IMG/VR virus record: IMGVR_UViG_3300042350_004528
Location: 62,001 to 126,000 of that record
DNA length: 64,000 nucleotides
Reading direction: 5' to 3' (one strand)
Shown here: positions 1 through 64,000 of the stretch, piece after piece
Numbering within the stretch: position 1 is the stretch's first letter
Layout: every line of letters starts with the position of its first letter
The notes under the pieces: generated by a model
Seen by the model: the letters and a program-made list of their open reading frames with translations, nothing else
Database searches by the model: none
Told to the model about the DNA's origin: nothing
Program-made: the position numbers and the translations under genes

Positions 1-2861
1 TCTCCCATGGATATATAATCATCTGTTATTGTATTAAACGTTAGAGATGGTAAGTCTTCAGATCTAGCATAATTTAAACTCCTACTTAAATCCGAATTAA
101 TCGATATATTTTTTAAATTTTCATTCATTGAGGCGTAAAAACCACCAAATACATTATTATTACCTTTTAAAAAAGTAGGTTTATCTTTATATTTTTCATT
201 GTCAACAGAATTAACTATTAAATCAATTTTTAAATCACAATAATAATTAGTGTTAGGTTTTAAATCAATATAATGTTTTATTTCGGTTGGTTTTTGATCT
301 GAATGTATTGAATAAAGATTTATATTATTATTTGTTAATTTATAGGTTATTTTATCATATAAAAAATTATTACCCACACCAATTAATTTACCAGTACCGT
401 CATCTCTATTAGCTGGCGATTTAAGTACATTATTTAATTTACTAATACTCGCATTATAATTCGATTGTGTGTATGTATTACTAGTATAATTAGATAGTTC
501 TGTAAAAATTGGTTTAAGTACCGATTTTGCATTTTCAACTGTCCCATCACCAAATTTAATGTATTTTAAGCCAAAATTTCCAACATTTGTGTAATTAACA
601 CCGTCTTCCGTTAACGTTCTTGTTGCTCTAGCTAAATCATTTGCTATGACAAATTTATTTTGATCGCTAGCCATTTTATCAAAAACATTTTTTGTCACAC
701 CAACAATCTCAAATTCAGCAAGTTTTTGTGCAACGTTTGATCCAAAGTTAGTTATAGACCTATATGGTAAACCAGAATAAGCTGAAAATAATGAGTATTT
801 ACTATATAACTCACCTAAAATTCTACTAGTTTCTTTAGATGGGTATACCGCTAAATCTGGCTCACCGAGTTGAAATAGCGATAGTATATTAGTTGGGTTT
901 GATTGTTTTACCCCTGTTTTTTGTGGACTCGCAAAAGCTTTGATTCTATCCAAAGCTTTATAAATTTCTTCAACAAAATTAACTTCAAACCATTCATTAT
1001 TAATTGTTTCATTACCTGGATATGCCAATGTTACCCTTTCAGTGCTTTTACCATTAATATATTCTGTTTTTGTTTTGTAATAATTTGGAAATGGCGTGTG
1101 TATTATGTTACCAAATTCTTTCTTGTAATCACTAAATTTTTTTTGAATGTTTATTCTTTGTGTATTTGTTTCAAGTTGTCTTAAAGCACTTCTACCCGTA
1201 ATATCCAATAGTATTAAAAATGTTTGCATATTATTGGATAAAATCCTTAATATGTTACTCATATTTGGTTTATAACCCAAAGTTATACCGATATTATTAA
1301 TTTGTTCTGTTATAAAATTTTCTTCAACAGTTGCCTGTAATTTTGATATATTTTTAAAAACAATTGACATCATTTCATTGTAATTATCTAAAAAAACAAC
1401 ATTTTTAATATCTTTTGCGTCTGTACCGTTATATAAAAAAATATCAAGAGTTAATATTTTATCTATCTTAAAGTTTTTGGTTGATGTGTATTTTTTAAAT
1501 AGTAAACTATTGGGGTCGCTTTCTGGGTTATTTGTAAACTGTACTTGTTTAATTTCGTTTATTAAATCATTTGCAAATGTTGTTTCCCCGCCAGACGATG
1601 TTTTAATATTGGCTATATTTTTTATAGCCTCGTTCATCGTGTTAAGATATTGAAAAAGTTGCGTTGGGGATTCGTTTTGTTCAACAACCACAAAACTACC
1701 ACCCTCTTCTGGTATTGGTTGATATAGGATTATATTATTTTCACTAGTGACTATTTTATAATTATCTGGCGAATTTGATATAAAATTTCTAACTGAAGGA
1801 TCGTAATTCTCTAATACGTTTTTTTCTTTTAATAGAATTTCATTATAATCGATAGCCTCATCGGTTCTAATTGTGTTAATAACATCCGCTGGTATTTTTT
1901 TTAACGCCTCAGCTAAATCAAATAATGTGGGGTAACTATCTATTATGTAATTTTCATATTGTTGAATATTATTATTAACCGATTCTTTTATTTTTTGATT
2001 TTGTTTATCGTATAATGATGTTAATATTTTTTTACCCAAAAAACTACCATCTTCAAGTTGGTACATATAAGGTGCAACATAAGCATATATTATTAAAAAA
2101 GTATTAAATAAAGCAAATATTTCACTTTGAAATTCAGCTGTTATATTATAGTTCCCAGTTGATGGGTCAAATCTTGTATTTGATTTTAATAAAACTAACG
2201 GAACTTCAACAGCCTTACCATAATAACCTTTATATGTTAAAAGAAATTTTGGGTAAGGATATGTATAAAAAATATTGTACGGGTTATCTTTTTCGTTACC
2301 ACGTTCAAATAAAACTCTACCTTGTACATCTGTAAATTGTATTGTAATTAATGGTAAATTACTTGCATTAATTCGTATACTAATATTTGTAATACCAAAT
2401 GTTTCTGGGTCTAATAAATAATCACTATTTTGTTTGTCATTTGCTGAATCACTTGTAAAAAAATCTGTCCACTCTGAAGTGAATTTTCCTTTATTTCTAT
2501 ACGAACCATCAGCTCTTTTTTCATTTTTTAACGGATTTAAAAAATTTATGTTAATAGCTTCAGAGATATTTTCTTGTCTTCTTGTGTTACCGCCACTATT
2601 AACAACAGCAGATTGGGGTCTTTTATAAACTTTTAATGACGCATATATTACCAAATCTTCTTGTTTTACATATCGATCAACGATTTCATTGTACTGATTA
2701 ACAACTTTGTTTGGGTCGATAACTAAAACACCCTGATTTTCTTTTCTTTTTAAATCTTCGGGTTTTAATAAATAAGGATTTGTGGTAACTTTACTTACAC
2801 CATCAACAGAATTACCACCTTTTTTAAATAATATTTTTTCGTTAATTCCGTTAATCGCCAT
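1..2861 (-). CDS. Large baseplate/tail hub-like structural protein (partial; runs off the window start)
   Basis: Absent from the ORF track because it has no stop in the window. ATG at 2861 (MAINGINEKILFKKGGNS...) overlaps the stop of the next gene. Segments I translated, including the last bases (EDLPSLTFNTITDDYISMG), are in the same frame. FGITNISIRINASNLPLITIQFTDVQGR resembles hub proteins; tail-module context. Confidence 0.6.
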   Translation of the reverse strand, partial: MAINGINEKILFKKGGNSVDGVSKVTTNPYLLKPEDLKRKENQGVLVIDPNKVVNQYNEIVDRYVKQEDLVIYASLKVYKRPQSAVVNSGGNTRRQENISEAININFLNPLKNEKRADGSYRNKGKFTSEWTDFFTSDSANDKQNSDYLLDPETFGITNISIRINASNLPLITIQFTDVQGRVLFERGNEKDNPYNIFYTYPYPKFLLTYKGYYGKAVEVPLVLLKSNTRFDPSTGNYNITAEFQSEIFALFNTFLIIYAYVAPYMYQLEDGSFLGKKILTSLYDKQNQKIKESVNNNIQQYENYIIDSYPTLFDLAEALKKIPADVINTIRTDEAIDYNEILLKEKNVLENYDPSVRNFISNSPDNYKIVTSENNIILYQPIPEEGGSFVVVEQNESPTQLFQYLNTMNEAIKNIANIKTSSGGETTFANDLINEIKQVQFTNNPESDPNSLLFKKYTSTKNFKIDKILTLDIFLYNGTDAKDIKNVVFLDNYNEMMSIVFKNISKLQATVEENFITEQINNIGITLGYKPNMSNILRILSNNMQTFLILLDITGRSALRQLETNTQRINIQKKFSDYKKEFGNIIHTPFPNYYKTKTEYINGKSTERVTLAYPGNETINNEWFEVNFVEEIYKALDRIKAFASPQKTGVKQSNPTNILSLFQLGEPDLAVYPSKETSRILGELYSKYSLFSAYSGLPYRSITNFGSNVAQKLAEFEIVGVTKNVFDKMASDQNKFVIANDLARATRTLTEDGVNYTNVGNFGLKYIKFGDGTVENAKSVLKPIFTELSNYTSNTYTQSNYNASISKLNNVLKSPANRDDGTGKLIGVGNNFLYDKITYKLTNNNINLYSIHSDQKPTEIKHYIDLKPNTNYYCDLKIDLIVNSVDNEKYKDKPTFLKGNNNVFGGFYASMNENLKNISINSDLSRSLNYARSEDLPSLTFNTITDDYISMG

Positions 2862-3171
2862 AATAATCTAATCGTTGAACTAGTTTTCTTTCATATTCTC
2901 TTAATGTAACATCCAATGGTTGTGGTATTCTAACCGCTTGACCATCCTTAATGTTCCACTCTAAACCACCAAATTCGGGATTCGCCATCAATATTAACCA
3001 AGAGTAATAAGGTACTCCATAATATTCTTGACTAACTTTATCTAACCTGGTTTTTCTAATGTCGTAAATTATCATAGTATCCGTACTCTTTTCGTCCAAT
3101 TTGACAAAAGGGGGTGATATGATTGTTTCATCATTATTTAATTTTTTATATCTGTTGTAATACCCTGACAT
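2851..3171 (-). CDS. LysM-like baseplate wedge protein (T4 gp53 / P2 gpX-like)
   Basis: RLDKVSQEYYGVPYYSWLILMANP...GQAVRIP is the LysM-like pattern of gp53/tail-X proteins; lies in the baseplate cluster. Confidence 0.7.
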   Translation of the reverse strand: MSGYYNRYKKLNNDETIISPPFVKLDEKSTDTMIIYDIRKTRLDKVSQEYYGVPYYSWLILMANPEFGGLEWNIKDGQAVRIPQPLDVTLREYERKLVQRLDYYGD

Positions 3172-3172
3172 A

Positions 3173-6100
3173 TTATATTATACCCAATTCTTTTTGATAT
3201 TTATTAAATTCTGTTTCGGTTGCTTTTTCAATAATTTCTGGATCCTCGCTTTGGGATGTAATATTAAACAAACCTCTTGTATTTGTAAACAAGATATAGT
3301 TATATAGTGAACTACCTTTAACTTCATAAGTGTCTTTTATAACAACAGTATAGTCGTCAACACCACCTTTTAATAGTTTATTGGCAATAAAGTCTGGTTT
3401 AAAAATGGTGTATGTTTCATTATCAATTAATATCTTATTTAGTTTTTTTACTACATTTTCTTCATTTTTAATGTATTCGTTATAAAGTGGATTAGTTTTT
3501 TGATTTGCAGCTGTCACATAATCTTTTATAATTGTAAATATAGACGTTAATATATTATCAATTTTAGCTAATTTTTTATCCTGTTGTTGTTTTTTAGCTT
3601 TTTCGTTTCCTGTGATACCCTTTGTTGGTTTTTCAGCTAAAATCTTTTTAGATAAATCGGCTTTATCCGTATCACTTAAATCGGCAAAAATTTTAATAAA
3701 AAATAGGTCTATAAAACCACTTAAATTTATTGTATCACCACTCATTGTGTTATAGTTTGTTGAACTTTGTTTTGGTACAAATTGTATTAAACTTTTTGGT
3801 ATAATATAGTTATATGGTACAAAATCATTTATTTGATTTATAATTGATTCGGTTACAGTTCCAGCTGTACTTCCAGTACTTAATGTGTAATAACTTATAT
3901 TTGTATTTACAAAATTTGCGTTATCACCATAATAAAACAAACTGGTTAAATCATTAGCGACTACTTGCGTATAAAAATCTTTAGACTCATCAAATTTTAT
4001 ATCTAAATCAAATTTTTTAGACATAAAATTATCATTTAACATTATATCTAGCGCTTTGTTTGAAAACTCAAAAAATTCATAATTTAATTTTTCAAAGGTA
4101 TAAGTCATCGGATAATGTTCGGCGTAGGATCCTGTTGTATCGTCATTACCTGTTGGTTGAACGCTCAATGTAGTTGTCGTACCAGGAATTGCGTTTTTAT
4201 CATACGATAAATTTAATGTAATTCCACTTGTAACCTCAAAGTTTGCGGCTGTTGGGGATAACGAAACGTTATTTTTAATCGCAACAGATTCAGGTAAGCT
4301 ATTATTAAATGTATATGCGTTACCCGAAATTTGTTGTATTTTTGAATCTTTAGATATTTGTTTAAAGAAATAGTTTCCGTTACCCAAAGACAAAAATTTA
4401 AGTTTATTACCGTAATTTAATTCAGAGTCATCAATAACAATTTTAATGTCAGCAAATTCTAATAATTCATAATTATTAAATGACATTGTTTTATATTTGT
4501 AATATGGGTCATAACCAAAAAGTGTTTCAGCCGAAGTTTTTAGTTTGTACTCATTCGGTATCACTTCGTATCTATATGTTTTTGTTTCGTCAGTTTTAAT
4601 ATCATAACCATCTAAAACAACAGACAAACCATTTACCAAACTAACCAATTTTCCAGTATTTCTTTCCAAATCACGTAAAACAACCCTTTTTTCTTCAGTA
4701 ACACCACTAATGTATGTTTTTAATTTTTCAATTAAAAAATCAGTAAATATCTTTTGGTGCGTAGATTCAAAATTTTGTAAATATTGGTCAAAAACATTTT
4801 TGCTTTTATCAGTTTTATGCCAAAAATGACATAAATTTAATTTAATCTTAAGAGCCATTTCCTCACCTAAAGCTAAAACAATATCATTTATGTTTTCACT
4901 GTAATCAGTATAATTTTTAAAATAAAAACCAGCAACTTCCGCATTTGTCTTTGTTGTGTTGCTTTGATAACCACCTGTAAAGTTGCCTGGATCAAACCTA
5001 CTTAAATCATCGAATGTGCCAGCTGTTGAAACTAACGTATTACCATCACCAATTTTATACATATAATTTTGTGGATTAAGATGTAATTTTAATGGCGATA
5101 ATTTAGCCGTTTTCATTTGATCGGATAAATTTTTATTTAATAAATCATACGAGCCATACTCAACATAATTTCTTTCAATAGCTTCTTTATCAAAAATAGT
5201 AAATAAGTTATACTTACCATTTGTTGTACCAGTTGTTATACCAGTTATATCATTAAAAACATCATCGTTATTTGGAAGTAAGCCCATCTCGGCTAAAGGA
5301 TCCGTAAGGTCAATACCCTGATTACTTGTCGTTGAGCCAGTTGTGCCAGTTATTATATTATTTGAATTTGTTTTTGTTAACCTTTTATTATAGTTTTTAT
5401 TTAAAACCAAATCCATTAATGTCATGTTTGAATCCGTAACTGTGTTAAAATTCATATTACCATTAAAAACTTCAGCATATGTTTCATAAAGTTGTTTAAA
5501 TATATCCCTATAATGTACCTCATACCAATTAAAGTAGGATTTGTCCAGATATTGATTTGGGTTGTTTGGGTCTTTCGACACGTTACTAAATTCTAAAACA
5601 AACGCCTGTTCTCCATAATTTCTCCACTTTATTTCTTCCCAATACTTTTTATTTGTTACTGGGGCTTGCGATCCATTTAATGTATTCTGAGTCAATAAAT
5701 CCTTTTCATTATCAGCTTTTCTTAGATAAAATTTACCTTGGTCGGAAACTATTTCATATGGTTGATATACTGTTGATTGGTTATATGCGTTCGCTGTAAA
5801 CAAATCCATAGAATAATTACCACCTGGTGTCGTTGGTATTCTTTTTTTAGTAATTACACCGATAGTTCCATATGGAACGTCATCAAGGAAATCGGCTGGA
5901 ACTATTCTCTCAGCAGCAGCTACAATTGGTATTAAATCTAATGTATTATTATCAAAGAAACTTCTTTCTAAATTAATTAAATTTCTTTCAAATAAATCTT
6001 TGTTCGCAAATGTTCTATCATCGTAAACATCAGCATTGGCATAATAGTTAAAAGATAACGCATTTTGTAACTCGTCAACATATTTTCTTAGGCCAGAACC

Positions 6101-9100
6101 ACCAATGTATTTAAAACTTAATTGTACATCGGCAATCATTGGTTGTGCCCCAATGCCCTCTGGGTTTAAATCCCAAACAAGTGGTTCATAAGATATGCTC
6201 AAATTATCAATTGCGATTTTTGTATGATAAAAATCGCCAATTCTTAAAACGCAAATAGGTGGTTTACCAAATGCTGTGTTTGAAGCATCGCAAGAGTCTT
6301 CACCATGTTTTCTTTTTATGGTTTCGCCTGGTCTTAAGCATTGTTGCAAAAATGTTAATCTAGCGTTTAATCCTTCGGGTGTAATCGCATGAAATGCTGG
6401 TTGGAAATACTTTAATTTTTGTTTTAAAGAATCGTACATAAAAGGTGTATCTGCTCTAAGTAATTCAAAATAATCACATTCGGTGATCATTTTGTTAATA
6501 ATTCTTTGCGCAATTTCTCTTTTTGTAACATTTTCGTATGTAAGTGGTTTTTCTTCTTGTGTGATAATCGTAGTTTCAACTGGAATGGCTTCTTTTGGTT
6601 TTTTAATTTCCTCTGGCTTGTTGATAACCTCCACTTTAATTTCAGCTCTTCTCGCAAACGAACTTACAATTGATAGTGCACCACAAACAACATCTTTATA
6701 TGGTCTGTCAATTTTAGCCTCAATTGTGCCAATGTGACTTGAATTAACACCTGGTATCCAATTACCTGTTATTGCTTTTTTAGCTAAAGCGTCTGTCTCA
6801 AAACAACAATATTTAACCTTTGTTGTGCTATTAGGGTCTGGTGCGTCAACCGTGTAAAAAATATTTTTATTTGGGCCAGCTGTCTGTGGATTTGGTATCA
6901 TTTCTTTTATAGCATCCGTTGATGTAATACCTTTTGCTTCAGTTAATACAAAAGTAATCGTATCTTTTGTATCTGGCTTAGCACCATCTCTTTTAAAACT
7001 TACAATTGATTGTGTCCCAGTATATAGTTGTTCTAAGTAACTATCAAACCAATCATTAGCCTCAAGTGGGTCATCATTGTCATAATAAATTTTACCCAAA
7101 TCACCTTTACTAATTACCTTTGTTACTAACCATTTAAGTGTTGAAATAAACCTTCTTCTTGATAATATGTTGTTATAATTTGCCGTACCTTGGTCTGGGC
7201 CCAAAGGTGATGCGTGTGTTTCTATTGTAATTTTTAAATCAAATCCTTTATACTTTGGATCGGATAAATCTTGTTCAATAGTTTGAAACTGTTTTTGCAT
7301 ACCGTACCACTTTGGTTTTCCAGATTCGGTTGATTCCATGTAATTTTCGGCGGAATCTTTTCCTATTGTATAATTATATCTAATCCATTCTGGTGGTATT
7401 ATACCCGATGATCTATAATTATTTTTAATTGCTTCAGCATTATTAGTTATATCAACACCCTTTGTTAATTCATAATATCTTGTAAATAAAATATCAAAAG
7501 ATTCTATTTTACCAGTATCATATATTGGGCTAATATTTTTATCAAAATCATTAGGCCTTAATGGTACATCATTTTCAAAAAATAAACAATCTCCATCAAT
7601 TATTGATTTTGGTTTTTCTCTATCAATAGTTATTGTTTGGTCAGCTTCGGGTTGTTTGTACGTTATTACCTTTTCAAGTTTTGGTTTTAATTTTTCATTT
7701 GATTTTGTTAAATCAAGATCACCAATAACTTTTTTAAAATAATCAATATCAGATTGTGTGAATTGATTCCATATTCTTGCTAACTCAAAAACATCAAAAT
7801 CTAAACAACCAGCCCAAAAAGCTGCGAGTAATTCATCAACTTCACCGTCTGTTAATCTTGCTAATTCTTTCTGAGTTAATAAATTTAATATTGATGGGTG
7901 ATCAACAACAATTTTCCAACTTAATGTTCCAGTTCTTTCTGAATTATTATATGTGTAAATTGGTTCGGGTCTACCTAAAAATTGATGGGTTGTCCAATTT
8001 GCAGATGTGTTGTCAGTAAATTTAATATCATATGGTGGAAACCACATAACTCTACCACCATTAGGGCCTTTTTCGCAAGCTGGTAAATCTGTTTTACCAT
8101 AATAGTTGTTTGCTTTATAATCTCTCCAAGCTAAGTTTTCAATTGAAAACATGTATTTTCTTGCACGTCTTTCACCAAAATATTCAACAACGGCATCACC
8201 AGAACCATCACCTAGTCGGCCATAACCAGTATTAACATTTAACTCAGATGGAAATATATTGTAATTACCAAATCTATCGATAACGGAATTTCGCTCCTTT
8301 CTTATTAATTCTTTATATCTAACTAAGTCTGTTACTTTATTGTAAGGTTTAATTTTTGTCCAAACACGACAAAGCTCAGCTTCGTTATACATTTCTCTAT
8401 CACTTCTTTTCCCTGTTGGATCTAAACCTGGAACTAAATAACGATAACCAATAACATCACCTTGTTTATTTAATCTTTCTGTTTTCTTTGGTAATATGGT
8501 TCCGTTTGCTCTAGACATAAAATCATAACCATCGTAAAATTTGGTTATGGTTTGATCAATAGGCGAATTAAACACACCAAATTCAGTTTGAATTCCTTTT
8601 TCAAGCAATTGGCTTGTTGTGTATAATATTGAACATTCTCTAAAATTACCTTGTTTAAATTTGTTTACACTCAATAATGAGCTAGTACCATCTATGTTAA
8701 TTGGTACTGGTTGTGCTTTTTGATTTGTTTTGAAATCAAAAGCTTTATCTTGAGCTGTTGATGATTTCCAAATAAAGTGCGTTTTAACCGAACCGTATTC
8801 ACTCACACCTTGTGGTCTGTCAATACCATCCGTATCAGATCCGCTGTAACCTGGTTCTTCATATTGATTTATAAGGGTTAAATTACCCTTTTTAAGCGAT
8901 TCGACAATAGCTTGGTTACTTCTAACCTGATGTCCATCGGCATCTTGTAGTAAATAAAAAGGATCGTCATACTTACCTTTATTTCCGATATAATATCTAC
9001 CCTCTGGTGTTTCACCAGCTCCTATACCAAAGTAACCACCAATTTTTCTTAACTCTTGTAACTCTTCTTGCCCTAAGAATAGTGTTGTTTCTTGATCGGC

Positions 9101-10630
9101 TAAATAATCTGGTTGGTATTTGTTTTTACCAACATTATAAAATAAAGAATATCTTTGGCCTGAACCAGTTCTTCTTATAAAATACCCATCTCTATCTTCT
9201 TTTCTTGTTACTTGTTTACCCAATAAATTATCAATAAATTTGGCAAAGCCGCTTTTTGGTTCGCCGTCTGAATTAAATTCAACAACATTACCAAAACATT
9301 TAGGCGCCAAATCATCGTCAGTACTCATCGCAAAATCAAATGCTATTGGATTTGTAACACCAGCTAAACTACCAGCAAATTCTGCGGCTTTTCCTAATGT
9401 AGTCGATGCCACACTAATTTCATAATTTCTTTCAAATAAATTAAACCAACCAAACGGATTTCTAACGATATTAGCCGCAGCAATTGGATTTGTTAAAGCT
9501 TCATCTAAGTTTGTACCGCCAAGAGTTTTTCTTTCAATAGCACGTTTAATTCTACTTTCAAAATTAAATTTTAACTCTAAAGCGGCAATATTCATCAATA
9601 ACGTTTCGTTTGTTAACGGAGGCGTTCCACCGTTTAATAAAAACGACATAGGATCCGCAGAATTTGTCATAATTGCTAACGGATTTATTGATGTTTGTAT
9701 GTTTAAGAATGAACTTGGTTCATATTCTTGTGGCCCAGCATAATTAAAAACACCAGAATTATAAGCATCCACATATGGTTTACTAAAAACGTCTGGTTTT
9801 AAACTTAGAACTGTTGGTTCAAATTGATTGATCTCAACTGGAAAATATCTATTTTGTTGTAATTGTAGTTGCAATGCAACTTCTGGCGTCTGATTTGAAA
9901 GTAACGATACGCTTATGGCATTTGGTATATTTAAATCGTTAATTAACGTTAGTTTACCAATTGATTGCAATAATGAGGTATATGTGTAACCACCTTGGCT
10001 TAAATAATCATATAACGGATCATTTTCTGAAGGGTCACTAATATTAATTGGTTTGTTTTTCTTAAATAATTTTTGTCTTTCTACATTCGCGGCGTTATCA
10101 ACTGTACCTGGGTTTAACACAACACTGTCACCAATTGATGTGTCTTGACCAATTCCACTAAGATACCCAGAAGATATATTTGCTAAAATATCTGGTGGTG
10201 TTTGTAAGTTTCTATTTAAATTCTTTTGTCTCGGATTGATAGAATCAGTCACAACATTACCAGGATTGGTTACGTTATAATCGTTGATGTCAGTTGGTAA
10301 GCCTCTACCAGAAAGGTATTGTTGAGTTAAACTTTGATTTGCGGTGATATTACCTATACCAGTTGCAATTTCATTAGGTGTTTGTAAGTTTTTATTTAAA
10401 TTCTTTTGTCTTGGGTTGACAGAATCGGTCACAACATTACCAGGATCGGTTAATTTAACCGAAGCCTTATCTGTTTTAATAACCGCATCCTTACCTAATG
10501 CATCAATATATGCCGCATATAACGCAGCACCACTCAAATCAACCAAACCCAGAACAACATCTGGTGGTGTTTTTAAATTTAATTTTAGAACCTCGTCTCT
10601 AAATTGTTCAGAAAATATCTTAAGACCCAT
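3173..10630 (-). CDS. 2485-aa multidomain baseplate/tail-initiator protein (two tube-like hub segments, OmpA-like domain, CBM-like motif, N-terminal repeats)
   Basis: Tube-initiator-like segments (WFPPYDIKFTDNTSANWTTHQFLGRPEPIYTYNNSERTG; PPICVLRIGDFYHTKIAIDNLSISYEP). OmpA-like ETHAS...YNNILSRRR motif. Directly downstream of the tape measure gene. Confidence 0.65.
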   Translation of the reverse strand: MGLKIFSEQFRDEVLKLNLKTPPDVVLGLVDLSGAALYAAYIDALGKDAVIKTDKASVKLTDPGNVVTDSVNPRQKNLNKNLQTPNEIATGIGNITANQSLTQQYLSGRGLPTDINDYNVTNPGNVVTDSINPRQKNLNRNLQTPPDILANISSGYLSGIGQDTSIGDSVVLNPGTVDNAANVERQKLFKKNKPINISDPSENDPLYDYLSQGGYTYTSLLQSIGKLTLINDLNIPNAISVSLLSNQTPEVALQLQLQQNRYFPVEINQFEPTVLSLKPDVFSKPYVDAYNSGVFNYAGPQEYEPSSFLNIQTSINPLAIMTNSADPMSFLLNGGTPPLTNETLLMNIAALELKFNFESRIKRAIERKTLGGTNLDEALTNPIAAANIVRNPFGWFNLFERNYEISVASTTLGKAAEFAGSLAGVTNPIAFDFAMSTDDDLAPKCFGNVVEFNSDGEPKSGFAKFIDNLLGKQVTRKEDRDGYFIRRTGSGQRYSLFYNVGKNKYQPDYLADQETTLFLGQEELQELRKIGGYFGIGAGETPEGRYYIGNKGKYDDPFYLLQDADGHQVRSNQAIVESLKKGNLTLINQYEEPGYSGSDTDGIDRPQGVSEYGSVKTHFIWKSSTAQDKAFDFKTNQKAQPVPINIDGTSSLLSVNKFKQGNFRECSILYTTSQLLEKGIQTEFGVFNSPIDQTITKFYDGYDFMSRANGTILPKKTERLNKQGDVIGYRYLVPGLDPTGKRSDREMYNEAELCRVWTKIKPYNKVTDLVRYKELIRKERNSVIDRFGNYNIFPSELNVNTGYGRLGDGSGDAVVEYFGERRARKYMFSIENLAWRDYKANNYYGKTDLPACEKGPNGGRVMWFPPYDIKFTDNTSANWTTHQFLGRPEPIYTYNNSERTGTLSWKIVVDHPSILNLLTQKELARLTDGEVDELLAAFWAGCLDFDVFELARIWNQFTQSDIDYFKKVIGDLDLTKSNEKLKPKLEKVITYKQPEADQTITIDREKPKSIIDGDCLFFENDVPLRPNDFDKNISPIYDTGKIESFDILFTRYYELTKGVDITNNAEAIKNNYRSSGIIPPEWIRYNYTIGKDSAENYMESTESGKPKWYGMQKQFQTIEQDLSDPKYKGFDLKITIETHASPLGPDQGTANYNNILSRRRFISTLKWLVTKVISKGDLGKIYYDNDDPLEANDWFDSYLEQLYTGTQSIVSFKRDGAKPDTKDTITFVLTEAKGITSTDAIKEMIPNPQTAGPNKNIFYTVDAPDPNSTTKVKYCCFETDALAKKAITGNWIPGVNSSHIGTIEAKIDRPYKDVVCGALSIVSSFARRAEIKVEVINKPEEIKKPKEAIPVETTIITQEEKPLTYENVTKREIAQRIINKMITECDYFELLRADTPFMYDSLKQKLKYFQPAFHAITPEGLNARLTFLQQCLRPGETIKRKHGEDSCDASNTAFGKPPICVLRIGDFYHTKIAIDNLSISYEPLVWDLNPEGIGAQPMIADVQLSFKYIGGSGLRKYVDELQNALSFNYYANADVYDDRTFANKDLFERNLINLERSFFDNNTLDLIPIVAAAERIVPADFLDDVPYGTIGVITKKRIPTTPGGNYSMDLFTANAYNQSTVYQPYEIVSDQGKFYLRKADNEKDLLTQNTLNGSQAPVTNKKYWEEIKWRNYGEQAFVLEFSNVSKDPNNPNQYLDKSYFNWYEVHYRDIFKQLYETYAEVFNGNMNFNTVTDSNMTLMDLVLNKNYNKRLTKTNSNNIITGTTGSTTSNQGIDLTDPLAEMGLLPNNDDVFNDITGITTGTTNGKYNLFTIFDKEAIERNYVEYGSYDLLNKNLSDQMKTAKLSPLKLHLNPQNYMYKIGDGNTLVSTAGTFDDLSRFDPGNFTGGYQSNTTKTNAEVAGFYFKNYTDYSENINDIVLALGEEMALKIKLNLCHFWHKTDKSKNVFDQYLQNFESTHQKIFTDFLIEKLKTYISGVTEEKRVVLRDLERNTGKLVSLVNGLSVVLDGYDIKTDETKTYRYEVIPNEYKLKTSAETLFGYDPYYKYKTMSFNNYELLEFADIKIVIDDSELNYGNKLKFLSLGNGNYFFKQISKDSKIQQISGNAYTFNNSLPESVAIKNNVSLSPTAANFEVTSGITLNLSYDKNAIPGTTTTLSVQPTGNDDTTGSYAEHYPMTYTFEKLNYEFFEFSNKALDIMLNDNFMSKKFDLDIKFDESKDFYTQVVANDLTSLFYYGDNANFVNTNISYYTLSTGSTAGTVTESIINQINDFVPYNYIIPKSLIQFVPKQSSTNYNTMSGDTINLSGFIDLFFIKIFADLSDTDKADLSKKILAEKPTKGITGNEKAKKQQQDKKLAKIDNILTSIFTIIKDYVTAANQKTNPLYNEYIKNEENVVKKLNKILIDNETYTIFKPDFIANKLLKGGVDDYTVVIKDTYEVKGSSLYNYILFTNTRGLFNITSQSEDPEIIEKATETEFNKYQKELGII
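10197..10452 (-). repeat. Two near-identical ~75-bp direct repeats 180 bp apart, encoding PGNVVTDS(V/I)NPRQKNLN(K/R)NLQTP
   Basis: 10197-10272 vs 10377-10452 align with few mismatches; degenerate copies flank them. Confidence 0.9.
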
Positions 10631-10646
10631 TTTATTGAATAAATTT

Positions 10647-13445
10647 TTATATTAATGGTTGTATTGGTGCAACATTACCATTTTGGTAGTTACCAAAACC
10701 CCTATTGTATGAATCCGTAATTGATTTAAGCCTAGAACCAATCAAATCTCTTGCACCATACATTTGATCCCAAGTAACAACTTTTCCATCGTCTGATTTT
10801 ATTGTAATAACTCCACTATGTTGAACTGCGTTTGTTGAGCCTCGACCACCAGAACCTGCGGCTCTTTCAGCGGCTGCTTGATCTATAAATTGAACCATAT
10901 CTCCTTTGTTAAATTTAGCGTATGTACCGTCTTTATAAATAACACCATCGTCAAATGCTCCAGCGTCATAAGCATCTATACCAGCGTTAGCGGCATCTAG
11001 CCCAATAGATATGGCGGTTCCAACACCTGGGAATGTTGATGCAACACCCGATCCTAAAGCAAGTGCGGCTTGTCCCCAATCACCTTCAGCGGCTTGGCTA
11101 ATAGCATCTATAATACCTATAGCTAAGCCAACACCTGGTATTCTTTTAGCTATTTGTTTACCAACTAACTTACCAGCTGTTTGCGCCCCTAATTTAGCGC
11201 CAATTTTTTTACCAGCAACGGGTATACCTTTTTTAAGTAAAGCTTCTCCAGTCTTTAAACCCGCTTTAGTTGTAAAATTACTAAATGATTTATCACCTTC
11301 CATTTTGCCAGCTAATTCAGATTGGGCGTTTTCGCCGTACATGCCTTTGAGAAAATCACTACTAGCTATTGCTTCTTGTTGCATTTTTAAACCAGCGTTT
11401 TTCATTTTATCACCCAAACCAAATGGTAATGAATCACCTATAATAGCAAGTAAAGCACCCATACCATTTTTTAATATTGGTGTTACAAATGTTATAATTT
11501 CACTGATAATTGGTATCGCAACTTCTTTAAACAACAATCCAAGTGTTTTACCAACCTTAGTCATAAAACTACCGTCACCTTTAAATATCTCTTCGACTTT
11601 TTCAAAGATTGATTTTGCTTTATCTAATAATATTTTAAAACCTTCAGCCAAACCATTTGATCCCATGATTTCTTCGGTAACAAATTTAGCTATTCTGGTT
11701 CCAGCACCCTCAACCATTTGTAAAAATGATTCAAAATCTGTACTACCAAATAATTTATTAAATACAGTTGAAAATCCTAACATAAATCTATCAACGATCA
11801 TTGATAATCTTTCAAGAAGATTTTTTCTTTGTATTGCGGCATCTTCATTTTTCTTTCTAGCATCAATTATTGCCTTTAATTGGTTTTTGTCCGTGATATT
11901 TTCAAGTAATTTTGTTGTACCATCAGACATTCTTATTTCGTATTTACCCTGTTGGTTTAATTGCATTAAACTTGCAATACCTAAACGATCCTCTTCTTCT
12001 AAACCCATTAAACTAAAACCAGCTTTACCGAGTGCGGTCATTTTATCCGCAATCTTAGCTTGTTCTAAAGCAGTATTTTTAAGTTCATTATAATCTTGAC
12101 CTAATGTTTCAGCAGCTATTTGGAGCATTTTTCTTTCAGCTGGTGGTATAATAAAATCTTTACCACTTTTGATTATAGCACCTTTTACTAAACCAGTAAC
12201 TCTTTCAGCTAATTTAGCTGGATCATTCATGGATTCAAATGCGAGTTGCATTGGATCACCAAAATTCTCAGCAAATTTTCCACCTAACACTTGCATTTTT
12301 GCGGATGCCTCAACAGCTTTTTCTAAATCAGAAAAAGAATCTGTAAACGATTCGGTTGATTTTACAATATCAAATCTAATTGCGGTAGCTTTTGCCGCTA
12401 ATTTTGTTAAATTATCTAAACCTCTACCAAAACCAATACCACTTAAACTTTCAACAAGACCTTTGTATGTTTTTAATACTTTTGTGGAGTTTAAATTCAT
12501 TTTAGCGGCCACATTTCTGGCTTTATCGGTTAAGTTAATTGTTCTTTCGAGTGATATACCAATATTATCAAAGCTAGATGCTAATTCAGCGGCACCTTGT
12601 ACGCCTAAATTTGTACCTAAACCTAATTCAATTAATTGTTCAACCTCACGTTCGTTGAATAATCTATTCTTACCAGTGGTTTCACTAAATGTTGACATTA
12701 ACATTGCAACATCTTTCATTGTTCCACCAAATTTCATGGCTGACAATGTAAGTGATGCAAAATTATTTAATAAACCCCTCGATTCTTCAGCCGTTAATCC
12801 AATATCAGCCGCTAAATTTCCAACTGTACTTTGTATTTCTAAAAATGTATTAAAGGCTTTTTTAAGCGGAGCTAAAACCATCTTAACAAGAATGCTACCA
12901 ACCTTTATTAAGGTTGATGCGACAGTTCCTAATATAGAAAATACCGAACCTAATACGCTACCAATACTAACCATAACGTCAGATATAGCAGCGCCGACAG
13001 ATCCCATTCTACCCAACAATGGTATAGTTCTTCTCATTTGTTGTTGTGTAACCTTATTCATTTGGTTATCCAACTTCATTTTGTCTCTTTGTTTCGTTAA
13101 AGCATCAGCAAATGCTGTGTCACCTTTTTTTCTAGCTTTTAATATTTTTAACTCTAGTTTTTCAATTAAAGCATCATTTTCTTTAATTTTTTTACTAAAC
13201 TCTAAATTTTGTTTTTGTTGTTCTCTGATTTTTTTACCAACACTAGCAACTCTCTTTAATACATTTAACCCTTTGACATCGGATTTTAACATATCTTTTC
13301 TTGCTTTACCAACGTTCATTTCTGCGGTGTATACATCATTAAGTATATCACGCATTTGTTCAGCATTAACGACACCAGCAGCTAGTGCTCGTTCAAGAAC
13401 ACCGCCAGCTTCAGTAAATTGCCTAAAAAGATCTCCTTGAGCCAT
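10647..13445 (-). CDS. Tail tape measure protein
   Basis: 932 aa, Ala/Gly/Lys-rich and helical, with a hydrophobic Gly-rich C-terminal region (IPGVGLAIG...FPGVGTAIS); downstream of tube and chaperone genes. Confidence 0.85.
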   Translation of the reverse strand: MAQGDLFRQFTEAGGVLERALAAGVVNAEQMRDILNDVYTAEMNVGKARKDMLKSDVKGLNVLKRVASVGKKIREQQKQNLEFSKKIKENDALIEKLELKILKARKKGDTAFADALTKQRDKMKLDNQMNKVTQQQMRRTIPLLGRMGSVGAAISDVMVSIGSVLGSVFSILGTVASTLIKVGSILVKMVLAPLKKAFNTFLEIQSTVGNLAADIGLTAEESRGLLNNFASLTLSAMKFGGTMKDVAMLMSTFSETTGKNRLFNEREVEQLIELGLGTNLGVQGAAELASSFDNIGISLERTINLTDKARNVAAKMNLNSTKVLKTYKGLVESLSGIGFGRGLDNLTKLAAKATAIRFDIVKSTESFTDSFSDLEKAVEASAKMQVLGGKFAENFGDPMQLAFESMNDPAKLAERVTGLVKGAIIKSGKDFIIPPAERKMLQIAAETLGQDYNELKNTALEQAKIADKMTALGKAGFSLMGLEEEDRLGIASLMQLNQQGKYEIRMSDGTTKLLENITDKNQLKAIIDARKKNEDAAIQRKNLLERLSMIVDRFMLGFSTVFNKLFGSTDFESFLQMVEGAGTRIAKFVTEEIMGSNGLAEGFKILLDKAKSIFEKVEEIFKGDGSFMTKVGKTLGLLFKEVAIPIISEIITFVTPILKNGMGALLAIIGDSLPFGLGDKMKNAGLKMQQEAIASSDFLKGMYGENAQSELAGKMEGDKSFSNFTTKAGLKTGEALLKKGIPVAGKKIGAKLGAQTAGKLVGKQIAKRIPGVGLAIGIIDAISQAAEGDWGQAALALGSGVASTFPGVGTAISIGLDAANAGIDAYDAGAFDDGVIYKDGTYAKFNKGDMVQFIDQAAAERAAGSGGRGSTNAVQHSGVITIKSDDGKVVTWDQMYGARDLIGSRLKSITDSYNRGFGNYQNGNVAPIQPLI

Positions 13446-13453
13446 TCGTTAAA

Positions 13454-14125
13454 TTAAAAATCTATTGTAATTATTTTTCCACCACTACCTAATAAAGCGT
13501 TGTTAATATTATAAGATGATTTATTATTATTTAAATCATTATAAAAACTTCTAAAATCATTTTGATTAAAAGCTCTATTTTTAATTACCATACCAACTAA
13601 ATCAGTTAACTTATCATCATTAAATATGATTGATATTGATTTACCTTTTAAAAGTACTAAAGTATCACCTTCTAAATTTGTCGATGATATTAAATAACTG
13701 AATTTTGAATTAAAAGTATTTTGGTCTAAATCAGCCGCTGGTAAAACCCTGTGAGTTTTCATTAAGGCGTAAATTTTATAAATATCTCTATGGTGTTTTG
13801 TTGGTAAATCAACTGTTCTACCATCAATATCAACTCTAGTTGCACCACTACCTCTTAACAATTGATCAGCTGCGTATTGAATCTCTCTTGTATTTTGGTC
13901 TGTCTTGGACATTATATTTAATAGTTTTTGATCTCTATCACTTAACCCAAGTCCTCTTTTAACTTTGTTCATTAATTGATTTATGATACCCCTATCATTT
14001 GGTTTAAACACTTGTTTAATATCTTGTTGACTACCTTTAAGAACTTCATTAATGTTTTCATCATTTGTTGTGAAATCATTATTTTCGATCATACGTATTC
14101 TTTCTTTTATTTTTTCGATAGACAT
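13454..14125 (-). CDS. Hypothetical late protein
   Basis: 223-aa ORF with TATTTATA 16 nt upstream of the ATG. Confidence 0.7.
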   Translation of the reverse strand: MSIEKIKERIRMIENNDFTTNDENINEVLKGSQQDIKQVFKPNDRGIINQLMNKVKRGLGLSDRDQKLLNIMSKTDQNTREIQYAADQLLRGSGATRVDIDGRTVDLPTKHHRDIYKIYALMKTHRVLPAADLDQNTFNSKFSYLISSTNLEGDTLVLLKGKSISIIFNDDKLTDLVGMVIKNRAFNQNDFRSFYNDLNNNKSSYNINNALLGSGGKIITIDF

Positions 14126-14163
14126 GATTTTTTACTTTTTATATAAATAGTTTTAAATTAAAA

Positions 14164-14185
14164 AACCCACAAGAAATTGTGGGTT
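14164..14185 (-). terminator. Rho-independent terminator after the tail chaperone genes
   Basis: AACCCACAA-GAAA-TTGTGGGTT hairpin; the adjoining A-run reads as a U-tract on the minus strand. Confidence 0.8.
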
Positions 14186-14189
14186 CTAT

Positions 14190-14459
14190 TTATTTTCTTT
14201 TAGAATTAGCTTTGGCAACTTCTCTTTCTCTATGTTCCTTAACTTTTTTATTCTCTTCCATTAGTATATCAATAAAAGCCCTTCTCTCATAAACTGGCAT
14301 ATGTAATATATCAGCGTAGCTAAAATTACCGTGTTTTATGAGAATGTAGAACTCATAGAGTATATCTTTCTTATAAGTCGAGGTAAGGCCAAAGAAATTT
14401 TGAGGTAATCGGAAGTTCACCAAAAAAAAATTCACCACTTGGCGCTTGGATTGATACAT
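14190..14459 (-). CDS. Second tail assembly chaperone ORF (gp51-like / lambda T-like); probably made as a frameshift extension
   Basis: FSYADILHMPVYERRAFIDIL matches the small chaperone pattern (YS..EI..M..WER). Overlaps the upstream chaperone by 89 nt. Confidence 0.65.
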   Translation of the reverse strand: MYQSKRQVVNFFLVNFRLPQNFFGLTSTYKKDILYEFYILIKHGNFSYADILHMPVYERRAFIDILMEENKKVKEHREREVAKANSKRK

Positions 14460-15126
14460 TAAGATCTAAACCTGGTTCATTATCATTAATGTACTTTCTA
14501 AGAGCCCCAGAATCACCAACTGGCATCTGATCAATAAATGATTGAATTTGTCCTCTATCTCTTATACCATCAATTTCTGTAACTTGAGCTGTTAATCTCA
14601 TGGTTAATAATTGAGAAATAGCATTTTGACCAAGCTTCTTTCTTCTAGCTTCATCTTCTTTAACCAGTTTTTCATCTTCATCGGCTGTTAAATATTTAAA
14701 TTTAACTTTCTTTTTACTTCTTGGTAAGAAAAAATCACATTCACCATTTTCATCTGGATTAATAGAAATTTCTTTAGCCTGGAATTGACTGATATCAATT
14801 TCGGTTTCAAATCTTTCCCCAGTCTTAGGGTCAGATAACTCAACTGGATACATTTCACCATAACCAGTAGCTCTTAAAAAGAAGAGAATTGCGTTTTTAT
14901 CACCAGAAAGCATTTGACCAGCTTTTAAATCTTGGTCGATTACTTTTTTGTCTAACAAAACGTCAATAACTTTACCACTCTGTAAAAGGTTTGGTGATGT
15001 CAAGATGTTTTCATCAGCAGCTGTTAAGTAAGCCACTTTAACAGTTGATTTTTTATTTTTGTAAAATTTACCTTGCGAAGGCAAAGAAATCACGTCATGC
15101 GCTGGTTCCATAAATGAATTATCCAT
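14371..15126 (-). CDS. Tail assembly chaperone / baseplate hub assembly protein (T4 gp26-like)
   Basis: ISLPSQGKFY...VAYLTAADENILTSPNL and C-terminal FLWP; located between tube and tape measure genes. Confidence 0.75.
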   Translation of the reverse strand: MDNSFMEPAHDVISLPSQGKFYKNKKSTVKVAYLTAADENILTSPNLLQSGKVIDVLLDKKVIDQDLKAGQMLSGDKNAILFFLRATGYGEMYPVELSDPKTGERFETEIDISQFQAKEISINPDENGECDFFLPRSKKKVKFKYLTADEDEKLVKEDEARRKKLGQNAISQLLTMRLTAQVTEIDGIRDRGQIQSFIDQMPVGDSGALRKYINDNEPGLDLNVSIQAPSGEFFFGELPITSKFLWPYLDL

Positions 15127-15245
15127 ATAATAATTTTTTTTGTTCTTTAATTATAATCTATTCTTAAATAGTGTAAACTATCTTTTTTTTATTTTTTACC
15201 GTTTACTTGAGATTTCACGGTAATTATAGTTAATAATAGAACAAT

Positions 15246-15647
15246 ATGGCTAAAAAGAAAAGTAAAATCGGTAAAATGTTTAAAAAAATGAATGGTACAT
15301 CAAGTCTTGAGACAACCTTTGGTGAATTACTAACTTCGATGGGTGTGTCATTTGAACCACATTTTATCTTTAAAAATAGGGAATATGATTTTTTATTAAC
15401 TGATTACAATATATTGGTTGAAACCCATGGATGTTTTTTTCATTGCTGTAAAACGCACAACCCAGAACCAAAATACGCTTTCCAAAGAAAAAATTTAAAA
15501 AACGATCAACATAAAGTTAAGATTGTTAAGTTTGATAAGACTTACACTTTATTGGTGATTTGGGAACATGAAATGAAAGAAACTAAAAACGTTAAAAAAA
15601 AGATAAACGAATTTATCAACAAATACGGTAATCTATTGAATGGATAA
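15246..15647 (+). CDS. Vsr/DUF559-like PD-(D/E)XK endonuclease
   Basis: YDFLLTDYNILVETHGCFFHCC resembles Vsr HGCFWH; C-terminal LLVIWEHE is typical of the family. Confidence 0.75.
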   Translation: MAKKKSKIGKMFKKMNGTSSLETTFGELLTSMGVSFEPHFIFKNREYDFLLTDYNILVETHGCFFHCCKTHNPEPKYAFQRKNLKNDQHKVKIVKFDKTYTLLVIWEHEMKETKNVKKKINEFINKYGNLLNG

Positions 15648-15654
15648 AAAAAAG

Positions 15655-15689
15655 ACCCGATTGCTGATCTTACGGTAAGCAAATCGGGT
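15655..15689 (-). terminator. Probable terminator between the tube gene and the convergent nuclease gene
   Basis: ACCCGATTGCT...AGCAAATCGGGT imperfect stem next to an A-run (U-tract on the minus strand). Confidence 0.55.
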
Positions 15690-15713
15690 ACTGTTATTAT
15701 CTTTATTACAAAA

Positions 15714-16202
15714 TTAGTATACCAAGATACATCTATCTGGTCTAAGAGTAGCTGTGATTTCAGCAATATCTTCTGCACTGTAATCCAATGAACCAAAGTC
15801 AACGTTGGTCAAGAATGTTCCCTGAAGGATCCATTTTTCAACAACAACACCAGTTGGGTCTAACATCTCAAGTTCGATGTCTTTCTTATAACCAGCTGCG
15901 TAACCCATACGACCTGTAACAGATTCGGCATGTAGACGAACCCACTCCATTAACGCTTGAGCGGCTGATGGCCCAATAGGGTCTTTAAATGTAACGTCAA
16001 TAGATTCCCAGTTAAATCTACCAGCTACATAAGTTGATGTATTCAAAAACGGGATTTCAACCTCACCAATGGTGATCTTAGGTCTTGACGTTGAAATTAC
16101 AAACCATTCGTTAATACCCAATGAACTTGGAAATCTTAGGATAAACCTGTTTTGTTTCTTCGGTTCGTAAGGTACAGGCATTTTCATTAATAAGTTCGCC
16201 AT
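15714..16202 (-). CDS. Tail tube protein (T4 gp19-like)
   Basis: YEPKKQNRF, WESIDVTFKDP, YKKDIELEMLDPTGVVVEKWILQG, LDYS; directly downstream of the sheath gene. Confidence 0.92.
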   Translation of the reverse strand: MANLLMKMPVPYEPKKQNRFILRFPSSLGINEWFVISTSRPKITIGEVEIPFLNTSTYVAGRFNWESIDVTFKDPIGPSAAQALMEWVRLHAESVTGRMGYAAGYKKDIELEMLDPTGVVVEKWILQGTFLTNVDFGSLDYSAEDIAEITATLRPDRCILVY

Positions 16203-16237
16203 AATTTTCTATTTTTTTTAATTGATTATTTCTTTTA

Positions 16238-16247
16238 TATAAATATC
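16238..16247 (-). promoter_or_regulatory. Putative late promoter motif GATATTTATA upstream of the tail tube gene
   Basis: Same motif precedes several other structural genes. Confidence 0.55.
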
Positions 16248-16319
16248 TGGTAAAATCGCTTTGTTCAGATACTTTTTTATTTTACAATAAATAGTTGAAA
16301 AAAAAATTTTTGTAAACAC

Positions 16320-16350
16320 TTGACTTTATCATTTTTTTTCCTTACTATTG
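16320..16350 (+). promoter_or_regulatory. Variant Bacteroidota-type promoter TTG-N20-TACTATTG in the tube-sheath intergenic region
   Basis: Same 20-nt spacing as the promoters at 29582 and 59296, and the same TAnnATTG variant as at 36525-36555. Confidence 0.45.
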
Positions 16351-16514
16351 AATAGGGCCTTTTATATAAAAGGTACTTTTAATACATACTATATACATAA
16401 ATAGTTAACAATATTAATAAATAATAGATAAATAATAAAATGTATAATGGTACTCTTATATAAAAGGAACTTATGATATAAGGTACTGCGCAATTTTTAA
16501 AATTGGTACATAAA

Positions 16515-16539
16515 AAAAGGGCTCGAGTAGAGCCCTTTT
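16515..16539. terminator. Bidirectional Rho-independent terminator after the sheath gene
   Basis: Perfect AAAAGGGCTC-GAGTA-GAGCCCTTTT hairpin with A/T runs on both sides. Confidence 0.85.
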
Positions 16540-16557
16540 AAATTTATTCTATTTTTA

Positions 16558-19500
16558 TTAGATATTATCGAATGATACGCTTGTTGGTGTAACCACGAAT
16601 TCCAATTCAATGAATTCCAATGTTGGTGTTGGTTTAAGGAAGATTTTACCTCTAAGTGTATTTCTATCATTATCCTCAACTTCATTCACCAATGAAACTC
16701 TAAAGTCGGTTAAACCTCTTTCTTTTCTGATGTTATCCAATATTGGGTTAACAAGTGATAAGAATTGACTTCTAACCTGCGCATCATTTGGATCAAACAA
16801 TAATCTGTTTGCTACTGCTACAATTAATTTTCTTGCTTGTAACAATAATCTTCTGATGTTTAATCTGTTCAATGCACTATCTCTCAATTGAAGGTTTCTG
16901 TTACCCCAAATTACATTTCCTACGTCAGAGAATGTAGCGATAGGGTTAATTCTACCTGGGTAAAGAATGTCCCTGCTTTCTTGATCCAATGCGATACGAG
17001 CTCTGATACAGTTAACGATACCTCTATTGTAACCTGCGGTTGCAAACCAAGGATGTGCTACGTTATCAGTAAAGGCTAAGTTTCTTACAACCTCAGCTGT
17101 TGGTGGGATGTAAAGGTTAGCATTATTCTCGGTATCTGAAATTTGAATCCAAGGATAGTATACAGCGGTATAGTTAGAATCGATTTCTGTTGTTTCCAAT
17201 TCATCGATGATATCATTAGGGAATAACCAATCTTCTGTGTTAGCAGCGTTGTTATTACCAATTAACTTGATATCAGGTAAAGTTGGTAAGTAAATTGAAT
17301 CTAATCTTTTTTCTTCAACTATTTCAATGGTGTCTCTAACCAACTCTGTGTTGTTAAGTATATCGATACCAGGTGTAGCTAAGATGTTGATTACTGTTTG
17401 TTCTGGATTTTCAAAAGTTTTAACACCATACAAGTATGAGTAGTAATCTGAAGTACCAAACAAGTCACCATATTCAACACTTGTGAATGTATCAAATCCA
17501 GCGGCTACGAAACCATTTCTACCGATTTTATAATCATCACCATTAGTTCTTTGTTCTCTGTAAATATCCCAACCATCAAATCCTCCAGACAATAAAGCTG
17601 TGAATTTTCTTGTTTTAATGTCGTGATATGGGTGAGTTAACGTTGAAGCAATGACAACTGGATCAACAAAAGTACCAACACCAGCTGCAAATACATTATT
17701 TCCATTTGTATCTACAATTGTACCAGCGTTAATATCCAAGTGGAAACCTTTTGTTTTAGTTGTCCAATCTAAACCATCATTGTAAGCATTATCACCAGTT
17801 AAAGAAACTTTACCTTTAAATTGTAATAAGTCAGCATCAAAACCGTACTCAAGGTCGGTAAAACCTAAGTAAATCTTTCTAACTTTATCACCAAGAGAAA
17901 ATATCGGTGTAGAGAATGGTGGGTTTACGATTAATTCACCTGGAGCGTAGTATTTTGTTTTGTAAGATAATTCAGGTACACCGCAGAAATCAGCTTCAGT
18001 TGAACCTGTTCCAAATGTTCTAAACTCATATCCTTCAAAACCTGAAGCAACCGCATCAATTGGGGCGTTTTCAGCCATTTCAACAACCACATAAGAACTT
18101 CTTAATGGGTATTTGTTGTCAATGGTACCAATTCTTCTACCAATGTAATTGTCTTGCGACTCGTCCATAGATACAGATAAAAATCTTTCAAGGAAGAATG
18201 GGTTCTTATCACTATCAGCAAATGCTCTAATGTAAACGTCAAAAGTTTTTCTGTCTAAATCAACGTTACCGATTGAAACTTTAATATCCGTGTTAGCGTT
18301 ACTACCATCAGATATAGATATAAATCTAAATAATCTTTGTGGTAAACCACCTCTTAACTCAGATACGAAAAATGGTGTTGCGGGTGATTGAAATTGGAAT
18401 TTTAAATGATCCCAAGTATTAATTGGTATCAAATCAAAGTGCAAACCTTTAATTTCATTAAAGTTCCAACCTTTCTTTATAACAGAATCGTAAACTTCTT
18501 CAACAAATAAGAAAGCATCTTTATCAAACGCCTGTGTACCTAAAACATTTTTAATATAGTTTTTCTTGGTTTTATCAAGCGAAACGGTATAAGAGAAATT
18601 TGTACCACCAGTAGTTGTACCAGTAATTTCAAAAGTCGCATACGGGTTAGTTAAAGCAGCATCAAATTGGTCATAAGCTACTGTTGTTGAATCAACATTG
18701 TAACCCAATACGTTCGAAATATATTGACCCCTACTTCTTAATGTTGCAACAGTCTTTTTATGGTATTTTTGATTTGGTGAACAAACGTAATCGTAAACAA
18801 CTAATTTAATCTTACCAGAATAAATTGTCGCTGTGGTACCAGTGATATCGTAGGCAAACAATGCAAAAGAGGTTCCTTCGTATTGATCAGATGTTTCATT
18901 AAAGGTAAATTCTTTTATCAAGATATCATCTGTTCTGTCAGCAACTGGAATACCAATAGCCAATTCATACGCATCTAAGAAAGCGGGTGTTGCTGGGCCA
19001 GTGCCAGTTAATACCTGAGCATTTCTATCTGTAACAAGTGCTGTTTGTTCAGAGCTGTCCAAAATACCCCAATAAGATACATTGTTTTTATACCAATCTT
19101 TTAGAGTGTAGTTTGTTACATTGAAGAAGTTATAATAAGCCGTATCGAATTTAGTTGTATCAACACCAGTTAATGTTGATATATGATCAATAACCTCTGT
19201 TGAGGTACCAGATAATACAAAAGTACCAGGTTGACCAACAGGTACATCGATATCAACCGTAAAGTCAAATACATAAGTTGTATCTGTATACGCTAATGTG
19301 TTTTTATTACATGTTCCTAAAGTCCTAATTGCATAACCCATACCAGCATCATAGCCAGAAAGACCCAATACACGGGTTACAAATAACTGATTTGATTGAC
19401 TTAAGTACGATTTTGCAATGTACGGTAATTCATATTTTACGATTTGAGTGTTTCTAAATCTTTCTGGGCTAGTACCACCAAAACTAACTTTAAATTCATC

Positions 19501-19650
19501 ATAATTTCTGATGAAAATAGGTTGGAAGGCAGGCCCTTTCTTTGTTTCACCCACTAATCCTAGGGTTGTAACACCAACTGTCTCAGTAGTAAATGTTAAA
19601 TCTTTTTCTGAGGTATAGACACCTGGTGATGCATAAACTTTGTTTGCCAT
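16558..19650 (-). CDS. Tail sheath protein (T4 gp18-like)
   Basis: N-terminal YASPGVYTSEKD; C-terminal YYPW, WFATAGYNRG, LYPGRINPI, RLNIRRLL, PTPTLEFIEL motifs. Confidence 0.95.
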   Translation of the reverse strand: MANKVYASPGVYTSEKDLTFTTETVGVTTLGLVGETKKGPAFQPIFIRNYDEFKVSFGGTSPERFRNTQIVKYELPYIAKSYLSQSNQLFVTRVLGLSGYDAGMGYAIRTLGTCNKNTLAYTDTTYVFDFTVDIDVPVGQPGTFVLSGTSTEVIDHISTLTGVDTTKFDTAYYNFFNVTNYTLKDWYKNNVSYWGILDSSEQTALVTDRNAQVLTGTGPATPAFLDAYELAIGIPVADRTDDILIKEFTFNETSDQYEGTSFALFAYDITGTTATIYSGKIKLVVYDYVCSPNQKYHKKTVATLRSRGQYISNVLGYNVDSTTVAYDQFDAALTNPYATFEITGTTTGGTNFSYTVSLDKTKKNYIKNVLGTQAFDKDAFLFVEEVYDSVIKKGWNFNEIKGLHFDLIPINTWDHLKFQFQSPATPFFVSELRGGLPQRLFRFISISDGSNANTDIKVSIGNVDLDRKTFDVYIRAFADSDKNPFFLERFLSVSMDESQDNYIGRRIGTIDNKYPLRSSYVVVEMAENAPIDAVASGFEGYEFRTFGTGSTEADFCGVPELSYKTKYYAPGELIVNPPFSTPIFSLGDKVRKIYLGFTDLEYGFDADLLQFKGKVSLTGDNAYNDGLDWTTKTKGFHLDINAGTIVDTNGNNVFAAGVGTFVDPVVIASTLTHPYHDIKTRKFTALLSGGFDGWDIYREQRTNGDDYKIGRNGFVAAGFDTFTSVEYGDLFGTSDYYSYLYGVKTFENPEQTVINILATPGIDILNNTELVRDTIEIVEEKRLDSIYLPTLPDIKLIGNNNAANTEDWLFPNDIIDELETTEIDSNYTAVYYPWIQISDTENNANLYIPPTAEVVRNLAFTDNVAHPWFATAGYNRGIVNCIRARIALDQESRDILYPGRINPIATFSDVGNVIWGNRNLQLRDSALNRLNIRRLLLQARKLIVAVANRLLFDPNDAQVRSQFLSLVNPILDNIRKERGLTDFRVSLVNEVEDNDRNTLRGKIFLKPTPTLEFIELEFVVTPTSVSFDNI

Positions 19651-19756
19651 ATTTGTTTAATTTTAATTTTTTTTATTTACCTTTTACTTACAATAAATAT
19701 CTCTGATTTTTTCAAAAAACAAGAAATACTATTTACTTTTTAAATTATTTTACGAG

Positions 19757-20524
19757 TTATGACTTTTCAACAACTGTAAATGTTCTACTTATTGCTGGAG
19801 TCACCTCAAAATCTTCTGGATCAAGAATAAAACCTTGTAACATAAACGAATAAAGCTGTACATAAAACCTTTTATTATCTAAGTCCGTGATTTGACTTTC
19901 ATCGGATGTATCTTCCAAAATAATTGGTATGTAATGACCATTTACAACAGCATAAGCTTGTCGACTTTGGAAATGCTTAAAAACTATTGCGTTAAATTTA
20001 TTTAGATCCTGTTGTCTGTAAGCAAAAATTCTAACATCGTAATTAATGTCAATTGGAATTGGTTGTGGTATTTTGTAAATATCAACACCCTTTCTATTAC
20101 CATCCCAAGTTGGTACTTCCGAATAAATAAATGACTTACCTTGTGGTATATTGTATATCAAAGACGGATTCGTACCTGGTTTAGTGTCAGGTTGTCTAAC
20201 TATGTTTACGAATGGTATTTTAATGTTTTTGTATTCATCTGAAAAGTTCCATGTTTTAGAAAACTCAGTCCATTTTTGGATACCCATCATAAAAACTGGA
20301 ACTTTATTACCGTTTAGAGTCAAAGCCATATTTTCGGTTACAAAATCTTTAAAACCAGCATCTAAGTCAATATGTAAAACACCCTTAGGTAAATAAGTAT
20401 CTTTATCGATAATCATGTCCTTCATATTTTCAGCAGCACCACTTTCCATGATGTAAGGATACTCGATATTAGGCCTATCTCTCGATATATTTATTTTTTT
20501 CTTATAAGAACCTGGTAATGCCAT
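19757..20524 (-). CDS. Tail completion/terminator protein (gp15-like)
   Basis: Position between neck and sheath genes; beta-rich pattern (QPIPIDINYDVRIF...GHYIPIILE). Confidence 0.5.
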   Translation of the reverse strand: MALPGSYKKKINISRDRPNIEYPYIMESGAAENMKDMIIDKDTYLPKGVLHIDLDAGFKDFVTENMALTLNGNKVPVFMMGIQKWTEFSKTWNFSDEYKNIKIPFVNIVRQPDTKPGTNPSLIYNIPQGKSFIYSEVPTWDGNRKGVDIYKIPQPIPIDINYDVRIFAYRQQDLNKFNAIVFKHFQSRQAYAVVNGHYIPIILEDTSDESQITDLDNKRFYVQLYSFMLQGFILDPEDFEVTPAISRTFTVVEKS

Positions 20525-20525
20525 A

Positions 20526-21044
20526 TTAAATACCGTTAAATTGATCTGGATCCGCTGTCACACAGCTAATTGTTCTAAAGTAACTTTTATACCCAAATTG
20601 TGTGTGTGCGTTGTCCGAATTTATTTTACCATCATCAAATACCTCAAAGTATTTTAGATTATTTTCTCTGTCCGAATAACCAACAATATCACCATAACTA
20701 ATATCAACACCCTTTTCATCCAATTGCTTGTTTAAAACAGTGAACGACAGATTGCCATATTCTTGATACCTTAATCTACCTTCGGCATATGATTTATTAT
20801 CAGCTTGTTCTAACGACAATAAAACTTTTAATTCAACTGGTGGTAAAAACCTAACCTCACGAGCCTCACTTTCACCATACACATCGTCATTATTACTATT
20901 AACCTTATCTATTCTGTACAAAACAATAGTGAAATTAGCATCCTCCTCAATAACTTCTCTAGCCATATCCAATTCAAGATCAAAATCTTTTTCGTCATAA
21001 AATCGAGATAATCTGGTTATTGGTATCCTATTTTTACGTTCCAT
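20526..21044 (-). CDS. Head closure/neck protein (gp14-like)
   Basis: IVLYRID...DVYGE...GDIV pattern of head-closure proteins; late motif upstream at 21056-21063. Confidence 0.55.
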   Translation of the reverse strand: MERKNRIPITRLSRFYDEKDFDLELDMAREVIEEDANFTIVLYRIDKVNSNNDDVYGESEAREVRFLPPVELKVLLSLEQADNKSYAEGRLRYQEYGNLSFTVLNKQLDEKGVDISYGDIVGYSDRENNLKYFEVFDDGKINSDNAHTQFGYKSYFRTISCVTADPDQFNGI

Positions 21045-21081
21045 ATTATTTTTATTATAAATAGTCTAAACAAACTCTATA

Positions 21082-21112
21082 TTGACTTTATGGAAAATAA
21101 TTACTATTTTTG
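21082..21112 (+). promoter_or_regulatory. Bacteroidota sigma-A-type promoter (TTG-N20-TATTTTTG)
   Basis: Matches TAnnTTTG with canonical spacing, 11 nt before the ATG at 21124. Confidence 0.65.
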
Positions 21113-21123
21113 TCATAAAAAGA

Positions 21124-21627
21124 ATGAGAGATCATATATTAGAATATTGTTCCGTTGATATAATGGAAGAACACATGTTTTTGGACGTTATCTTCGATAA
21201 CGCTTTACTTGGGGTCTGCTATACAATGGAAGATGGGTTTATCCCAGCTTATAATATCGATTTGGTCATCGATAAGATTGCCCAAAATGGTGATTTAACA
21301 TATCAAGAAGCCCTTAATGTTTTTAATAATGATATTTTGGATCGTCATCCAATGATATCTTTTATAAAAAAAAGTGATGAGTCCGAAGAAGAATTATCGG
21401 ATTATAATAAAGAAATGCTATTCTTACCAGATTATAACAAAAACACGCTTGTTGGTGTAAAAATACAACAAGATAGAAATGTGATTGCTGTTTATGATGA
21501 TTTTATGTGTGTTCAATCATTAATGGATGATGGTCTGACGGAAGAAGATGCTATTGAACATTTTGAGTACAACACTCGAGGTTCATATGTAGGAGAAAAC
21601 ACACCTGCGTTTTTAACAATGTTTTAA
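21124..21627 (+). CDS. Hypothetical phage protein with an internal tandem duplication
   Basis: Start moved to ATG 21124 because the promoter occupies 21082-21112. Two similar units; the second ends EDAIEHFEYNTRGSYVGENTP. Confidence 0.7.
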   Translation: MRDHILEYCSVDIMEEHMFLDVIFDNALLGVCYTMEDGFIPAYNIDLVIDKIAQNGDLTYQEALNVFNNDILDRHPMISFIKKSDESEEELSDYNKEMLFLPDYNKNTLVGVKIQQDRNVIAVYDDFMCVQSLMDDGLTEEDAIEHFEYNTRGSYVGENTPAFLTMF

Positions 21628-21629
21628 AA

Positions 21630-23411
21630 ATGAATTTACCAATAGAAAAACTAGCTCTGAATATTTTAAAAACATATGAGGGTGCTAACGATTATATACG
21701 ACAAATACAAAAAGATTTTTTCAAAAATAAATCTTTTATACCAACAAAAAATCAATCTGATTATATCATAAAATTTCATAATATTGCACCGCATAGTGTA
21801 AAAAAAGAAGTTGCGATACACAAATCTTGTAGGGAATTTGTTAAAGACCAATTAAAATTAGATTTTTTACCAGATAAAATTTATATAGATAAGTTATTAT
21901 CCAGAAAAGAAGATATGCTCCATATCTGGGGTTGTTTTGGTGGGGATTGTGGTTATTATCAAACAATATTCATTTCAAAGGAATGTATAAAAAAATTAAA
22001 AAAAGTACCAGAAATTGACTTTTCAAAATACGAAAGGGAGCCAAAACCACATCAAATAGAGGCAATAAATAAATTACTTGAAAATGAAAAATTTATTTTG
22101 GCGGATGATATGGGTCTTGGTAAAACCACATCTTCCATAATAGCCGCACTTGAAGGTGGTTTTAAAAAAATATTGGTTGTATGTCCAGCATCTTTAAAGT
22201 TAAACTGGAAAAAGGAAATAATGAATTATGATTCTGGCGATAACATTTCAATAGTTGATGGAGTCGATTTCAGAGCAAAAAAATGGACTATCGTAAACTA
22301 CGATATTTTAAAGAATTTCCATTACTTACCACAAAGGGGTGTTAAATTATCTGATTTACCCCCATCACCAATAGATTTTCATAAATTTGATTTGGTTATT
22401 GCTGACGAAGCACATTATTTAAAGAACTCAACATCAAATCGAACAAAGATTTTTAACAATTTTACATCAAAAATACAAAATAGATGGTTCTTAACTGGAA
22501 CACCAATAACAAACAAACCTGTTGATTTTTATAATTTATTATACCTATGCGAATCTCCGATTGCAATAAACTGGATGTTTTATGTTAGAAGATATTGTGC
22601 GGCAAAACAATTTAATAGAAAAGGTAGTAAACAAAAATATTGGGTAACCTCTGGCGCATCTAACTTAGACGAACTTAGGGAATACTCTGCTGATTGTATA
22701 CTGAGAAGAACTAAAAAAGATTCGATCGACTTACCACAAAAAACAATAAAACCAATATACTTACCAATAGAATTGTGTACAAACTACAATAGTTACATTG
22801 CTGAATATGAGGCGTGGGTTGAGGAAATGTTGGCTATTGGTGAAAAACCATCAGTTACCGATCACCTAACAAAACTAATAAAAGTTAGGCAACTTTTATC
22901 CCATGATAAAACAAAACACACAATTGAGTTAGCTGAAGATTTAATTGAAAACGGTCATAAAGTTATTATATTCAGTTGTTTCACGCAATCCATAAACTCA
23001 ATACATGAACATTTTGGTAAAAGTTCTGTGATAATAGATGGTTCCGTATCAAAAGAAAAAAGACAACTTGCGGTAGATAGGTTTCAATCAGACGACAAAG
23101 TAAAAGTTTTCTGCGGTAATATAGTTGCTGCTGGTGTTGGTTTAACTTTAACTGAAGGTACGATTGTTATATTCAACGACCTAGATTGGACACCAACTAA
23201 TCATGCACAAGCTGAAGATAGGGCCCATAGGATTGGACAAGTTAATGATGTTCACATTATATACCCACTATTTGATGAGACTTTAGATGTCATAATGTTC
23301 AACACATTAAGACGAAAAATGAAAATAATCAACCAGGTTATGGGAGATAATATGATTACCGATGACTTATCGGTTGGTCAAGAAGTGATTAAAGATTTAA
23401 TGAAACAATAA
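21630..23411 (+). CDS. SNF2/SWI2-family helicase (HARP/SMARCAL1-like)
   Basis: LADDMGLGKT (Walker A), IADEAH (DEAH), LTGTP, AGVGLTLT, QAEDRAHRIGQ. Confidence 0.93.
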   Translation: MNLPIEKLALNILKTYEGANDYIRQIQKDFFKNKSFIPTKNQSDYIIKFHNIAPHSVKKEVAIHKSCREFVKDQLKLDFLPDKIYIDKLLSRKEDMLHIWGCFGGDCGYYQTIFISKECIKKLKKVPEIDFSKYEREPKPHQIEAINKLLENEKFILADDMGLGKTTSSIIAALEGGFKKILVVCPASLKLNWKKEIMNYDSGDNISIVDGVDFRAKKWTIVNYDILKNFHYLPQRGVKLSDLPPSPIDFHKFDLVIADEAHYLKNSTSNRTKIFNNFTSKIQNRWFLTGTPITNKPVDFYNLLYLCESPIAINWMFYVRRYCAAKQFNRKGSKQKYWVTSGASNLDELREYSADCILRRTKKDSIDLPQKTIKPIYLPIELCTNYNSYIAEYEAWVEEMLAIGEKPSVTDHLTKLIKVRQLLSHDKTKHTIELAEDLIENGHKVIIFSCFTQSINSIHEHFGKSSVIIDGSVSKEKRQLAVDRFQSDDKVKVFCGNIVAAGVGLTLTEGTIVIFNDLDWTPTNHAQAEDRAHRIGQVNDVHIIYPLFDETLDVIMFNTLRRKMKIINQVMGDNMITDDLSVGQEVIKDLMKQ

Positions 23412-24563
23412 GAATGAGTATTTAACGTCAGCTCTTTGAGCCCCGATGTCACCCTCACCTTTTGGCGCAATCATTACATTATATTGTAGCGGTTGACCTT
23501 CTGGCGTTTTAATCAATTCATCGTAGGTTAAAATTGTTTGTGGATCCACATTATAAGTTAACCCAAGTCTACTTTTTAATATTTCAGCCCCGTTTTCTTT
23601 AGCATAAACAGGTCTACCTTTATCATCAAGTACATAATTACGTTTACTATCATCTTTTAAATAAAGATCATCAAACAATTCTTTTGGTACTGTTTCAGCT
23701 TGCTTTTTATCCTCAAGATTTTTTATTTTTGATCTTTCTCTTTTGTTAGCGTCTGTTGAAAAGTTAACAACCATATCTGGATCAGACAAATTAACAACAT
23801 CGCCCATTTTAGTATATGCGTATGATTTAACATTATAACCCTCAGCCTTAAGTTCCTTGGTTATATTTAAAGCGATTTGTAAATATTTCTTTGTAAAAAA
23901 GTCACCAGCATCATTCCATCTAAATTCAATAACAGCATCTGGGTTTTTAACTGCAACAACCTCTAATTCGTTTTTAAGTAATTTTTCAAATCTAGCTGGA
24001 TAATTAAGTAACAAATTTAATATTCTAGTTTGATTAACAAAAACATCTGGATATAAAACATAACTACCTTTTCTTGCATAACATATTGTAGCACAAGCAC
24101 CAGCGCCTGGACAAGTGTTAACAAAATAAAATTGGGAATTTTCAATATCATAAACCAAACCGCGAAGAGCTGGTATACCGATATTAACAGATATAACACC
24201 ACCATCGGTTGATTTTTTCATTTTATCGTTAACGCTAATAAGCTTATTTGGCATTGATGTTATATTCTTTATAAAAGAATCAATATCGATTTCACCAGAT
24301 GCAGTCTTTGGTATTCTTTTATTGTGTATATAAGGTTTATCTGGGGATAATTTTTCCCTATCCTTTGGTTTTTTTTCTTGGTTATCTAAAATCGTATTTA
24401 AATACTCAACCAAAGCTGGGCCCATAATACATTTTTTACTAACATCAGCAAACTCCCCTTCCCAATCAATTTCATTTAACTCTTCTTCGGTAATCATTTC
24501 ACCAGATAACATTTTCATTCTGGTAATCTCTTCAAATAATATAGCGTTTTTATATTTATCCAT
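23397..24563 (-). CDS. GP88-like protein (Cys-cluster, radical-SAM-like) with an acidic N-terminal leader
   Basis: NTCPGAGACATICYA and FRWNDAGDF...AYTK are typical of the phage gene-product-88 family. Confidence 0.7.
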   Translation of the reverse strand: MDKYKNAILFEEITRMKMLSGEMITEEELNEIDWEGEFADVSKKCIMGPALVEYLNTILDNQEKKPKDREKLSPDKPYIHNKRIPKTASGEIDIDSFIKNITSMPNKLISVNDKMKKSTDGGVISVNIGIPALRGLVYDIENSQFYFVNTCPGAGACATICYARKGSYVLYPDVFVNQTRILNLLLNYPARFEKLLKNELEVVAVKNPDAVIEFRWNDAGDFFTKKYLQIALNITKELKAEGYNVKSYAYTKMGDVVNLSDPDMVVNFSTDANKRERSKIKNLEDKKQAETVPKELFDDLYLKDDSKRNYVLDDKGRPVYAKENGAEILKSRLGLTYNVDPQTILTYDELIKTPEGQPLQYNVMIAPKGEGDIGAQRADVKYSFLLFH

Positions 24564-24570
24564 TATATCC

Positions 24571-24590
24571 GATATTTATAGATAAATATC
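24571..24590. promoter_or_regulatory. Palindromic back-to-back late promoter motif GATATTTAT-AG-ATAAATATC
   Basis: Perfect 9-bp inverted repeat in the 33-bp gap between divergent genes. Confidence 0.6.
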
Positions 24591-24596
24591 ATTACC

Positions 24597-25688
24597 ATGA
24601 GAATAAATCCAGAAGAAAAACAAAAGATATTTAAACAAGTCAAACACAGATTAGGGGCCCCTATTAGAAAAATACAGCTTGAAGAGGAGCAAATGGATAG
24701 TTTATTAGAAATTGCCACAGAAGATTATATTGAATTTATTCAAAACTACATAATCGAACACCAATGGCCCGCTTTGATTGGGCTAAACGTGTCTGAGGCT
24801 GATCTAACTAGAGCTTTTATCACTAGGGGGCAAGATTTTGTGACCCAATATACTTATTCCTATTCAAAAATTGTTGGACTTGGCGCTGGAGAAGGTGGCT
24901 TTGTTCTTAAAAAAGATTTTATTGAACTAGTTAAAGGTCAACAAATTTATGAGGTGCCAGCAAATCGTGAAATAAATGAGGTCATGTGGTTTACACCAGC
25001 AACTATCGACCAAGCGGTAATCGACCCGTTTATTGGTGTTTGGAGTAATGCGTTTGGTGGTGAATATATTGGTCTTGGTAGTTATTACATTTTACCAGCG
25101 TTTGATATTTTAATGAGAGCGTCAGATAGAAATCTTAAAAACAGAATCGTTAGATCTGAATTAATTTACAAAATAACAAACGCCCCAAATGGAAAAAAGT
25201 ATATACATTTAATGAATACCCCTGGTGATCGTTACGATTTTAGAAGTAGTCTTTTTGACCAGGGTAAGGTTTGGTATTGGTATTACGACATTAACCCACA
25301 AGATAAAGACGCTTGTTTTAGGGCAAATAAAGACATAATAAAATCGCCTATGGATGTACCATTGGATAATATGTCGTTTGATGATTTAAATGACCCATCA
25401 AAAGTTTGGGTTAGACGATATTTTACTGCACTTTGTAAAGAAACCCTTGGTAGGGTTAGAGGTACATTTGGTGGTAAAATACCAGTACCAGATGCACAAA
25501 TGGAAATTGAATATCAGTCATTATTATCTGAAGGTAAAGATGAGATGGTAACTTTAAAAACGGAATTAAGCACTATGTTAGGTAGGTTAAGTCCACTTGA
25601 AATACTTAAAAGAGTTTCTGAAGAAGCTACTTATGTAAACACATCATTAAAATTCAGGGCGTTTCCTAAACCAATTAAAGTAATTTAA
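24597..25688 (+). CDS. Neck/head-tail adaptor protein (T4 gp13-like)
   Basis: RLGAPIRKIQLEEEQMD...; WVRRYFTALCKETLGRVRGTF pattern of gp13-like neck proteins. Confidence 0.8.
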   Translation: MRINPEEKQKIFKQVKHRLGAPIRKIQLEEEQMDSLLEIATEDYIEFIQNYIIEHQWPALIGLNVSEADLTRAFITRGQDFVTQYTYSYSKIVGLGAGEGGFVLKKDFIELVKGQQIYEVPANREINEVMWFTPATIDQAVIDPFIGVWSNAFGGEYIGLGSYYILPAFDILMRASDRNLKNRIVRSELIYKITNAPNGKKYIHLMNTPGDRYDFRSSLFDQGKVWYWYYDINPQDKDACFRANKDIIKSPMDVPLDNMSFDDLNDPSKVWVRRYFTALCKETLGRVRGTFGGKIPVPDAQMEIEYQSLLSEGKDEMVTLKTELSTMLGRLSPLEILKRVSEEATYVNTSLKFRAFPKPIKVI

Positions 25689-25692
25689 TATT

Positions 25693-26019
25693 ATGGCAAA
25701 TATCACAAAAATAGATTTAACAAGACAGGCTAAATTAAATGAATTAACTTTACCTGAAGTTGAAAACTTAATTGAGGAAGGTGAAACTCTTTTATATAAA
25801 AAAACAGATGGGTCACTAGGTATGGTCACAAAAGAATCTGGGGTTGCTAGTGAAGTTAATCCAGGTGGTGATGTGATAAAAAATTTACCGATACCCCCAC
25901 TACCAGTATCATTTCCCGACCCATTTGAGGGGTACGCCCTTACTGTTGTAAGAGATGGTTTTAATTTTAAATTGGTATGGGCACTTGTTGACACAAATAT
26001 TGATTATAACACACCATGA
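25693..26019 (+). CDS. Small structural protein, paralogue of the N-terminus of the next gene
   Basis: Shares GDVIK.L...LP..FP...GYAL..V.DG.NFKLVW.LVDTN..YN with 26016..27686. Confidence 0.75.
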   Translation: MANITKIDLTRQAKLNELTLPEVENLIEEGETLLYKKTDGSLGMVTKESGVASEVNPGGDVIKNLPIPPLPVSFPDPFEGYALTVVRDGFNFKLVWALVDTNIDYNTP

Positions 26020-27686
26020 GCGCAGTTTCTAAATTATTTACAACTGAACAATTAAAAATATCACAATTAAATTTTGGTGATTTAAATGCTATTTTATCTG
26101 ATGGCGAAAGTACTATTTACGTTGACGCAAACAATGTTTTAAAAATTGCAACAAAAAATGGTTTGTTAGTTGAAGAAAAAAATGCGGCGGGTGATGTAAT
26201 AAAATCATTAGATGCTGACGAATTACCAAGTACTTTTCCTTTGGCAAATACTGGGTATGCGTTAATTGCGGTTCAAGACGGTACTAATTTTAAATTAGTT
26301 TGGGGTTTAGTTGACACCAATGGTAATTATAATGTGATTGGCGGATCCACAACTTATACTGTGGTGTTCACCGACCCATCGGTACAAATATTTAATCCAG
26401 CAACCCCAGGCAATTATCCGTTTAATGGTATTATTAATATAACTGTTTCTGGTGATGGCGCACTTGCGGGTAAACGATATAGTATTGATGGCGGAACGAC
26501 ATTCACATCAATATTATACACACCAAGCTATGAATGGCAAACACTTGGTAGTTTAACTGGTGAAACATATAATTTAATTGTTGAAGATGTTAATAACGAA
26601 ACTTTACATACCGATACCATAACATTAAATCCGCCAGATTATAGCTGGGATTTTATAAGTCAAGGTTTATATACCCCACCAGATTTAATCCCAGTTGAAC
26701 ATTTAATTTATAAAAGCGATGATACAAACCCAACTATACCTGGTATCGAAATTCGCGTAAAAGTTATCGTAGAAGATGATGGGGCGGATTATTACCCAGC
26801 TTTATATAAATACGATTTTTATCTCGATGGCATCTTGATTTTAGATTCGCCTTATACACAAGACACAGAATACGTGATAAGCTCTGGTGTGGGTACTGGC
26901 GAAGGTACTTGGACAGCGGTTGTTACCAGAAAAAACCCAGGTTATGTTCGTTTAGGGGTTTTAAATATATTCAGTTCTCCAACATATTACCCAAGTGTTT
27001 TTACTTGGTCAACCGACAACGGAAATACGTTTTCTTCACCAGCGAATAATACACCACCATTTAGTTTAAATCCAATAACAAATGAAATTACTATATCATA
27101 TTCAGCGGATTCGTTAGATGTTGGGTCAAATAAAACAATATATATGAAAGAAGGTTTTAATATATATCAATATACCCACAGTTTAACACAATCACCAATT
27201 ACATCAGTTGAAATTAATCCTGGTGTGCTCGTTACTGGTACAACTGGCCTCATTAATGATTTTAATTTTTCCAGCTCATTTATTTTTAGCGATAGCTACG
27301 ATATACCAAATATTATACCTAGAAATAGCCCAATGTGGTCAAGTCCTTCACCAGGTGCAACTTTAAGTTTTAAAATTTTATATTTGGATACATCTTATTA
27401 TGGTTCTTTAACAACACAATTATCATTGAGAATTGAAGATATAAATGGAACTTTAGTGGCAACAGAAATTGCGACATTATCAAATGACGACCCCATTAAT
27501 GGACAAGAGTTTTCTTTTAATATACCCAATTTTGACACATTAATTGGCTCTCCACCCACTGGTTTTAGTTTATTTGGAGAAGTTATCAGGTTTAGATTTA
27601 CATTTACTCCAGATAATACGGTTATGCCACCGAATCCAGACAACGATATTTTATCTAAATTAAAATTTGTTAAATTTTTACCATAA
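26016..27686 (+). CDS. Fibre/whisker-like structural protein with Ig/beta-rich domains
   Basis: Shared N-terminal module followed by beta-rich sequence (RYSIDGGTTF); follows the neck gene. Confidence 0.55.
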   Translation: MSAVSKLFTTEQLKISQLNFGDLNAILSDGESTIYVDANNVLKIATKNGLLVEEKNAAGDVIKSLDADELPSTFPLANTGYALIAVQDGTNFKLVWGLVDTNGNYNVIGGSTTYTVVFTDPSVQIFNPATPGNYPFNGIINITVSGDGALAGKRYSIDGGTTFTSILYTPSYEWQTLGSLTGETYNLIVEDVNNETLHTDTITLNPPDYSWDFISQGLYTPPDLIPVEHLIYKSDDTNPTIPGIEIRVKVIVEDDGADYYPALYKYDFYLDGILILDSPYTQDTEYVISSGVGTGEGTWTAVVTRKNPGYVRLGVLNIFSSPTYYPSVFTWSTDNGNTFSSPANNTPPFSLNPITNEITISYSADSLDVGSNKTIYMKEGFNIYQYTHSLTQSPITSVEINPGVLVTGTTGLINDFNFSSSFIFSDSYDIPNIIPRNSPMWSSPSPGATLSFKILYLDTSYYGSLTTQLSLRIEDINGTLVATEIATLSNDDPINGQEFSFNIPNFDTLIGSPPTGFSLFGEVIRFRFTFTPDNTVMPPNPDNDILSKLKFVKFLP

Positions 27687-27692
27687 TATTAT

Positions 27693-29168
27693 ATGTTTAA
27701 AACTGAGTTAGAAAAAGGAACTTACTATGATTTTGTCTTAACAAACGATTGTAGATCATTTAATAGAAATATTAACAATAGTCTTTTATTTCATATTGAT
27801 GTTACGGAAGATTTATGTGATAAATCTGGTTTTAAGTTAAAAGAAGATGTATTGATAAAAAATATATCACTAACTGGTTATGATAATTTTTTTATACCAG
27901 CAGAAAATTCATTGTCAGGCGTCATAATCGATCCAGAAATTGAATATCAATTTATATCTGGCGACACATTTTGTCTTCATGAAGTTTCTGGTTACACAAA
28001 AAACCTTAAATATAATATAGAAGAGCACGGGGGTTATAACCAATTAGATGGCGGTTTTTATCAAGGTTTTTTTAAATTATTTGGTTATCCAGTTGAATTT
28101 TTCCCATCAAGAATGAGAAAGGGGTGGACTGTTAACATGTTATTACATTTACCAACTGGAGCAACGAGTGGGACAACAACTGGAGCAACGAGTGGGACAA
28201 CATTAAATGATATTTTTAACAATCCAGGTTTTGTTTTTTACATTGGAACACGAGCTGAAAATAAATTTTCAGATTTAACCGATGTTGAGGTTACAAAATT
28301 AAAAGATGATTACTCGTTTCAATTTTTAGACACATATAATTTATATACCGTAAATTATTACACGTTAAACGGTTTACCATATACTGGTTATTTTAATTAT
28401 TATAATGGTATACCTTACATTGGTAGATCGTATAATTCACTAACATCAGTCCCGTTAACATATAACAACAAATATAAAGACATTTTAAATAATGCATTGG
28501 GTATAAGAATTACACCAGATGGAAGAGTGGGTTATAGGACAATATATGAAACGGATCCTTGCTACACTGGACAAACACAAGAGGTTAGTGGTATAACAAA
28601 CAACTCGTTTATTGATTATACATTACTCTGTGATGATTTTACAACACACAAAATTATCACAAAATATTTCACAATTGAAGATTCGTATACAAAATTACCT
28701 GTTGTAAACCTTTCGGACGAAAAATACGTGTTAGTCACAGTTACATTTGAGAGAGATTTTAGTTATGACAATAAGTGTCAATTAAAATATGGTGAATATA
28801 AGAAAGGTGCTTTAAGTATTTTATTAAACGGATTTACGGTTTATCGTAATCATAAATTTACTGAAATTATACCTCATGAGTTAGACGTTGAATCAAAATA
28901 TCAAGAAGGTGTTCCTTTTAATATATCATATGGTGGCGGTACACAAGGATTGTATGAAGCGGTTTATTTAGATGGGGCCAAAGAGGTTGACGGCATACTT
29001 GAAAAGTTTTTTGCTGGAACATTTGATGGTGGTGTTAAATTTATCGAAATGTACTCAACCCCATTATATTCTATTGAAATAAGGGATACAATTAAAAATA
29101 AATTATCAGAATACGATTTATTTTTCCCAAAAGGAGGTAGGCGTGTATTTATTAAAAACATAATCTAA
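27693..29168 (+). CDS. Hypothetical structural protein (beta-sandwich-like) with a TGATSGTT duplication
   Basis: 491-aa ORF in the neck/fibre operon. Confidence 0.6.
   Translation: MFKTELEKGTYYDFVLTNDCRSFNRNINNSLLFHIDVTEDLCDKSGFKLKEDVLIKNISLTGYDNFFIPAENSLSGVIIDPEIEYQFISGDTFCLHEVSGYTKNLKYNIEEHGGYNQLDGGFYQGFFKLFGYPVEFFPSRMRKGWTVNMLLHLPTGATSGTTTGATSGTTLNDIFNNPGFVFYIGTRAENKFSDLTDVEVTKLKDDYSFQFLDTYNLYTVNYYTLNGLPYTGYFNYYNGIPYIGRSYNSLTSVPLTYNNKYKDILNNALGIRITPDGRVGYRTIYETDPCYTGQTQEVSGITNNSFIDYTLLCDDFTTHKIITKYFTIEDSYTKLPVVNLSDEKYVLVTVTFERDFSYDNKCQLKYGEYKKGALSILLNGFTVYRNHKFTEIIPHELDVESKYQEGVPFNISYGGGTQGLYEAVYLDGAKEVDGILEKFFAGTFDGGVKFIEMYSTPLYSIEIRDTIKNKLSEYDLFFPKGGRRVFIKNII
28153..28202 (+). repeat. 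Perfect 24-bp tandem duplication (CAACTGGAGCAACGAGTGGGACAA x2)
   Basis: Read directly; encodes TGATSGTT twice. Confidence 0.95.
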
Positions 29169-29572
29169 TGGTATTTTCAATAAGACAATATTCAACTTTA
29201 CCCACATTAAAAATGAGGTTATACCGAGATGGTAGAAACGATTATAATCGTTTTGAGGAGTTATTGGAAAATTCCGTTATAACTTTCGCTATGAAAGAAG
29301 AAAAAACTGGAATTTATAAAATAGCAAACAAAGAAGCTAAAATTATTTTAAAAGATCCTTGTTCCGAAAATAGTAAAAAAGAATATTACATAGCGTATGA
29401 TTTTACCAGTGAAGATACTGAAAAACCTGGGATTTACATAGGCGAGTTCAAAATTAATTTTTTGGATGCAACACTACAACCTAATGGCGAACTTATCGTT
29501 CCTATCGGCGAACAATTGTATATTCATATCCTTGATTCTTTCGTAAAAAACGACATCACATATATAAATTAA
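29168..29572 (+). CDS. BppU-N/Ig-like baseplate or fibre adaptor protein
   Basis: TLPTLKMRL...ITFAM...YDFTSEDT..PG.Y.GEF pattern of BppU N-terminal-like domains. Confidence 0.55.
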   Translation: MVFSIRQYSTLPTLKMRLYRDGRNDYNRFEELLENSVITFAMKEEKTGIYKIANKEAKIILKDPCSENSKKEYYIAYDFTSEDTEKPGIYIGEFKINFLDATLQPNGELIVPIGEQLYIHILDSFVKNDITYIN

Positions 29573-29581
29573 CGGCCAGGA

Positions 29582-29613
29582 TTTGCTTTTTAATGAATAG
29601 TTTACTATCTTTG
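29582..29613 (+). promoter_or_regulatory. Bacteroidota sigma-A promoter TTTG-N20-TATCTTTG for DNA polymerase
   Basis: Exact match to the -33/-7 consensus, 20 nt before the ATG at 29634. Confidence 0.8.
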
Positions 29614-29633
29614 TGGCAAATTTGGGGTAAAAT

Positions 29634-32600
29634 ATGTCTGATTATAAAATATCGTTGAGTGAAGTCGAGTCGTTTTTATTAGGTCATGATGACGAAAAAT
29701 ATATCGTAAATTTAGAGTACGATAAAGAAACGAATTTAATTTACAAGTTCAAACAACTACCTGACGGTACAAAAACGACCGAAACCGAACCGCTTAAGTC
29801 CTTTATGTGGATGAAACACCTCGGCGAGTTAAAAGAAAACCTTAATTTTTACGGTAAAAACGACCTGAATATTCAAAATGCTAGAAAAGAATACGGTATA
29901 ACCATAACTGAACTTGATCACCAAAATCACCCTAAGCTTGAGACTGGTTACCAATATTTGGTAACTTGCGATCAGGGGCATGAAAGGATGTTGCAGTTTT
30001 TTAGAAACGGAGGTCTCTATGGTGGTGTGTATGATAGACGTAATGGTATAAATGAAAACTTCTTGATTTTGAGTCCTATTGAGCAATACCTAATATCAAC
30101 AGGTAAAAGGCTTTTTAAGGGTTATGAGGACTACGATAATCTAGAAAAATTCGTATTCGACTTAGAGACAACTGGCTTGGATCCTAAAACTTCTAGAATA
30201 TTTTTAGTTGGTTGTAAGTCAAATAATGGCTTTGAGGAATTGTTTGATTGTGAAACCGATGGTGACAATGCTGACAGAAGCGAAGTTGCCGCGATAGCTA
30301 AATTTTTTGCGGTTATCGATTATTTAAAACCAACAATAATTGGCGGGTACAATAGTGCAAACTTTGACTGGGATTTTATTTTTAAAAGATGTGAGATACT
30401 TGGTATTGATATAACTAAAATCGCCAAAACACTAAAAAACGGTGAAGTTATTAATAATCGAGATGGTATATTAAAATTGGGTAATGAGATTGAAAACTAT
30501 GTCCAAACAAATATGTTTGGATATTCGATTATTGATATCATACACTCAGTTAGACGTGCACAAGCGATTGACTCTAGTATGAAATCAGCGTCATTAAAAT
30601 ACGTTTGTAAGTATAATAAAGTAGCAAAAAAGAATCGTGTTTATATTAAAGGTGATAAAATTGGCGCTTTATGGTCTAGCGATAAAAAATATTATTTTGA
30701 TGATAAGACTGGTTCTTATTTAGAGATAAAACCAAAATTTGAAAAAATGGATTATATCACAAGAGAAATTGTTCGAGATAATCCTAAAAAAATATTTGTT
30801 TTCGGTGATAATGATGAGCGTGATGGTTTTGGTGGCCAGGCTGGTCAAATGAGGGGTGAAAAAAATTCAATTGGAATACCAACAAAGAAAAAACCAACAA
30901 TGGATCCCGATGCGTTCTATTGCGATTCCGAATTTGAAGAAAATAAGAAAAAGATTAATTATGCGGTAACGCAAATTTTATCAAAAATACGAGATGGTTA
31001 TAGTGTTGTTTTTCCATCAGATGGTCTTGGTACTGGTTTAGCTGAATTACCAAAAAGAGCGCCAAAAACTTATCAGTTTTTAGTTGCAAATATTAATGCG
31101 ATTGAAAAATATATTAACAATGATTGGATTGAAGTCGATGGTAAATATATAGTTAAAAGGTATTTGATGGATGACTTATGGGAAACCATGGAAGTTGACA
31201 ACATCTATAATCAAACATCTTTTATGTTGGCTAAAATGATCCCAACTACATATCAAAGAGTGTCAACTATGGGTACCGCTGGGTTGTGGAAACTACTAAT
31301 GTTAACATGGTCTTATGAGAAAAATTTAGCAATACCAGTTTCGGACAGAAAAAGAGATTTTGTTGGTGGTCTATCAAGATTATTAAAAGTTGGGTTTTCA
31401 AAAGACCTGAGAAAAATGGACTTTAACTCACTATATCCAGCTATACAATTAGCACATGATGTGTTCCCGTCTGTCGATGTTAGTGGTGTGATGAAATCTT
31501 TCTTAAAATATTTCCACTCTGAAAGATTTAAAGCAAAGGACTTGGCTAAAAAATATGGTAAAGAGGGTAATAAACAACTTGAGTCACTCTACAAAAGAAA
31601 ACAATTACCGCTTAAAATCTTTATCAACTCGATGTTCGGTGCGCTTGGCGCCCCAAATGCGTTCCCATGGGCTGAAATGGATGTCGCTGAGGGTATAACA
31701 TGTAGAGCTAGACAGTACCTCCGCTTAATGGTTAAATTCTTTATGAAAAGGGGTTACCAACCAACTGTACTTGACACTGACGGTGTTAACTTCATGGCGC
31801 CAAGTACAGGTGAAGAATATTTTTATTATGTGGGTAAAGGTTATAATAGTGAAGTTGTTGCGGGTAAAGAATACAGAGGTGTACATGCCGTTGTTGCTGA
31901 ATTTAATGATTTATATATGAAAGGCGAGATGGCACTTGGTTTAGATGGTATGTGGCCAGCGACACTAAATTTAGCTCGTAAAAACTACGCTCTACTTGAA
32001 AATGATGGTAGTATTAGTTTAACTGGAAATACGATTAAATCTAAAAAGCTACCAATTTATATTGAAGAGTTTTTGGATAAGTCTATTGTTTTACTTTTAA
32101 ATGGTAAGGGTTATGAATTCGTCCAACTTTACTACGATTACATCGGTAAAATATGTGATAAAAAAATACCTTTGGCTAAAATCGCAACCAAAGCGAGGGT
32201 TAAAAAAACCATCGAGCAATATAGAAACAGAGGTGTTAATAAAAATGGGCAACCGTTACCAAAGCAAGCTCATATGGAATTAGCTATTTTAAATAACATA
32301 TCGGTTAGTTTGGGTGATACACTTTATTATGTAAATAACGGCACAAAAAAATCCCATGGCGATATTCAAACAACTAAAAAATGCAAACTAAAAGCAGCTG
32401 AAGTTAGATTGTATGAAATTAATAATGGTAAATCACCTGGCCCAGAGTATTATGATATAACTGAAAAAATAAATTGCTATCTTCTTGATGAAAAACAAAT
32501 GGAAGTTAACCCAGAAGCCGTTGGGGAATATAATGTTGAAAAATATGTTGCAATGTTTAATTCGAGAATCAAAGGACTTTTGGTTAATTTTGATATTAAG

Positions 32601-32840
32601 GTTAGAAACCAAATACTAATTAACAACCCAGAGGAAAAAAAGAATTGGATGGTTTCTGAACTTGAGATGGTTAATAGCCAACCAAATAAAGAATCTGATC
32701 AAGATACAATTGAAGAGTTGTTCACACCATCTGGTCTTGAAAAAGATTATTGGGGTAGATATAACTATAACCCAGATTTTTGGTTTACCGATAATACCAG
32801 CTTTACTATCCCAGGTTTAGGTCGAGAAGTACCAGTTTAA
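29634..32840 (+). CDS. polB: Family B DNA polymerase with an inserted macrodomain-like module
   Basis: ExoI FDLETTG, ExoII GYNSANFD, ExoIII YLMDD, polymerase motifs DFNSLYP, KIFINSMFG and DTDG; ~127-aa insertion at ~30735-31115. Confidence 0.95.
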   Translation: MSDYKISLSEVESFLLGHDDEKYIVNLEYDKETNLIYKFKQLPDGTKTTETEPLKSFMWMKHLGELKENLNFYGKNDLNIQNARKEYGITITELDHQNHPKLETGYQYLVTCDQGHERMLQFFRNGGLYGGVYDRRNGINENFLILSPIEQYLISTGKRLFKGYEDYDNLEKFVFDLETTGLDPKTSRIFLVGCKSNNGFEELFDCETDGDNADRSEVAAIAKFFAVIDYLKPTIIGGYNSANFDWDFIFKRCEILGIDITKIAKTLKNGEVINNRDGILKLGNEIENYVQTNMFGYSIIDIIHSVRRAQAIDSSMKSASLKYVCKYNKVAKKNRVYIKGDKIGALWSSDKKYYFDDKTGSYLEIKPKFEKMDYITREIVRDNPKKIFVFGDNDERDGFGGQAGQMRGEKNSIGIPTKKKPTMDPDAFYCDSEFEENKKKINYAVTQILSKIRDGYSVVFPSDGLGTGLAELPKRAPKTYQFLVANINAIEKYINNDWIEVDGKYIVKRYLMDDLWETMEVDNIYNQTSFMLAKMIPTTYQRVSTMGTAGLWKLLMLTWSYEKNLAIPVSDRKRDFVGGLSRLLKVGFSKDLRKMDFNSLYPAIQLAHDVFPSVDVSGVMKSFLKYFHSERFKAKDLAKKYGKEGNKQLESLYKRKQLPLKIFINSMFGALGAPNAFPWAEMDVAEGITCRARQYLRLMVKFFMKRGYQPTVLDTDGVNFMAPSTGEEYFYYVGKGYNSEVVAGKEYRGVHAVVAEFNDLYMKGEMALGLDGMWPATLNLARKNYALLENDGSISLTGNTIKSKKLPIYIEEFLDKSIVLLLNGKGYEFVQLYYDYIGKICDKKIPLAKIATKARVKKTIEQYRNRGVNKNGQPLPKQAHMELAILNNISVSLGDTLYYVNNGTKKSHGDIQTTKKCKLKAAEVRLYEINNGKSPGPEYYDITEKINCYLLDEKQMEVNPEAVGEYNVEKYVAMFNSRIKGLLVNFDIKVRNQILINNPEEKKNWMVSELEMVNSQPNKESDQDTIEELFTPSGLEKDYWGRYNYNPDFWFTDNTSFTIPGLGREVPV

Positions 32841-32862
32841 TTAACAAATGCATTTTCCTAGA

Positions 32863-32870
32863 TATTTATA
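32863..32870 (+). promoter_or_regulatory. Putative late promoter TATTTATA
   Basis: 17 nt upstream of the ATG at 32888. Confidence 0.55.
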
Positions 32871-32887
32871 ATAAAATATTAAATAAC

Positions 32888-33418
32888 ATGGAAGATGGTA
32901 TAAAAGAGTTTGTTAATTTGGATGGTAGTATTATTAGTAGTAAAGTTCCTAATATTGACCCAAAAACCTCTGCCAAAACAACGACAGATAAAAGTGTAAG
33001 GATGAGAACTCAACCTTATAACTGGACAATATATAACGTAAAATTACAAGAAAAAGAACTACCTTATTCCAACGAAGCTAATAAAATGGCTAAAGATCCA
33101 GAAAGTTTTTACAAATTTTTGGAATCTGTTGGTGAATCTGAAAAATTTGAAGAGTACTTTGAAGCCAAATCAACGCCAGAATCTAAACTAAAAGAAATTA
33201 GTAAGGAAAAAGCGTATAAAATGATGGAGACTCTTTTAGCGAAAAAAAATCAAGTTGGCGATGTTTTAACAAAACAAGTTCCCACAATCGATGAAATTAA
33301 AAATAAAGAAGTTTTATTATTAGATAAACTAACAAAAATCGCCGAGACAATTAAGGAAGTAATGTCTGAGGACGAAAAAAAAGTTATTTTATCTTATTTC
33401 GGTGAAAAGATAAGATAA
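32888..33418 (+). CDS. Hypothetical late protein
   Basis: 176-aa ORF, first in a tightly packed cluster. Confidence 0.7.
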   Translation: MEDGIKEFVNLDGSIISSKVPNIDPKTSAKTTTDKSVRMRTQPYNWTIYNVKLQEKELPYSNEANKMAKDPESFYKFLESVGESEKFEEYFEAKSTPESKLKEISKEKAYKMMETLLAKKNQVGDVLTKQVPTIDEIKNKEVLLLDKLTKIAETIKEVMSEDEKKVILSYFGEKIR

Positions 33419-33419
33419 A

Positions 33420-33887
33420 ATGTCAAACTCAAAATTAATCGGTAAAATATTCCCAGTACCCGAAAAAGTATTGAAAGAGCTTGGGAAAAACTTAAAAAAA
33501 TTCTCGGACAAAAGAGAATCTAAAGGTTTTAATCGAGCTATTTTTATTCTTGAAAGAAAGGCTTGCACATATGAGCAACTTAAAAGAATAAAAAATTACT
33601 TTGATTATATAACTGACGAAAATTATGATGAGATTGAATATTTATTAAATGGTGGGGATGTTATGAAAAATTGGGTTAATTATACTTTAGATCAAGCAAG
33701 AAAAAGTGTTTATGGTACAAAATCAGCTAGAAAAAACGCTGGAATGGAAAACCAATTTAGGTCTGACGCTGAAGACAACGTGAATCCAGTTACACCAACA
33801 TTAAAATCAACACCAGAATTTATGTCAACATCAGAGTTGATGGAAGAAGTAAATAAAATAAAAGAAATATACAAAAATTTAAATTAA
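33420..33887 (+). CDS. Hypothetical late protein
   Basis: 155-aa ORF, 1-nt gaps to both neighbours. Confidence 0.7.
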   Translation: MSNSKLIGKIFPVPEKVLKELGKNLKKFSDKRESKGFNRAIFILERKACTYEQLKRIKNYFDYITDENYDEIEYLLNGGDVMKNWVNYTLDQARKSVYGTKSARKNAGMENQFRSDAEDNVNPVTPTLKSTPEFMSTSELMEEVNKIKEIYKNLN

Positions 33888-33888
33888 A

Positions 33889-34155
33889 ATGGCAGACACC
33901 GTTAGAATTCCAGCCTCAGAACAGCTTAGAAAAGTCGCTGTTGATGAAAGAGAGGGTAAATTATTCCCTATCAATGAATATAAACCAACTTCATCAGAGT
34001 ATGGCGCAGGTCACCCAAATGCGTTATCAGATGGTGACGAAAAAGGAAAAGGCGAAACACAGACAATTGGTGGTAAAACAGATATTTTAACCAGAAGTGC
34101 GTTAAAAGCTGTGAATCAATATAGTGACTCAGCACCATATACTTCACCAGAATAA
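33889..34155 (+). CDS. Hypothetical small late protein
   Basis: 88-aa ORF containing HPNALSDGDEKGKG. Confidence 0.7.
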   Translation: MADTVRIPASEQLRKVAVDEREGKLFPINEYKPTSSEYGAGHPNALSDGDEKGKGETQTIGGKTDILTRSALKAVNQYSDSAPYTSPE

Positions 34156-34173
34156 CTTTACATTTCGAAATTT

Positions 34174-34701
34174 ATGCTTATACTTGAACAATCTGAAAGA
34201 GATAAATTAACCTTATTAAAAAAAGCAATTGAAGATAAGGTTGAAATTTCTTTTTGGTATAAAGGTATTAAATTTAGAGATCCAAAAGAAAAGAATTATA
34301 CAAGACAAAATTGGAGATTTGCTCAACCAACCGACCTGGGTAAAAGTAAAGCAACCGACAAATGGATGCTTAGAGCCTACCAAATCGGTGGAACTACAAA
34401 CTCAAATCAGAAAGCATGGAAAACTTTTTTAGTTGATGAAATGAGTAGTATAACTTTAATGAATGGTGATAATAGCTCATATAAACCTTTTCAGGCACCA
34501 GCGGGTTCTGGATTCAGTACAGCGGGTGATAAAAAGATGAAAAATGACAGACCAGAATTAAAATTAGATTTGAGTAAAAAACCAATTGATAACCAAAATA
34601 AGATAGAACAACCACCAGTTGAAAATCCAGAGAAAGAACAGTTAGCTGAAAGCAAAGGGTTTTTAAATTGGATTTTAAATTTTAACTATGAATCAGAATG
34701 A
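34174..34701 (+). CDS. Stand-alone WYL-like domain protein
   Basis: LKKAIEDKVEISFWYKG...QPTDLG...WMLRAYQ...WKTFLVDEM parallels the WYL pattern AI......F.Y...P..L...W.L.A...RTFRLDRI. Confidence 0.7.
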   Translation: MLILEQSERDKLTLLKKAIEDKVEISFWYKGIKFRDPKEKNYTRQNWRFAQPTDLGKSKATDKWMLRAYQIGGTTNSNQKAWKTFLVDEMSSITLMNGDNSSYKPFQAPAGSGFSTAGDKKMKNDRPELKLDLSKKPIDNQNKIEQPPVENPEKEQLAESKGFLNWILNFNYESE

Positions 34702-35248
34702 TAAAATGAATTTTTTAGCACAATCAATACAAAGTGCTAGAAAAGTTATGGAAAAAGTTGAGGGTGTTTCAGTAACCGCAAAAAGTGATTATGGTAAAAA
34801 ACCCATGACTGAAGAAGATATTGACAGGATGTTAGACTCAGATGGTAATGATTTGATTTCAGAAGCACAAATGCAAAAAAAATCAAATAATATGAGAAAT
34901 TTATCAACATCAAAAATGCCAGCGGCGATTTTAAAGTCTTTTCAAGAAAACCCAATCATAGATCCAACAGCTCCAGTTGGTATGGAATCAATGATGCAAG
35001 AAATAACAAAAAAAGTTGCTCCAGTAAAAACGGAGACGATTAACGAAGGCCATGGTATTCTTTACGAATCACAAAAAACGGCCCCAGTTATGGACACCAA
35101 ATTAATTGAATATATTATCAAAAAGACGGTAGAAGAAACATTAGAACAAGTTAGTAAAAAAACCGCTATTGATGAAAATATCCAAATTAAAATTGGTGAT
35201 AAAACCTTTGGGGGGAAGTTAACCGCCCTCAAGGAAGTTAAAAAATAA
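34688..35248 (+). CDS. Hypothetical late protein
   Basis: 186-aa ORF overlapping the WYL gene end. Confidence 0.7.
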   Translation: MNQNDKMNFLAQSIQSARKVMEKVEGVSVTAKSDYGKKPMTEEDIDRMLDSDGNDLISEAQMQKKSNNMRNLSTSKMPAAILKSFQENPIIDPTAPVGMESMMQEITKKVAPVKTETINEGHGILYESQKTAPVMDTKLIEYIIKKTVEETLEQVSKKTAIDENIQIKIGDKTFGGKLTALKEVKK

Positions 35249-35273
35249 AATAAACATTTTAAAAAGAAAAAAC

Positions 35274-35435
35274 ATGAACAAAGAACAAGTATTAGGTTTA
35301 GTGCGTCACATTTTAACTTTTGTTGGTGGTATTTTAGTTGCAAAAGGACTTGCAACTGAAACACAATCAGTTGAGTTAGTTGGTGCTTTAGCAACCGCAA
35401 TTGGTGGCATTTGGTCGATTTTGTCAAAGAAATAA
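35274..35435 (+). CDS. Small two-TM holin-like protein (53 aa; not in the ORF track)
   Basis: MNKEQVLGLVRHILTFVGGILVAKG...VGALATAIGGIWSILSKK: two hydrophobic helices and a basic C-terminus, resembling Pam3 gp28-like holins. Confidence 0.7.
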   Translation: MNKEQVLGLVRHILTFVGGILVAKGLATETQSVELVGALATAIGGIWSILSKK

Positions 35436-35461
35436 TAAGCTTAAAACAAAATTAATAGCAC

Positions 35462-35650
35462 ATGGGTAAAACAATTAAATTCTGCAAAAACAAATGCTGC
35501 CCAGTTGTTGAAATACAAGAAAATGCCATTGTCTTAGGTGACAAAAATGGCCCAGAAGGTATTACAACATGGACAAAAAGTCAATTTAAAGACTTTGTTG
35601 AGGCGGCAAAAAATGGTAAATTTGATAAAGTTGTCGAAGAAACCAATTAA
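35462..35650 (+). CDS. DUF397-like small protein
   Basis: CCPVVEI...VLGDKNGPEG...WTKSQFKDFVEAAKNGKFD parallels DUF397 (CVEVA...VRDSK.P...F...W..F...K.G.FD). Confidence 0.55.
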   Translation: MGKTIKFCKNKCCPVVEIQENAIVLGDKNGPEGITTWTKSQFKDFVEAAKNGKFDKVVEETN

Positions 35651-35671
35651 ATTATTAGAAAATAATTAATT

Positions 35672-35703
35672 AAAGGGGTTAAGTGATTAACCCCTTTTTT
35701 TTT
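35672..35703 (+). terminator. Rho-independent terminator
   Basis: AAAGGGGTTAA-GTGA-TTAACCCCTTT followed by a long T-run. Confidence 0.9.
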
Positions 35704-35728
35704 GCGTAATATTTCTTATTATTGTTAT

Positions 35729-36124
35729 ATGAATGAAATAGTTTGGGTAAACGGAACTTTTGACATCTTACATAACGGTCATTTTAGATTAATTAACTAC
35801 GCATCGTCATTAGGTAAACTAATAATCGGAATTGATAGTGATGCCAGAGTGAAAAAAATAAAAGGTGATAATAGGCCATACCATAACCAATTTGAAAGGC
35901 ACTATAATTTAATATCGATAAAGGGGGTTTATAACGTATTAATCTTTGATAGTGATGAAGAGTTAAAAGAATTAATAAAAATGAACTCACCAGACTACTT
36001 TGTTATTGGTTCTGATTATAAAGATAAAAAAATAATTGGCGCTGAATACGCGAAAGAAATGATCTTCTTTAACAGAATAAATTTCTCAACAACAGAAATC
36101 TTAAAATTATGGGACATAAAATAA
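35729..36124 (+). CDS. Nucleotidyltransferase, RfaE/HldE domain II / TagD-like
   Basis: [14 protein letters not shown] (HxGH) and GIDSD..VK..KG..RP; start moved to ATG 35729. Confidence 0.85.
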
Positions 36125-36510
36125 AACCAAAAGTCATCAATGCAAAAGAATGCGAAAGTTGTAATATACCAAAAGGCTGGGGGCACGAAATTATTTTTGA
36201 AAATAATGAACTATATTGTGGTAAATTACTTTGTTTTAAAGCTGGGGCTAAGTTTTCTATGCATTACCACATGATAAAAGATGAAGCGTGGTATGTTAAA
36301 GAAGGTAAATTCATTTACAGGTGGATTGACACGGATAATGCCGATATTCATGAAATTGAATTACGAGAGGGCGACAGTGTTAGGCAATTACCAGGTCAAC
36401 CGCACCAATTAGAAGCGGTTACCGATGGTATCGTTTTTGAGGTTTCAACACAACATTTTGATTATGATTCCTATCGCGTATTAAAAGGTGATTCAAATAA
36501 ACCCCAATAA
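36109..36510 (+). CDS. Cupin, sugar-phosphate isomerase-like
   Basis: PKGWGHE...CGKLL...SMHYH..KDE.WYV...H cupin metal-binding motifs. Confidence 0.8.
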
Positions 36511-36524
36511 AATTAATAAAATAC

Positions 36525-36555
36525 TTGTTTTTTAGCGTATTTTTTTTTATTATTG
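36525..36555 (+). promoter_or_regulatory. Variant host-type promoter TTG-N20-TATTATTG
   Basis: 20-nt spacing, 22 nt before the ATG at 36578. Confidence 0.45.
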
Positions 36556-36577
36556 GGTAAAACCCAGTTATAAATAT

Positions 36578-37804
36578 ATGGCAAAAATTAAAATTTTAGT
36601 AGCCCCAGGTGATAAAGCGGGTTCTGGTAAATTTAGATGCGTTGATCCGCATGTAAACCTACAAAATAATTTTTCTGACGAATTTTTTATCGATATTGAT
36701 TATGCGATAGATTTTAATAATGTGGAGTATTTAAAAAAGTATGATGTTATTTTTATACACAGAATACCGCAGCATAAACACAAAGAAGCTGTAAACATAA
36801 TTAAAAATTTAAAGAAAATTGGATTAAAGGTAATCATTGATACAGATGACCACTGGAATTTAGATCCATCACATGGTTTATATCATTCAGCTAAAAGGGA
36901 AAATATCTCAGGTATTTTAGTTGAGTGTATTAAAATGGCCGACATGGTTACAGTACCAACTACAATTTTAGCTGATGAAGTTAAAAAATACAATAAAAAT
37001 GTTTTTGTTTTACCAAACGCAATTGACCCAAATGAAGAACAATTTAAACCTAAAAAAACAGAATCTAATTTAATTAGATTTGGTTGGTTAGGTGGTTCTT
37101 CCCACATAAAAGATATTGAGTTATTAAAAGGTTTAGGTAATACGCAAAAATCTTTTGATAAAAAAACACAATTTGTTTTATGTGGATTTGATACCCGAGG
37201 TACTGTTCAAATGTTGGATCCAAACACAGGTGAGATAAAACAAAGACCAATGCAACCACAAGAAACAACCTGGTTTATGTATGAGTTGTTTTTAACCGAC
37301 AGTTATAAAAACTTAGAGGGTGATGCTGATTATTTAAAATACTTAGTTTCGTTTGAAGATGATCCAAATTACAGTGTGTTAAATAAACCTTATCGTAGAA
37401 TTTGGACAAAACCCATTAGTCAATATGCGACTGGGTATAATCATTTTGACATTGCGTTGGCCCCACTTAACGACTCTCAATTTAATAAGTATAAATCTCA
37501 ACTTAAAGTGATCGAAGCTGGATTTCATAAAAAAGCTTTGATTGCTCAAAACTACGGGCCATATACGATTGATTTGATTGGCGCTATTGATAAAGGTGGT
37601 GCCTGGAACCCAAAAGGTAATTGCTTACTTGTTGAAACTTCTAAAAACCATAAACAATGGACTAAAAATGCTAAAAAATTAATTGACAATCCAGATTTAA
37701 TCACCGAACTTGGTGAAAAATTATATGAAACGGTTAAAGATAAATACGATTTAAATAACGTTACAAAATTAAGATCAGAACTATACAAAAATTTAATAAA
37801 ATGA
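36578..37804 (+). CDS. Glycosyltransferase, GT-B fold (GT4-like)
   Basis: IIDTDDHW, FGWLGGSSH, DIALAPL..SQFNKYKSQLKVIEAG. Confidence 0.85.
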   Translation: MAKIKILVAPGDKAGSGKFRCVDPHVNLQNNFSDEFFIDIDYAIDFNNVEYLKKYDVIFIHRIPQHKHKEAVNIIKNLKKIGLKVIIDTDDHWNLDPSHGLYHSAKRENISGILVECIKMADMVTVPTTILADEVKKYNKNVFVLPNAIDPNEEQFKPKKTESNLIRFGWLGGSSHIKDIELLKGLGNTQKSFDKKTQFVLCGFDTRGTVQMLDPNTGEIKQRPMQPQETTWFMYELFLTDSYKNLEGDADYLKYLVSFEDDPNYSVLNKPYRRIWTKPISQYATGYNHFDIALAPLNDSQFNKYKSQLKVIEAGFHKKALIAQNYGPYTIDLIGAIDKGGAWNPKGNCLLVETSKNHKQWTKNAKKLIDNPDLITELGEKLYETVKDKYDLNNVTKLRSELYKNLIK

Positions 37805-38373
37805 TACCAGCAGAAACAATTGAAAAAAACAAAAAAAGTTATTATAGCGCAGCTAAAGGCTATAAAGTTTGTGAATTAGAATTAGTTGACAAATTAGCTG
37901 ATATGGGTTTATTCGAAACACCCGCATCGACCATGTTAAGCCTACACAACGCATTTCCAGGTGGTTTAGTTGATCACTTGTTAAGAGTTACATCATATGC
38001 TGTTAAACTAAACGATATGTTACCAGAATCACTTAAACAACCTAAGGAAAGTGTTGTTAGGGTGAGCCTATTACACTCCATTGGTAAAATTGGGTTATAT
38101 TCATTATGTAAGAGTGAATGGCATATTAAAAACCAAGGTAAAATGTATGAATTTAACGAAGATCTAACATCAATGACAATTGGTGAAAGAAGCATTTATT
38201 ACATTATGTCCAATGGATTTGGTGGTATTTTAAGTGATATTGAATACCAAGCGATATTAAATCACGATAAGGGGTCATCGGATAAAATGTCTGAATGGCA
38301 CACATCATCTTTAGGTGAAACTTTAAAGATGGCAATAAAATTAGCTATAATGGAAGAAAAGACAAAGAAATAA
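37801..38373 (+). CDS. HD-superfamily-like protein (YhaM-like, HS instead of HD)
   Basis: HNAFPGGLVDH...LLHSIGK...AILNHD. Confidence 0.65.
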   Translation: MIPAETIEKNKKSYYSAAKGYKVCELELVDKLADMGLFETPASTMLSLHNAFPGGLVDHLLRVTSYAVKLNDMLPESLKQPKESVVRVSLLHSIGKIGLYSLCKSEWHIKNQGKMYEFNEDLTSMTIGERSIYYIMSNGFGGILSDIEYQAILNHDKGSSDKMSEWHTSSLGETLKMAIKLAIMEEKTKK

Positions 38374-38374
38374 T

Positions 38375-38980
38375 ATGAGCGGAAATAATAAAGAAAAGAC
38401 CGAATTAGAAAGATTGATGAATTTAAACGTAAATGATTTTCTAACCGATGAGGAAAAAAGTCAAATGAGCGACATTTTCAATCAAGTTGGTATGGAAGAT
38501 TGGATTTACGAGCCTGGCGATAGTTCGATGAAGTTAAAGATTAAAATCATTAATAATTCAACAAATCCAGACCCAACTTATCAAAAAATTGGCGATAGTG
38601 GGTTTGATTTTATGGCTAATTTACCTGAAGGTGAAATGATAGTGGTGGGGCCACTTAAACGAGCCCTTATACCAACTGGGTTACACTTTCAAATACCTAT
38701 TGGGTTTGAATTACAGGTCAGACCAAGGAGCGGCTTGGCGCTTAAAAATGGCATTACTGTTTTAAACACACCTGGAACTGTTGATTCTGGTTATAGAGGT
38801 GAAATAAAAATTATTTTATACAACACCGATGAAGCCCCATTTGTGGTTAGAAATGGTGACAGAATTGCGCAAGGTGTAATAGCACCAGTGCAATTCACAA
38901 AAACAACGAAATTTATACGAGTGAATAATTTAGACGAGTCTGACAGGGGAACTGGAGGATTTGGTTCAACTGGAGTTTAA
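38375..38980 (+). CDS. dut: Trimeric dUTPase
   Basis: SGFD, RPRSGLA, GTVDSGYRGEI, RIAQ, RGTGGFGSTG: all five motifs. Confidence 0.97.
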   Translation: MSGNNKEKTELERLMNLNVNDFLTDEEKSQMSDIFNQVGMEDWIYEPGDSSMKLKIKIINNSTNPDPTYQKIGDSGFDFMANLPEGEMIVVGPLKRALIPTGLHFQIPIGFELQVRPRSGLALKNGITVLNTPGTVDSGYRGEIKIILYNTDEAPFVVRNGDRIAQGVIAPVQFTKTTKFIRVNNLDESDRGTGGFGSTGV

Positions 38981-39262
38981 ATGAGAGAATATTTTAAAGC
39001 ACAGTTAGCTTATTACCCACAAATAACGGAAGAAATTTTAGATAAAATTGAATTTAAAACCGTTTGGTCTGGAAAAAGAATACAACCTGGTGATAAAGTT
39101 GTATATGCGTATGTTTATTTATTAAATACTGATGACCTTAAAGCAATCTCTTTTTTAGAAAGAGAATTACATGAAATAAGTGCTAAATTCAAATTGATCA
39201 GAGTAGAAGAAGACATTATGCCAATTTTGGCGTTTAAAGAAGATACAAAAAAAAGAGATTAA
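38981..39262 (+). CDS. Hypothetical protein
   Basis: 93-aa ORF abutting both neighbours. Confidence 0.6.
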   Translation: MREYFKAQLAYYPQITEEILDKIEFKTVWSGKRIQPGDKVVYAYVYLLNTDDLKAISFLERELHEISAKFKLIRVEEDIMPILAFKEDTKKRD

Positions 39263-39263
39263 A

Positions 39264-39935
39264 ATGGATACTTTTTCAATAACAATTGCTTTCTCAACGA
39301 GAAAAATAAATCAAGAGTATGTTGAACATGTTAAAAAATCATGTGCATGCCCAGATTTAGAGTTGTTGGTTTATGAAAACAATGGTGATAAAAGTTTAAC
39401 TGAAATTTATAATGAAGTTTTAAAAACAGCAAAAAATGATATCATTGTTTTCTGTCATGATGATTTAATTTTTGATACACCTTATTGGGGTAGAAAATTA
39501 GTTAAACATTTCAAAAGAAACCCAGATTACGGTATAATTGGAATTGCTGGTACCAACAATTTAATAAATGGTAGGTGGTGGTCGTTAAGGGAATCAATGC
39601 ACGGCATTGTCAATCATACGGATGGTAATAGAAAATGGACAAGTATGTTCTCTCAACCACAAGGCAATAAAATAAAACAAATGGTTATACTTGATGGTTT
39701 GTTTTTTGCTGTTGATAAGACAAAAATTAAACATGGTTTTGATGAGGATTTTAATGGGTTTCATTTTTACGACTTATCATTTTGCATACCAAATCATTTA
39801 GATGGTGTTAAGATTGGTGTTATAACGGATATAATGATCACACACTTATCTGTTGGTATGACAAACCAAAAATGGGAAGATAATAAAAATTTATTGGAAA
39901 AAAAATATGCGGATAAGTTTCCGATGAGAATATGA
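39264..39935 (+). CDS. Glycosyltransferase family 2-like protein
   Basis: IYN...AKNDIIVFCHDD, LDGLFFA, FHFYDLSFC. Confidence 0.8.
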   Translation: MDTFSITIAFSTRKINQEYVEHVKKSCACPDLELLVYENNGDKSLTEIYNEVLKTAKNDIIVFCHDDLIFDTPYWGRKLVKHFKRNPDYGIIGIAGTNNLINGRWWSLRESMHGIVNHTDGNRKWTSMFSQPQGNKIKQMVILDGLFFAVDKTKIKHGFDEDFNGFHFYDLSFCIPNHLDGVKIGVITDIMITHLSVGMTNQKWEDNKNLLEKKYADKFPMRI

Positions 39936-40594
39936 AAAATATTAGTGGTTTAAAAAATATCCATGTGGGTGAAGATATCTACATTTTAGCATCTGGTAAA
40001 TCTGTTGATTTTTTTGATGAAGATTTTTTTGATGGTAAAATACTTATCGGTGTTAACCAAGCGTATAAATTTACTTGGTGTGATTACCTGGTTAGAAAAG
40101 AAGTTAAATTTATTAAACAGAGTATAGAAACAGATTCCGTTGTTATTGTTTCTGAGTACGATAGTGGTAATTTAAATTCTGGTGAACAAAAGTTAAATAC
40201 AAACAAAATTGATCACCCTAATTTATATTATTTTGAACACTTGGATAATCAACATGCAAGGCTTGACACATCTGTTTTTGGTACAGATAAAATTGTCGTT
40301 AGTTTCTCAACTATTACATCAGCCATACACATTGCAGCCTACATGGGCGCTAAAAACATTATTTTAATTGGTCATGATTGTGGTACGATTGATGGCGAAA
40401 TGACGTTTAAAGGGTATTATGATTCCATTAAAGATACACCATGGGTGAGCTGGGATCAGTATAAATCTTGGTTAAAAATAATTGAAGGGCAAACGATAGA
40501 AGTTAAAAAACAAGTAAAAAAACACTATGGTGCTAATGTTGTATCAATGCTACCGTTTGTTTCACTGAACCTAGAAAATCATTTATATTTGTGA
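39932..40594 (+). CDS. DUF115/Maf-like (sialyltransferase-fold) protein
   Basis: GEDIYILASGKS...IGVNQA...STITSAIHIAAYMGAKNIILIGHD. Confidence 0.7.
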   Translation: MKNISGLKNIHVGEDIYILASGKSVDFFDEDFFDGKILIGVNQAYKFTWCDYLVRKEVKFIKQSIETDSVVIVSEYDSGNLNSGEQKLNTNKIDHPNLYYFEHLDNQHARLDTSVFGTDKIVVSFSTITSAIHIAAYMGAKNIILIGHDCGTIDGEMTFKGYYDSIKDTPWVSWDQYKSWLKIIEGQTIEVKKQVKKHYGANVVSMLPFVSLNLENHLYL

Positions 40595-41223
40595 TAAAAT
40601 ACATTATACCAGCAAGACGAAACTCAAAAGGGTTCCCATTTAAAAATAGAAAATTAATAAATTATACGTTAGATAATTTACCAAAAAACGTATATGACGA
40701 TGTTATTTTAACTACCGATGATGAAAAGTTATTGGAAATTGGTTTAGAATATGGTATAAAATGTATTAATAGAAATCCAAGTTTAGCTTTAGATAAAACT
40801 TCAACTAAAGAAGTTATGGATGACCTAAAGTTTCAGGGTATTATTACTAACACAGACATTGTTGTTATGTTATATTTAACATATCCGCAAAGAAATTGGT
40901 TAGATATAACTAACGCTTTACAGTTTTTTGATAATAAAAATGCAAAAAGCCTTTTGTGTAAAAAAGAAATAACAACAACCCACCCATATTTATATTTACT
41001 TGAAGTTGGTGATTTTAAGGGTAAACAATTAATCCCCCACAATCTATACAGAAGGCAAGATTATCCAAAAGTTTTTGAAATATCTCACTTTATATCGATT
41101 TTTAAAGTCAGTGAACTCAAAAATTTAAATAATAATCTTTATAATAACGACACCGTTTTTTATCCAATTGATGATATAATTGATGTTGACACTGATAAAG
41201 ATTTAGAAAGGTTTTTAGAATAA
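40591..41223 (+). CDS. neuA: Acylneuraminate (CMP-nonulosonate) cytidylyltransferase
   Basis: IIPARRNSKGFPFKN, LTTDD, LYLTYPQR, IDVDTDKD; GTG start. Confidence 0.88.
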   Translation: MIKYIIPARRNSKGFPFKNRKLINYTLDNLPKNVYDDVILTTDDEKLLEIGLEYGIKCINRNPSLALDKTSTKEVMDDLKFQGIITNTDIVVMLYLTYPQRNWLDITNALQFFDNKNAKSLLCKKEITTTHPYLYLLEVGDFKGKQLIPHNLYRRQDYPKVFEISHFISIFKVSELKNLNNNLYNNDTVFYPIDDIIDVDTDKDLERFLE

Positions 41224-42374
41224 TGGGTATTTTTATAAAAAATAAAACAAAAAGGGTACAAAAAGATGACACAAAACAACCAGTGTTAACTAATACTGCA
41301 ACTAATAAATCTTTAATAGGTGAAGAGGTTGTCGTTGCTGAAAAAAAAGCAATAAAAAAAGGATTTGGGGATAAAAAAATTGTAAACAAAGAACCAGTAA
41401 AGGCCACAATTAATTCTGTGGCGGTTGGTAAAGAGGAAAAAAAGTCCGTGTTGTTATTTGAAAACAACGAAAAAAATGAACCGACCACAAATTCATTAAT
41501 TAATAAAATTAATAAATCTTCAGGTAGAAATTCAATTTTTGACAAAGTTGTTGCCCCAGAAATTAAAAATTCAAATGTAGCTAAATCAAATGACAAAGTT
41601 GTTAACGACATTTATGATAAAGCTAGAAAAAATATTAGTTTTATAAAAAATAAAAATAATAAGTACTATGATTTTGTTTTCACTAAAGGGTACATAAATG
41701 AAAAAGATATTAAACATGTTAACACTGAACTAGATAAACAATTAAATAATTTAAAAATAAATCCGTCAACAATGGATTTATACTTTTTTAAATCGTTTAT
41801 AAAAGATAAAACAATCGCTCTTATAGCTAACTCGTCTGATTTATTAAATAAAAAACTTGGTGCGGAAATAGATTCTCATGACATTGTAGTTAGATTTAAT
41901 TCATATAAAATATTAAAAGAGGATACTGGGGAAAAATTAACTATACATGTTAGCATTTATTTACAAAATGAAAATTTAAATAATTTTGCACCTATTAGAT
42001 TTATCCTTTCGGGTAATAAAATAAACTGGGCTAAAAAAATATTAACATTAAATAAGTTTAACCAATCTACAATATTAAAGTATAATCACCACTCAACATT
42101 ACCAGGTAATTTTAGAGACGATTCGCCAACCACAACGGGATTCGCCACCTTAATTTTACTACTTAAAATTGGTGGTTTTCAAAAAATTAATATGTTTGGT
42201 TTTGATTTTTATCAAAACGGTAATGATAGTTTATTTAGAACGGACGTTGGTATGGAATCCCCAATATCTACCGTTCATGATTATTTCTTCGAAAAAGAAT
42301 TTATGATGGAATATTCATATGAATATGACGATAAAAAAAATATAATTACTTTTTATGATTATAGCACATTTTAA
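41223..42374 (+). CDS. GT29-like sialyltransferase with a Lys-rich N-terminal extension
   Basis: Sialylmotif L (IALIANS..LL....G.EID.HD.VVRFN), motif S (PTTG...MFGFD) and VS (HxxxxE). Confidence 0.75.
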   Translation: MGIFIKNKTKRVQKDDTKQPVLTNTATNKSLIGEEVVVAEKKAIKKGFGDKKIVNKEPVKATINSVAVGKEEKKSVLLFENNEKNEPTTNSLINKINKSSGRNSIFDKVVAPEIKNSNVAKSNDKVVNDIYDKARKNISFIKNKNNKYYDFVFTKGYINEKDIKHVNTELDKQLNNLKINPSTMDLYFFKSFIKDKTIALIANSSDLLNKKLGAEIDSHDIVVRFNSYKILKEDTGEKLTIHVSIYLQNENLNNFAPIRFILSGNKINWAKKILTLNKFNQSTILKYNHHSTLPGNFRDDSPTTTGFATLILLLKIGGFQKINMFGFDFYQNGNDSLFRTDVGMESPISTVHDYFFEKEFMMEYSYEYDDKKNIITFYDYSTF

Positions 42375-43203
42375 AGAAACGCCAATAGCACATGCACCAG
42401 AAGCGATTAGTGATGTTATAAATAAATATACAGATCATAAATCGTATGTTTTTGGCTACGGTTACCCGAATAAAAAATTAATACCAAAAACCGATATACT
42501 CCATTTACATAATAAGGATAGAAATTATAATTTTAATAAAAAAGTAATACAGTATCATAGTGAACCTTTTAGGGTAACATTGGATGTAAAAACAAAAAAA
42601 TTAGTAATAGCTCAGTACCATGCAACCTTACCAGAATATAATAATTGTACCGTTGTTAGAAACCCAATTGACATTTATGATGTAAAATTTTTACCAAAAT
42701 ACCAAAATAAAAAAATAAGAATTGGTTATTCTCCGTCAACAGTCAGACCACTATCAATTTGGGCAGATAAAGGATATACTGAAACATATCCCATTTTACA
42801 AAAAATAAAATCTAAATACGGAAACTCCGTTGAAATTGATATAATTGTAAATGTTTCATTAGACGAATGTTTAAAAAGAAAATCTCTATGTAATATTTTT
42901 ATTGATGAAGTAAAAACAATATCATATCATAGATCTGGGTTAGAATCGTTATCAATGGGTATTCCAACAATATGTTCAATTGGCCCATCCGTTGAAAAAC
43001 TTTTATTAAATTCTTCTGGTGCGCCAAATAGCCCGTTTATTAATGTAAATCATAATCAGTTAGAAAAAAAACTAATTGAATTAATAAATTTGGGGGTGGG
43101 TAATTTGTTGGAAATTGGTTACAATAATAGACTTTGGATGGAAAAATATTGGTCACCAGATACTATCGCAAACGAATATATTGAAATATATAAAAAAATA
43201 TAA
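42355..43203 (+). CDS. Glycosyltransferase, GT-B-like
   Basis: IRIGYSPST...KG...IFIDE...GLESLSMGIP. Confidence 0.7.
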   Translation: MIIAHFKETPIAHAPEAISDVINKYTDHKSYVFGYGYPNKKLIPKTDILHLHNKDRNYNFNKKVIQYHSEPFRVTLDVKTKKLVIAQYHATLPEYNNCTVVRNPIDIYDVKFLPKYQNKKIRIGYSPSTVRPLSIWADKGYTETYPILQKIKSKYGNSVEIDIIVNVSLDECLKRKSLCNIFIDEVKTISYHRSGLESLSMGIPTICSIGPSVEKLLLNSSGAPNSPFINVNHNQLEKKLIELINLGVGNLLEIGYNNRLWMEKYWSPDTIANEYIEIYKKI

Positions 43204-43204
43204 A

Positions 43205-43876
43205 ATGAAAAAATATTCAATTATAATACCAACGATGTGGATGTCTAGTCATTTATTTAAAATGTTAGACTTTTATGAGGAAAATGAATTAATACAAGAG
43301 GTTATAATTATAGATAATGCGCCAGAAAAGGGGCAACCAATACCAAAACAATTAAGTAAGTTAAAACTACATACTAAGGGTAAAAACATATATGTTAACC
43401 CAGCCTGGAATTTTGGTGTTTCATTAGCAATTAGTGATTATATTATAATTGCTAATGATGATATATTATTTAATAAAAAAGATTTTGATGAGTTACTAAA
43501 TAAGTCTTTTGAGTTTTTAAACGAAAACACCATAATTGGCCCATCAATGTATTGTTTTAAACAAAATCCCGAGAATTATAGTTTGCGATATAATGGTTTA
43601 AAAATCGAAAAGCTTAATGTAGGATTTACTTATGGTTTTGGTACATTTATGATAATGAAAAAAAACTCTTATACAATAATACCAGATGATATTTTAATAT
43701 TTCATGGAGACGTCATTCAACACAGAACAAATGATGTGTTTTTATTTAGTGGTATTGAGATAGATACACCGATGAGCGTAACACTTAAAAGTGATCCACA
43801 AATACATAATTTAGCTAAATTAGACCACGCCAAATCATTAAAGTATGATGTCAAAAAATTAATTAAATTTAAATAA
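43205..43876 (+). CDS. Glycosyltransferase family 2
   Basis: YSIIIPT, IIIDN, NPAWNFG, IANDD; start moved to ATG 43205. Confidence 0.8.
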   Translation: MKKYSIIIPTMWMSSHLFKMLDFYEENELIQEVIIIDNAPEKGQPIPKQLSKLKLHTKGKNIYVNPAWNFGVSLAISDYIIIANDDILFNKKDFDELLNKSFEFLNENTIIGPSMYCFKQNPENYSLRYNGLKIEKLNVGFTYGFGTFMIMKKNSYTIIPDDILIFHGDVIQHRTNDVFLFSGIEIDTPMSVTLKSDPQIHNLAKLDHAKSLKYDVKKLIKFK

Positions 43877-44521
43877 ATGGCTAACGGAATTTACAAAATA
43901 ACAGAAGAATTTGAAAAAGCGTTAAGTGATTACACAGGCGCACCATATGTTGTTACATTAGATAACCAATCAAACGGTTTATTTTTATCATTATACTACG
44001 AAAATAATATTAAAAAAAGTATAACAACCCCAAAAATTACAATACCATCAAGAACATACCCATCGGTACCGTGTGAAATAATACACGCGGGCTTAAAAGT
44101 TGATTTTTATCCTATTGAGGGGACAAAATTAAAAGGCGCTTATGAATTAAAGGGTAGTAATGTCTGGGATTCCGCTTTAAGGTTTACCGCAAATATGTAT
44201 TTACCATCAACACATATGTGCATATCTTTTACGGGCCCATATAAACATTTTAAATTAAGTAAAGGAGGTGCTATTTTAACTGATAGCCATGAAGCTTATT
44301 TATGGTTTAAGAGGGCTAGATATAGTGGTAGGAGGGAATGCTCTTATCATGACGATCATTTTGATATGTTGGGTTGGAATTTTTATATGATGCCAGAATT
44401 AGCGGCACGTGGGTTGTTGTTAATGAATCAATTTTACAACATCGATGGCACAAAAAAAGAAAACGCGGATTTAGAATTACCATATCCAGATTTATCAAAG
44501 TTTGATATTTATAAACAATGA
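43877..44521 (+). CDS. DegT/DnrJ/EryC1/StrS-type sugar aminotransferase (short form)
   Basis: FEKALSDYTGAPY...SNGLFL, WDSA, SFTGPYKH...GGAIL, GWNFYM; only 214 aa. Confidence 0.8.
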   Translation: MANGIYKITEEFEKALSDYTGAPYVVTLDNQSNGLFLSLYYENNIKKSITTPKITIPSRTYPSVPCEIIHAGLKVDFYPIEGTKLKGAYELKGSNVWDSALRFTANMYLPSTHMCISFTGPYKHFKLSKGGAILTDSHEAYLWFKRARYSGRRECSYHDDHFDMLGWNFYMMPELAARGLLLMNQFYNIDGTKKENADLELPYPDLSKFDIYKQ

Positions 44522-45240
44522 AACACATAATTGTCTTTTTGGCTTATGAAAATTTTGATATTATTAAAAAATCATTTAATTCGTTAAAAAATTGCGATTC
44601 GGATTTTTTTATTATTGAAAATAACTCTAAAAATTCAAATATCATAAAAGAATTTTTTATAAATGAAAATTTAGTCGGGTATATTCAATTTATAGAAAAT
44701 GCTGCGGCAAATGCTGTAAATATTTTTATTAAAAAATATTATAACTTATTATCCCAATATGATTATGTGACAATAACTGATGGTGATTTATTTCTATATG
44801 ACGCAACAGAAACATTTGGTGAAATAATTTCATCGTTTAATCATAATAATTGTTATGTTTGTGGCGTTGCCTTATATAAAGGTAATTATTATGAAAATAC
44901 AACCAATAGAATTATTGGTACCGAATATTATATTGAACATATGTTAAGTAAGTCGGAACATAAATTAGAGGCAATAAAAGGTAGAACAGGTAATCATTTA
45001 TTGACCTTTAATAAAGAAAGTCTACACGTTATTAAAGACATCCATTATATTGATTCAAATATTTTTAAAAAAATAAAAGAGCTGGGTGGATCTTGTTATA
45101 GAACAACAAAAAATTTGGCCTATCATTTAACTTGGGATGTATATTTTGATGGTAATCCATATTATGAGAATAAAAAAAATAATTTAAAAGAAATCTGGTC
45201 ACAATCTGATTTTGATTTTAAATATAATGTTATTATATGA
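44518..45240 (+). CDS. Putative GT-A fold glycosyltransferase
   Basis: IIENNS, YVTITDGD, HLTWD; glycan-island context. Confidence 0.5.
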   Translation: MKHIIVFLAYENFDIIKKSFNSLKNCDSDFFIIENNSKNSNIIKEFFINENLVGYIQFIENAAANAVNIFIKKYYNLLSQYDYVTITDGDLFLYDATETFGEIISSFNHNNCYVCGVALYKGNYYENTTNRIIGTEYYIEHMLSKSEHKLEAIKGRTGNHLLTFNKESLHVIKDIHYIDSNIFKKIKELGGSCYRTTKNLAYHLTWDVYFDGNPYYENKKNNLKEIWSQSDFDFKYNVII

Positions 45241-45824
45241 AAAGAGCATTAATTGGTGCTGGTGGTTTTGCACGTGAAATTAAATCGCATATTGGTGATG
45301 AATCAATGATATGTTTTGTTGATGATAGTTACTATGTTGGTGATACCTATACGTTACCATTAAGTCACTTTAATCCAAATGAATATGAGGTATTGATTGC
45401 TATCGGAGACCCACGTGCAAGATATGAGATAAGTAATCGCTTACCTAAAGATACTAAATATTTTACGCATATTGATAAACGAGCAAATATATTAGATGAA
45501 AATATTGAAATTGGCGAGGGTAGTATTATTTGTGCTGGCTGCATATTAACAACAAATATTAAAATAGGTAAACATGCCCATTTAAATTTACAAACAACAA
45601 TCGGGCATGATACAACCATAGGTAACTTTTTTACAACAGCCCCTGGAGCAAAAATATCTGGTAATTGTGTAATACACGATTTAGTTTACATTGGGACAAA
45701 CGCTTCTGTTAGAGAAAAAATAACGATCCATAGCTTAACAACAATAGGTTTAAATGCTGGTGTGGTAAAAGATATAACTGAACCAGGTGTTTACGGCGGA
45801 ACGCCATGTAAAAAAATTAAATAA
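45237..45824 (+). CDS. NeuD/PglD-family sugar acetyltransferase (hexapeptide repeats)
   Basis: LIGAGGFARE, AIGDP..R, left-handed beta-helix repeats, YGGTP. Confidence 0.9.
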   Translation: MKRALIGAGGFAREIKSHIGDESMICFVDDSYYVGDTYTLPLSHFNPNEYEVLIAIGDPRARYEISNRLPKDTKYFTHIDKRANILDENIEIGEGSIICAGCILTTNIKIGKHAHLNLQTTIGHDTTIGNFFTTAPGAKISGNCVIHDLVYIGTNASVREKITIHSLTTIGLNAGVVKDITEPGVYGGTPCKKIK

Positions 45825-45825
45825 T

Positions 45826-46440
45826 ATGCAAAATACAGTAGAATCTTTAAATTTAATTAAAAAAATATCAGATGAGATTAATAATATGACATTTCATCAC
45901 CATTATTATGTTTTATATGATATAGCTAAAGAATTTGGAACCTCACCAATTAACTATGTTGAAATCGGTTGTTATGCTGGGGGCTCCGCTTGTCTTATGC
46001 TACAAAGGCCAAATACTAACGTAATTAGTATTGATTTAGGTGTACCAATTAAACCAGAAGTAGTTAAAAATAATGTAAAAAAATTAAATATTTTAAATAA
46101 CAATTACAATTATATACAAGGTAACTCACAAAAAAATGAAACGGTTAGTGAGTTAAAAAAATTGGTTGAATTGATAGATATTTTATTTATTGACGGTGAC
46201 CATAGTTATAATGGTGTTATTAACGATTTTAATTTGTATTCTAAAATGGTAAAACCAGGTGGTTATATTATTTTTGATGATTATAACGACAAACAACATA
46301 GCCCTCAAGTTAAAGTAGCTGTTGACGACTTATTAAAAAATAACTATGAGTATGAAATATTTGGTACATTACCAAATATTTTTGGCGCTAGGCCTAGTGA
46401 ATTAAAAGAGGGTAATTGTTTTATAATTAAAAAAAAATAA
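45826..46440 (+). CDS. Class I SAM-dependent methyltransferase (likely glycan O-methyltransferase)
   Basis: YVEIGCYAGGS, LFIDGDHSY, GGYIIFDDY; start moved to ATG 45826. Confidence 0.85.
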   Translation: MQNTVESLNLIKKISDEINNMTFHHHYYVLYDIAKEFGTSPINYVEIGCYAGGSACLMLQRPNTNVISIDLGVPIKPEVVKNNVKKLNILNNNYNYIQGNSQKNETVSELKKLVELIDILFIDGDHSYNGVINDFNLYSKMVKPGGYIIFDDYNDKQHSPQVKVAVDDLLKNNYEYEIFGTLPNIFGARPSELKEGNCFIIKKK

Positions 46441-46441
46441 T

Positions 46442-47122
46442 ATGTTAGCAATTGTCATATCCACGTATCAAAGAAATGATGGTACAACACCCATTCATTT
46501 AACCAAAGCATTAACTTCGATTAAAAATCAAACATACCAAAATTATATGGTATTTTTAATTGGCGATCGCTATGATAATAATGATGAGTTTATAAGATTA
46601 GCGACATCAATAATTGATTCTGATAAAATGGTGTTTGTTAATTTACCAAATGCTGTTGAAAGAGAAAAATATCCGTTTGGTGATGTACGTCTGTGGTCAT
46701 CTGGCGGCGTAAATGCAGTTAATTTCGGTATTAAACTTGCTTTGGAACAAAATTATAATTATATTTGTAGACTAGATCACGATGACTGGTGGGCGCCAGA
46801 ACATTTGGATTTAATAAAAGATAAATTAAACGAAGATCATATAATAATAGCAACGAAAGGTATGCATTTCACTGATAAAATATTACCTGTAAAAGATAGT
46901 AACCCATTCTACCCTAAAAGTTCAGATTTATTACATTCGTCTGTTTGTATAAATTTTAAAAAAACTCCGTTAAGGTATCGCGATGTTTTTGCCGAAGAAG
47001 GTAGACCTTATGCGGCTGATGCTGATTTATGGGATAGATTGTCTTATTATATGGTAAAAAACAATAAAACAGGTTATTTAATAAACAAGGTAACGTGTTA
47101 TCATAGTAATGAAAGAAGATGA
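46442..47122 (+). CDS. Glycosyltransferase family 2
   Basis: IVISTYQR, SIKNQTY, RLDHDDWW. Confidence 0.85.
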   Translation: MLAIVISTYQRNDGTTPIHLTKALTSIKNQTYQNYMVFLIGDRYDNNDEFIRLATSIIDSDKMVFVNLPNAVEREKYPFGDVRLWSSGGVNAVNFGIKLALEQNYNYICRLDHDDWWAPEHLDLIKDKLNEDHIIIATKGMHFTDKILPVKDSNPFYPKSSDLLHSSVCINFKKTPLRYRDVFAEEGRPYAADADLWDRLSYYMVKNNKTGYLINKVTCYHSNERR

Positions 47123-47126
47123 CTAA

Positions 47127-47972
47127 ATGAAAAAGGTAAAAATAATAGCGGAAATAGGGATTAATCACAATGGCGATATTGAAATTGCCAAACAATTAAT
47201 TATGGTGGCGAAAGCGGCTGGATGTGATTACGTAAAATTTCAGAAGAGAAACCCAGATGTGTGTGTTCCAGAAGACCAAAAAAATAAAATTCGCCAAACG
47301 CCATGGGGTGAAATGACATATCTGGAATACAAATGGAGAACTGAATTTAATTATGAACAATACTCTGAAATTGATGAGTTTTGCAAACAAATCGGTATAA
47401 AATGGTTTGTGTCTGTTTGGGACAAAGATAGCGTAGAGTTTATGGATATCTTTAGAAGATTAGGTAAAGCCTACGATGGTACAATGAAAATACCATCAGC
47501 GTTGATTACGGACTTAGAACTTTGTAAATACGCAAGAGCCAATTGTGATAAATTAATTATTTCAACTGGAATGAGTACTGAAAAAGAGGTTAGAGCCTGT
47601 ATTAGTACCTGCAATCCAGATGTTGTTATGCACACAAACTCAACTTACCCATGTCCTGTTGAAGAATTAAATTTGAATTACATAAATTGGCTTAAAAGTT
47701 GGTACCCAGGCTTAGATATAGGATATAGTGGTCACGAGTATGGTTTAGTTACAACATTTGCAACAATACCTATGGGTGTCACTTGGATTGAAAGACATAT
47801 CACCTTGGATAGAAATATGTGGGGTTCCGATCACTCAGCTTCAATAGAACCATCTGGTTTATTCAAGCTAGTTAAAGGTATACGTGACATTGAGTCATCT
47901 TTAAGTATCCCAATGAAACCTAGAGAAGTTTTTGGCGGGGAATTAGCTAAACAAAAAAGCTTGAGGAAATAA
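47127..47972 (+). CDS. neuB: Nonulosonic acid synthase (NeuB/PseI/LegI/Kdn-9-P synthase family); lacks the C-terminal AFP-like domain
   Basis: IIAEIGINHNGD, VKFQ, IISTGM, MHTNSTYP, GYSGHE, IERHITLD...GSDH. Confidence 0.95.
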   Translation: MKKVKIIAEIGINHNGDIEIAKQLIMVAKAAGCDYVKFQKRNPDVCVPEDQKNKIRQTPWGEMTYLEYKWRTEFNYEQYSEIDEFCKQIGIKWFVSVWDKDSVEFMDIFRRLGKAYDGTMKIPSALITDLELCKYARANCDKLIISTGMSTEKEVRACISTCNPDVVMHTNSTYPCPVEELNLNYINWLKSWYPGLDIGYSGHEYGLVTTFATIPMGVTWIERHITLDRNMWGSDHSASIEPSGLFKLVKGIRDIESSLSIPMKPREVFGGELAKQKSLRK

Positions 47973-48298
47973 TGAACATTTACGTAGACGTAGATAACAC
48001 AATAACCGAAACTTCTGGTATGGATTATCAGAATGCTAAACCTATATACGCGAAAATCTCAATCATAAATAAATTATACGATTTAGGCCATACAATTACT
48101 TATTGGACAGCTAGGGGTTCCATTTCAGGTATTGACTATTATTCACTCACGAAATTACAACTAGATTCGTGGGGTGTAAAATATCACAATTTCATGGTTG
48201 GAAAACCAGCTTTTGATCTTTTAATTGATGATAAAACAATAAACAACATTAATGAAAACCTTTTTACATGGGCAACCAAAGAAGAAGAAAAAAACTAA
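47972..48298 (+). CDS. Capless HAD phosphatase (capsule-biosynthesis type)
   Basis: YVDVDNT (DxD), WTARG, GKP, LIDDK. Confidence 0.8.
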   Translation: MNIYVDVDNTITETSGMDYQNAKPIYAKISIINKLYDLGHTITYWTARGSISGIDYYSLTKLQLDSWGVKYHNFMVGKPAFDLLIDDKTINNINENLFTWATKEEEKN

Positions 48299-49005
48299 CA
48301 CCAGAAGAAGAGCTAGAGGCTTTTGAGGCTATTAATCGAGGCCATTCTGGTAATATATTTGATAAAATTAAAATTGATATTAAATCAAAAACACCAAATC
48401 AAAAAAAATTAGTAAACGAAATAAAAGCCAAGGAGATTGTAATATGCTCTGGCTTACCAGGTACTGGTAAAACATTTTTGTCTTGTGCCGTTGCTTTAGA
48501 ATTATTAAAGCACGACCCAAGGTATAAAAAAATTGTTATTGTTAAATCCGTTACTACTTTAAAAGATGAAGAGATTGGGTTTTTGAAAGGAACCATGAAA
48601 GAAAAAATGGAACCGTTTATGTACTCTTTTATGCATAATTTTGAAAAAGTAATCGGTAAGTATAACGTGGAAGCTTTAAGGGCCGCTGGAATGATAGAAG
48701 AGCTCCCAATAGCATACATGAGGGGTATTAATATAGATAATTCAATTACAATCATCGATGAAGCACAAAATATATCAATAGATAACATAAGAACCATAAT
48801 GACACGTCTCGGTGAAAATTCAAAAATGATTTTTCTTGGGGATGAGAACCAAATTGATATGAAGAAAAAGTCTGAAAGTTCATTGAACTTCATCATCAAT
48901 AAGTTTAAAGATTTTGAAGAGGTTGGTACTGTTGTTCTGGGTGAAGACGATGTCGTTAGAAACCCACTAATCAAGAAAATTGAACAGATTTTCAGAGAAA
49001 AGTAA
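48268..49005 (+). CDS. phoH: PhoH-family ATPase
   Basis: GLPGTGKT, YMRG, IIDEAQN, TRLGENSK, GDENQID, VVRNPL. Confidence 0.95.
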   Translation: MGNQRRRKKLTPEEELEAFEAINRGHSGNIFDKIKIDIKSKTPNQKKLVNEIKAKEIVICSGLPGTGKTFLSCAVALELLKHDPRYKKIVIVKSVTTLKDEEIGFLKGTMKEKMEPFMYSFMHNFEKVIGKYNVEALRAAGMIEELPIAYMRGINIDNSITIIDEAQNISIDNIRTIMTRLGENSKMIFLGDENQIDMKKKSESSLNFIINKFKDFEEVGTVVLGEDDVVRNPLIKKIEQIFREK

Positions 49006-49040
49006 TAATAACTGTTTACTTTTTACACTTTAATCATAAG

Positions 49041-49087
49041 TTTGCAGAAATAACGCAAAAATAAACGTTTTGCAAAAATAATGCAAA
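49041..49087 (+). promoter_or_regulatory. Two tandem 19-bp operator-like inverted repeats TTTGCA(G/A)AAATAA(C/T)GCAAA
   Basis: 49041-49059 and 49069-49087, overlapping and following TAAGTTTG (49037-49044) and ending 3 nt before the ATG. Confidence 0.55.
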
Positions 49088-49090
49088 CTT

Positions 49091-49726
49091 ATGATTATTG
49101 GTATTACTATTAACAACATTGTTAGAGACCACATAAGCCAACTTAAAAAGGCTTATACCCTATTAACAGAAGAGGAGGCTATTGAGCCAATTAACCCCTT
49201 TGATTTGGAATCTTCTTTTCCAAATAAAACATCAACAGAATTGATACAGGAGTTTACTGTAACCGAAACTAGTGATGAAATGCCATTAAATGAAGTTAAC
49301 GAAGAATTTAATGTGTATGAGTTTATGTACCACGAAGCCTCATTTGAGATCTTTGGTAGATCTGAGGAATCTATTGATGGTATTGTTCGCAAATTAAAAG
49401 AATACGAAAAAAAATTAAAGGTGAATATTGTTTTAATTAACAAGGAGTCGCCGAGATCAAAGTGTGCTACATTATTCTTTTTATCAAAAAACGGATTTGA
49501 TTTTGATCGAATTTTATTCCCAAAAGATTATAAGAATTTTTGGGATGAAATTGATGTGTTAATAACCGACAACCCAAAGGCACTCAAGAAAAAACCTAAA
49601 AATAAGTATTCAATAAAGGTTAAAAATGATTTTAACATTGACATAAAATCTGATTTTACTATTATTGACTTAAATGATTATAAAACTTTAAAAAGTATAA
49701 TAAAAATGATAAAAGAAAAAGTTTAA
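49091..49726 (+). CDS. NT5C-like HAD-fold protein with a degenerate catalytic motif
   Basis: IIGITINNIVRD in place of IGIDxDxVxRD; DVLITDNP. Confidence 0.55.
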   Translation: MIIGITINNIVRDHISQLKKAYTLLTEEEAIEPINPFDLESSFPNKTSTELIQEFTVTETSDEMPLNEVNEEFNVYEFMYHEASFEIFGRSEESIDGIVRKLKEYEKKLKVNIVLINKESPRSKCATLFFLSKNGFDFDRILFPKDYKNFWDEIDVLITDNPKALKKKPKNKYSIKVKNDFNIDIKSDFTIIDLNDYKTLKSIIKMIKEKV

Positions 49727-49727
49727 A

Positions 49728-50804
49728 ATGGAAAAAATAAACGAGACATTAAAAAACATCGAAAGTGCGATCGAAAAAGTAAAAAACAAAGAAAGTAAAA
49801 TCGTATTTTTATCACCAGACACAAAAGGTACCGCTAGAGCGAGTGTGTCGTACATTTACCGACAAGCCTTAATATTAAAAAATGCGGGCTACACAATTAA
49901 CATTTTACATGAAAAAAATGACTACATCAAAGTTGGTAGTTGGTTGGGTGAGGATTACGACAATTTAGAGCACAAGTCAATCGAAAACAATGATTTGACT
50001 GTCGGGCCTCAGGATATTATTATTGTTCCTGAAATATATGGAAATGTTTTTGAACAAATATTACAACTACCTGTACAAAAAGTTATTCTTGCCCAATCTT
50101 ATGATTATTTGTTAGATAGTTTTTCACCTGGTAAATCCTGGTTAGATTTTGATGTTATGACTTGTTTGACAACATCAAAAACTTTATCCGATACTATAAG
50201 CGAATTAGTACCTTCAAGTAATATTGAATTTGTTAACCCAGGAATCGCTGAATGTTTTTCACCAAGCGAAAAACCGCAAATGCCTGTCATTGCAATTCAT
50301 TGTAGAGATCAAAGAAAAGCGGCAAAAATAATTAAAAGTTTTTATCTAAAATACCCATTATATCGTTTTATTTCTTTTAAAGATATGCACGGAATGACTG
50401 AAAGTGATTTTGCAAAAAATTTAAAAGAATGTGCGTTATCTGTTTGGGTTGACGATGATAGTACATTTGGTACATTTCCTGTTGAATCTATGAAATGCAA
50501 TGTTCCTGTTATCGGTAAAGTGCCTAACATTATTCCAGAGTGGATGAATGATGACAACGGTATTTGGGTTTACGATGAAAATCAAATTGCTGATTTAGCA
50601 TTTAATTATATAAAAAATTGGATGGAAGATAGCTTACCAGAAAACCTATTAAAAGTAAGTGAAACTGTTGATGGTAAGTACACCATGGAATTATTTGAAA
50701 AAGCAACAATTGAGGTCTATGACACAATGTTTAAAAAGTGTCTGGATAGACTTAATAGAATAAAAGAAACCTTTGAAAAAACACTAGAAACTAATGAAAA
50801 CTAA
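49728..50804 (+). CDS. Glycosyltransferase, GT-B-like
   Basis: IIIVPEIYG, VWVDDDSTFGTFPVESMKCNVPVIG. Confidence 0.75.
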   Translation: MEKINETLKNIESAIEKVKNKESKIVFLSPDTKGTARASVSYIYRQALILKNAGYTINILHEKNDYIKVGSWLGEDYDNLEHKSIENNDLTVGPQDIIIVPEIYGNVFEQILQLPVQKVILAQSYDYLLDSFSPGKSWLDFDVMTCLTTSKTLSDTISELVPSSNIEFVNPGIAECFSPSEKPQMPVIAIHCRDQRKAAKIIKSFYLKYPLYRFISFKDMHGMTESDFAKNLKECALSVWVDDDSTFGTFPVESMKCNVPVIGKVPNIIPEWMNDDNGIWVYDENQIADLAFNYIKNWMEDSLPENLLKVSETVDGKYTMELFEKATIEVYDTMFKKCLDRLNRIKETFEKTLETNEN

Positions 50805-51618
50805 TATAGACTTAACAGTTGTTATCCCCGTACACTCAATTGCGGATGAAAAATTTAATGAATTATTGAGCGGTGCGTTAAATAGTATTGAAAATAATAA
50901 TATACACCCATCAAACGTAATGATTGTTAGATGCGGTTGTTCTGAAGTTAAAGAAGTTTTGAAAAAATTTGATTTTTCAAAATATTCTTTTCATGTAACA
51001 TTACTTGAAAATAAAACAGGAAAATCATTTCAAAACCAAATAAACGAAGCTGCAAAAAATATAGAAACAAAATATTTTAGCTTTTTAGAATTTGATGACG
51101 AGTATTCAGTTAATTGGTTTAAAAATGTTAAACAATATACGGAAGCTTACCCTGAAATTGACATGTTTTTACCCATTATAACCGATGTTACAAATGAAAA
51201 TAATTTTGTTGGATTTACTAATGAAGCAGCTTGGGCTTATAATTTTTCTGATACATTAGGCCAGATTGACCATGAGGTTTTAAATGAATTCCCAAACATC
51301 AATCCAGATGGTATGGTTGTTAAAACCGAAGTCTTTAAAAATATCGGCGGTTACAAATCTTCGATTAAACTCACATTTAATTATGAATTTTTACTAAGAT
51401 TTACTAAAGGTGGTAGAAATATTATGGTTATACCTAAAATTGGTTATAAACATGTCAATATGCGACCAGGTTCTTTATTCTGGGAATATAAAAATAGTGA
51501 AATCCCAGAAATGAGAATTACACCAGAAGAAGCTAAGTTTTGGATGGAAGCTGCTAAAAAAGAATTTTTTTATACTGAAGATAGACCAATAACATACGAA
51601 GAAAATGAAACAGCTTAA
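50794..51618 (+). CDS. Glycosyltransferase family 2
   Basis: LTVVIPVH, QINEA, SFLEFDD, YEFLLR. Confidence 0.8.
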   Translation: MKTNIDLTVVIPVHSIADEKFNELLSGALNSIENNNIHPSNVMIVRCGCSEVKEVLKKFDFSKYSFHVTLLENKTGKSFQNQINEAAKNIETKYFSFLEFDDEYSVNWFKNVKQYTEAYPEIDMFLPIITDVTNENNFVGFTNEAAWAYNFSDTLGQIDHEVLNEFPNINPDGMVVKTEVFKNIGGYKSSIKLTFNYEFLLRFTKGGRNIMVIPKIGYKHVNMRPGSLFWEYKNSEIPEMRITPEEAKFWMEAAKKEFFYTEDRPITYEENETA

Positions 51619-51620
51619 AC

Positions 51621-52334
51621 ATGTCAAGAAAGAAAAAAGACCGCAATTATTATGGCGCGGATCAAGAGTCGGCGGTTGTTGCTTTCTTAAACGCTAAGAC
51701 GGTATCGGAGAAAGAAAAAATTTATCGCGAGTTCTTACAAGAACCGATTAATAAAATGATCGAAAGTATTATTAGAACTTACAAACTATATCGACAATCA
51801 TACGAATTTAACGATTTACACGCAGACACTTTGTCTTTTTTAATGACAAAGTTTGACAAATTTAACCCCGAAAAAGGTAATAAATCATTTTCTTATTTTG
51901 GTACTGTTTGTAAAAACTACCTTTACAATGAAATGATGAAGGAATATAAAAAAAGTACTTCATTTACAAATATCGATGATAGTGAACAAGATTTTTTAAG
52001 GAGGGACGATTTACTATATAGAATTGATGAGCAAGAAATTGATTTATCTGATTTTATTGATAAATTATGTAACTCAATAAAGGAAGAGCTTAAAAACGAC
52101 AACTTAAATGAAAATGAATTTAAGGTTGGTCATTCCCTAGTTAAAATATTAGAAGATTGGAAAGAATTATTCGCGCAAAATGATACGGGCAAAAATTCTA
52201 CCAAATTCAACAAAAACTTAATTTTACTCTATATCAGAAACATGACTGGTTTAAATACAAAAGAAATCAGAAACAGTATGAAAAGATATAAAAGTTTATA
52301 CGGCTTATTTAAAGATAGATATTTAGATGAGTGA
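51621..52334 (+). CDS. Phage sigma factor, T4 gp55-like (late transcription)
   Basis: Region-2-like KFDKFNPEKGNKSFSYFGTVCKNYL parallels gp55-type FDPEK..NPFAYFT; no recognisable region-4 HTH. Confidence 0.7.
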   Translation: MSRKKKDRNYYGADQESAVVAFLNAKTVSEKEKIYREFLQEPINKMIESIIRTYKLYRQSYEFNDLHADTLSFLMTKFDKFNPEKGNKSFSYFGTVCKNYLYNEMMKEYKKSTSFTNIDDSEQDFLRRDDLLYRIDEQEIDLSDFIDKLCNSIKEELKNDNLNENEFKVGHSLVKILEDWKELFAQNDTGKNSTKFNKNLILLYIRNMTGLNTKEIRNSMKRYKSLYGLFKDRYLDE

Positions 52335-52357
52335 TATTTATAGTTAAAACAAATACT

Positions 52358-52738
52358 ATGATTAACAATCAAAGAAAGAAAAAAATTGATGTTTCTGAAG
52401 AAAGCATGAAAGAACTCATGCAAGAAACATATAATGAAATCGTTGATGAAAGAAATAAAGCCTTAACTGCTTATAAAAAATTCAGTAAAGACATTAATGA
52501 AAATTCAGATATAGCTTTAGTTGGTAAGATTACAAATGATCTTTTAAAAATAATTGATGGAACCATCGAAAAAAAACTAAGGTTGATTAAAATTCAAAGT
52601 GATATTTTGTATAAAAACGGTAAAGGTGGATCCGCCGATAATGGTGCTCCGATGGTTATTACAGAAGAAGATAGAAAATGGGCCGAGGAGTTTTTAAAAA
52701 AACAAAATAACAATGAAAATGAAAAAGAATACGAATAA
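52358..52738 (+). CDS. Hypothetical helical late protein (possible small terminase)
   Basis: GATATTTATA at 52333-52342 puts the start at ATG 52358; small-terminase role is unverified. Confidence 0.5.
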   Translation: MINNQRKKKIDVSEESMKELMQETYNEIVDERNKALTAYKKFSKDINENSDIALVGKITNDLLKIIDGTIEKKLRLIKIQSDILYKNGKGGSADNGAPMVITEEDRKWAEEFLKKQNNNENEKEYE

Positions 52739-54675
52739 TGAGTCAACAAAGTGAAATATTTTCAAGGTATCGATCACTTTTTAACAGTAGTTCAGTTAGA
52801 CCTCTTGAAAGTGAAACTTCAAGAAAGTTAAACAACATGGACTTTGTTGATTTTTTATTTGAATTAGTAAAAGCGACAAAAGGTCAAAAACAATTTAAAA
52901 ACATTATACTAAAAGGTAGTTTATCTAAACTAAAAAAAAGTGATGAATTAAATAAAACTATAAAAAAAGCTTTATTATCTCAGTTTGGTTGTGATGATAC
53001 TTTAATTATTCCAACGAAATACACAACTAAGTCATCGCTTGGAATCGAATTAGATAAAGGAGAAATTGATCCTTTTGGTATGTTTGGTATTGATCCAGAT
53101 AGTCAAGTTGGTAGATTGATGTACGAAGGTAACGACCCCAAAAAACACATTAATTACTTATTATTTAAATCTCAGGGGGTTGGCGCTATAAACCCAGTTG
53201 AGATAAATTATGAGGGCAGAGTTTTGTTTCGAATATACGCAAAAACACCAAACACACTTGTTTTTAAATTTGGGGAGTTTTACGAAAATAAACTTTACGT
53301 TGAGTGGTTAAGTGATTATATAGAGGCTATGCAACCAATATTTAACACAGTTAATTTTACAACAATATTAACTGATATTATTACTGGAGCAATTTCTTTA
53401 AAGGCCAATAAAAACAAAATAGAAATCAGAAAACAGAGTGGTGTTATCAAAGCTCTGCAAAAAATATTTGGTTTTTGTTCAGAATCCGATGATAATGCTG
53501 GTGCACCAAACCAACCAACTAATAATATATTAAAAGACCCATTATTACAAAATTCAAATTTTAATGGTGAAAATATTATTGGGAATCAAAGTGGCTTGGG
53601 TGACTTTAACAACGCAAACCAACCAAGTGATGACCCTTTTGATTTTGATTTTAATGATTTGGATGATATTGAGCGAGATGCTGATTTAAAGTCTAGGGGT
53701 GTTATTCGGTTTTCTACCTGTGGTGATTTAGATTTGGATATAAATCCAGATGATATTGTAAGTGGTTTAGAATTATTATTTGCTAACGCCGATCAAAATA
53801 ATGTTTACAGTTATGATGGTACAGTAAATAATGAACTCCCAGAAACCGCCACAACCAATCCGTTGTATGATAATTCACAAATCCTACCAAATTCGGACAA
53901 AGCTGCGGATTTTTTTGACAATGCGTTAAAAAATGGTGCAAATAACGCAATAAATCAGGGTGAGACAAATATTATTATTGATTTACCTACAATGAACGCT
54001 GAATTACAGTTAAACATTTTAAAAGCGATACCATATGCGTTAATGCAAATGGTTTTAAGCCCAAAGGTTGTCCTAGTACCCAAACTATTTACGGTATTGA
54101 GTGGCGACACAGGAAAAAAATCGCCAAATGATTTTATAAAAAGTATGATGCCATCTATTTCAAAAATAGGTGAGAACATAACAAGTATGTTAATACAAAA
54201 TATATTTGACGCAATAAAATCGGATCTAACTAGATTAGCTGGAGAATTGGCGATCGCATATCTGAAACAGCGTGGCATGGATTATTTGGCAACCTTAAGA
54301 TCATTATTAAGTTTACTTGGTTTATTTAGTGGTGGTGGCGGGGGCTGTGGGGGTGTTTTAGATAAGTTATTAAAACTATTAAAACTATCAAATTTTGGCC
54401 CGATGCCAATGTTACCACCACCATTAGTACTTATTGCTGGTGCTATAAAACCTGGAATGAACAGCGTGTCAATGATAAACGACATCAAATCTAGTTTAAC
54501 CGAAAAAGGTATAGAAACCGCACCAACATTACCTGATGGCACACCAAACAATATGATGATCGCAATAGAAGAAACTGTTAAAACAATGGTTACACACATT
54601 AAAACAAATTCGACCATACAAACTTTTGGTATATCTGCGGTTGGCCCAGTTCAGGGGTATGGTCAAATTCAATAG
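52738..54675 (+). CDS. Hypothetical structural protein
   Basis: 645-aa ORF in the late baseplate operon. Confidence 0.65.
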   Translation: MSQQSEIFSRYRSLFNSSSVRPLESETSRKLNNMDFVDFLFELVKATKGQKQFKNIILKGSLSKLKKSDELNKTIKKALLSQFGCDDTLIIPTKYTTKSSLGIELDKGEIDPFGMFGIDPDSQVGRLMYEGNDPKKHINYLLFKSQGVGAINPVEINYEGRVLFRIYAKTPNTLVFKFGEFYENKLYVEWLSDYIEAMQPIFNTVNFTTILTDIITGAISLKANKNKIEIRKQSGVIKALQKIFGFCSESDDNAGAPNQPTNNILKDPLLQNSNFNGENIIGNQSGLGDFNNANQPSDDPFDFDFNDLDDIERDADLKSRGVIRFSTCGDLDLDINPDDIVSGLELLFANADQNNVYSYDGTVNNELPETATTNPLYDNSQILPNSDKAADFFDNALKNGANNAINQGETNIIIDLPTMNAELQLNILKAIPYALMQMVLSPKVVLVPKLFTVLSGDTGKKSPNDFIKSMMPSISKIGENITSMLIQNIFDAIKSDLTRLAGELAIAYLKQRGMDYLATLRSLLSLLGLFSGGGGGCGGVLDKLLKLLKLSNFGPMPMLPPPLVLIAGAIKPGMNSVSMINDIKSSLTEKGIETAPTLPDGTPNNMMIAIEETVKTMVTHIKTNSTIQTFGISAVGPVQGYGQIQ

Positions 54676-54685
54676 TCAAGTATTT

Positions 54686-54898
54686 ATGAAAAACGAAAAG
54701 TTACAAGAAATTATAGATAATTGCAAAAACAAACCAAATAAAGATTTGGCAAATGTTTTAGTTACGCTTGAAGTTGATTTTAATAATATTAAATCAACAA
54801 TACTAGAATTAACAGAAACATTAAAAGAACTTGAAATTACATATGATACTGTATACGATGAATTACAAAAGAGATTAAAATTTGAAGATAAAAAATGA
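54686..54898 (+). CDS. Hypothetical coiled-coil protein
   Basis: Start moved to ATG 54686 (MKNEKLQEII...). Confidence 0.6.
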   Translation: MKNEKLQEIIDNCKNKPNKDLANVLVTLEVDFNNIKSTILELTETLKELEITYDTVYDELQKRLKFEDKK

Positions 54899-56529
54899 AG
54901 GCCGATTATAAAATAGGTGTATGTTTTGACAATGAAGATCCTAAGAATTTAGGTAGGATCAGAGCAATTCCTATTGATATTTTGGGTAAATTTGCGACAT
55001 TAAAAGACATAAAGGATTATATAAAAAGAGAGGATGATAAAGCCATAGCCGCTCTAAAATATAATCCTTGGTATTCGACTAAATATCAAAATTTTAAAGA
55101 AAAAGACAAATATGTTTGCGAACCATTTTTACCAAAAAATATTGGTGTTACGCCAAATACGGGTCAATTAGTCAAAATAATAACATATGAGGATTTAGAT
55201 CAAAAACTTGAATTTATTGGGCCGTATACGATAGATCAAATAACTCTTACTGAAGAATATAGAAATGTCGTAAGTAATTTACAAAAAACTTTACCAATAT
55301 CAGATGTTTTACCCAAAAAGGGTAAAACATTTATATCTGGGTACTCAAACGAACAAATTATTCTGGGTGATAATGAATTTTTAATTAGATTAGATCATAT
55401 AAATGGCGGAGAAAAAACGAGAAAAACCAGTTATCCGTTTATACAATTATCACAATTTTTTAATAGTTACGATGTTAAAGAAAAAACAACAACTATTATA
55501 GAAACACCAGACATTCCAATTGATTTTATTTGTGAGTTATTTTTACAATATTCACCAAAAAAAAATTCGAATGAAAAAAACTTTACAGCTGAGGTTATCT
55601 TATATGATGCTTCAAAGCAAATAAATAGAAGAGGTGAGATAGGTTTAACCAAAGACACCTACTCCCCTGCGACACAATATATAACAAATTCATATACAAA
55701 TTATGTTGTTAAACATTATATAAACTCATCTAATGGGGCTGAATTTATAAAAATTATTGAAGATATAATATCTGGGTATAATTCTGGTGGTTTAATAAAA
55801 TACTACGATGTAAATAACACATCATCAGAACAAAAAACTGAAAATAATAGTGCAACAATAATTGTATATAACAATGTACCAGCTACGCCAAACGCTGGGG
55901 GTGCTTTAGGCGACTCAAATATTGTATCAAACATTAAAAGTTGGTTATTTAGACTAACTCCTGGTACAAAATTAACTAATTACCTTGGCAATCTAACGCA
56001 ACCTAATTTACCCGCTAATAATATTGAAACTATTAGATACAAAGATTATGTTAAATTAGATTCGTTAATATCAAAGTATACCGTTGATAAAAAATATGGT
56101 AACTTGGCGATCAATAATTCAAAAACAACAACCGTCAAAAAACCAGTCGCTGAATCTTTAAACAAACCACAATCGGTACATACAATTTATTCTGACAAAT
56201 TTTTATTTTTAAGTAGTTTAAATTCTTTAAATATTATTGATAATTTAAATTTTGACGGACTACCATCCGATAAAATAGCTGAAATTTTAAGCGGATTAAA
56301 TCAAAATGCGAGAACATATGGGTTTATTAGGGGTGAAAAATTAATGGAATTACTTAATGAGATTTTAGATATGTTTAAAAAACATGGTCATCAAGCTGGT
56401 GTAGACCCAACAGCCTCAATAATTCAATCAACACAAGAAGCTGTTGAAAATATAAAAAAGAAAATAAAGGATGAATTAAAGGAAGGTCAAAATAATGTGA
56501 TAATCAATCATAACTTAAGACTTAATTAA
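54895..56529 (+). CDS. Baseplate central spike (gp5/gpV/VgrG-like)
   Basis: N-terminal OB-fold signature DNEDPKNLGRIRA...PFLP...P..G..V; C-terminal RGEKL...HGH (HxH apex motif). Confidence 0.7.
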   Translation: MKADYKIGVCFDNEDPKNLGRIRAIPIDILGKFATLKDIKDYIKREDDKAIAALKYNPWYSTKYQNFKEKDKYVCEPFLPKNIGVTPNTGQLVKIITYEDLDQKLEFIGPYTIDQITLTEEYRNVVSNLQKTLPISDVLPKKGKTFISGYSNEQIILGDNEFLIRLDHINGGEKTRKTSYPFIQLSQFFNSYDVKEKTTTIIETPDIPIDFICELFLQYSPKKNSNEKNFTAEVILYDASKQINRRGEIGLTKDTYSPATQYITNSYTNYVVKHYINSSNGAEFIKIIEDIISGYNSGGLIKYYDVNNTSSEQKTENNSATIIVYNNVPATPNAGGALGDSNIVSNIKSWLFRLTPGTKLTNYLGNLTQPNLPANNIETIRYKDYVKLDSLISKYTVDKKYGNLAINNSKTTTVKKPVAESLNKPQSVHTIYSDKFLFLSSLNSLNIIDNLNFDGLPSDKIAEILSGLNQNARTYGFIRGEKLMELLNEILDMFKKHGHQAGVDPTASIIQSTQEAVENIKKKIKDELKEGQNNVIINHNLRLN

Positions 56530-56542
56530 AATATTTATATTT

Positions 56543-58108
56543 ATGGGAATTTACCGCACATATTTTGACAAGAATAATACGATAGTAAAAGATTCTTTAG
56601 TTAATACAGGCAGAAACCAGGTTTCTGAGCTATACTTTGGTGATAAAGTAAGTAGATTTTTATTTTACTGTTCATTTGATGAGATAAAAAAGAAAGTTGA
56701 AAACAAAGAAATTATCATCAATAATGATGTTAAACATTATTTAAGAATAAAAAATACATCAAATTTTGATGTGTCACCTTTTTTATCCGATAGTAACAAT
56801 CTAGTTTTTACGGATAAATATAGATCCTCTTCATTTGATTTAGAATTAAAACCAGTTAAAGAATTTTGGGATGAGGGTATGGGGTATGATTTCCAACTTA
56901 GCCCATTTTCGAGACCCCAAGACCGCGATTTTAATGAAGAACCGTCAAACTGGTTTAATGGTACCTATGTTAATGAATTTTTAACACCTGGTGTTACATT
57001 AGGTAATAGATTAGCCCTACAACATTTCGATAGGGGTAATGAGGATGTTTTAATGGACATCACTGATTTCGTTAATGATGTGATAACTACTGGGACAACA
57101 ACAGGTATAACAACTGGAATCACAACAGGTATAACAACTGGGATTACTACGGGCATCACCACTGGAATCACAACTGGGGTTACCAGCGGGATTACCACTG
57201 GAATCACAACAGGTATAACAACTGGGATTACCACTGGAATCACAACAGGTATAACAACTGGTATTACTACGGGAGTAACAAGTAGTTACAATGGTTTTTG
57301 TTTAAAATACACAGACCCGTATGAATCTTTGGTTTTTGATGATTCTAGAGCGTATGTTTTAGGGTTATTTACAAAATACACACAAACATTTTTTGAACCG
57401 TTTATTGAAACACACTACAATGATCATATTGTCGATGATAGAGTTGATTTCTTTTTAAATAAATTAAATAGATTGTATCTTTATGTTAATATTGACGGAA
57501 AACTGACTAACTTGGATGAATTACCAACATTTACAATAAATGGGGTTGTAACAATAAACCCATTTATAGTTAAACAACAAACAAAGGGTGTTTATTACGT
57601 TGAATTTTTCGCATCAAGTGAGGTGTATGACTCTTATACTGAATATAAAGATGTTTGGTCTAACATAAAAATTAATGGTGTTAACAGACCAGATATAAGA
57701 TTACGCTTCGTGCCAAAAGAAGACAACGATTACTACCAACTCGGTTCTGATGTCTCGGAACCAATTAGATATGGGATATCAGTTAGCGGTATTAAAAGAG
57801 AAGAAAAGGTTAATCAAGGTGAAAAAAGACGTGTCAACGTTCACCTCAGAAAGCCATATACAGTTGAACAACAAGATGTAAAAACAAATGTATATTACAA
57901 ATTGTATATTAAACAAGGGCCAAATGTTATTGATATACTTGATTGGCAACCAGTTAACAAACTATATAATTCGAATACCTTTAATATCGATACAACCTGG
58001 TTGGTGCCACAAGTATATTACGTTGACATTAAAGTCGAAAGAAATGATGAAATTAATGTCTATAACGAAGAATTAAAATTCACTGTATTAAGTAAATTAA
58101 AAGGATAA
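56543..58108 (+). CDS. Structural protein with a (I/V)TTG x17 repeat and a C-terminal Ig-like region
   Basis: 521-aa ORF after the spike gene; beta-rich flanks. Confidence 0.7.
   Translation: MGIYRTYFDKNNTIVKDSLVNTGRNQVSELYFGDKVSRFLFYCSFDEIKKKVENKEIIINNDVKHYLRIKNTSNFDVSPFLSDSNNLVFTDKYRSSSFDLELKPVKEFWDEGMGYDFQLSPFSRPQDRDFNEEPSNWFNGTYVNEFLTPGVTLGNRLALQHFDRGNEDVLMDITDFVNDVITTGTTTGITTGITTGITTGITTGITTGITTGVTSGITTGITTGITTGITTGITTGITTGITTGVTSSYNGFCLKYTDPYESLVFDDSRAYVLGLFTKYTQTFFEPFIETHYNDHIVDDRVDFFLNKLNRLYLYVNIDGKLTNLDELPTFTINGVVTINPFIVKQQTKGVYYVEFFASSEVYDSYTEYKDVWSNIKINGVNRPDIRLRFVPKEDNDYYQLGSDVSEPIRYGISVSGIKREEKVNQGEKRRVNVHLRKPYTVEQQDVKTNVYYKLYIKQGPNVIDILDWQPVNKLYNSNTFNIDTTWLVPQVYYVDIKVERNDEINVYNEELKFTVLSKLKG
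57083..57286 (+). repeat. 12-bp coding tandem repeat, 17 units (ITTG/TTTG/VTSG/VTSS)
   Basis: Read directly; wobble positions vary between units. Confidence 0.97.
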
Positions 58109-58509
58109 TGGTACTCACATATATTAACCCACTTAGTAAAAACTATAAAGGTCAATACACTTACGAGTTTATATTTTCAAAAACAAATGAAATAAACTTT
58201 GGTGATGATTGGGACGTTTCTCCAGCCGCTAGTGGAACGCTAACACCGCCACCAATTGATGACATCGAAACTGTGGCTATACTAAAGACAAATGATATTG
58301 AATTGGATTTGGCAATTTATTCCGATAATTTTTCAATGTATGATTGCGTTGAAAACGTAATAGCTATGGGTTGGGAAAAAGAGTCACCCAATAATGAGGT
58401 TAGACTTGTGTTTCATTTTGGTGAATCCTATGAGAGTGTGAAAGAAAAACTATACAGTAGAGATAAAATAATTATAATGATAAAAACTCCAGAAAATGAA
58501 GAAATCTGA
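58108..58509 (+). CDS. Hypothetical protein
   Basis: 133-aa ORF, translationally coupled. Confidence 0.65.
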   Translation: MVLTYINPLSKNYKGQYTYEFIFSKTNEINFGDDWDVSPAASGTLTPPPIDDIETVAILKTNDIELDLAIYSDNFSMYDCVENVIAMGWEKESPNNEVRLVFHFGESYESVKEKLYSRDKIIIMIKTPENEEI

Positions 58510-59185
58510 TTTTATACAAAAATTAAAAGAAAATAAAGAAGTACCGAGTGTGGGTGACATTGAAAAAGCCTCACAAAATGTTGAAAAAATGGGTGCGGTT
58601 GTAAAACAATTTGGTGACCACCTTCAATCTTTAAAAGACATGGGTGTTTTGGGTGAAGATTTTGACGCATCAAAAGATTATGAATCTGAGACCGAATTTT
58701 TTAGTGACATGATCGATCATTTGATGTATAAAAAATACAAAATGACTTATTTTAAACCCGTTGAAAAAAAACAACTTGAAACTAAACCTAACGAGCCAGA
58801 AATTAATGACCCACAATTAAAAATTGATTTCCCAAAAGAAAAAACTTTCGAACCAGAAAAAGAGGAGGAAATAAAACCAATCTCACAAATGTCAGATTCG
58901 GAGTTTAAAGAGACTATGGATAAAAAATTGATGTTTGGTGGGGATGGTTCAATATTTTATGTGGTAAATTTAATTAAAAAAGGGGTTGAAGAGCTTAAAA
59001 ATAACCCAGATTCTGGAAAAAACGCATTAAGACCCGCTTATATAGCATTACAAGACATAATTAGAAAAAATCTTGAAGAAAATTTTGCGGATTCAAAAAT
59101 CTTCACTATTATTGCGGAGGCGGAAACGCCAAAAATCAGTAAAAAAGAAATTTTAGAATACTTAAACCGCAATGAACATGAGTAA
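58496..59185 (+). CDS. Hypothetical acidic/charged late protein
   Basis: 229-aa ORF. Confidence 0.65.
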   Translation: MKKSDFIQKLKENKEVPSVGDIEKASQNVEKMGAVVKQFGDHLQSLKDMGVLGEDFDASKDYESETEFFSDMIDHLMYKKYKMTYFKPVEKKQLETKPNEPEINDPQLKIDFPKEKTFEPEKEEEIKPISQMSDSEFKETMDKKLMFGGDGSIFYVVNLIKKGVEELKNNPDSGKNALRPAYIALQDIIRKNLEENFADSKIFTIIAEAETPKISKKEILEYLNRNEHE

Positions 59186-59294
59186 TACAAAAGAAAAAGA
59201 GGCCCCAGTTATCATTCCGACAACTACGCCAACAGAAGATCCGTCAAAGATCAAATTCCCAAAACCGAATGTTTTACCAAAACCTCAGGCATAA
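59178..59294 (+). CDS. Pro/Thr-rich micro-ORF (38 aa; not in the ORF track)
   Basis: MSNTKEKEAPVIIPTTTPTEDPSKIKFPKPNVLPKPQA; overlaps the upstream stop; alternative ATG at 59172. Confidence 0.5.
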   Translation: MSNTKEKEAPVIIPTTTPTEDPSKIKFPKPNVLPKPQA

Positions 59295-59295
59295 A

Positions 59296-59327
59296 TTTGG
59301 TTATTAAATTTTTTTTGCTTATCTTTG
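59296..59327 (+). promoter_or_regulatory. Bacteroidota sigma-A promoter TTTG-N20-TATCTTTG
   Basis: Exact consensus match. Confidence 0.75.
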
Positions 59328-59356
59328 CCCTATAAATAAAAATATAGGGCTTTTTT
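59327..59356 (+). terminator. Terminator-like hairpin overlapping the promoter
   Basis: GCCCTATA-AATAAAAA-TATAGGGC then T6 directly before the ATG at 59357. Confidence 0.7.
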
Positions 59357-60496
59357 ATGGAAAAAACTGAAAGACAATCGAATATCGACCTAACTGGATA
59401 TCCTAAGTTGATAAACAACGATATTCTAAACAAAATCGCTAATAGACGCCATCCTATGGCTAAAATGCCATATTATCACAAAAAAAATGAACCACAAAAA
59501 CTTCACGAAGAAGATATAATTGAGGATCGTTTTAAAGGTTTAGTCGATTCCTACACCAACACATTTGGCGGTAGTAAGGAACATATTAACCAGATTCGTG
59601 TCATGATGAACGCTGGGGCCAATGGTATGGAAATAATGCGCTCAGAGAAACCAAAACGCAGAGAGTTGGTTAGCTTAGTTGAACGGATTATGCGAGAAGA
59701 ATTTAATATTGATCGTGATGAGGTTTTATTTGACTTGGAAATTGTTGATGTCGGTTCGTGTGAACTTCCAGACGAAATGGATACCGAAAAAGAAATTAAG
59801 GATGATTTCGAACAAACCGATGATTTTGATATACTAAAGAAAAGGACTATTAACGCTTTTTCTCAAGGAGCTGCGTTGGCATCACATTATATTTTTCATA
59901 TGTATAAGAATGATTTTGAACGAATATGTCCAGATATCACTCCAACATACCAAAGAGCGCTTATAGCAAACGATTTGTTTTACTTTATGTTAGATGACAG
60001 TAGTTTACAAAGCCAACTTTGTGGTGGCGAAAGTGGCGCCAACGCGGGGTATTGTCGTTTAAATTTTGATGGTGATATACCTGTTATTGAAGCTAAAGCA
60101 ATTAGTGCACCGATACTACTACATGAAGTTACAAAAGCCCTAATAACATTTTTTTCGATTCCAGGTATTCAAAACATGGATAAAGAAACTATTGATGAAA
60201 CGGATTATGTGATGGCTGAATTGTGGGATATTCGTTTTGGTACAACACTTTGGGTTAATTTCCACTCACTTATAGATGAAAGAGATTATGACATTAAAAA
60301 ATTAATCTTTGTTGAAGTATTTAAAATGGATTCAGAGATGTTTGTTAAAGACTTCATGTACAATGTCATGAATAAACCCGAATTAGCTAAAAAAGAGATT
60401 GATTTTATCGTTAGAAAAATCAGAAATAAAATCACCGAATACCAATTTGAAAAGGATTCTGACGGTATCGACTTGTCCGATTTGGGTATTTTCTAA
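59357..60496 (+). CDS. Hypothetical protein
   Basis: 379-aa ORF. Confidence 0.75.
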   Translation: MEKTERQSNIDLTGYPKLINNDILNKIANRRHPMAKMPYYHKKNEPQKLHEEDIIEDRFKGLVDSYTNTFGGSKEHINQIRVMMNAGANGMEIMRSEKPKRRELVSLVERIMREEFNIDRDEVLFDLEIVDVGSCELPDEMDTEKEIKDDFEQTDDFDILKKRTINAFSQGAALASHYIFHMYKNDFERICPDITPTYQRALIANDLFYFMLDDSSLQSQLCGGESGANAGYCRLNFDGDIPVIEAKAISAPILLHEVTKALITFFSIPGIQNMDKETIDETDYVMAELWDIRFGTTLWVNFHSLIDERDYDIKKLIFVEVFKMDSEMFVKDFMYNVMNKPELAKKEIDFIVRKIRNKITEYQFEKDSDGIDLSDLGIF

Positions 60497-60524
60497 AATA
60501 AAAGTATTTATATGAAAATACTTT

Positions 60525-62309
60525 GTGAATATAACAGATAAAAGACAACTACTATTAGAGTACACAAAATGTGCTAAAGACCCTTCTTATGCAATTGAAA
60601 GTTATTTTGAAACTTTTGATAAAACACAAGAGGGTTTTGTGCCATTTAAATTATTTGACAAACAAAAGTTATTAATTAGTAATTACGAAACTAATCGATT
60701 TAATTTAGTTTTAAAATATAGACAAGCTGGTATATCAACGGTAACTGCGGCATACGCTGCGGTAAAAACAGCTTTTGCTATTTCAGATAACCCAGAGAGG
60801 GTGCTTATTCTAGCGAACAAACAAGAAACTGCCGTTGAATTCTTAAATAAGATAACAGGTTTTATCAAACAATTACCTGATTGGACTAACATTACATTCG
60901 ATAAAGCATCCCAAAAACATGTTAAACTATCAAATGGGTCAGAATTAAAGGCAGTTGCAACATCTACGGATGCGTTACGTGGTTATACACCAACAATAAT
61001 GATTCTGGACGAAGCTGCGTTTATTGAGGGTGGCCAAGCTCTTTGGTCAGCGTGTTTAGCTGCGATAGGTACTGGTGGTAAGGCGTTTTTAATATCCACA
61101 CCAAATGGTTTGGATGAAATCTACTATGAGGCGTATGAGGGTGCTATAAGTGGAACTAATAAATTTAAAGTAACACATTTAAAGTGGTGGCAAGATCCCC
61201 GTTTTAATAAAGATCTTTGTCTAATTAAAACAAACGACATTATAAATTGGATTCAAAAACCAGAAGCGGAAAAAGACGAGCATATTATTGAAAGCGCCGT
61301 TGCTTTACATTATGATATTATTATAAAGTTCATAGAAGAGGGTTATAAACCACATTCAACATGGTATGAGAATATGTGCCGTGATATGAACTTAAATAAG
61401 CGAATGATTAACCAAGAATTGGAGTGCGCTTTTATTGGTTCTGGTGACAACGTTATTGAGGGTGAGGTGGTAAGAAGACAAGAAGAGACCAACGTTATGG
61501 AACCATCATTCAAAGATAGAGAATGGGATAATAATGTTTGGGTTTGGAAAATGCCACAAAAAGGTCATAGATATATTTTAGCGTTGGATGTATCTCGTGG
61601 TGATTCCGAAGATGCGACTGGTATGTGTATTATTGACTACGATACATATGAACAGGTTTTAGAGTATCATGGAAAGGTTCCACCTGACATTGCGGCTCAA
61701 CTTGTTGATCATTACGGTAGAATGTATAATGCATTATCAACTTTTGATATAACTGGTGGTATGGGAATTGCTGCAACATCTAAGTTAAAGGAAATGAACT
61801 ACCCAAAATCATTACTACATTATGATAATCTAAACGATGATGCTTTTTATATACCACCACCAGATGCGGTACCTGGAATTAATTTTGCATCAAAAAACAG
61901 AAGAAGTCAAATCGTTGCCGCATTAGAGGAAGCGGTATCTAGAGGTGATTTTAAAATACGAAGTGAAAGATTGATAGCCGAACTTAAGAAGTTTATATAC
62001 AAAAACGGAAAACCAGACCATATGAAAGGATCTCACGATGATCTTATTATGGCTTTGGGTATGTGTTTATTCGTGGCTAACACATCATTTAAAAAGCTAC
62101 AAGAGTCTGATAGTATGACAAAGGCTATGTTGGATAGTTGGAGAACAAATATTAATACAACTTCAACAAAAAGTAGCTATTTATTAGAAGATACAATAAA
62201 ATCAGTACCAGATGAAGGTAGAGTCTACAATAAAAGAGAAGTAAATGACAATATTTTACAAAATACACGTGACTTTTCCTGGCTTTTTGGTAATATTAAT
62301 AAAAGATAG
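60525..62309 (+). CDS. terL: Terminase large subunit (T4 gp17-like)
   Basis: LVLKYRQAGIST (Walker A), IMILDEAAF (Walker B), ISTPNG, RNase H-like LALDVSRG and HDDLIMA; GTG start. Confidence 0.95.
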   Translation: MNITDKRQLLLEYTKCAKDPSYAIESYFETFDKTQEGFVPFKLFDKQKLLISNYETNRFNLVLKYRQAGISTVTAAYAAVKTAFAISDNPERVLILANKQETAVEFLNKITGFIKQLPDWTNITFDKASQKHVKLSNGSELKAVATSTDALRGYTPTIMILDEAAFIEGGQALWSACLAAIGTGGKAFLISTPNGLDEIYYEAYEGAISGTNKFKVTHLKWWQDPRFNKDLCLIKTNDIINWIQKPEAEKDEHIIESAVALHYDIIIKFIEEGYKPHSTWYENMCRDMNLNKRMINQELECAFIGSGDNVIEGEVVRRQEETNVMEPSFKDREWDNNVWVWKMPQKGHRYILALDVSRGDSEDATGMCIIDYDTYEQVLEYHGKVPPDIAAQLVDHYGRMYNALSTFDITGGMGIAATSKLKEMNYPKSLLHYDNLNDDAFYIPPPDAVPGINFASKNRRSQIVAALEEAVSRGDFKIRSERLIAELKKFIYKNGKPDHMKGSHDDLIMALGMCLFVANTSFKKLQESDSMTKAMLDSWRTNINTTSTKSSYLLEDTIKSVPDEGRVYNKREVNDNILQNTRDFSWLFGNINKR

Positions 62310-62315
62310 ATCATT

Positions 62316-62543
62316 GTGGCTAATAAAAAAACAGTTATATCGAGAATAAATTCAATTGGCGCAATGCGTCAAAATATTACTGGTGTACAAGTAAATGATA
62401 AAATTAGTGGTAGGGCGTTAAAAAAAGCATATTGCTCTATTGACAATGATAGTATAACCACTTATGTCCAAAAAAAAGAATGGGTTATAAGTTTAAACGA
62501 TTACCTATTTCCACCTTATGTGGAATGTGAATATGTAGTATGA
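62316..62543 (+). CDS. Hypothetical protein
   Basis: 75-aa ORF between terminase and portal. Confidence 0.6.
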   Translation: MANKKTVISRINSIGAMRQNITGVQVNDKISGRALKKAYCSIDNDSITTYVQKKEWVISLNDYLFPPYVECEYVV

Positions 62544-62544
62544 T

Positions 62545-64000
62545 ATGGCAGAAAAATTAACAGTATTTCAAAGATTAGGTCGCGTGTTGGGATCACAAAG
62601 TGGTGATCCAGCATATATTATCGACCCAAAATCCTTCGCTAATTTAGATGCGAAAGAATTAGAACAAAAAAAATTAGAGGCTCAACAAACCTACTATCTA
62701 CAAAATCAGTGGAAAAAAATTGACAATGAGCTTTACCAAAAAGCTGTATATTATGAGCCAACAAGAATGGCTTCATATTTCGATTATGAAGCCATGGAGT
62801 ATACACCAGAAATAGCAGCTGCGTTAGATATTTTTGCTGATGAGGCAACAACTTCAAACGAAAGTGGTAAAATTTTAAGCATTTATTCGGACAGTACCCG
62901 AATTAAGAATGAATTAATTGACTTATTTGAAAATGTGTTGGATATCAATACAAACTTAACTTCGTGGGCTAGAAATTTATGTAAATACGGAGATAATTTT
63001 GTATATAACAAAATCGTACCCAAAAAAGGTATTGTTGGTTGTGTACAATTACCAAATATTGAAATTACAAGAACCGAGCCTGGCTTTGTTCCAGTTAGAA
63101 ACTTAGATCAGTACCAAGAAGAAAATGCGATTCAGTTTCATTGGAAAGATAAAAATATAGATTTTAATTCATTCGAAGTTTCGCACTTTAGATTATTAGG
63201 TGATGATAGAAAATTACCTTATGGTACATCAATGCTTGAGAAAGTTAGAAGGATCTGGAAACAATTATTACTATCTGAAGATGCAATGTTGGTTTACCGT
63301 GTTACCAGAGCCCCAGAAAGAAGAGTTTATAAAATCTTTGTTGGTAACATGGATGACAAAGACGTTGATGGTTATGTTGACAAGATTGCAAATAATTTTA
63401 AAAGGATTAATATCGTAAATTCACAAAATGGTCAACAAGATACTAGATATAATCCATTAGCTGTCGATCAAGACTATTTTATTCCAGTAAGAGACCCAGC
63501 ATTAACAATGCCAATTGAGACTCTTCCTGGCGCACAAAACTTATCGGAAATCGCGGACATCGAATACATCCAGAAAAAAATGTTAGCGGCTCTTAGAGTA
63601 CCTAAAGCATTTTTGGGGTTTGATGAGGCAACTGGTGAAGGTAAAAACTTAGCCATACTTGATATTCGTTTTGCTAGAGCGGTACATAGAATACAAAAAG
63701 CCCTTATTCAAGAGTTAAATAAGATGGCGATTATTCATCTTTACCTTAAAGGTTATGAAGATGATTTAAATAATTTCACATTATCGTTAACGACACCATC
63801 AACACAAGCAGACATCCTTAAAGTACAAAACTGGAAGGAAAAAATTCAGCTATATCGCGATGCGGTATCTGATGCTGGAAATGGGTATGGTGCGGTATCG
63901 ATGACATGGGCCAAAAAAGAAATACTCGGTATGTCAGAAGAAGATATCAAACTTGATATTCAAAGACAAGCTGTTGAGAAAGCTGGTGGTGAAGAAATTA
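62545..64000 (+). CDS. Portal protein (T4 gp20-like), partial
   Basis: Absent from the track (no stop in window). ATG 62545 MAEKLTVFQRL...; motifs EIAAALDIFADE, PYGTSMLE, EDAMLVYRVTRAPERRVY, DYFIP, TLPGAQNL, ALRVPKAFL. Confidence 0.95.
   Translation, partial: MAEKLTVFQRLGRVLGSQSGDPAYIIDPKSFANLDAKELEQKKLEAQQTYYLQNQWKKIDNELYQKAVYYEPTRMASYFDYEAMEYTPEIAAALDIFADEATTSNESGKILSIYSDSTRIKNELIDLFENVLDINTNLTSWARNLCKYGDNFVYNKIVPKKGIVGCVQLPNIEITRTEPGFVPVRNLDQYQEENAIQFHWKDKNIDFNSFEVSHFRLLGDDRKLPYGTSMLEKVRRIWKQLLLSEDAMLVYRVTRAPERRVYKIFVGNMDDKDVDGYVDKIANNFKRINIVNSQNGQQDTRYNPLAVDQDYFIPVRDPALTMPIETLPGAQNLSEIADIEYIQKKMLAALRVPKAFLGFDEATGEGKNLAILDIRFARAVHRIQKALIQELNKMAIIHLYLKGYEDDLNNFTLSLTTPSTQADILKVQNWKEKIQLYRDAVSDAGNGYGAVSMTWAKKEILGMSEEDIKLDIQRQAVEKAGGEEI

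What the first reader, a model, noticed from the sequence alone, without database searches (positions are those of the whole stretch)
41808..42293. Eukaryote-style GT29 sialylmotifs L, S and VS in a bacteriophage protein
Seen: motif L KTIALIANSSDLLNKKLGAEIDSHDIVVRFN (41808-41900), motif S PTTGFATLILLLKIGGFQKINMFGFDFY (42126-42212) and HDYFFE (HxxxxE, 42276-42293), in the canonical order. The conserved L-S cysteines are absent, and a ~190-aa Lys-rich low-complexity region replaces the Golgi TM anchor. Known: GT29 is mainly eukaryotic with sporadic bacterial members; most characterised bacterial sialyltransferases belong to other families. Inference: a soluble cytoplasmic nonulosonyl-transferase using the product of the adjacent neuA.
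Basis: partly seen in the sequence, partly recalled or inferred. Interest (0 to 1): 0.78.

Follow-up and report, generated by a model that had tools for sequence, protein, structure and literature searches.

The report
Phage-encoded bacterial-type GT29 sialyltransferase homologue
A large freshwater bacteriophage carries a real but uncharacterised member of the sialyltransferase family GT29, of the cysteine-free, anchor-free type already described in bacteria. It sits next to the genes that make its activated sugar donor, so the phage probably adds a sialic-acid-like sugar to some glycan.

Summary
ORF 41223-42374 (+, 383 aa) carries sialylmotifs L, S and VS at the stated coordinates. The only slip is one dropped Thr in the quoted motif S.

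It is a GT29 member by four tests:
- Pfam PF00777 scores 38.7 bits against a cutoff of 23.
- A family profile matches ST3Gal-I at E 1e-15.
- The 30 best PDB fold hits are all eukaryotic GT29.

The window is a phage: tail sheath, baseplate, terminase and DNA polymerase are present, and it matches a 299-kb IMG/VR contig seen in many lake metagenomes.

The gene's ATG overlaps the stop codon of a CMP-nonulosonate synthetase gene (TAATG). Synthetase, GT29 and a GT-B transferase co-occur in all 12 related viral loci. NeuB is present in 11 of them, and the twelfth locus is cut short. One relative fuses synthetase and GT29.

"Eukaryote-style" is misleading. The nearest cellular relatives are bacterial (Sinorhizobium, Streptomyces, at most 36% identity). 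Absence of the cysteines and of the membrane anchor is the published hallmark of bacterial GT29. A phage GT29 is already auto-annotated in UniProt.

Residues 1-142 are disordered, but residues 1-60 are under strong purifying selection. Residues 143-190 belong to the catalytic fold.

Donor identity, acceptor and activity are untested. Verdict: new member of a known kind, moderate interest.

The parts
41223..42374 (+). GT29-family glycosyltransferase gene (383 aa), the object of the finding
41223..41402 (+). Conserved basic N-terminal segment (aa 1-60, MGIFIKNKTKRV...). Predicted disordered, but under purifying selection and kept when the catalytic domain is swapped.
   Evidence: pLDDT below 50. 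dN/dS 0.04-0.16. Conserved MGxF(I/V)(K/R)NK start in alignment A1. P0129 shares aa 1-98 only.
41403..41648 (+). Lys/Asn-rich disordered linker (aa 61-142), fast evolving
   Evidence: pLDDT 31-43. 19% Lys over aa 1-142. dN/dS 0.28-0.35, 47% identity in L011 where the catalytic part is 78%.
41649..41792 (+). N-terminal helices of the catalytic domain (aa 143-190)
   Evidence: Helices 146-154 and 160-176 rise to high confidence, from 65-80 at aa 141-160 to above 90 from 161. Included in the structural alignment to ST3Gal-I, model 143-381 against chain 72-343.
41808..41900 (+). Sialylmotif L (aa 196-226). Ile198 stands where eukaryotic enzymes have the motif-L Cys.
   Evidence: Invariant N203, G213, I216, D217, D220, R224, F225 in 32 homologues. 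Aligned to CAVVGNSGNL...IDSHDFVLRMN of ST3Gal-I.
42126..42212 (+). Sialylmotif S (aa 302-330, PTTTG...GFDFY). Phe319 stands where eukaryotic enzymes have the motif-S Cys.
   Evidence: Invariant T304, G306, G326, F327 and Y330. Aligned to PSTG...LYGF of ST3Gal-I.
42276..42293 (+). Sialylmotif VS (H352-x4-E357). His352 is the predicted catalytic base.
   Evidence: E357 is invariant in both alignments. H352 is invariant in A2 and at least 90% conserved in A1. Aligned to VHDGDFE of ST3Gal-I. The VS histidine is the catalytic base in GT29 (PMC10225777).
40591..41223 (+). CMP-ulosonate synthetase gene (CTP_transf_3). Its stop overlaps the GT29 start (TAATG).
   Evidence: Pfam PF02348 43.9 bits. Best NCBIfam model is PseF, far below its cutoff. 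Junction sequence. Present in 12 of 12 related viral loci. Fused to GT29 in P0048.
42355..43203 (+). GT-B (Pfam 'glycosyltransferase group 1'-like) gene overlapping the GT29 3' end by 20 nt. Constant partner of the GT29 gene.
   Evidence: ORF. Atlas neighbours are glycosyltransferase family 1 clusters, score 0.95-0.98. Present in all 12 related viral loci at E 4e-73 or lower.
47127..47972 (+). NeuB-family nonulosonate synthase gene (281 aa)
   Evidence: Pfam PF03102 204 bits. NCBIfam NeuB 202 bits and PseI 149 bits, both below cutoff. Present in 11 of 12 related viral loci.
39932..40594 (+). MptE-like (Maf/DUF115-type) gene, a possible second CMP-nonulosonate transferase. Present only in the closer relatives.
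   Evidence: Pfam PF01973 28.7 bits, below its cutoff of 34.6. PHROG 4603 'alpha-2,3-sialyltransferase' E 6e-8. Distribution. No profile similarity to the GT29 domain.

Best explanation
ORF 41223-42374 encodes a soluble, cysteine-free, bacterial-type member of glycosyltransferase family GT29, carried by a roughly 299-kb freshwater tailed phage.

Proposed mechanism (inferred from the family). The C-terminal domain, about residues 143-380, has the GT-A variant-2 sialyltransferase fold. Motifs L and S hold the CMP-sugar donor. His352 of motif VS acts as the base that activates an acceptor hydroxyl, giving an inverting transfer.

Donor (inferred from context). The donor is a CMP-activated nine-carbon ulosonic acid. 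NeuB (47127-47972) makes the sugar. The cytidylyltransferase (40591-41223) activates it, and the stop codon of its gene overlaps the GT29 start codon.

Acceptor (inference only). The enzyme works together with the GT-B transferase encoded immediately downstream and the other soluble transferases of the island at 35.7-51.6 kb. Together they build a nonulosonate-containing glycan in the infected cell's cytoplasm. No gene of the island encodes a membrane protein. The acceptor is therefore either a phage protein, such as a virion component, or a host envelope precursor on the cytoplasmic face of the membrane.

N-terminus (inference only). The conserved basic residues 1-60 and the disordered linker act as a targeting or tethering module, not as filler.

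What is shown: sequence, fold, conservation and gene linkage. What is inferred: donor identity, acceptor, linkage formed, and the role of the N-terminus.
For: Family membership:
- Pfam PF00777 above threshold.
- Profile of 34 homologues against ST3Gal-I, E 1e-15, aligning motifs L, S and VS.
- AlphaFold model confident for residues 150-370.
- Motif residues N203, D217, R224, F225, G306, G326, F327 and E357 are invariant in both alignments. H352 is invariant in A2 and at least 90% conserved in A1.
- Purifying selection, dN/dS 0.08-0.16.

Donor linkage:
- TAATG stop/start overlap with the cytidylyltransferase gene.
- Synthetase, GT29 and the GT-B gene co-occur in 12 of 12 related IMG/VR loci, and NeuB in 11 of 12. 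The DegT, acetyltransferase and other genes come and go.
- P0048 is a single 696-aa protein with CTP_transf_3 at its N-terminus and GT29 at its C-terminus.
- The Sinorhizobium meliloti relative lies in a capsule locus with NeuB, a cytidylyltransferase and a phosphatase.

Phage origin:
- Tail sheath, DNA polymerase and helicase.
- Baseplate and terminase.
- 100% match to a 298,833-bp IMG/VR contig.

Soluble pathway: no hydrophobic segment in any of 29 ORFs between 32.9 and 54.7 kb.

N-terminal module:
- dN/dS 0.04-0.16 for residues 1-60.
- In a related phage the same slot, between the synthetase gene (88% identical) and NeuB (85% identical), holds P0129. P0129 keeps the N-terminus but has only a remotely related catalytic domain.
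Against: - No enzyme activity, donor or acceptor has been measured.
- To my knowledge, and in the literature searched, no bacterial-type GT29 has been characterised biochemically.
- Sialylmotif III is not recognisable. The profile alignment puts DSLFR (335-339) opposite HHYWE of ST3Gal-I, so the motif-III histidine is not conserved.
- The Pfam alignment covers only the motif-L half, residues 196-280.
- The cytidylyltransferase and NeuB score far below the equivalog cutoffs of any named pathway, so the sugar could be Neu5Ac-, Kdn-, Leg- or Pse-like.
- No UDP-GlcNAc 2-epimerase or 4,6-dehydratase gene was found among the ORFs of the window that were scanned.
- Transcription of the gene is not shown.
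Confidence: 0.72

Rival explanations
1. The enzyme is half of a polymerase. Together with the translationally coupled GT-B transferase (42355-43203) it builds an alternating hexose-nonulosonate chain. This would resemble a teichulosonic acid or a capsule, rather than a single terminal sugar cap.
For: - GT29 and the GT-B gene overlap by 20 nt and always co-occur. The GT-B partner is even better conserved than the GT29.
- Relatives are fused to a second, unassigned N-terminal domain of about 300 aa (P0011-P0013) or sit in multi-domain proteins with a GT-B domain and a second GT29-like domain (P0053, P0054).
- Streptomyces and S. meliloti relatives lie beside a GT8/pyruvyl-transferase fusion, in loci with a polysialyltransferase-like gene or capsule export genes.
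- Streptomyces walls contain a Gal-Kdn polymer (PMC11481543).
Against: - The phage island has no export, ligase or lipid-carrier genes and no membrane protein at all.
- The island also holds at least six other transferases, which suggests a complex heteroglycan rather than a simple repeat.
- Nothing distinguishes processive from single transfer at sequence level.
Confidence: 0.25
2. It transfers an eight-carbon ulosonic acid (Kdo) or another CMP-activated acid sugar, not a nonulosonate.
For: - GT29 domains are credited with ulosonic acids such as Kdo in an E. coli K6 capsule protein, a GT29-GT107 fusion (PMC13171606).
- The neighbouring cytidylyltransferase also gives weak hits to CMP-Kdo synthetase models.
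Against: - A NeuB-family synthase, which makes nine-carbon sugars, is conserved with the gene in 11 of 12 related viral loci.
- No KdsA-type gene was found in the island.
- The best model for the cytidylyltransferase is PseF, E 4e-13 against 2e-4 for the Kdo models.
Confidence: 0.1
3. The domain is catalytically dead, or acts only as a CMP-sugar hydrolase or glycan-binding module. It could, for example, drain or bind host sialic-acid-like sugars.
For: - Motif III is not canonical.
- The long N-terminal extension could be the functional part.
Against: - All other donor-binding and catalytic motif residues are invariant or nearly so across 32-34 homologues down to 22% identity.
- There is strong purifying selection on the catalytic part.
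- The phage encodes synthesis of the donor rather than its removal.
Confidence: 0.05
4. The gene is bacterial, from a host fragment or an assembly chimera, and is not phage-encoded.
For: The family is widespread in bacteria. Two probably bacterial multi-domain proteins (P0053, P0054) nest inside the phage-rich clade.
Against: - The gene lies between phage replication and structural genes on a 299-kb viral contig.
- The same arrangement recurs in independent assemblies and in 17 DNA runs of freshwater and lake studies.
- G+C content is uniform, 27-34%.
- No cellular genome among 185,579 species has a relative above 36% identity.
Confidence: 0.03

Closest known systems
Bacterial GT29 sialyltransferase-like proteins (Petit et al. 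2018, PMC5811610), e.g. the Sinorhizobium meliloti and Streptomyces 'glycosyltransferase family 29 protein'
   Same: - Same family and same motif set.
- No membrane anchor and no L-S cysteine pair.
- 31-37% identity over the catalytic half.
- They lie in loci with NeuB and a cytidylyltransferase.
- None has a measured activity, to my knowledge.
   Different: - The phage protein belongs to a separate clade made of viral and metagenomic sequences (SH-aLRT 97), apart from the clade holding all sampled GTDB bacteria.
- The N-terminal part is a basic disordered module instead of TPR repeats.
- It is carried by a virus.
Vertebrate GT29 sialyltransferases (ST3Gal-I 2wnf/2wnb/2wml, ST6Gal-I, ST6GalNAc-II, ST8Sia-III)
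   Same: - Motifs L, S and VS in the same order, with the VS His and Glu conserved.
   Different: - Only 13-19% identity.
- No type II membrane anchor and no disulfide: Ile198 and Phe319 replace the two Cys.
- Motif III is not conserved.
- The catalytic domain is about 40-70 residues shorter.
- Cytoplasmic rather than Golgi-luminal.
UniProt A0A6J5NLG3, 'Glycosyl transferase family 29 [uncultured Caudovirales phage]', and the GT29 of giant viruses, poxviruses and herpesviruses
   Same: - Virus-encoded GT29-fold proteins.
- The phage entry is 30% identical, Foldseek E 1e-14.
   Different: - Those names are automatic annotations, or host-derived vertebrate-type enzymes in the pox- and herpesviruses.
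- Architecture differs: 492 aa against 383 aa.
- No link to a donor pathway was examined here.
GT42 (Campylobacter CstII, Pasteurella PmST) and Maf/MptE-like (DUF115) nonulosonate transferases
   Different: - Sequence similarity is marginal, E 0.014-0.08 with the family profile.
- The window has a separate MptE-like gene (39932-40594) that shows no profile similarity to the GT29 domain.

Membership tests
CAZy GT29 / Pfam PF00777 Glyco_transf_29 | Match to the curated family model above its gathering score | tested here: met
   38.7 bits against 23, E 9.8e-10. The alignment covers only residues 196-280, profile positions 55-152. Twenty-three of 23 close homologues carry the same precomputed Pfam hit.
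CAZy GT29 / Pfam PF00777 Glyco_transf_29 | GT-A variant-2 sialyltransferase fold | tested here: met
   [not shown]
CAZy GT29 / Pfam PF00777 Glyco_transf_29 | Sialylmotif L (donor binding) | tested here: met
   Residues 196-226 align to the motif L of ST3Gal-I and ST6Gal-I. N203, D217, R224 and F225 are invariant.
CAZy GT29 / Pfam PF00777 Glyco_transf_29 | Sialylmotif S | tested here: met
   PTTTG...GF at residues 302-327 aligns to PSTG...YGF of ST3Gal-I. T304, G306, G326 and F327 are invariant.
CAZy GT29 / Pfam PF00777 Glyco_transf_29 | Sialylmotif III ((H/Y)-Y-(W/F/Y)-(E/D/Q/G)) | tested here: inconclusive
   The profile alignment places DSLFR (335-339) opposite HHYWE. Conserved F329 and Y330 directly after motif S could be the equivalent. 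No structural superposition at residue level was available.
CAZy GT29 / Pfam PF00777 Glyco_transf_29 | Sialylmotif VS, H-x4-E with the catalytic His | tested here: met
   H352 and E357 align to VHDGDFE of ST3Gal-I. E357 is invariant in both alignments. H352 is invariant in A2 and at least 90% conserved in A1.
CAZy GT29 / Pfam PF00777 Glyco_transf_29 | Inverting transfer from a CMP-activated ulosonic acid | not testable with these tools
   Supported only by gene context: coupled cytidylyltransferase, NeuB, and the fusion protein P0048.
Eukaryotic (opisthokont-type) GT29 sialyltransferases | Type II membrane anchor, and the disulfide between conserved Cys of motifs L and S | tested here: not met
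   No Cys and no hydrophobic segment. Ile198 and Phe319 stand at the Cys positions. The same absence is reported for bacterial GT29 (PMC5811610).
Bacterial sialyltransferase motifs (D/E)(D/E)G and HP, as listed for bacterial families in PMC5811610 (considered because GT42 shares the fold) | (D/E)(D/E)G and HP motifs towards the C-terminus | tested here: not met
   Direct reading of residues 191-383 shows no HP dipeptide and no (D/E)(D/E)G. The family profile matches CstII only at E 0.014-0.06.
MptE-like / Maf (PF01973) | Match to the family model | tested here: not met
   [not shown]

The most novel reading that the evidence does not exclude
The phage uses an entirely soluble, self-encoded pathway (NeuB, CMP-synthetase, GT29, a GT-B partner and further transferases) to put a sialic-acid-like cap on its own virion proteins, making a 'sialylated' bacteriophage. 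The conserved basic N-terminal module would deliver interchangeable transferase domains to that target. P0129 suggests this: it keeps the module but carries a different catalytic domain.
Probability: 0.25. Interest if true: 0.75.

Novelty: new member of a known kind. Interest (0 to 1): 0.42.

Why it matters
GT29 enzymes make the sialylated glycans of animals. They are hard to produce because they need a membrane anchor, disulfides and glycosylation (PMC10225777). A naturally soluble, cysteine-free GT29 with its donor pathway beside it is a practical candidate for expression in E. coli. It could also give the first biochemical characterisation of the bacterial branch of the family, which has been proposed as the source of the eukaryotic enzymes (PMC5811610).

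Biologically, the phage is abundant and widespread in lakes. It invests about 16 kb in a soluble glycosylation island with a nonulosonate module. Nonulosonate synthases and GT29 are very rare among deposited phage genomes: 3 and 1 of 50,697 records respectively. What this phage glycosylates is therefore an open and testable question.

Tried and rejected
- Megablast of 39000-47000 against deposited phages found nothing. The window's phage is not in that collection. It is in IMG/VR.
- NCBIfam and PHROGs gave no family for the GT29 protein.
- NCBIfam could not tell which nonulosonate is made. NeuB, PseI and PseF models all score far below their cutoffs.
- The MptE-like neighbour could not be tied to a solved structure or to deposited phages. 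It shows no profile similarity to the GT29 domain.
- Evidence of transcription was sought but not obtained. One freshwater metatranscriptome holds only a 221-nt piece of the synthetase gene. Two small runs hold only the gene junction.
- Promoter-like and terminator-like sites are not enriched over shuffles in 35-52.5 kb.
- Considered and rejected: the minus-strand ORF 41117-41611 (164 aa) as a gene. It is the Phe/Leu-rich antisense of the Lys-rich linker. The + strand ORF is the one conserved and under selection.
- Considered and rejected: a second GT29 gene in the window. A family HMM finds only this one.
- I suspected carbohydrate-binding repeats in the linkers of P0010, P0022 and P0129, but Pfam gives no such hit, so I make no claim.
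- A phylogeny including eukaryotic GT29 was not made, because no eukaryotic sequences were available as tool-provided references.
Full report
**1. What is at the coordinates**

The stretch 41808-42293 lies inside one ORF, 41223-42374 on the + strand, 383 aa. Its translation contains the three quoted peptides in the stated order.
- Motif L is residues 196-226 and HDYFFE is residues 352-357. Both are exact.
- Motif S is at the stated coordinates but reads PTTTGF...GFDFY, 29 residues.
- The protein has no cysteine and no hydrophobic segment.

**2. Is it GT29?**

- Pfam's Glyco_transf_29 model matches at 38.7 bits (gathering score 23, E 9.8e-10). The alignment covers only the motif-L half.
- The single sequence finds pig ST3Gal-I in the PDB at E 5e-4.
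- A profile of 34 catalytic domains (alignment A2) finds ST3Gal-I at E 1e-15 over 172 profile positions. Motif L aligns to CAVVGNSGNL...IDSHDFVLRMN, motif S to PSTG...LYGF, and motif VS to VHDGDFE.
- In that alignment Ile198 and Phe319 stand where the eukaryotic enzymes have the disulfide-forming cysteines.
- Motif III is not recognisable: DSLFR lies opposite HHYWE.
- The AlphaFold2 model, built on 32 sequences, is confident for residues 150-370 and disordered for residues 1-142.
- Foldseek's 30 best PDB matches are all eukaryotic GT29.
- Swiss-Prot models give the same picture.
- The motif residues N203, D217, R224, F225, G306, G326, F327 and E357 are invariant in homologues down to 22% identity. 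H352 is invariant in A2 and at least 90% conserved in A1.
- The VS histidine is the catalytic base of the family (PMC10225777).

**3. Is it a phage?**

- The window encodes a tail sheath, a family-B DNA polymerase and a helicase, and a T4-type baseplate protein and a large terminase.
- G+C content is a uniform 27-35%.
- The catalytic-domain query (window 41742-42371) is 100% identical to IMG/VR contig UViG_3300042350_004528, 298,833 bp.
- The same gene order recurs in independent ENA and JGI assemblies.
- Seventeen DNA runs, nearly all from lake or freshwater metagenomes, hold 94-100% of the sampled words of the stretch.
- It is not among 50,697 deposited phage genomes. In that collection only one record has a distant GT29 match and only three have a NeuB.

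**4. Relatives**

- The word-indexed search found 43 proteins. About 23 are metagenomic relatives at 41-99% identity. The rest include 'glycosyltransferase family 29 protein' of Sinorhizobium meliloti and many Streptomyces, at 31-37% over the C-terminal half.
- The exhaustive search found 425 clusters at 50% identity with E up to 0.001.
- Among one genome per species, 303 genomes encode a relative. None exceeds 36% identity. They are mostly Streptomyces, Isoptericola, Cellulomonas and Demequina, with a few Proteobacteria.
- A quick maximum-likelihood tree puts the window's protein in a 37-row clade (SH-aLRT 97) of IMG/VR and metagenomic sequences. This clade is separate from the clade that holds all 18 labelled bacterial rows (SH-aLRT 82, below the tree's 95% star). 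A second viral clade consists of short, roughly 200-aa GT29 proteins.
- The tree is unrooted and made with the fast setting, so it shows grouping, not direction of transfer.
- BFVD contains a UniProt entry already named 'Glycosyl transferase family 29 [uncultured Caudovirales phage]', 30% identical. It also holds giant-virus, poxvirus and herpesvirus GT29 proteins.

**5. Literature**

- Petit et al. [quoted passage not shown] Phages and viruses are not mentioned (PMC5811610).
- A 2026 paper credits a GT29-GT107 protein with a Kdo polymer in E. coli K6, by inference (PMC13171606).
- One virome paper merely lists a GT29 among viral auxiliary genes (PMC11656804).
- My searches found no biochemical study of a bacterial or phage GT29.

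**6. Gene context and the donor**

- The upstream gene (40591-41223) is a CTP_transf_3 cytidylyltransferase, best resembling PseF but far below its cutoff. Its TAA stop shares a base with the GT29 ATG (TAATG).
- Downstream, overlapping by 20 nt, is a 282-aa protein without a Pfam hit. Its Atlas neighbours are GT-B 'glycosyltransferase family 1' clusters.
- A NeuB-family synthase lies at 47127-47972.
- The surrounding block, 35.7-51.6 kb, holds further genes:
  - several GT2 and GT1-like transferases;
  - an MptE-like protein;
  - a DegT-like protein;
  - a NeuD/PglD-type acetyltransferase;
  - a CmcI/TylF-type methyltransferase;
  - an RfaE-domain-II-like nucleotidyltransferase;
  - a cupin.
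- Across the 12 IMG/VR loci with a clear relative, cytidylyltransferase, GT29 and the GT-B gene are present in all 12. NeuB is present in 11, and the twelfth locus is cut short. The other genes vary.
- P0048, from a metagenome, is one 696-aa protein with the cytidylyltransferase at its N-terminus and the GT29 domain at its C-terminus.
- The S. meliloti relative sits in a capsule locus with KpsM-like and KpsS/C-like genes, NeuB, a cytidylyltransferase and a phosphatase.
- The Streptomyces relative sits with a GT8/pyruvyl-transferase fusion and a polysialyltransferase-like gene. Streptomyces walls carry a Gal-Kdn polymer (PMC11481543).
- Together these link the domain to a CMP-nonulosonate donor. 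They do not say which one.

**7. The N-terminal half**

- Residues 1-142 are predicted disordered and Lys-rich.
- The first 60 residues start with a conserved MGxF(I/V)(K/R)NK and evolve under constraint as strong as that on the catalytic domain, dN/dS 0.04-0.16. Residues 61-142 are more relaxed, at 0.28-0.35.
- P0129 shares residues 1-98 but has a catalytic domain related only at profile level, hhalign probability 87%, E 4e-6.
- P0129 sits in the same slot of a related phage, between a synthetase gene 88% identical and a NeuB 85% identical to the window's.
- The N-terminus therefore behaves as an independent module. A targeting or tethering role is my inference.
- Other relatives replace it with a different, unassigned N-terminal domain of about 300 aa, TPR repeats, or the cytidylyltransferase.

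**8. The acceptor**

None of the 29 ORFs between 32.9 and 54.7 kb has a hydrophobic segment. There is no flippase, polymerase, priming transferase or exporter. The glycan is therefore assembled on a soluble or peripheral acceptor in the cytoplasm. It could be a phage protein or a host precursor. I cannot decide between these.

**9. Expression**

No convincing evidence. One metatranscriptome has a 221-nt contig in the synthetase gene. Two small runs of unknown design hold only 41132-41360 at high depth.

**10. Verdict**

The framing as 'eukaryote-style' and rare in bacteria is not supported. This is a phage member of the bacterial branch of GT29: a new member of a known kind, uncharacterised, with a practical attraction (soluble, cysteine-free) and an open biological question (what the phage glycosylates).

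Noticed in passing
window 41132-41360: Two small runs labelled 'RNA?' of a coded 'organism A' (X19, X20) hold a 200-230-nt contig at word depth 110-220. It covers only the synthetase/GT29 gene junction, with 0-3 mismatches, and almost nothing else of 39300-45200. It could be an amplicon, contamination or a small RNA. Unexplained.
   Followed up: partly
L109 (P0129), same slot as window 41223-42374: A related phage keeps the N-terminal module (residues 1-98) but carries a catalytic domain related only at profile level. It goes straight from this gene to NeuB, lacking the roughly 4.7 kb of transferase genes in between.
   Followed up: yes
L012, L014, L018 (IMG/VR loci): Some related phages carry two GT29-domain genes side by side. 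In L014 and L018 one belongs to the window's clade and one to the short, roughly 200-aa viral clade.
   Followed up: partly
window 47127-47972: The NeuB homologue is only 281 aa. It matches positions 2-263 of the 329-position NeuB model, so the C-terminal part of the usual enzyme is missing. It is nevertheless well conserved in related phages.
   Followed up: partly
window 43877-44521: The DegT-like protein is only 214 aa. It matches the aminotransferase models in two separate pieces (profile about 24-100 and about 189-270), so a central part of the usual enzyme seems to be absent. It may not be an active aminotransferase.
   Followed up: no
window 43202-47122: The genes between the GT-B partner and NeuB (GT2, DegT-like, a 240-aa ORF, NeuD/PglD-like acetyltransferase, methyltransferase, GT2) come and go among related phages as a variable cassette. 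In a lake metagenome, contigs break and variants pile up at 44228-44523.
   Followed up: partly
window 39932-40594: An MptE-like (Maf/DUF115-type) protein lies just upstream of the synthetase gene. It matches PHROG 4603 'alpha-2,3-sialyltransferase'. It is a possible second nonulosonate transferase, present only in the closer relatives.
   Followed up: partly
window 41117-41611 (- strand): A 164-aa Phe/Leu-rich ORF lies antisense to the Lys-rich linker. It is most likely a by-product of codon composition, not a gene.
   Followed up: partly
window 35672-35697: An 11-bp-stem hairpin followed by a T run lies just before the first gene of the glycosylation block (35702). It is the strongest terminator-like site in 35-52.5 kb, although such sites are not enriched overall.
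   Followed up: no
window 3173-10630 and 10647-13445 (- strand): Two very large ORFs, 2485 aa and 932 aa. The second has a peptidase/endolysin-like segment. They are probably tail or baseplate proteins and would be candidate glycosylation targets.
   Followed up: no

What the first reader, a model, noticed from the sequence alone, without database searches (positions are those of the whole stretch)
51621..52342. Putative late promoter TATTTAT(A) is the reverse complement of the T4 late promoter, with a gp55-like sigma factor as candidate reader
Seen on the coding strand about 12-40 nt upstream of late genes: 14142-14149(-), 16238-16245(-), 19692-19699(-, TATTTATT), 21056-21063(-), 24573-24580(+), 24581-24588(-, TATTTATC), 32863-32870(+), 52335-52342(+), 60505-60512(+), plus variant TATTTAAG at 15163-15170(-). 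It is often preceded by GA. The polymerase and helicase operons use host-type promoters instead. Known: T4 gp55 reads a single -10 element, TATAAATA. Inference: this lineage uses a gp55-like sigma with a different specificity.
Basis: partly seen in the sequence, partly recalled or inferred. Interest (0 to 1): 0.6.

Follow-up and report, generated by a model that had tools for sequence, protein, structure and literature searches.

The report
Late promoter motif and gp55-like sigma
A 299-kb T4-related jumbo phage of Bacteroidota places a short A/T motif (GA/AC-TATTTAT) just upstream of its virion genes, most likely as a late promoter read by a phage-encoded, distant relative of the T4 late sigma factor gp55; this is a new variant of a well-known phage strategy, not a new kind of system.

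Summary
All ten listed sites exist. The motif is not enriched in the window as a whole (16 vs 18 expected). It is strongly enriched on the coding strand in the 60 nt upstream of genes: [GA][AC]TATTTAT occurs 41 times vs 3.2±1.7 in dinucleotide shuffles genome-wide, and 10 vs 0.7 in the window. Its reverse complement and the T4 motif TATAAATA are not enriched.

Sites precede virion genes (sheath, terminase, gp23-type capsid operon). They are absent from about 60 early genes, which carry Bacteroidota-type -33 TTTG / -7 TAnnTTTG promoters.

The motif start lies mostly 19-25 nt before the ATG. In relatives there is a sharp peak at 11 nt, which implies leaderless mRNAs and places the motif at about -11 to -5.

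ORF 51621-52334 is a divergent sigma-70-family protein:
- The best structural match of its sigma-2 domain is T4 gp55 (Z 10.6).
- 24 of 68 family members hit the gp55 PHROG family.
- It carries an extra sigma-4-like C-terminal domain that gp55 lacks.
- No gp33 or gp45 was found in the genome.

A second, RpoS/RpoD-like sigma elsewhere in the genome is a rival reader. However, two cultured phages have only the 237-aa type and still show the motif. No transcription start was mapped. Verdict: partly supported, and a new variant of a known kind.

The parts
51621..52334 (+). Gene for a 237-aa divergent sigma-70-family protein ('sigma-237'): an N-terminal sigma-2 domain (about residues 9-115), an acidic linker, and a C-terminal helical, sigma-4-like domain (about residues 137-237). 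It is the candidate reader of the late motif.
   Evidence: Pfam Sigma70_r2 E 0.006, below cut-off; 28 of 68 family members hit Sigma70_r2. NCBIfam sigma70-ECF superfamily 5e-6, below cut-off. AF2 model pLDDT 92. VIA best match T4 gp55 7d7d_F, Z 10.6, rmsd 2.6, 96 aa, tied with SigB at 10.2; the C-terminal domain matches sigma-H and sigma-E region 4 at Z 5.5-6.2. 24 of 68 family members hit phrog_234, the gp55 family. Complex model with F. johnsoniae RpoC clamp helices scores 0.62 vs best control 0.01.
52333..52342 (+). Late-type promoter element GATATTTATA overlapping the stop codon of the sigma gene, 23 nt before the ATG of the 126-aa gene 52358-52738.
   Evidence: TATTTAT is kept at this place in 51 of 52 distinct relatives' intergenic sequences, down to 43% protein identity, while the flanks vary. 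A copy also lies at the same place in Flavobacterium phage immuto.
14142..14151 (-). Late-type element ACTATTTATA, d=24 to gene 13454-14125. This is the first gene of an operon that holds the 932-, 2485- and 974-aa ORFs.
15163..15172 (-). Variant ACTATTTAAG, d=44 to gene 14371-15126. Uncertain member.
   Evidence: It scored below the PWM threshold used.
16238..16247 (-). Late-type element GATATTTATA, d=43 to the 162-aa gene 15714-16202. That gene lies just downstream of the sheath gene and has the size and position of a tail tube gene (inference).
19692..19701 (-). Late-type element GATATTTATT, d=49 to the tail sheath gene 16558-19650.
   Evidence: Sheath Pfam domains. A metatranscriptome contig covers 19322-19672 and ends before the motif; this is not decisive.
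21056..21065 (-). Late-type element ACTATTTATA, d=19 to gene 20526-21044.
24571..24590 (.). Two back-to-back divergent late-type elements. GATATTTATA (+, 24571-24580) is d=24 to gene 24597-25688, which has an adaptor-like C-terminus. GATATTTATC (-, 24581-24590) is d=25 to gene 23397-24563, of the GP88 family.
32861..32870 (+). Late-type element GATATTTATA, d=25 to gene 32888-33418.
44504..44513 (+). Late-type element GATATTTATA inside the end of the preceding gene, d=12 to the ATG of gene 44518-45240. Candidate leaderless start.
56532..56539 (+). TATTTATA, d=11 to the ATG of gene 56543-58108. Candidate leaderless start.
   Evidence: The d=11 peak in relatives is.
60505..60512 (+). TATTTATA, d=20 to the GTG start (60525) of the large terminase gene.
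29583..29613 (+). Host-type (Bacteroidota) promoter TTG-N20-TATCTTTG before the DNA polymerase gene 29634-32840. Shown for contrast; it is not part of the late class.
36523..36555 (+). Weak host-type promoter (TTG-N20-TATTATTG) at the head of the roughly 16-kb glycosyltransferase-rich operon that ends with the sigma-237 gene. It is the probable source of sigma-237 mRNA (inference).
   Evidence: The only strong terminator on the + strand of 32800-52700 is at 35672-35697, upstream of this site.

Best explanation
The element (G/A)(A/C)TATTTAT(A/T) is the single, -10-like core of the late promoters of this T4-superfamily jumbo phage of a Bacteroidota host.

Proposed mechanism:
1. Host RNA polymerase with the host primary sigma transcribes early and replication genes from -33 TTTG / -7 TAnnTTTG promoters.
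2. One such weaker promoter (about 36548) drives the long operon that ends with gene 51621-52334.
3. The product of that gene, a 237-aa divergent sigma related to T4 gp55 in its sigma-2 domain, binds the beta-prime clamp helices of host core polymerase. It redirects the polymerase to the TATTTAT elements in front of virion and packaging genes.
4. Transcription starts about 11-12 nt downstream of the first T of the motif. Leaders are therefore very short (about 10 nt), or absent where the motif lies 11-12 nt before the ATG.

Unlike T4 gp55, this sigma carries its own C-terminal sigma-4-like domain. It therefore probably needs neither a gp33-type co-activator nor a sliding clamp.

Shown here: the motif, its enrichment, strand bias, spacing, conservation and gene-class association; the sigma fold and its distant gp55 kinship. 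Inferred: that it is a promoter, the start position, the timing, and which sigma reads it.
For: Motif statistics and gene classes:
- Enrichment, strand specificity and spacing are shown.
- 43 PWM sites lie in the sense orientation vs 13 antisense. They are confined to the structural half of the genome (0-185 kb) and are absent from the early region at 186-215 kb.
- Downstream genes include the tail sheath, the large terminase, the gene heading the gp23-type capsid operon and a virion structural protein, and a 5316-aa ORF.
- Host-type promoters precede the DNA polymerase, SNF2 and UvrD helicases, a DnaG-like primase and a CCA-adding enzyme.

Conservation:
- TATTTAT is kept after the sigma gene in 51 of 52 distinct relatives' intergenic sequences.
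- The motif is enriched upstream of genes in three identity tiers of relatives, for example GATATTTA 43 sense vs 2 antisense in the 43-47% tier.

Geometry:
- There is a sharp lower peak at d=11-12 and almost nothing shorter.
- This mirrors 13 host-type promoters whose -7 box sits exactly 12 nt before the ATG.
- The motif therefore sits at about -11 to -5, where the host -7 box sits.

The sigma:
- Family-invariant Y92 aligns with gp55 Y97, the residue that stacks on the flipped A-12, in two independent alignments (residue roles from PMC7892883).
- The complex model places sigma residues 65-79 on RpoC 299-319, with score 0.62 vs best control 0.01. The runs agree in at least 64% of contacts and the partner's pLDDT is at least 70. 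The mark was reached by 51 of 78 solved complexes and 2 of 108 mismatched pairs.

Linking this sigma, not the other one, to the motif:
- The complete genomes of Flavobacterium phage vB_FspM_immuto and Microcystis phage Mel-JY01 encode a homologue of the 237-aa protein.
- Neither genome has a homologue of the 265-aa sigma or any Pfam sigma region 2 or 4 match.
- Both still show ATATTTAT enriched on the coding strand upstream of genes: 19 vs 2.6±1.6 and 20 vs 3.2±1.7.
Against: - No transcription start site, timing or binding data exist. The only RNA data are metatranscriptome contigs, which cannot show 5' ends. One relative's fragment even spans the sheath promoter.
- The window protein itself falls below the curated cut-offs of Pfam and NCBIfam and has no PHROG hit. 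The hhalign probability to T4 gp55 is only 33%.
- The structural lead of gp55 over SigB is within the tie margin.
- The genome encodes a second, canonical sigma that could read the motif.
- The sigma-4 assignment of the C-terminal domain rests on Z 5.5-6.2 only. No clear -35 element accompanies the motif: GAAC in 15% of sites vs 4% in controls, CTTT in 23% vs 6%.
- Gene calls were made with a simple home-made caller, so some distances may be off.
- Related loci are not independent samples.
Confidence: 0.6

Rival explanations
1. The motif is a late promoter, but it is read by the phage's other sigma. This is the 265-aa RpoS/RpoD-like protein (genome 12235-13032, outside the window), which is made from a host-type promoter together with a primase-like gene. 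On this view the 237-aa protein has another role, for example a middle class of promoters or an anti-sigma-like function.
For: The 265-aa protein has clear regions 1.2, 2 and 4 and matches RpoS and RpoD models at 1e-55. It lies in an operon behind a host-type promoter with a DnaG-like gene, so it would be available before late genes. It is conserved in three large relatives. TATTTAT resembles a canonical TATAAT-type -10 element.
Against: Immuto and Mel-JY01 lack any homologue of it and any Pfam sigma region 2 or 4, yet they have the motif. A group-1/2-like sigma would be expected to use a -35 (or -33) element as well, and late sites lack one.
Confidence: 0.12
2. The motif is a promoter read by a host factor. 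This would be either the host primary sigma, altered by a phage protein or by DNA modification, or a host alternative sigma. Neither phage sigma would be the specificity factor.
For: The motif shares TA..T.T with the host -7 box TAnnTTTG and sits at the same distance from leaderless start codons. Many phages redirect host sigma with small appropriator proteins (general knowledge, e.g. T4 MotA/AsiA).
Against: The same motif is enriched in Mel-JY01, whose recorded host is a cyanobacterium, and there Shine-Dalgarno-like leaders follow it. So the motif follows the phage lineage rather than the host's promoter grammar. Late sites lack both TTTG elements of the host consensus.
Confidence: 0.12
3. 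The motif is not a promoter. It would be an RNA-level or other DNA signal in front of genes, for example a translation-initiation enhancer in a host without Shine-Dalgarno pairing, a processing site, or a regulator-binding site.
For: The distance to the ATG is tight (mostly 19-25 nt). Bacteroidota use A/U-rich unstructured leaders rather than Shine-Dalgarno sequences (general knowledge).
Against: - The motif is absent from all of the roughly 60 early genes, which share the same composition and translation system.
- Distances range from 11 to about 65 nt, with a hard lower limit at 11, as expected of a promoter and not of a ribosome site.
- In Mel-JY01, Shine-Dalgarno-like sequences lie between the motif and the ATG.
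- It occurs as divergent back-to-back pairs between divergent genes.
Confidence: 0.06

Closest known systems
Phage T4 late transcription: gp55 (late sigma), promoter TATAAATA, co-activator gp33 and sliding clamp gp45
   Same: - The phage is of the T4 superfamily (gp23-type capsid protein).
- Late promoters consist essentially of one 8-bp A/T-only element near -10, with no clear -35.
- In the same orientation the element shares 6 of 8 positions with TATAAATA.
- The candidate sigma has a sigma-2 domain whose best structural match is gp55, and family members hit the gp55 PHROG family.
- The tyrosine that stacks on A-12 in gp55 (Y97, PMC7892883) aligns with a family-invariant tyrosine.
   Different: - The consensus is TATTTAT(A), not TATAAATA, and the T4 motif is not enriched.
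- The element appears to lie 1-2 bp closer to the start.
- The protein is 237 aa against 185 aa, and has an extra C-terminal sigma-4-like domain.
- There is no conserved SLDFLYEAND-type clamp-binding tail.
- gp55 pocket residues H95 and T99 are not conserved.
- No gp33, gp45 or beta-clamp was detected in the genome.
'Group 2' jumbo phages of Iyer et al. 2021 (PMC7824862): gp23-type capsid, no phage RNA polymerase, phage sigma factors of a minimal type and an RpoD-like type, plus gp33
   Same: This genome fits the description: gp23-type capsid protein, family B DNA polymerase, one RpoD/RpoS-like sigma and one divergent small sigma.
   Different: That paper gives no promoter consensus for these phages. 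The small sigma here is not the one-domain 'minimal' form. No gp33 orthologue was found here.
Bacteroidota primary-sigma promoters (-33 TTTG, -7 TAnnTTTG; from the literature on Bacteroides and Flavobacterium, recalled not re-read)
   Same: Same position relative to the start codon of leaderless genes (12 vs 11-12 nt). Shares the TA dinucleotide and a T-rich centre. This fits use of the host core enzyme.
   Different: The late element ends in AT(A) rather than TTG and has no -33 TTTG. The two classes partition cleanly between early/replication genes and virion genes.
Sigma cascades of Bacillus phage SPO1 (gp28, then gp33/gp34)
   Same: Phage-encoded sigma factors replace the host sigma on host core polymerase to switch temporal classes. 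This phage also has two phage sigmas.
   Different: No sequence kinship was tested. The SPO1 sigmas recognise bipartite -35/-10 promoters, whereas only one strong element is seen here.

Membership tests
T4 gp55 late sigma family (phrog_234) | Sequence or profile match to the family | tested here: inconclusive
   The window protein has no PHROG hit at E<=0.1. However, 24 of 68 aligned family members hit phrog_234 (best E 7.5e-6), far more than hit any other sigma PHROG family. T4 gp55 hits phrog_234 at 2.9e-69. hhalign of the family profile vs T4 gp55 gives E 4.5e-4, 104 columns, probability 33%. HMMER of the profile vs PDB gp55 gives E 0.8.
T4 gp55 late sigma family (phrog_234) | Sigma region 2 homology domain fold | tested here: met
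   AF2 model with pLDDT 92. The best of 48,161 chains is gp55 7d7d_F: Z 10.6, rmsd 2.6 A, 96 residues aligned. It is tied within 1 Z unit with S. aureus SigB.
T4 gp55 late sigma family (phrog_234) | Pocket residues for the flipped bases A-12 (Y97), A-9 (N13, H95) and A-8 (T99) (PMC7892883) | tested here: inconclusive
   Y97 aligns with family-invariant Y92, and F86 with F81. H95 aligns with F90 and T99 with G94, so those two are not conserved. The alignments are of low confidence.
T4 gp55 late sigma family (phrog_234) | Minimal architecture: no sigma-4 domain, and a C-terminal tail that binds the sliding clamp | tested here: not met
   Residues 137-237 form an additional helical domain that matches sigma region 4 structures (Z 5.5-6.2), and whole-length alignments to SigI, sigma-32, sigma-S and sigma-28 exist. 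The C-termini of the family are not conserved and do not resemble the SLDFLYEAND of gp55.
T4 gp55 late sigma family (phrog_234) | Works with the gp33 co-activator and the gp45 clamp encoded by the same phage | tested here: inconclusive
   Own-genome searches found nothing with T4 gp33, phrog_254, T4 gp45, PF09116, PF02916 or PF00712. Small divergent proteins can escape such searches.
T4 gp55 late sigma family (phrog_234) | Cognate promoter: a single -10-like element TATAAATA | tested here: not met
   TATAAATA upstream of genes: 9 vs 5.1±2.3 in shuffles. TATTTAT: 50 vs 12.6±3.4. The single-element architecture itself is shared.
Sigma-70 family | Region 2 recognised by curated models | tested here: inconclusive
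   Pfam PF04542: 16.7 bits against a cut-off of 24; 28 of 68 family members match at E<=0.01, best 4e-7. TIGR02937: 26.2 bits against a cut-off of 42.9. The family profile matches SigA region 2 at E 0.01.
Sigma-70 family | Binds the beta-prime clamp helices of core RNA polymerase through region 2.2 | tested here: met
   Complex model with F. johnsoniae RpoC 180-420: score 0.62, best of 3 controls 0.01. The mark was reached by 51 of 78 solved complexes and 2 of 108 mismatched pairs. Runs agree in at least 64% of contacts and the partner's pLDDT is at least 70. Contacts are sigma 65-79 with RpoC 299-319. This is a model only, and the pass may reflect likeness to solved sigma complexes.
Sigma-70 family | Region 4 helix-turn-helix | tested here: inconclusive
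   No Pfam region 4 hit in any of the 68 members. The only evidence is structural matches at Z 5.5-6.2.
Bacteroidota primary-sigma promoter class | -33 TTTG and -7 TAnnTTTG about 20 bp apart | tested here: not met
   Late sites show no TTTG enrichment upstream (10% vs 10% in controls) and end in AT(A), not TTG. The host-type class is separate and abundant elsewhere in the genome.

The most novel reading that the evidence does not exclude
The 237-aa protein may be an 'unsplit' form of the T4 late-transcription machinery. One polypeptide would combine a gp55-type sigma-2 domain with its own flap-binding, sigma-4-like domain, so that late transcription in this large, mostly uncultured clade needs neither gp33 nor a DNA-loaded sliding clamp. 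More than 1,200 clusters at 50% identity match the protein at E<=0.001, and they sit on contigs of up to 362 kb. If this is right, the replication-coupled, clamp-activated system of T4 would be a derived state. The change from TATAAATA to TATTTATA would map to the altered -9/-10 pocket of the sigma-2 domain.
Probability: 0.25. Interest if true: 0.65.

Novelty: new variant of a known kind. Interest (0 to 1): 0.5.

Why it matters
- It gives a testable late-promoter consensus and a candidate specificity factor for a large, mostly uncultured clade of freshwater and marine jumbo phages of Bacteroidota. For two cultured phages, the homologous gene is currently annotated as hypothetical.
- It allows genes of unknown function in these genomes to be sorted into early and late classes from sequence alone.
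- It offers a natural specificity variant of the gp55 / -10-element pair: two base changes in the promoter, with altered pocket residues in the sigma. This could be used to study how minimal sigma factors read single-stranded -10 DNA.
- It raises the question of whether clamp-coupled late transcription is ancestral in the T4 superfamily.
- The cultured Flavobacterium phage immuto with its host LMO8 makes the experiments feasible.

Tried and rejected
- **Whole-window enrichment.** The motif is not enriched over the whole window, so this was replaced by a positional test.
- **DNA similarity to known phages.** None found.
- **PHROG and Pfam on the neighbouring genes** (52358-52738, 52738-54675, 54895-56529 and others). 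No informative hits.
- **RNA evidence.** Five metatranscriptome runs hold parts of the region, but only as assembled contigs. In run X1 a 351-nt contig identical to the window covers 19322-19672 (the 5' part of the sheath gene) and stops 15 nt short of the predicted start. In run X3 a fragment from a roughly 92%-identical relative spans the promoter. No 5' ends can be read, so the result is inconclusive.
- **Foldseek against PDB.** Only weak global matches (E >= 0.05), although almost all were sigma factors. The domain-wise VIA search was more informative.
- **A third promoter class.** TATTATTG occurs at 6 upstream sites. It looks like a weak variant of the host -7 box with the same -33 spacing, not a separate class.
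- **An ECF-like -35 element (GAAC) upstream of the late motif.** Present in only 15% of sites, so it was judged weak.
- **Homology of the C-terminal domain to gp33.** No support.
- **Homology between the two phage sigmas.** None detectable by hhalign.
- **The search for related loci with the 68-sequence alignment.** It failed for lack of a conserved stretch, so the single protein was used instead.
- **Literature.** No paper in the library mentions TATTTATA together with 'late promoter' and phage, and the papers found that mention immuto concern other topics and were not read.
- **Reverse-complement or template-strand reading of a T4-type motif.** Considered, but not testable here. It is judged unlikely, because the in-register two-base difference is the simpler account.
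Full report
**Context.** The window is bases 62001-126000 of a 298,833-bp virus record with about 34% G+C (30% in the stretch around the finding). The phage belongs to the T4 superfamily.
- Its major capsid protein (genome 131074-132660) matches Pfam Gp23 at 1e-74.
- The window holds a tail sheath gene (16558-19650), a large terminase (60525-62309), a family B DNA polymerase (29634-32840) and an SNF2 helicase.
- Genes lack Shine-Dalgarno sequences.
- About 60 small genes at genome 186-215 kb each carry a strong Bacteroidota-type promoter (aaaTTTGCA..TTAAA..acTTATCTTTG, that is -33 TTTG and -7 TAnnTTTG) and hairpin terminators. The host is therefore a member of the Bacteroidota.
- The genome fits the 'group 2' jumbo phages of Iyer et al.: gp23 capsid, no phage RNA polymerase, and phage sigma factors of two types (PMC7824862).

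**The observation.** All ten listed sites are present. Counted over the whole window the motif is not enriched (TATTTATA 16 vs 18.0 expected). The signal lies entirely in position and strand.

I made simple gene calls (335 genes) and shuffled each 60-nt upstream region, preserving dinucleotides:

| Pattern, coding strand | Observed | Shuffles |
|---|---|---|
| TATTTAT, genome | 50 | 12.6±3.4 |
| [GA][AC]TATTTAT, genome | 41 | 3.2±1.7 |
| [GA][AC]TATTTAT, window | 10 | 0.7±0.8 |
| Reverse complement, genome | 21 | 18.5 |
| T4 motif TATAAATA, genome | 9 | 5.1 |

- An unbiased k-mer ranking of upstream regions returns this element and the host-type promoter as the two top signals.
- The consensus is (G/A)(A/C)TATTTAT(A/T), followed after 3-4 nt by A-rich positions.
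- The start of the motif lies mostly 19-25 nt before the ATG.
- Two further window sites fit: 44506 (d=12) and 56532 (d=11).

**Which genes carry it.** A position-weight scan finds 43 genes with a site in sense orientation and 13 in antisense; several of the antisense sites I inspected belong to a divergent neighbour. All lie outside the early region.
- Downstream genes with a recognisable function are virion or packaging genes: sheath, terminase, an adaptor-like protein, the gene heading the capsid operon, a 'virion structural protein' and a 5316-aa ORF.
- Host-type promoters precede the DNA polymerase, SNF2 and UvrD helicases, a DnaG-like primase, a CCA-adding enzyme and the many small early genes.
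- 'Late' is thus an inference from gene function, not from timing data.

**Is it a promoter, and where would transcription start?**
- Thirteen host-type promoters place the -7 box exactly 12 nt before the ATG. With the published geometry of that box, this puts the start on the A of the ATG, giving leaderless mRNAs.
- The late element shows the same behaviour. In related phages its distance distribution has a sharp peak at 11 nt and almost nothing shorter.
- In the distant clade, the gene after the sigma gene keeps a conserved N-terminus starting at that ATG, while the upstream sequence varies.
- The element therefore occupies about -11 to -5, the place of the host -7 box. Ordinary sites give leaders of about 10 nt.
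- Upstream there is only a weak signal: GAAC in 15% of sites vs 4% in controls, and CTTT in 23% vs 6%. The promoter is essentially a single element, as in T4.
- A translation signal is unlikely. The element is absent from all early genes. Its distances range up to about 65 nt with a hard lower limit. In Microcystis phage Mel-JY01, Shine-Dalgarno-like sequences lie between it and the ATG.
- Metatranscriptome contigs cover the sheath gene up to 15 nt short of the predicted start, but they cannot show 5' ends.

**Conservation.** The 237-aa protein has more than 1,100 homologues in the 90%-clustered protein collection, and 1,241 representatives of 50%-identity clusters match it at E<=0.001. They sit on contigs of up to 362 kb.
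- In 80 related viral loci (100-43% identity), TATTTAT directly follows the gene in 51 of 52 distinct intergenic sequences, although the flanks differ.
- Upstream regions in all three identity tiers show the same strand-specific enrichment.
- These loci are related to one another, so this is conservation rather than independent replication.

**The candidate reader.** ORF 51621-52334 scores below the curated cut-offs for sigma region 2 (Pfam 16.7 bits, NCBIfam sigma70-ECF 26.2 bits).
- 28 of 68 family members hit Sigma70_r2, and the family profile matches SigA region 2 at E 0.01.
- An AlphaFold model from the family alignment is confident (pLDDT 92).
- In a search of 48,161 chains, the best match is T4 gp55 in the late-transcription complex (7d7d_F: Z 10.6, rmsd 2.6 A, 96 residues). 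It is tied with SigB (10.2) and followed by many sigma-2 domains.
- 24 of 68 family members hit phrog_234 'late sigma transcription factor'. This is the family of T4 gp55 (2.9e-69).
- hhalign of the family profile against T4 gp55 gives E 4.5e-4 over 104 columns. Against the phage's other sigma it finds nothing.
- Two independent alignments place family-invariant Y92 on gp55 Y97, the residue that stacks on the flipped A-12. They place F81 on F86. Pocket residues H95 (for A-9) and T99 (for A-8) are replaced (residue roles from PMC7892883).
- A complex model places residues 65-79 on the clamp helices of Flavobacterium johnsoniae RpoC. The score is 0.62 and the best of 3 controls is 0.01. The mark was reached by 51 of 78 solved complexes and 2 of 108 mismatched pairs. 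Runs agree in at least 64% of contacts and the partner's pLDDT is at least 70. This supports sigma-like binding but does not show it.

**How it differs from gp55.** The protein is longer. Residues 137-237 form a further helical domain that matches sigma region 4 structures at modest Z (5.5-6.2), and the whole chain aligns in order with SigI, sigma-32, sigma-S and sigma-28.
- The C-termini of the family are not conserved and do not resemble the clamp-binding tail of gp55.
- No gp33, gp45 or beta-clamp was found in the genome, and the C-terminal domain shows no likeness to gp33.
- I therefore file the protein as a gp55-related sigma, not as a gp55 orthologue.

**The motif compared with T4.** TATTTATA is indeed the reverse complement of TATAAATA. 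Because the frame TAT..ATA is palindromic, the two also differ at only positions 4 and 5 when read in the same orientation. In T4 numbering these are -10 and -9. A-12 and A-8, which gp55 inserts into deep pockets, are kept, and the base at -9, which sits in a shallow pocket made by N13 and H95, is changed (PMC7892883). The replacement of H95 in this family fits that picture. This is an inference from low-confidence alignments.

**The rival sigma.** Outside the window (genome 12235-13032, minus strand) lies a 265-aa sigma with regions 1.2, 2 and 4. It matches RpoS and RpoD models at 1e-55. It sits in an operon behind a host-type promoter with a primase-like gene and is conserved in three large relatives. 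It could in principle read the late element.

The best evidence against this comes from two cultured phages, Flavobacterium phage vB_FspM_immuto (160 kb) and Microcystis phage Mel-JY01 (190 kb).
- Both encode homologues of the 237-aa protein, annotated as hypothetical.
- Neither has a homologue of the 265-aa sigma or any Pfam sigma region 2 or 4 match.
- Both still show ATATTTAT enriched on the coding strand upstream of genes: 19 vs 2.6±1.6 and 20 vs 3.2±1.7. The reverse complement is not enriched.
- The motif thus travels with the 237-aa family across hosts with different promoter grammars. This also argues against a purely host-encoded reader.

**How the sigma gene itself is expressed.** The gene closes a roughly 16-kb operon rich in glycosyltransferases. 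The only strong terminator on that strand lies upstream at 35672-35697. A weak host-type promoter (TTG-N20-TATTATTG) lies at about 36523-36555. That would make the sigma a middle-type product that then switches on late promoters. This step is inferred.

**Verdict.** The most likely account (confidence about 0.6) is a late-promoter class with the core TATTTAT at about -11 to -5. It would be read by host core polymerase carrying the 237-aa gp55-related sigma. This is a new variant of a known kind.

Noticed in passing
Genome G000:C1, last ~75 bases (outside the window): The contig ends in an Illumina P5 adapter-like tail (AATGATACGGCGACCACCG), preceded by about 55 nt that repeat the contig start. 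This points to a circular or permuted assembly with adapter contamination.
   Followed up: no
Genome 186,000-215,000 (outside the window; loci L092, L093): An early region of about 60 small genes, each with a near-identical Bacteroidota-type promoter (-33 TTTGCA, -7 TTATCTTTG) and G+C-rich hairpin terminators. In 13 cases the -7 box lies exactly 12 nt before the ATG, implying leaderless mRNAs.
   Followed up: partly
Genome 12235-13032, minus strand (L001:1063-1860): A second phage sigma factor of 265 aa, RpoS/RpoD-like, with regions 1.2, 2 and 4. It lies in an operon with a DnaG-like primase gene behind a host-type promoter. Its target promoters are unknown.
   Followed up: partly
window 36578-51618 (+): A long operon rich in glycosyltransferases: GT4-like 36578-37804, GT29 sialyltransferase-like 41223-42374, GT1 49728-50804 and GT2 50794-51618. 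It lies directly upstream of the sigma gene. Whether it modifies DNA, virion proteins or host glycans is unknown.
   Followed up: no
window 3173-10630 (-), and genome 139607-155557, 27009-34673, 54702-61931: Giant ORFs of 2485, 5316, 2554 and 2409 aa. The 2485-aa window ORF had no Pfam match; the other three were not scanned. The 5316-aa ORF has a late-type motif 31 nt upstream.
   Followed up: no
Genome ~238,000, 263,000-275,000 and 275,000-281,000 (L095-L097): At least 26 tRNA genes in clusters, covering most amino acids.
   Followed up: partly
window 24571-24590: Two late-type motifs lie back to back on opposite strands, with cores at 24573-24579 (+) and 24582-24588 (-), between divergent genes. 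Similar divergent pairs occur at genome 170157/170182 and 178764/178791.
   Followed up: no
Genome 258812-260896 (L096:3812-5896): A fusion of a CCA-adding / poly(A) polymerase head domain with a HAD domain of the 'Swiss Army Knife' RNA-repair type, behind a host-type -7 box. It suggests tRNA repair.
   Followed up: no
L101 (Flavobacterium phage immuto, record 60,000-76,000): Immuto early genes use a promoter AGTTGC-N17-TATATTTAGGTA. Its -7 box differs from the late ATATTTAT element mainly in the last base or two. The two classes are thus very close in sequence in that phage.
   Followed up: no
L102 and Mel-JY01 genome: Microcystis phage Mel-JY01 has 34% G+C and shares the sigma family and the motif with Flavobacterium phages. 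Its genes have Shine-Dalgarno-like leaders. The recorded cyanobacterial host therefore contrasts with its Bacteroidota-phage relatives.
   Followed up: no

What the first reader, a model, noticed from the sequence alone, without database searches (positions are those of the whole stretch)
57083..57286. Mucin-like (ITTG)x17 tract in a baseplate-region protein, with diversified codons
Seen: 17 four-residue units, about half Thr, organised as 8 ITTG-type units, VTSG, 7 units, VTSS. Gly and Thr codons vary between units (ggt/gga/ggg/ggc), which suggests the peptide is what is selected rather than recent DNA slippage; the 12-bp period allows in-frame length change. Inference: a dense O-glycosylation acceptor stalk for the phage glycan island, or a Thr-faced beta-solenoid (ice/carbohydrate binding) or flexible linker.
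Basis: partly seen in the sequence, partly recalled or inferred. Interest (0 to 1): 0.66.

Follow-up and report, generated by a model that had tools for sequence, protein, structure and literature searches.

The report
Expandable threonine-rich loop in phage tail protein
A conserved, probably tail-tip protein of an uncultured 299-kb freshwater phage carries a 17-copy Ile-Thr-Thr-Gly repeat, and this one surface loop of a sugar-binding-type domain has expanded and shrunk repeatedly in related phages; whether the loop is glycosylated is still untested.

Summary
Window 57083-57286 is 17 in-frame 12-nt units, 33 of 68 residues Thr, inside a 521-aa ORF (56543-58108, +). The genome is a 298.8-kb T4-like jumbo phage from lakes.

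What I add:
- **Protein.** It belongs to a large unnamed family (more than 940 homologues). It has an N-terminal DNRLRE/CBM96-like beta-sandwich and two Ig-like domains, and it lies directly downstream of a gp5/gpV-like baseplate hub gene.
- **Site.** The tract replaces a short conserved turn (TG-xT-N, 9-11 aa in most relatives). The window ties for the longest loop seen (72 aa).
- **Independent growth.** The loop expanded at least three separate times.
- **Recent change.** Two proteins 98% identical differ by exactly two units.
- **Turnover.** Each lineage has its own multi-unit DNA block duplications: 36 nt here, 48 or 60 nt elsewhere.
- **Selection.** Synonymous sites between units are nearly randomised (pS 0.72, pN 0.09), so the peptide is what is selected.
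- **Fold.** AlphaFold gives no confident structure for the tract.
- **Glycan genes.** The glycan island is real. But glycosyltransferase genes and a swappable sugar cassette sit at the same place in relatives with minimal loops, so their presence does not predict tract length.

Glycosylation is neither supported nor refuted. Interest is moderate.

The parts
56543..58108 (+). ORF of 521 aa (P0001) that carries the tract. It belongs to a large unnamed family of aquatic T4-like jumbo phages.
   Evidence: ORF list and translation. 940 homologues at E<=1e-3 among the 8000 candidates scored, typical length 455-475 aa, all named 'hypothetical protein' or unnamed. 473 IMG/VR stretches encode a relative. 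No hit in 50,697 deposited phage records.
57083..57286 (+). The tract: 17 units of 12 nt encoding [I/T/V]-T-[T/S]-[G/S], residues 181-248.
   Evidence: AlphaFold pLDDT is below 50 for residues 198-245.
57191..57262 (+). Most recent visible event: a 36-nt (3-unit) block duplicated in tandem. Units 10-12 and 13-15 are 35/36 identical.
   Evidence: Unit table and self-similarity by shift. TRF period-36 row.
56543..57421 (+). N-terminal DNRLRE/CBM96-like beta-sandwich domain (aa 1-293). The tract is inserted after helix 174-183 and before the last strands.
   Evidence: VIA-align gives Z 17.6 (rmsd 2.7, 168 aligned) to 8wab_B, a chondroitin-sulfate-binding CBM, and Z 14.3 to 7vbo_A, the alginate-binding CBM96. 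31 of 99 family members hit NCBIfam NF033679 DNRLRE_dom (best E 1.2e-6, below the curated cut-off).
57434..58105 (+). Two C-terminal Ig-like / macroglobulin-like beta-sandwich domains (aa ~298-400 and ~405-521).
   Evidence: Model secondary structure. VIA-align Z 8-10 to macroglobulin, filamin and Ig-type domains. Foldseek returns generic tandem-Ig hits.
54895..56529 (+). Upstream neighbour (544 aa): probable gp5/gpV-type baseplate hub or central spike with an N-terminal OB-fold.
   Evidence: The nearest named Atlas cluster is Phage_base_V (features 0.93). The AlphaFold model has pLDDT 80. Weak but repeated structural hits: P1 baseplate, cyanophage A-1(L) baseplate, phiKZ central spike (Z 5.9-6.2), and BFVD 'Gp5/Vgr OB-fold', 'baseplate hub' and 'central spike' proteins (E 1e-3 to 3e-2). 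No Pfam or PHROG hit.
49728..51618 (+). Two GT-like genes (358 aa GT1-like, below threshold; 274 aa GT2), conserved next to the structural block in almost all relatives.
   Evidence: Pfam. Synteny in about 60 loci, whatever the loop length.
39264..48005 (+). Conserved GT2_5 gene (39264-39935) followed by a swappable sugar cassette. Here it holds Maf/MptE-like, CMP-transferase, GT29-like, DegT, PglD-like, GT2 and NeuB genes, a nonulosonic-acid toolkit. It ends before PhoH (48268-49005).
   Evidence: Pfam. Other cassettes occupy the same slot in relatives.

Best explanation
The tract is a lineage-specific expansion of one surface loop of a DNRLRE/CBM96-type beta-sandwich domain. The protein is conserved and is probably associated with the tail tip or baseplate hub.

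The ancestral loop is a short Thr/Gly turn (TG-xT-N). Its 'TG' seed has been multiplied into [I/V]TTG units by duplication and deletion of blocks of 2-5 units (24-60 nt), through replication slippage or unequal recombination. Selection keeps the peptide unit intact while synonymous sites drift. That drift limits single-unit slippage.

The likely product is a hydrophilic, Thr-lined arm of adjustable length (9 to 72 residues) that projects from the sugar-binding-type domain. I infer that its length tunes how the virion protein meets the host's surface polysaccharide (reach, spacing or shielding). This would explain why it is a hot spot between otherwise near-identical phages.

Shown: the anatomy, the site of insertion, the recurrent independent expansions, the recent two-unit change, the block-duplication mode, and selection at the peptide level.

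Inferred: that the protein is in the virion, that the domain binds carbohydrate, and that loop length matters for host interaction. Whether the Thr residues carry glycans is open and is treated as the first rival; it is compatible with this explanation.
For: - **Site.** In 191 aligned homologues the loop between invariant N178 and G251 is 9-11 aa in 112 of them. There is a class at about 25 aa and a tail up to 72 aa (window and L004).
- **Independent expansions.** On a tree built without the loop, the window/L003/L004 clade has 68-72 aa. L015 (60) is sister to P0008 (24) with support 99. P0021 (57) is sister to P0027 (34) in a distant clade. P0026 (9) is nested among 25-aa loops, which indicates contraction.
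- **Recent change.** P0002 and P0185 are 98.1% identical and differ by exactly two units.
- **Mode of change.** Each long tract has its own higher-order DNA period: 36 nt in the window, 48 nt in L003 and L015, 60 nt in L004.
- **Peptide selection.** pS is 0.715 and pN is 0.090 among units.
- **Domain identity.** Z 17.6 and 14.3 to solved CBMs, sub-threshold DNRLRE hits in 31 of 99 members, core pLDDT above 90 and pTM 0.80.
- **Context.** The gene sits immediately downstream of a gp5/gpV-like gene in a gene block conserved across the family.
Against: - No experimental evidence shows that the protein is in virions.
- No family member reaches the curated DNRLRE cut-off (best 27.4 bits against 34).
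- A shared fold does not prove that the domain binds carbohydrate.
- AlphaFold gives no confident conformation for the tract, so 'arm' is a description, not a structure.
- Short-read contigs break inside the tract, so copy-number variation within one population could not be measured.
- A fitness effect of length is inferred only from recurrence and conservation.
Confidence: 0.6

Rival explanations
1. O-glycan acceptor stalk. The Thr residues of the tract would be O-glycosylated in the host cytoplasm by phage-encoded transferases. In this phage the sugar might be a nonulosonic acid made by the NeuB / CMP-transferase / Maf-like cassette. More units would mean more glycan on the tail protein. This reading can coexist with the best explanation.
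For: - The tract is 48.5% Thr, has a hydrophobic I/V before each TT, is surface-placed and is predicted without fixed structure.
- Three GT-like genes and a sugar cassette lie 5-17 kb upstream on the same strand, and two of the GT-like genes sit inside the conserved structural block.
- The cassette contains the set of genes used for flagellin-type O-linked nonulosonic acid glycosylation: NeuB (E 3e-60), CTP_transf_3, DegT, PglD-like and MptE/Maf-like.
- No other protein of the 299-kb genome has such a tract.
- Precedents: mycobacteriophage capsid and tail-tube glycosylation, as summarised in PMC12619734, and cytoplasmic flagellin O-glycosylation (PMC7591256, abstract only).
Against: - GT genes and a GT-rich cassette occur at the same place in relatives with 9-25-aa loops, including complete genomes G002 and G007.
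- NeuB occurs with loops from 19 to 72 aa and is absent from the fully read island of a phage with 12 units. No specific link between island and tract length was found.
- There is no proline, and Gly is strictly periodic with beta-branched residues. This is unlike typical mucin domains.
- The MptE-like hit is below Pfam's threshold (28.7 bits against 34.6).
- Phage GTs often act on DNA or on host surface glycans instead.
Confidence: 0.3
2. Tolerated slippage product without a function of its own. The loop would simply be a permissive site where a slippage-prone TG seed runs away, and the conserved peptide unit would reflect only which residues are tolerated there.
For: - The site is a loop that can be as short as 9 aa, so the tract is dispensable for the fold.
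- Lengths differ widely between close relatives.
- Block duplications are evident.
Against: - Long tracts of 60-72 aa persist in four lineages that have diverged to 78-92% protein identity, while their DNA repeats have turned over completely.
- pN/pS is about 0.13, with synonymous sites close to random.
- The same unit arose in at least three independent expansions.
Confidence: 0.15
3. Ordered Thr-faced beta-solenoid or beta-ribbon, binding ice, water or carbohydrate. The units would stack into a regular beta structure, for example three or four units per turn, or a long two-stranded ribbon.
For: - The tract is strictly periodic, has beta-branched I/V/T with Gly at every fourth position, and contains no Pro.
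- Short strands are predicted at both ends of the tract (190-193 and 239-242), as at the base of a hairpin.
Against: - pLDDT is 41-49 and no secondary structure is predicted across residues 198-238.
- The super-period of the DNA differs between lineages (3, 4 or 5 units), so no constant turn size is indicated.
- The motif is TT, not the TxT of known ice-binding solenoids.
- Both ends of the tract must return to the same point of the host domain.
Confidence: 0.07

Closest known systems
CBM96 / DNRLRE domain (TM6-N4 of alginate lyase Dp0100, PDB 7VBO; chondroitin-sulfate-binding CBM, PDB 8WAB)
   Same: The beta-sandwich fold covers residues 1-293 (Z 14.3 and 17.6). There is weak sequence similarity to the DNRLRE model over its C-terminal half. 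BFVD also returns phage proteins named CBM96 and pectate lyase.
   Different: No member reaches the curated cut-off. The protein has no catalytic domain, is part of a phage structural block, and carries two Ig-like domains. The helix-to-strand loop holds a repeat tract of up to 72 aa, which is not described for CBM96 in PMC9971899.
Mycobacteriophage virion O-glycosylation (Freeman et al. 2023, as summarised in PMC12619734)
   Same: Phage-encoded glycosyltransferase genes sit beside structural genes, and a Ser/Thr-rich exposed segment on a virion protein is the presumed acceptor.
   Different: In mycobacteriophages the acceptor is a C-terminal extension of the capsid and tail-tube subunits, and modification was shown by mass spectrometry. 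Here the segment is an internal, strictly periodic loop of a different protein, and no modification has been shown.
Flagellin O-glycosylation with pseudaminic or legionaminic acid by Maf-type transferases (e.g. PMC7591256 for the cytoplasmic pathway)
   Same: The cassette has NeuB-type synthase, CMP-transferase, aminotransferase, acetyltransferase and an MptE/Maf-like gene. In that system the acceptors are exposed Ser/Thr residues modified in the cytoplasm.
   Different: No flagellin is involved. The Maf-like hit is below threshold. The cassette is not linked to tract length across relatives.
In-frame minisatellites / contingency repeats in surface proteins, and Pro/Thr linkers beside CBMs in glycoside hydrolases (my own knowledge)
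   Same: These are also in-frame tandem repeats with rapid copy-number change between strains, or Thr-rich low-complexity segments next to a carbohydrate-binding module.
   Different: This tract is a loop within the module, not a linker between modules. It has no proline, and its synonymous sites are scrambled, which should slow slippage rather than promote it.
'Moraphages', freshwater jumbo phages of 200-307 kb with four core glycosyltransferase groups (PMC12619734)
   Same: Habitat (lakes), genome size (298.8 kb) and several GT genes conserved across the clade.
   Different: I could not compare sequences, so whether this phage is a moraphage is unverified. That paper does not describe this protein or the tract.

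Membership tests
CBM96 / DNRLRE domain | Beta-sandwich fold superposable on solved members | tested here: met
   Z 17.6 (rmsd 2.7, 168 of 176 residues) to 8wab_B and Z 14.3 (153 aligned) to 7vbo_A. These stand well above the next unrelated rows.
CBM96 / DNRLRE domain | Score above the curated cut-off of NCBIfam NF033679 (34 bits) | tested here: not met
   31 of 99 members hit with best E 1.2e-6. The best score printed, among the ten members scanned individually, was 27.4 bits. P0001 itself does not hit.
CBM96 / DNRLRE domain | Binds a polysaccharide in a groove | not testable with these tools
   This needs binding assays. Residue-level equivalence to the groove residues of 7VBO could not be derived from the outputs available.
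Mucin-like O-glycosylated (PTS) domain | Very high Ser/Thr content in a tandem repeat | tested here: met
   33 Thr and 4 Ser in 68 residues.
Mucin-like O-glycosylated (PTS) domain | Proline-rich, extended, non-periodic low complexity | tested here: not met
   No Pro at all. Gly sits at every fourth position and I/V/T at the first.
Mucin-like O-glycosylated (PTS) domain | Glycans actually attached | not testable with these tools
   Requires mass spectrometry of the protein.
Phage virion glycosylation system (mycobacteriophage type) | GT genes adjacent to structural genes | tested here: met
   GT2 (24.0 bits, cut-off 23.3) and a GT1-like gene (below cut-off) at 49.7-51.6 kb lie within the conserved block that ends with the target.
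Phage virion glycosylation system (mycobacteriophage type) | Presence of the acceptor segment follows presence of the GTs across relatives | tested here: not met
   The GT genes and sugar cassettes are present whatever the loop length, from 9 to 72 aa.
Flagellin-type nonulosonic acid O-glycosylation | NeuB-type synthase plus CMP-activating enzyme | tested here: met
   NeuB E 3.1e-60 and CTP_transf_3 E 3.3e-11.
Flagellin-type nonulosonic acid O-glycosylation | Maf (MptE/DUF115) transferase | tested here: inconclusive
   PF01973 scores 28.7 bits, below the cut-off of 34.6. The protein is 220 aa, much shorter than Maf proteins (Maf length from my own knowledge).
Thr-faced beta-solenoid ice-binding proteins | Confidently predicted or solved solenoid with TxT ladders | tested here: not met
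   pLDDT is 41-49 and no strands are predicted across the tract. The motif is TT, not TxT.
In-frame variable minisatellite | Copy number differs between near-identical strains, in whole units | tested here: met
   P0002 (490 aa) and P0185 (482 aa) are 98.1% identical and differ by one gap of exactly two units. Sister taxa have loops of 24 vs 60 aa and 34 vs 57 aa.
gp5 / gpV baseplate hub (for the upstream neighbour) | N-terminal OB-fold matching solved central spikes | tested here: inconclusive
   Z 5.9-6.2 to the P1, A-1(L) and phiKZ baseplate/spike chains, many weak BFVD hits named Gp5/Vgr OB-fold, and Atlas feature score 0.93 to Phage_base_V. No Pfam hit.

The most novel reading that the evidence does not exclude
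The tract could be a phage-encoded, length-adjustable acceptor that is O-glycosylated in the host cytoplasm with a phage-made nonulosonic (sialic-acid-like) sugar through the Maf-like transferase. This would coat a baseplate or tail-tip protein with up to about 30 acidic sugars. As far as I know (not searched), it would be the first virion protein of a phage shown to carry such sugars. The swappable cassette would then set the sugar, and the repeat number would set the dose.
Probability: 0.12. Interest if true: 0.8.

Novelty: new variant of a known kind. Interest (0 to 1): 0.45.

Why it matters
The protein family is a core, unnamed gene of abundant uncultured aquatic jumbo phages. This work gives it a first domain assignment: a sugar-binding-type module plus Ig-like domains, next to the baseplate hub.

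It also pinpoints one loop as a natural length-variation hot spot. A loop that has been expanded independently several times with the same peptide unit is a good candidate for a determinant of host-surface interaction. It also lies close to a swappable sugar-biosynthesis cassette.

If the loop proves to be glycosylated, it would extend phage virion glycosylation beyond mycobacteriophages and to sialic-acid-like sugars. If it does not, it remains a clear natural example of an in-frame minisatellite kept stable by codon scrambling.

Tried and rejected
- **Sequence searches.** Pfam and PHROGs on the target and its neighbours gave nothing useful. The UPF0158 hit (E 2.8e-4, no stretch passing on its own) and the FliH hits are treated as noise or low-complexity artefacts. 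tblastn against 50,697 phage records found no match. A profile search against PDB sequences found nothing meaningful.
- **Whole-protein fold searches.** Foldseek against the PDB gave only generic tandem-Ig hits. The ESM Atlas searches, by sequence features and by fold, returned only the protein's own unnamed family.
- **Reads.** Logan contigs of three lake metagenomes match the flanks perfectly but break inside the tract at 57142 and 57197-57232, so they give no copy-number information. Two short contigs from a metatranscriptome lie on the gene, but this does not prove transcription.
- **NeuB against tract length.** At first this looked associated: NeuB was present in the six phages checked with loops of 38 aa or more, except P0021, and absent from eight with loops of 25 aa or less. 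More sampling showed NeuB with loops of 19 and 29 aa, and the carriers are phylogenetically clustered. I rejected it as a specific link.
- **gp5-type triple beta-helix (VxGxxxxx repeats).** Considered and rejected. The tract is a loop whose two ends return to the same domain, and its period is 4, not 8 (my own knowledge of gp5).
- **Bacteroidota general O-glycosylation motif D-(S/T)-(A/I/L/V/M/T).** Considered and rejected. There is no Asp in the units, and that system acts outside the cytoplasm (my own knowledge).
- **Antisense ORF 56965-57243 (92 aa).** Judged a by-product of a stop-free repeat.
Full report
**1. The observation**

Window 57083-57286 is 204 nt, exactly 17 units of 12 nt. It lies in frame inside ORF 56543-58108 (+), which encodes 521 aa (P0001). 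The units read ITTG, TTTG, six ITTG, VTSG, seven ITTG, VTSS, and 33 of the 68 residues are Thr. Tandem Repeats Finder reports the 12-nt period and also a stronger 36-nt period (score 193). A degenerate two-unit pattern occurs 11 times in the window, all inside the tract, and never in 100 shuffles. An independent IMG/VR contig (L002) carries the identical tract.

**2. Codon diversity and DNA history**

The 14 ITTG units exist in 10 DNA versions, and almost all differences are at third codon positions. Over all unit pairs pS is 0.715 and pN is 0.090. Gly codons in the tract (GGT 31%) also depart from those of neighbouring genes (GGT 64%).

Recent DNA events are visible as well. Units 10-12 and 13-15 are 35/36 identical, and a two-unit block recurs three times, the third copy with one change. 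Other long tracts show the same behaviour with different block sizes: 48 nt in L003 and L015, and 60 nt in L004. So the tracts turn over by duplication of multi-unit blocks, independently in each lineage.

**3. The genome**

The window is bases 62001-126000 of a single 298,833-bp virus record with 34% G+C. The genome has:
- a T4-type large terminase (60525-62309) and portal (62545-63999);
- a gp23-type capsid gene 5 kb beyond the window;
- a sheath-like gene at window ~16.9 kb on the minus strand;
- a gp25-like gene 17 kb before the window.

The best terminase match among deposited phages is only 29.6% identical. The stretch is found in at least 19 lake and freshwater metagenome runs from many studies. 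It may belong to the freshwater jumbo 'moraphages', which share its genome size and habitat and have several core glycosyltransferases (PMC12619734). I could not compare sequences to check this.

**4. The protein**

P0001 has no Pfam or PHROG assignment and no match in deposited phage records. It does have more than 940 metagenomic homologues, typically 455-475 aa long, and 473 IMG/VR stretches encode a relative.

An AlphaFold model built with 99 homologues is confident for the core (mean pLDDT 85, pTM 0.80) but not for the tract (pLDDT 41-49 over residues 198-245). Residues 1-293 superpose on solved carbohydrate-binding modules of the CBM96/DNRLRE type: Z 17.6 to 8wab_B and Z 14.3 to 7vbo_A. 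In addition, 31 of 99 family members give sub-threshold hits to the NCBIfam DNRLRE model (best E 1.2e-6), covering its C-terminal half. CBM96 is a calcium-containing beta-sandwich with a shallow glycan groove (PMC9971899). Residues ~298-400 and ~405-521 are Ig-like or macroglobulin-like sandwiches.

By fold the N-domain is CBM96-like. By the curated sequence cut-off it is not a certified member.

**5. Where the tract sits, and how it varies**

In the family alignment the tract occupies the loop between the conserved helix (…DITDFVN…) and the conserved strand (…Y-x-G-F-C-L-K-Y…). In most relatives this loop is just TG-xT-N. Loop length across 191 sequences is 9-11 aa in 112, about 25 aa in 14, and rises to 72 aa in the window and L004.

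On a tree built without the loop columns:
- the window/L003/L004 clade has 68-72 aa;
- L015 (60 aa) is sister to a 24-aa protein;
- P0021 (57 aa) is sister to a 34-aa protein in a distant clade;
- a 9-aa loop is nested among 25-aa loops.

That makes at least three independent expansions and at least one contraction. Two proteins that are 98.1% identical differ by exactly two units. The unit is always [I/V/T]-T-[T/S]-G. The tree was made with FastTree and several forks are unresolved. The claims above rest only on the starred sister pairs.

**6. Gene context**

The target is the last gene of a block conserved across the whole family: dUTPase, GT2_5, a variable cassette, PhoH, a 211-aa gene, a GT1-like gene, a GT2 gene, a weakly sigma-like 237-aa gene, a 135-aa gene, a 645-aa gene, a 90-aa gene, a 544-aa gene, then the target.

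The 544-aa neighbour is probably a gp5/gpV-type hub or spike. Its nearest named Atlas cluster is Phage_base_V (0.93). Its model (pLDDT 80) gives weak but repeated hits to P1, A-1(L) and phiKZ baseplate or spike chains (Z about 6) and to BFVD proteins named Gp5/Vgr OB-fold, baseplate hub and central spike. Each hit is weak on its own. Together they give moderate support.

So 'baseplate-region protein' is partly supported. The wedge gene gp25 is far away, however, and the packaging and head genes follow directly.

**7.

The island is real. GT2_5 is followed by Maf/MptE-like (below threshold), CMP-transferase, GT29-like, DegT, PglD-like, GT2 and NeuB genes. After PhoH come the GT1-like and GT2 genes.

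It does not track the tract:
- The three conserved GT-like genes are present in nearly all relatives, whatever their loop length.
- The slot between GT2_5 and PhoH holds different sugar cassettes in different phages. A complete genome with a 25-aa loop has GT4, GT2s, a carbamoyltransferase, a methyltransferase, a nucleotidyltransferase and a UDP-GlcNAc 2-epimerase. A phage with a 13-aa loop has a sugar dehydrogenase and an epimerase.
- NeuB is found with loops of 19, 29, 38, 44, 60, 68, 72 and 72 aa.
- NeuB is absent from four genomes at least 91% complete with loops of 9-25 aa.
- NeuB is also absent from the fully read island of the phage with a 57-aa, 12-unit tract.

The positive prediction, that length follows the island, is not borne out.

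**8. What it most likely is**

I conclude that the tract is a recurrently expanded, peptide-selected surface loop of a sugar-binding-type domain in a conserved, probably tail-tip or hub-associated protein. It is made and remade by block duplication and deletion. It most likely acts as an adjustable Thr-lined arm in the encounter with host surface polysaccharide.

The anatomy and the evolutionary behaviour are shown. Virion location, carbohydrate binding and any effect of length are inferred.

O-glycosylation of the Thr residues remains a live and compatible possibility (about 0.3). In its favour are the Thr density, the hydrophobic residue before each TT, the GT genes inside the structural block, and the precedents in mycobacteriophages and flagellins. 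Against it are the lack of any link between island and tract, the absence of proline, and the strict Gly periodicity.

A Thr-faced solenoid has no support from the model. A functionless slippage product is hard to reconcile with the conserved unit and the persistence of long tracts while their DNA turns over.

**9. Limits**

- Copy-number variation within a single population could not be measured, because short-read contigs break inside the tract.
- Transcription is not shown.
- The residue-level relation of the loop to the CBM96 ligand groove could not be derived from the outputs.

Noticed in passing
window 39932-48005 (between GT2_5 at 39264-39935 and PhoH at 48268-49005): This is a swap-prone sugar-biosynthesis cassette. 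Here it is a nonulosonic-acid toolkit (Maf/MptE-like, CMP-transferase, GT29-like, DegT, PglD-like, GT2, NeuB). Relatives carry entirely different cassettes at the same slot, for example carbamoyltransferase plus UDP-GlcNAc 2-epimerase, pyruvyl transferase plus a Caps_synth GT, or a sugar dehydrogenase plus epimerase.
   Followed up: partly
L084:15570-19478: The portal gene of a close relative (the P0002 phage) is 1302 aa and carries an intein (Intein_splicing plus LAGLIDADG_3) inside Portal_T4. The window's own portal ORF runs off the end of the window, so its full length was not seen; in close relatives (L085, L098-L101) the uninterrupted portal is about 600-620 aa.
   Followed up: no
window 51621-52334: A 237-aa protein conserved in the block has a weak Sigma70_r2 hit (E 0.006). 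It may be a late-transcription sigma-like factor placed between the GT genes and the structural genes.
   Followed up: no
window 28153-28202 and around 5215-5246 (minus strand): Two other proteins carry small Thr/Gly patches. One is a perfect 24-nt x 2.1 repeat encoding TGATSGTT-type units in the 491-aa ORF 27693-29168. The other is an ITGITTGTTNG patch in the 2485-aa ORF 3173-10630 (-). A genome-wide scan found no other long tract.
   Followed up: partly
window 52738-54675: A 645-aa conserved protein has a Gly run (GGGGGCGG) and hydrophobic segments and has no family hit. It could be a tape-measure-like or hub-associated protein just upstream of the gp5-like gene.
   Followed up: no
window 57083-57286: Gly codon usage inside the tract (GGT 31%, GGA 31%, GGG 31%) departs from that of neighbouring genes (GGT 64%). 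This could reflect selection for DNA heterogeneity that damps slippage, but the sample is only 16 codons.
   Followed up: partly
window 56600-56640 and 57625-57808: Two short contigs of a freshwater metatranscriptome run (X20) are identical to parts of the gene. DNA carry-over cannot be excluded.
   Followed up: no
window 29634-32840: The family-B DNA polymerase contains a DUF7831 insert (E 4e-43). It is conserved in relatives, and the gene order from the polymerase to the target is syntenic across the clade.
   Followed up: no
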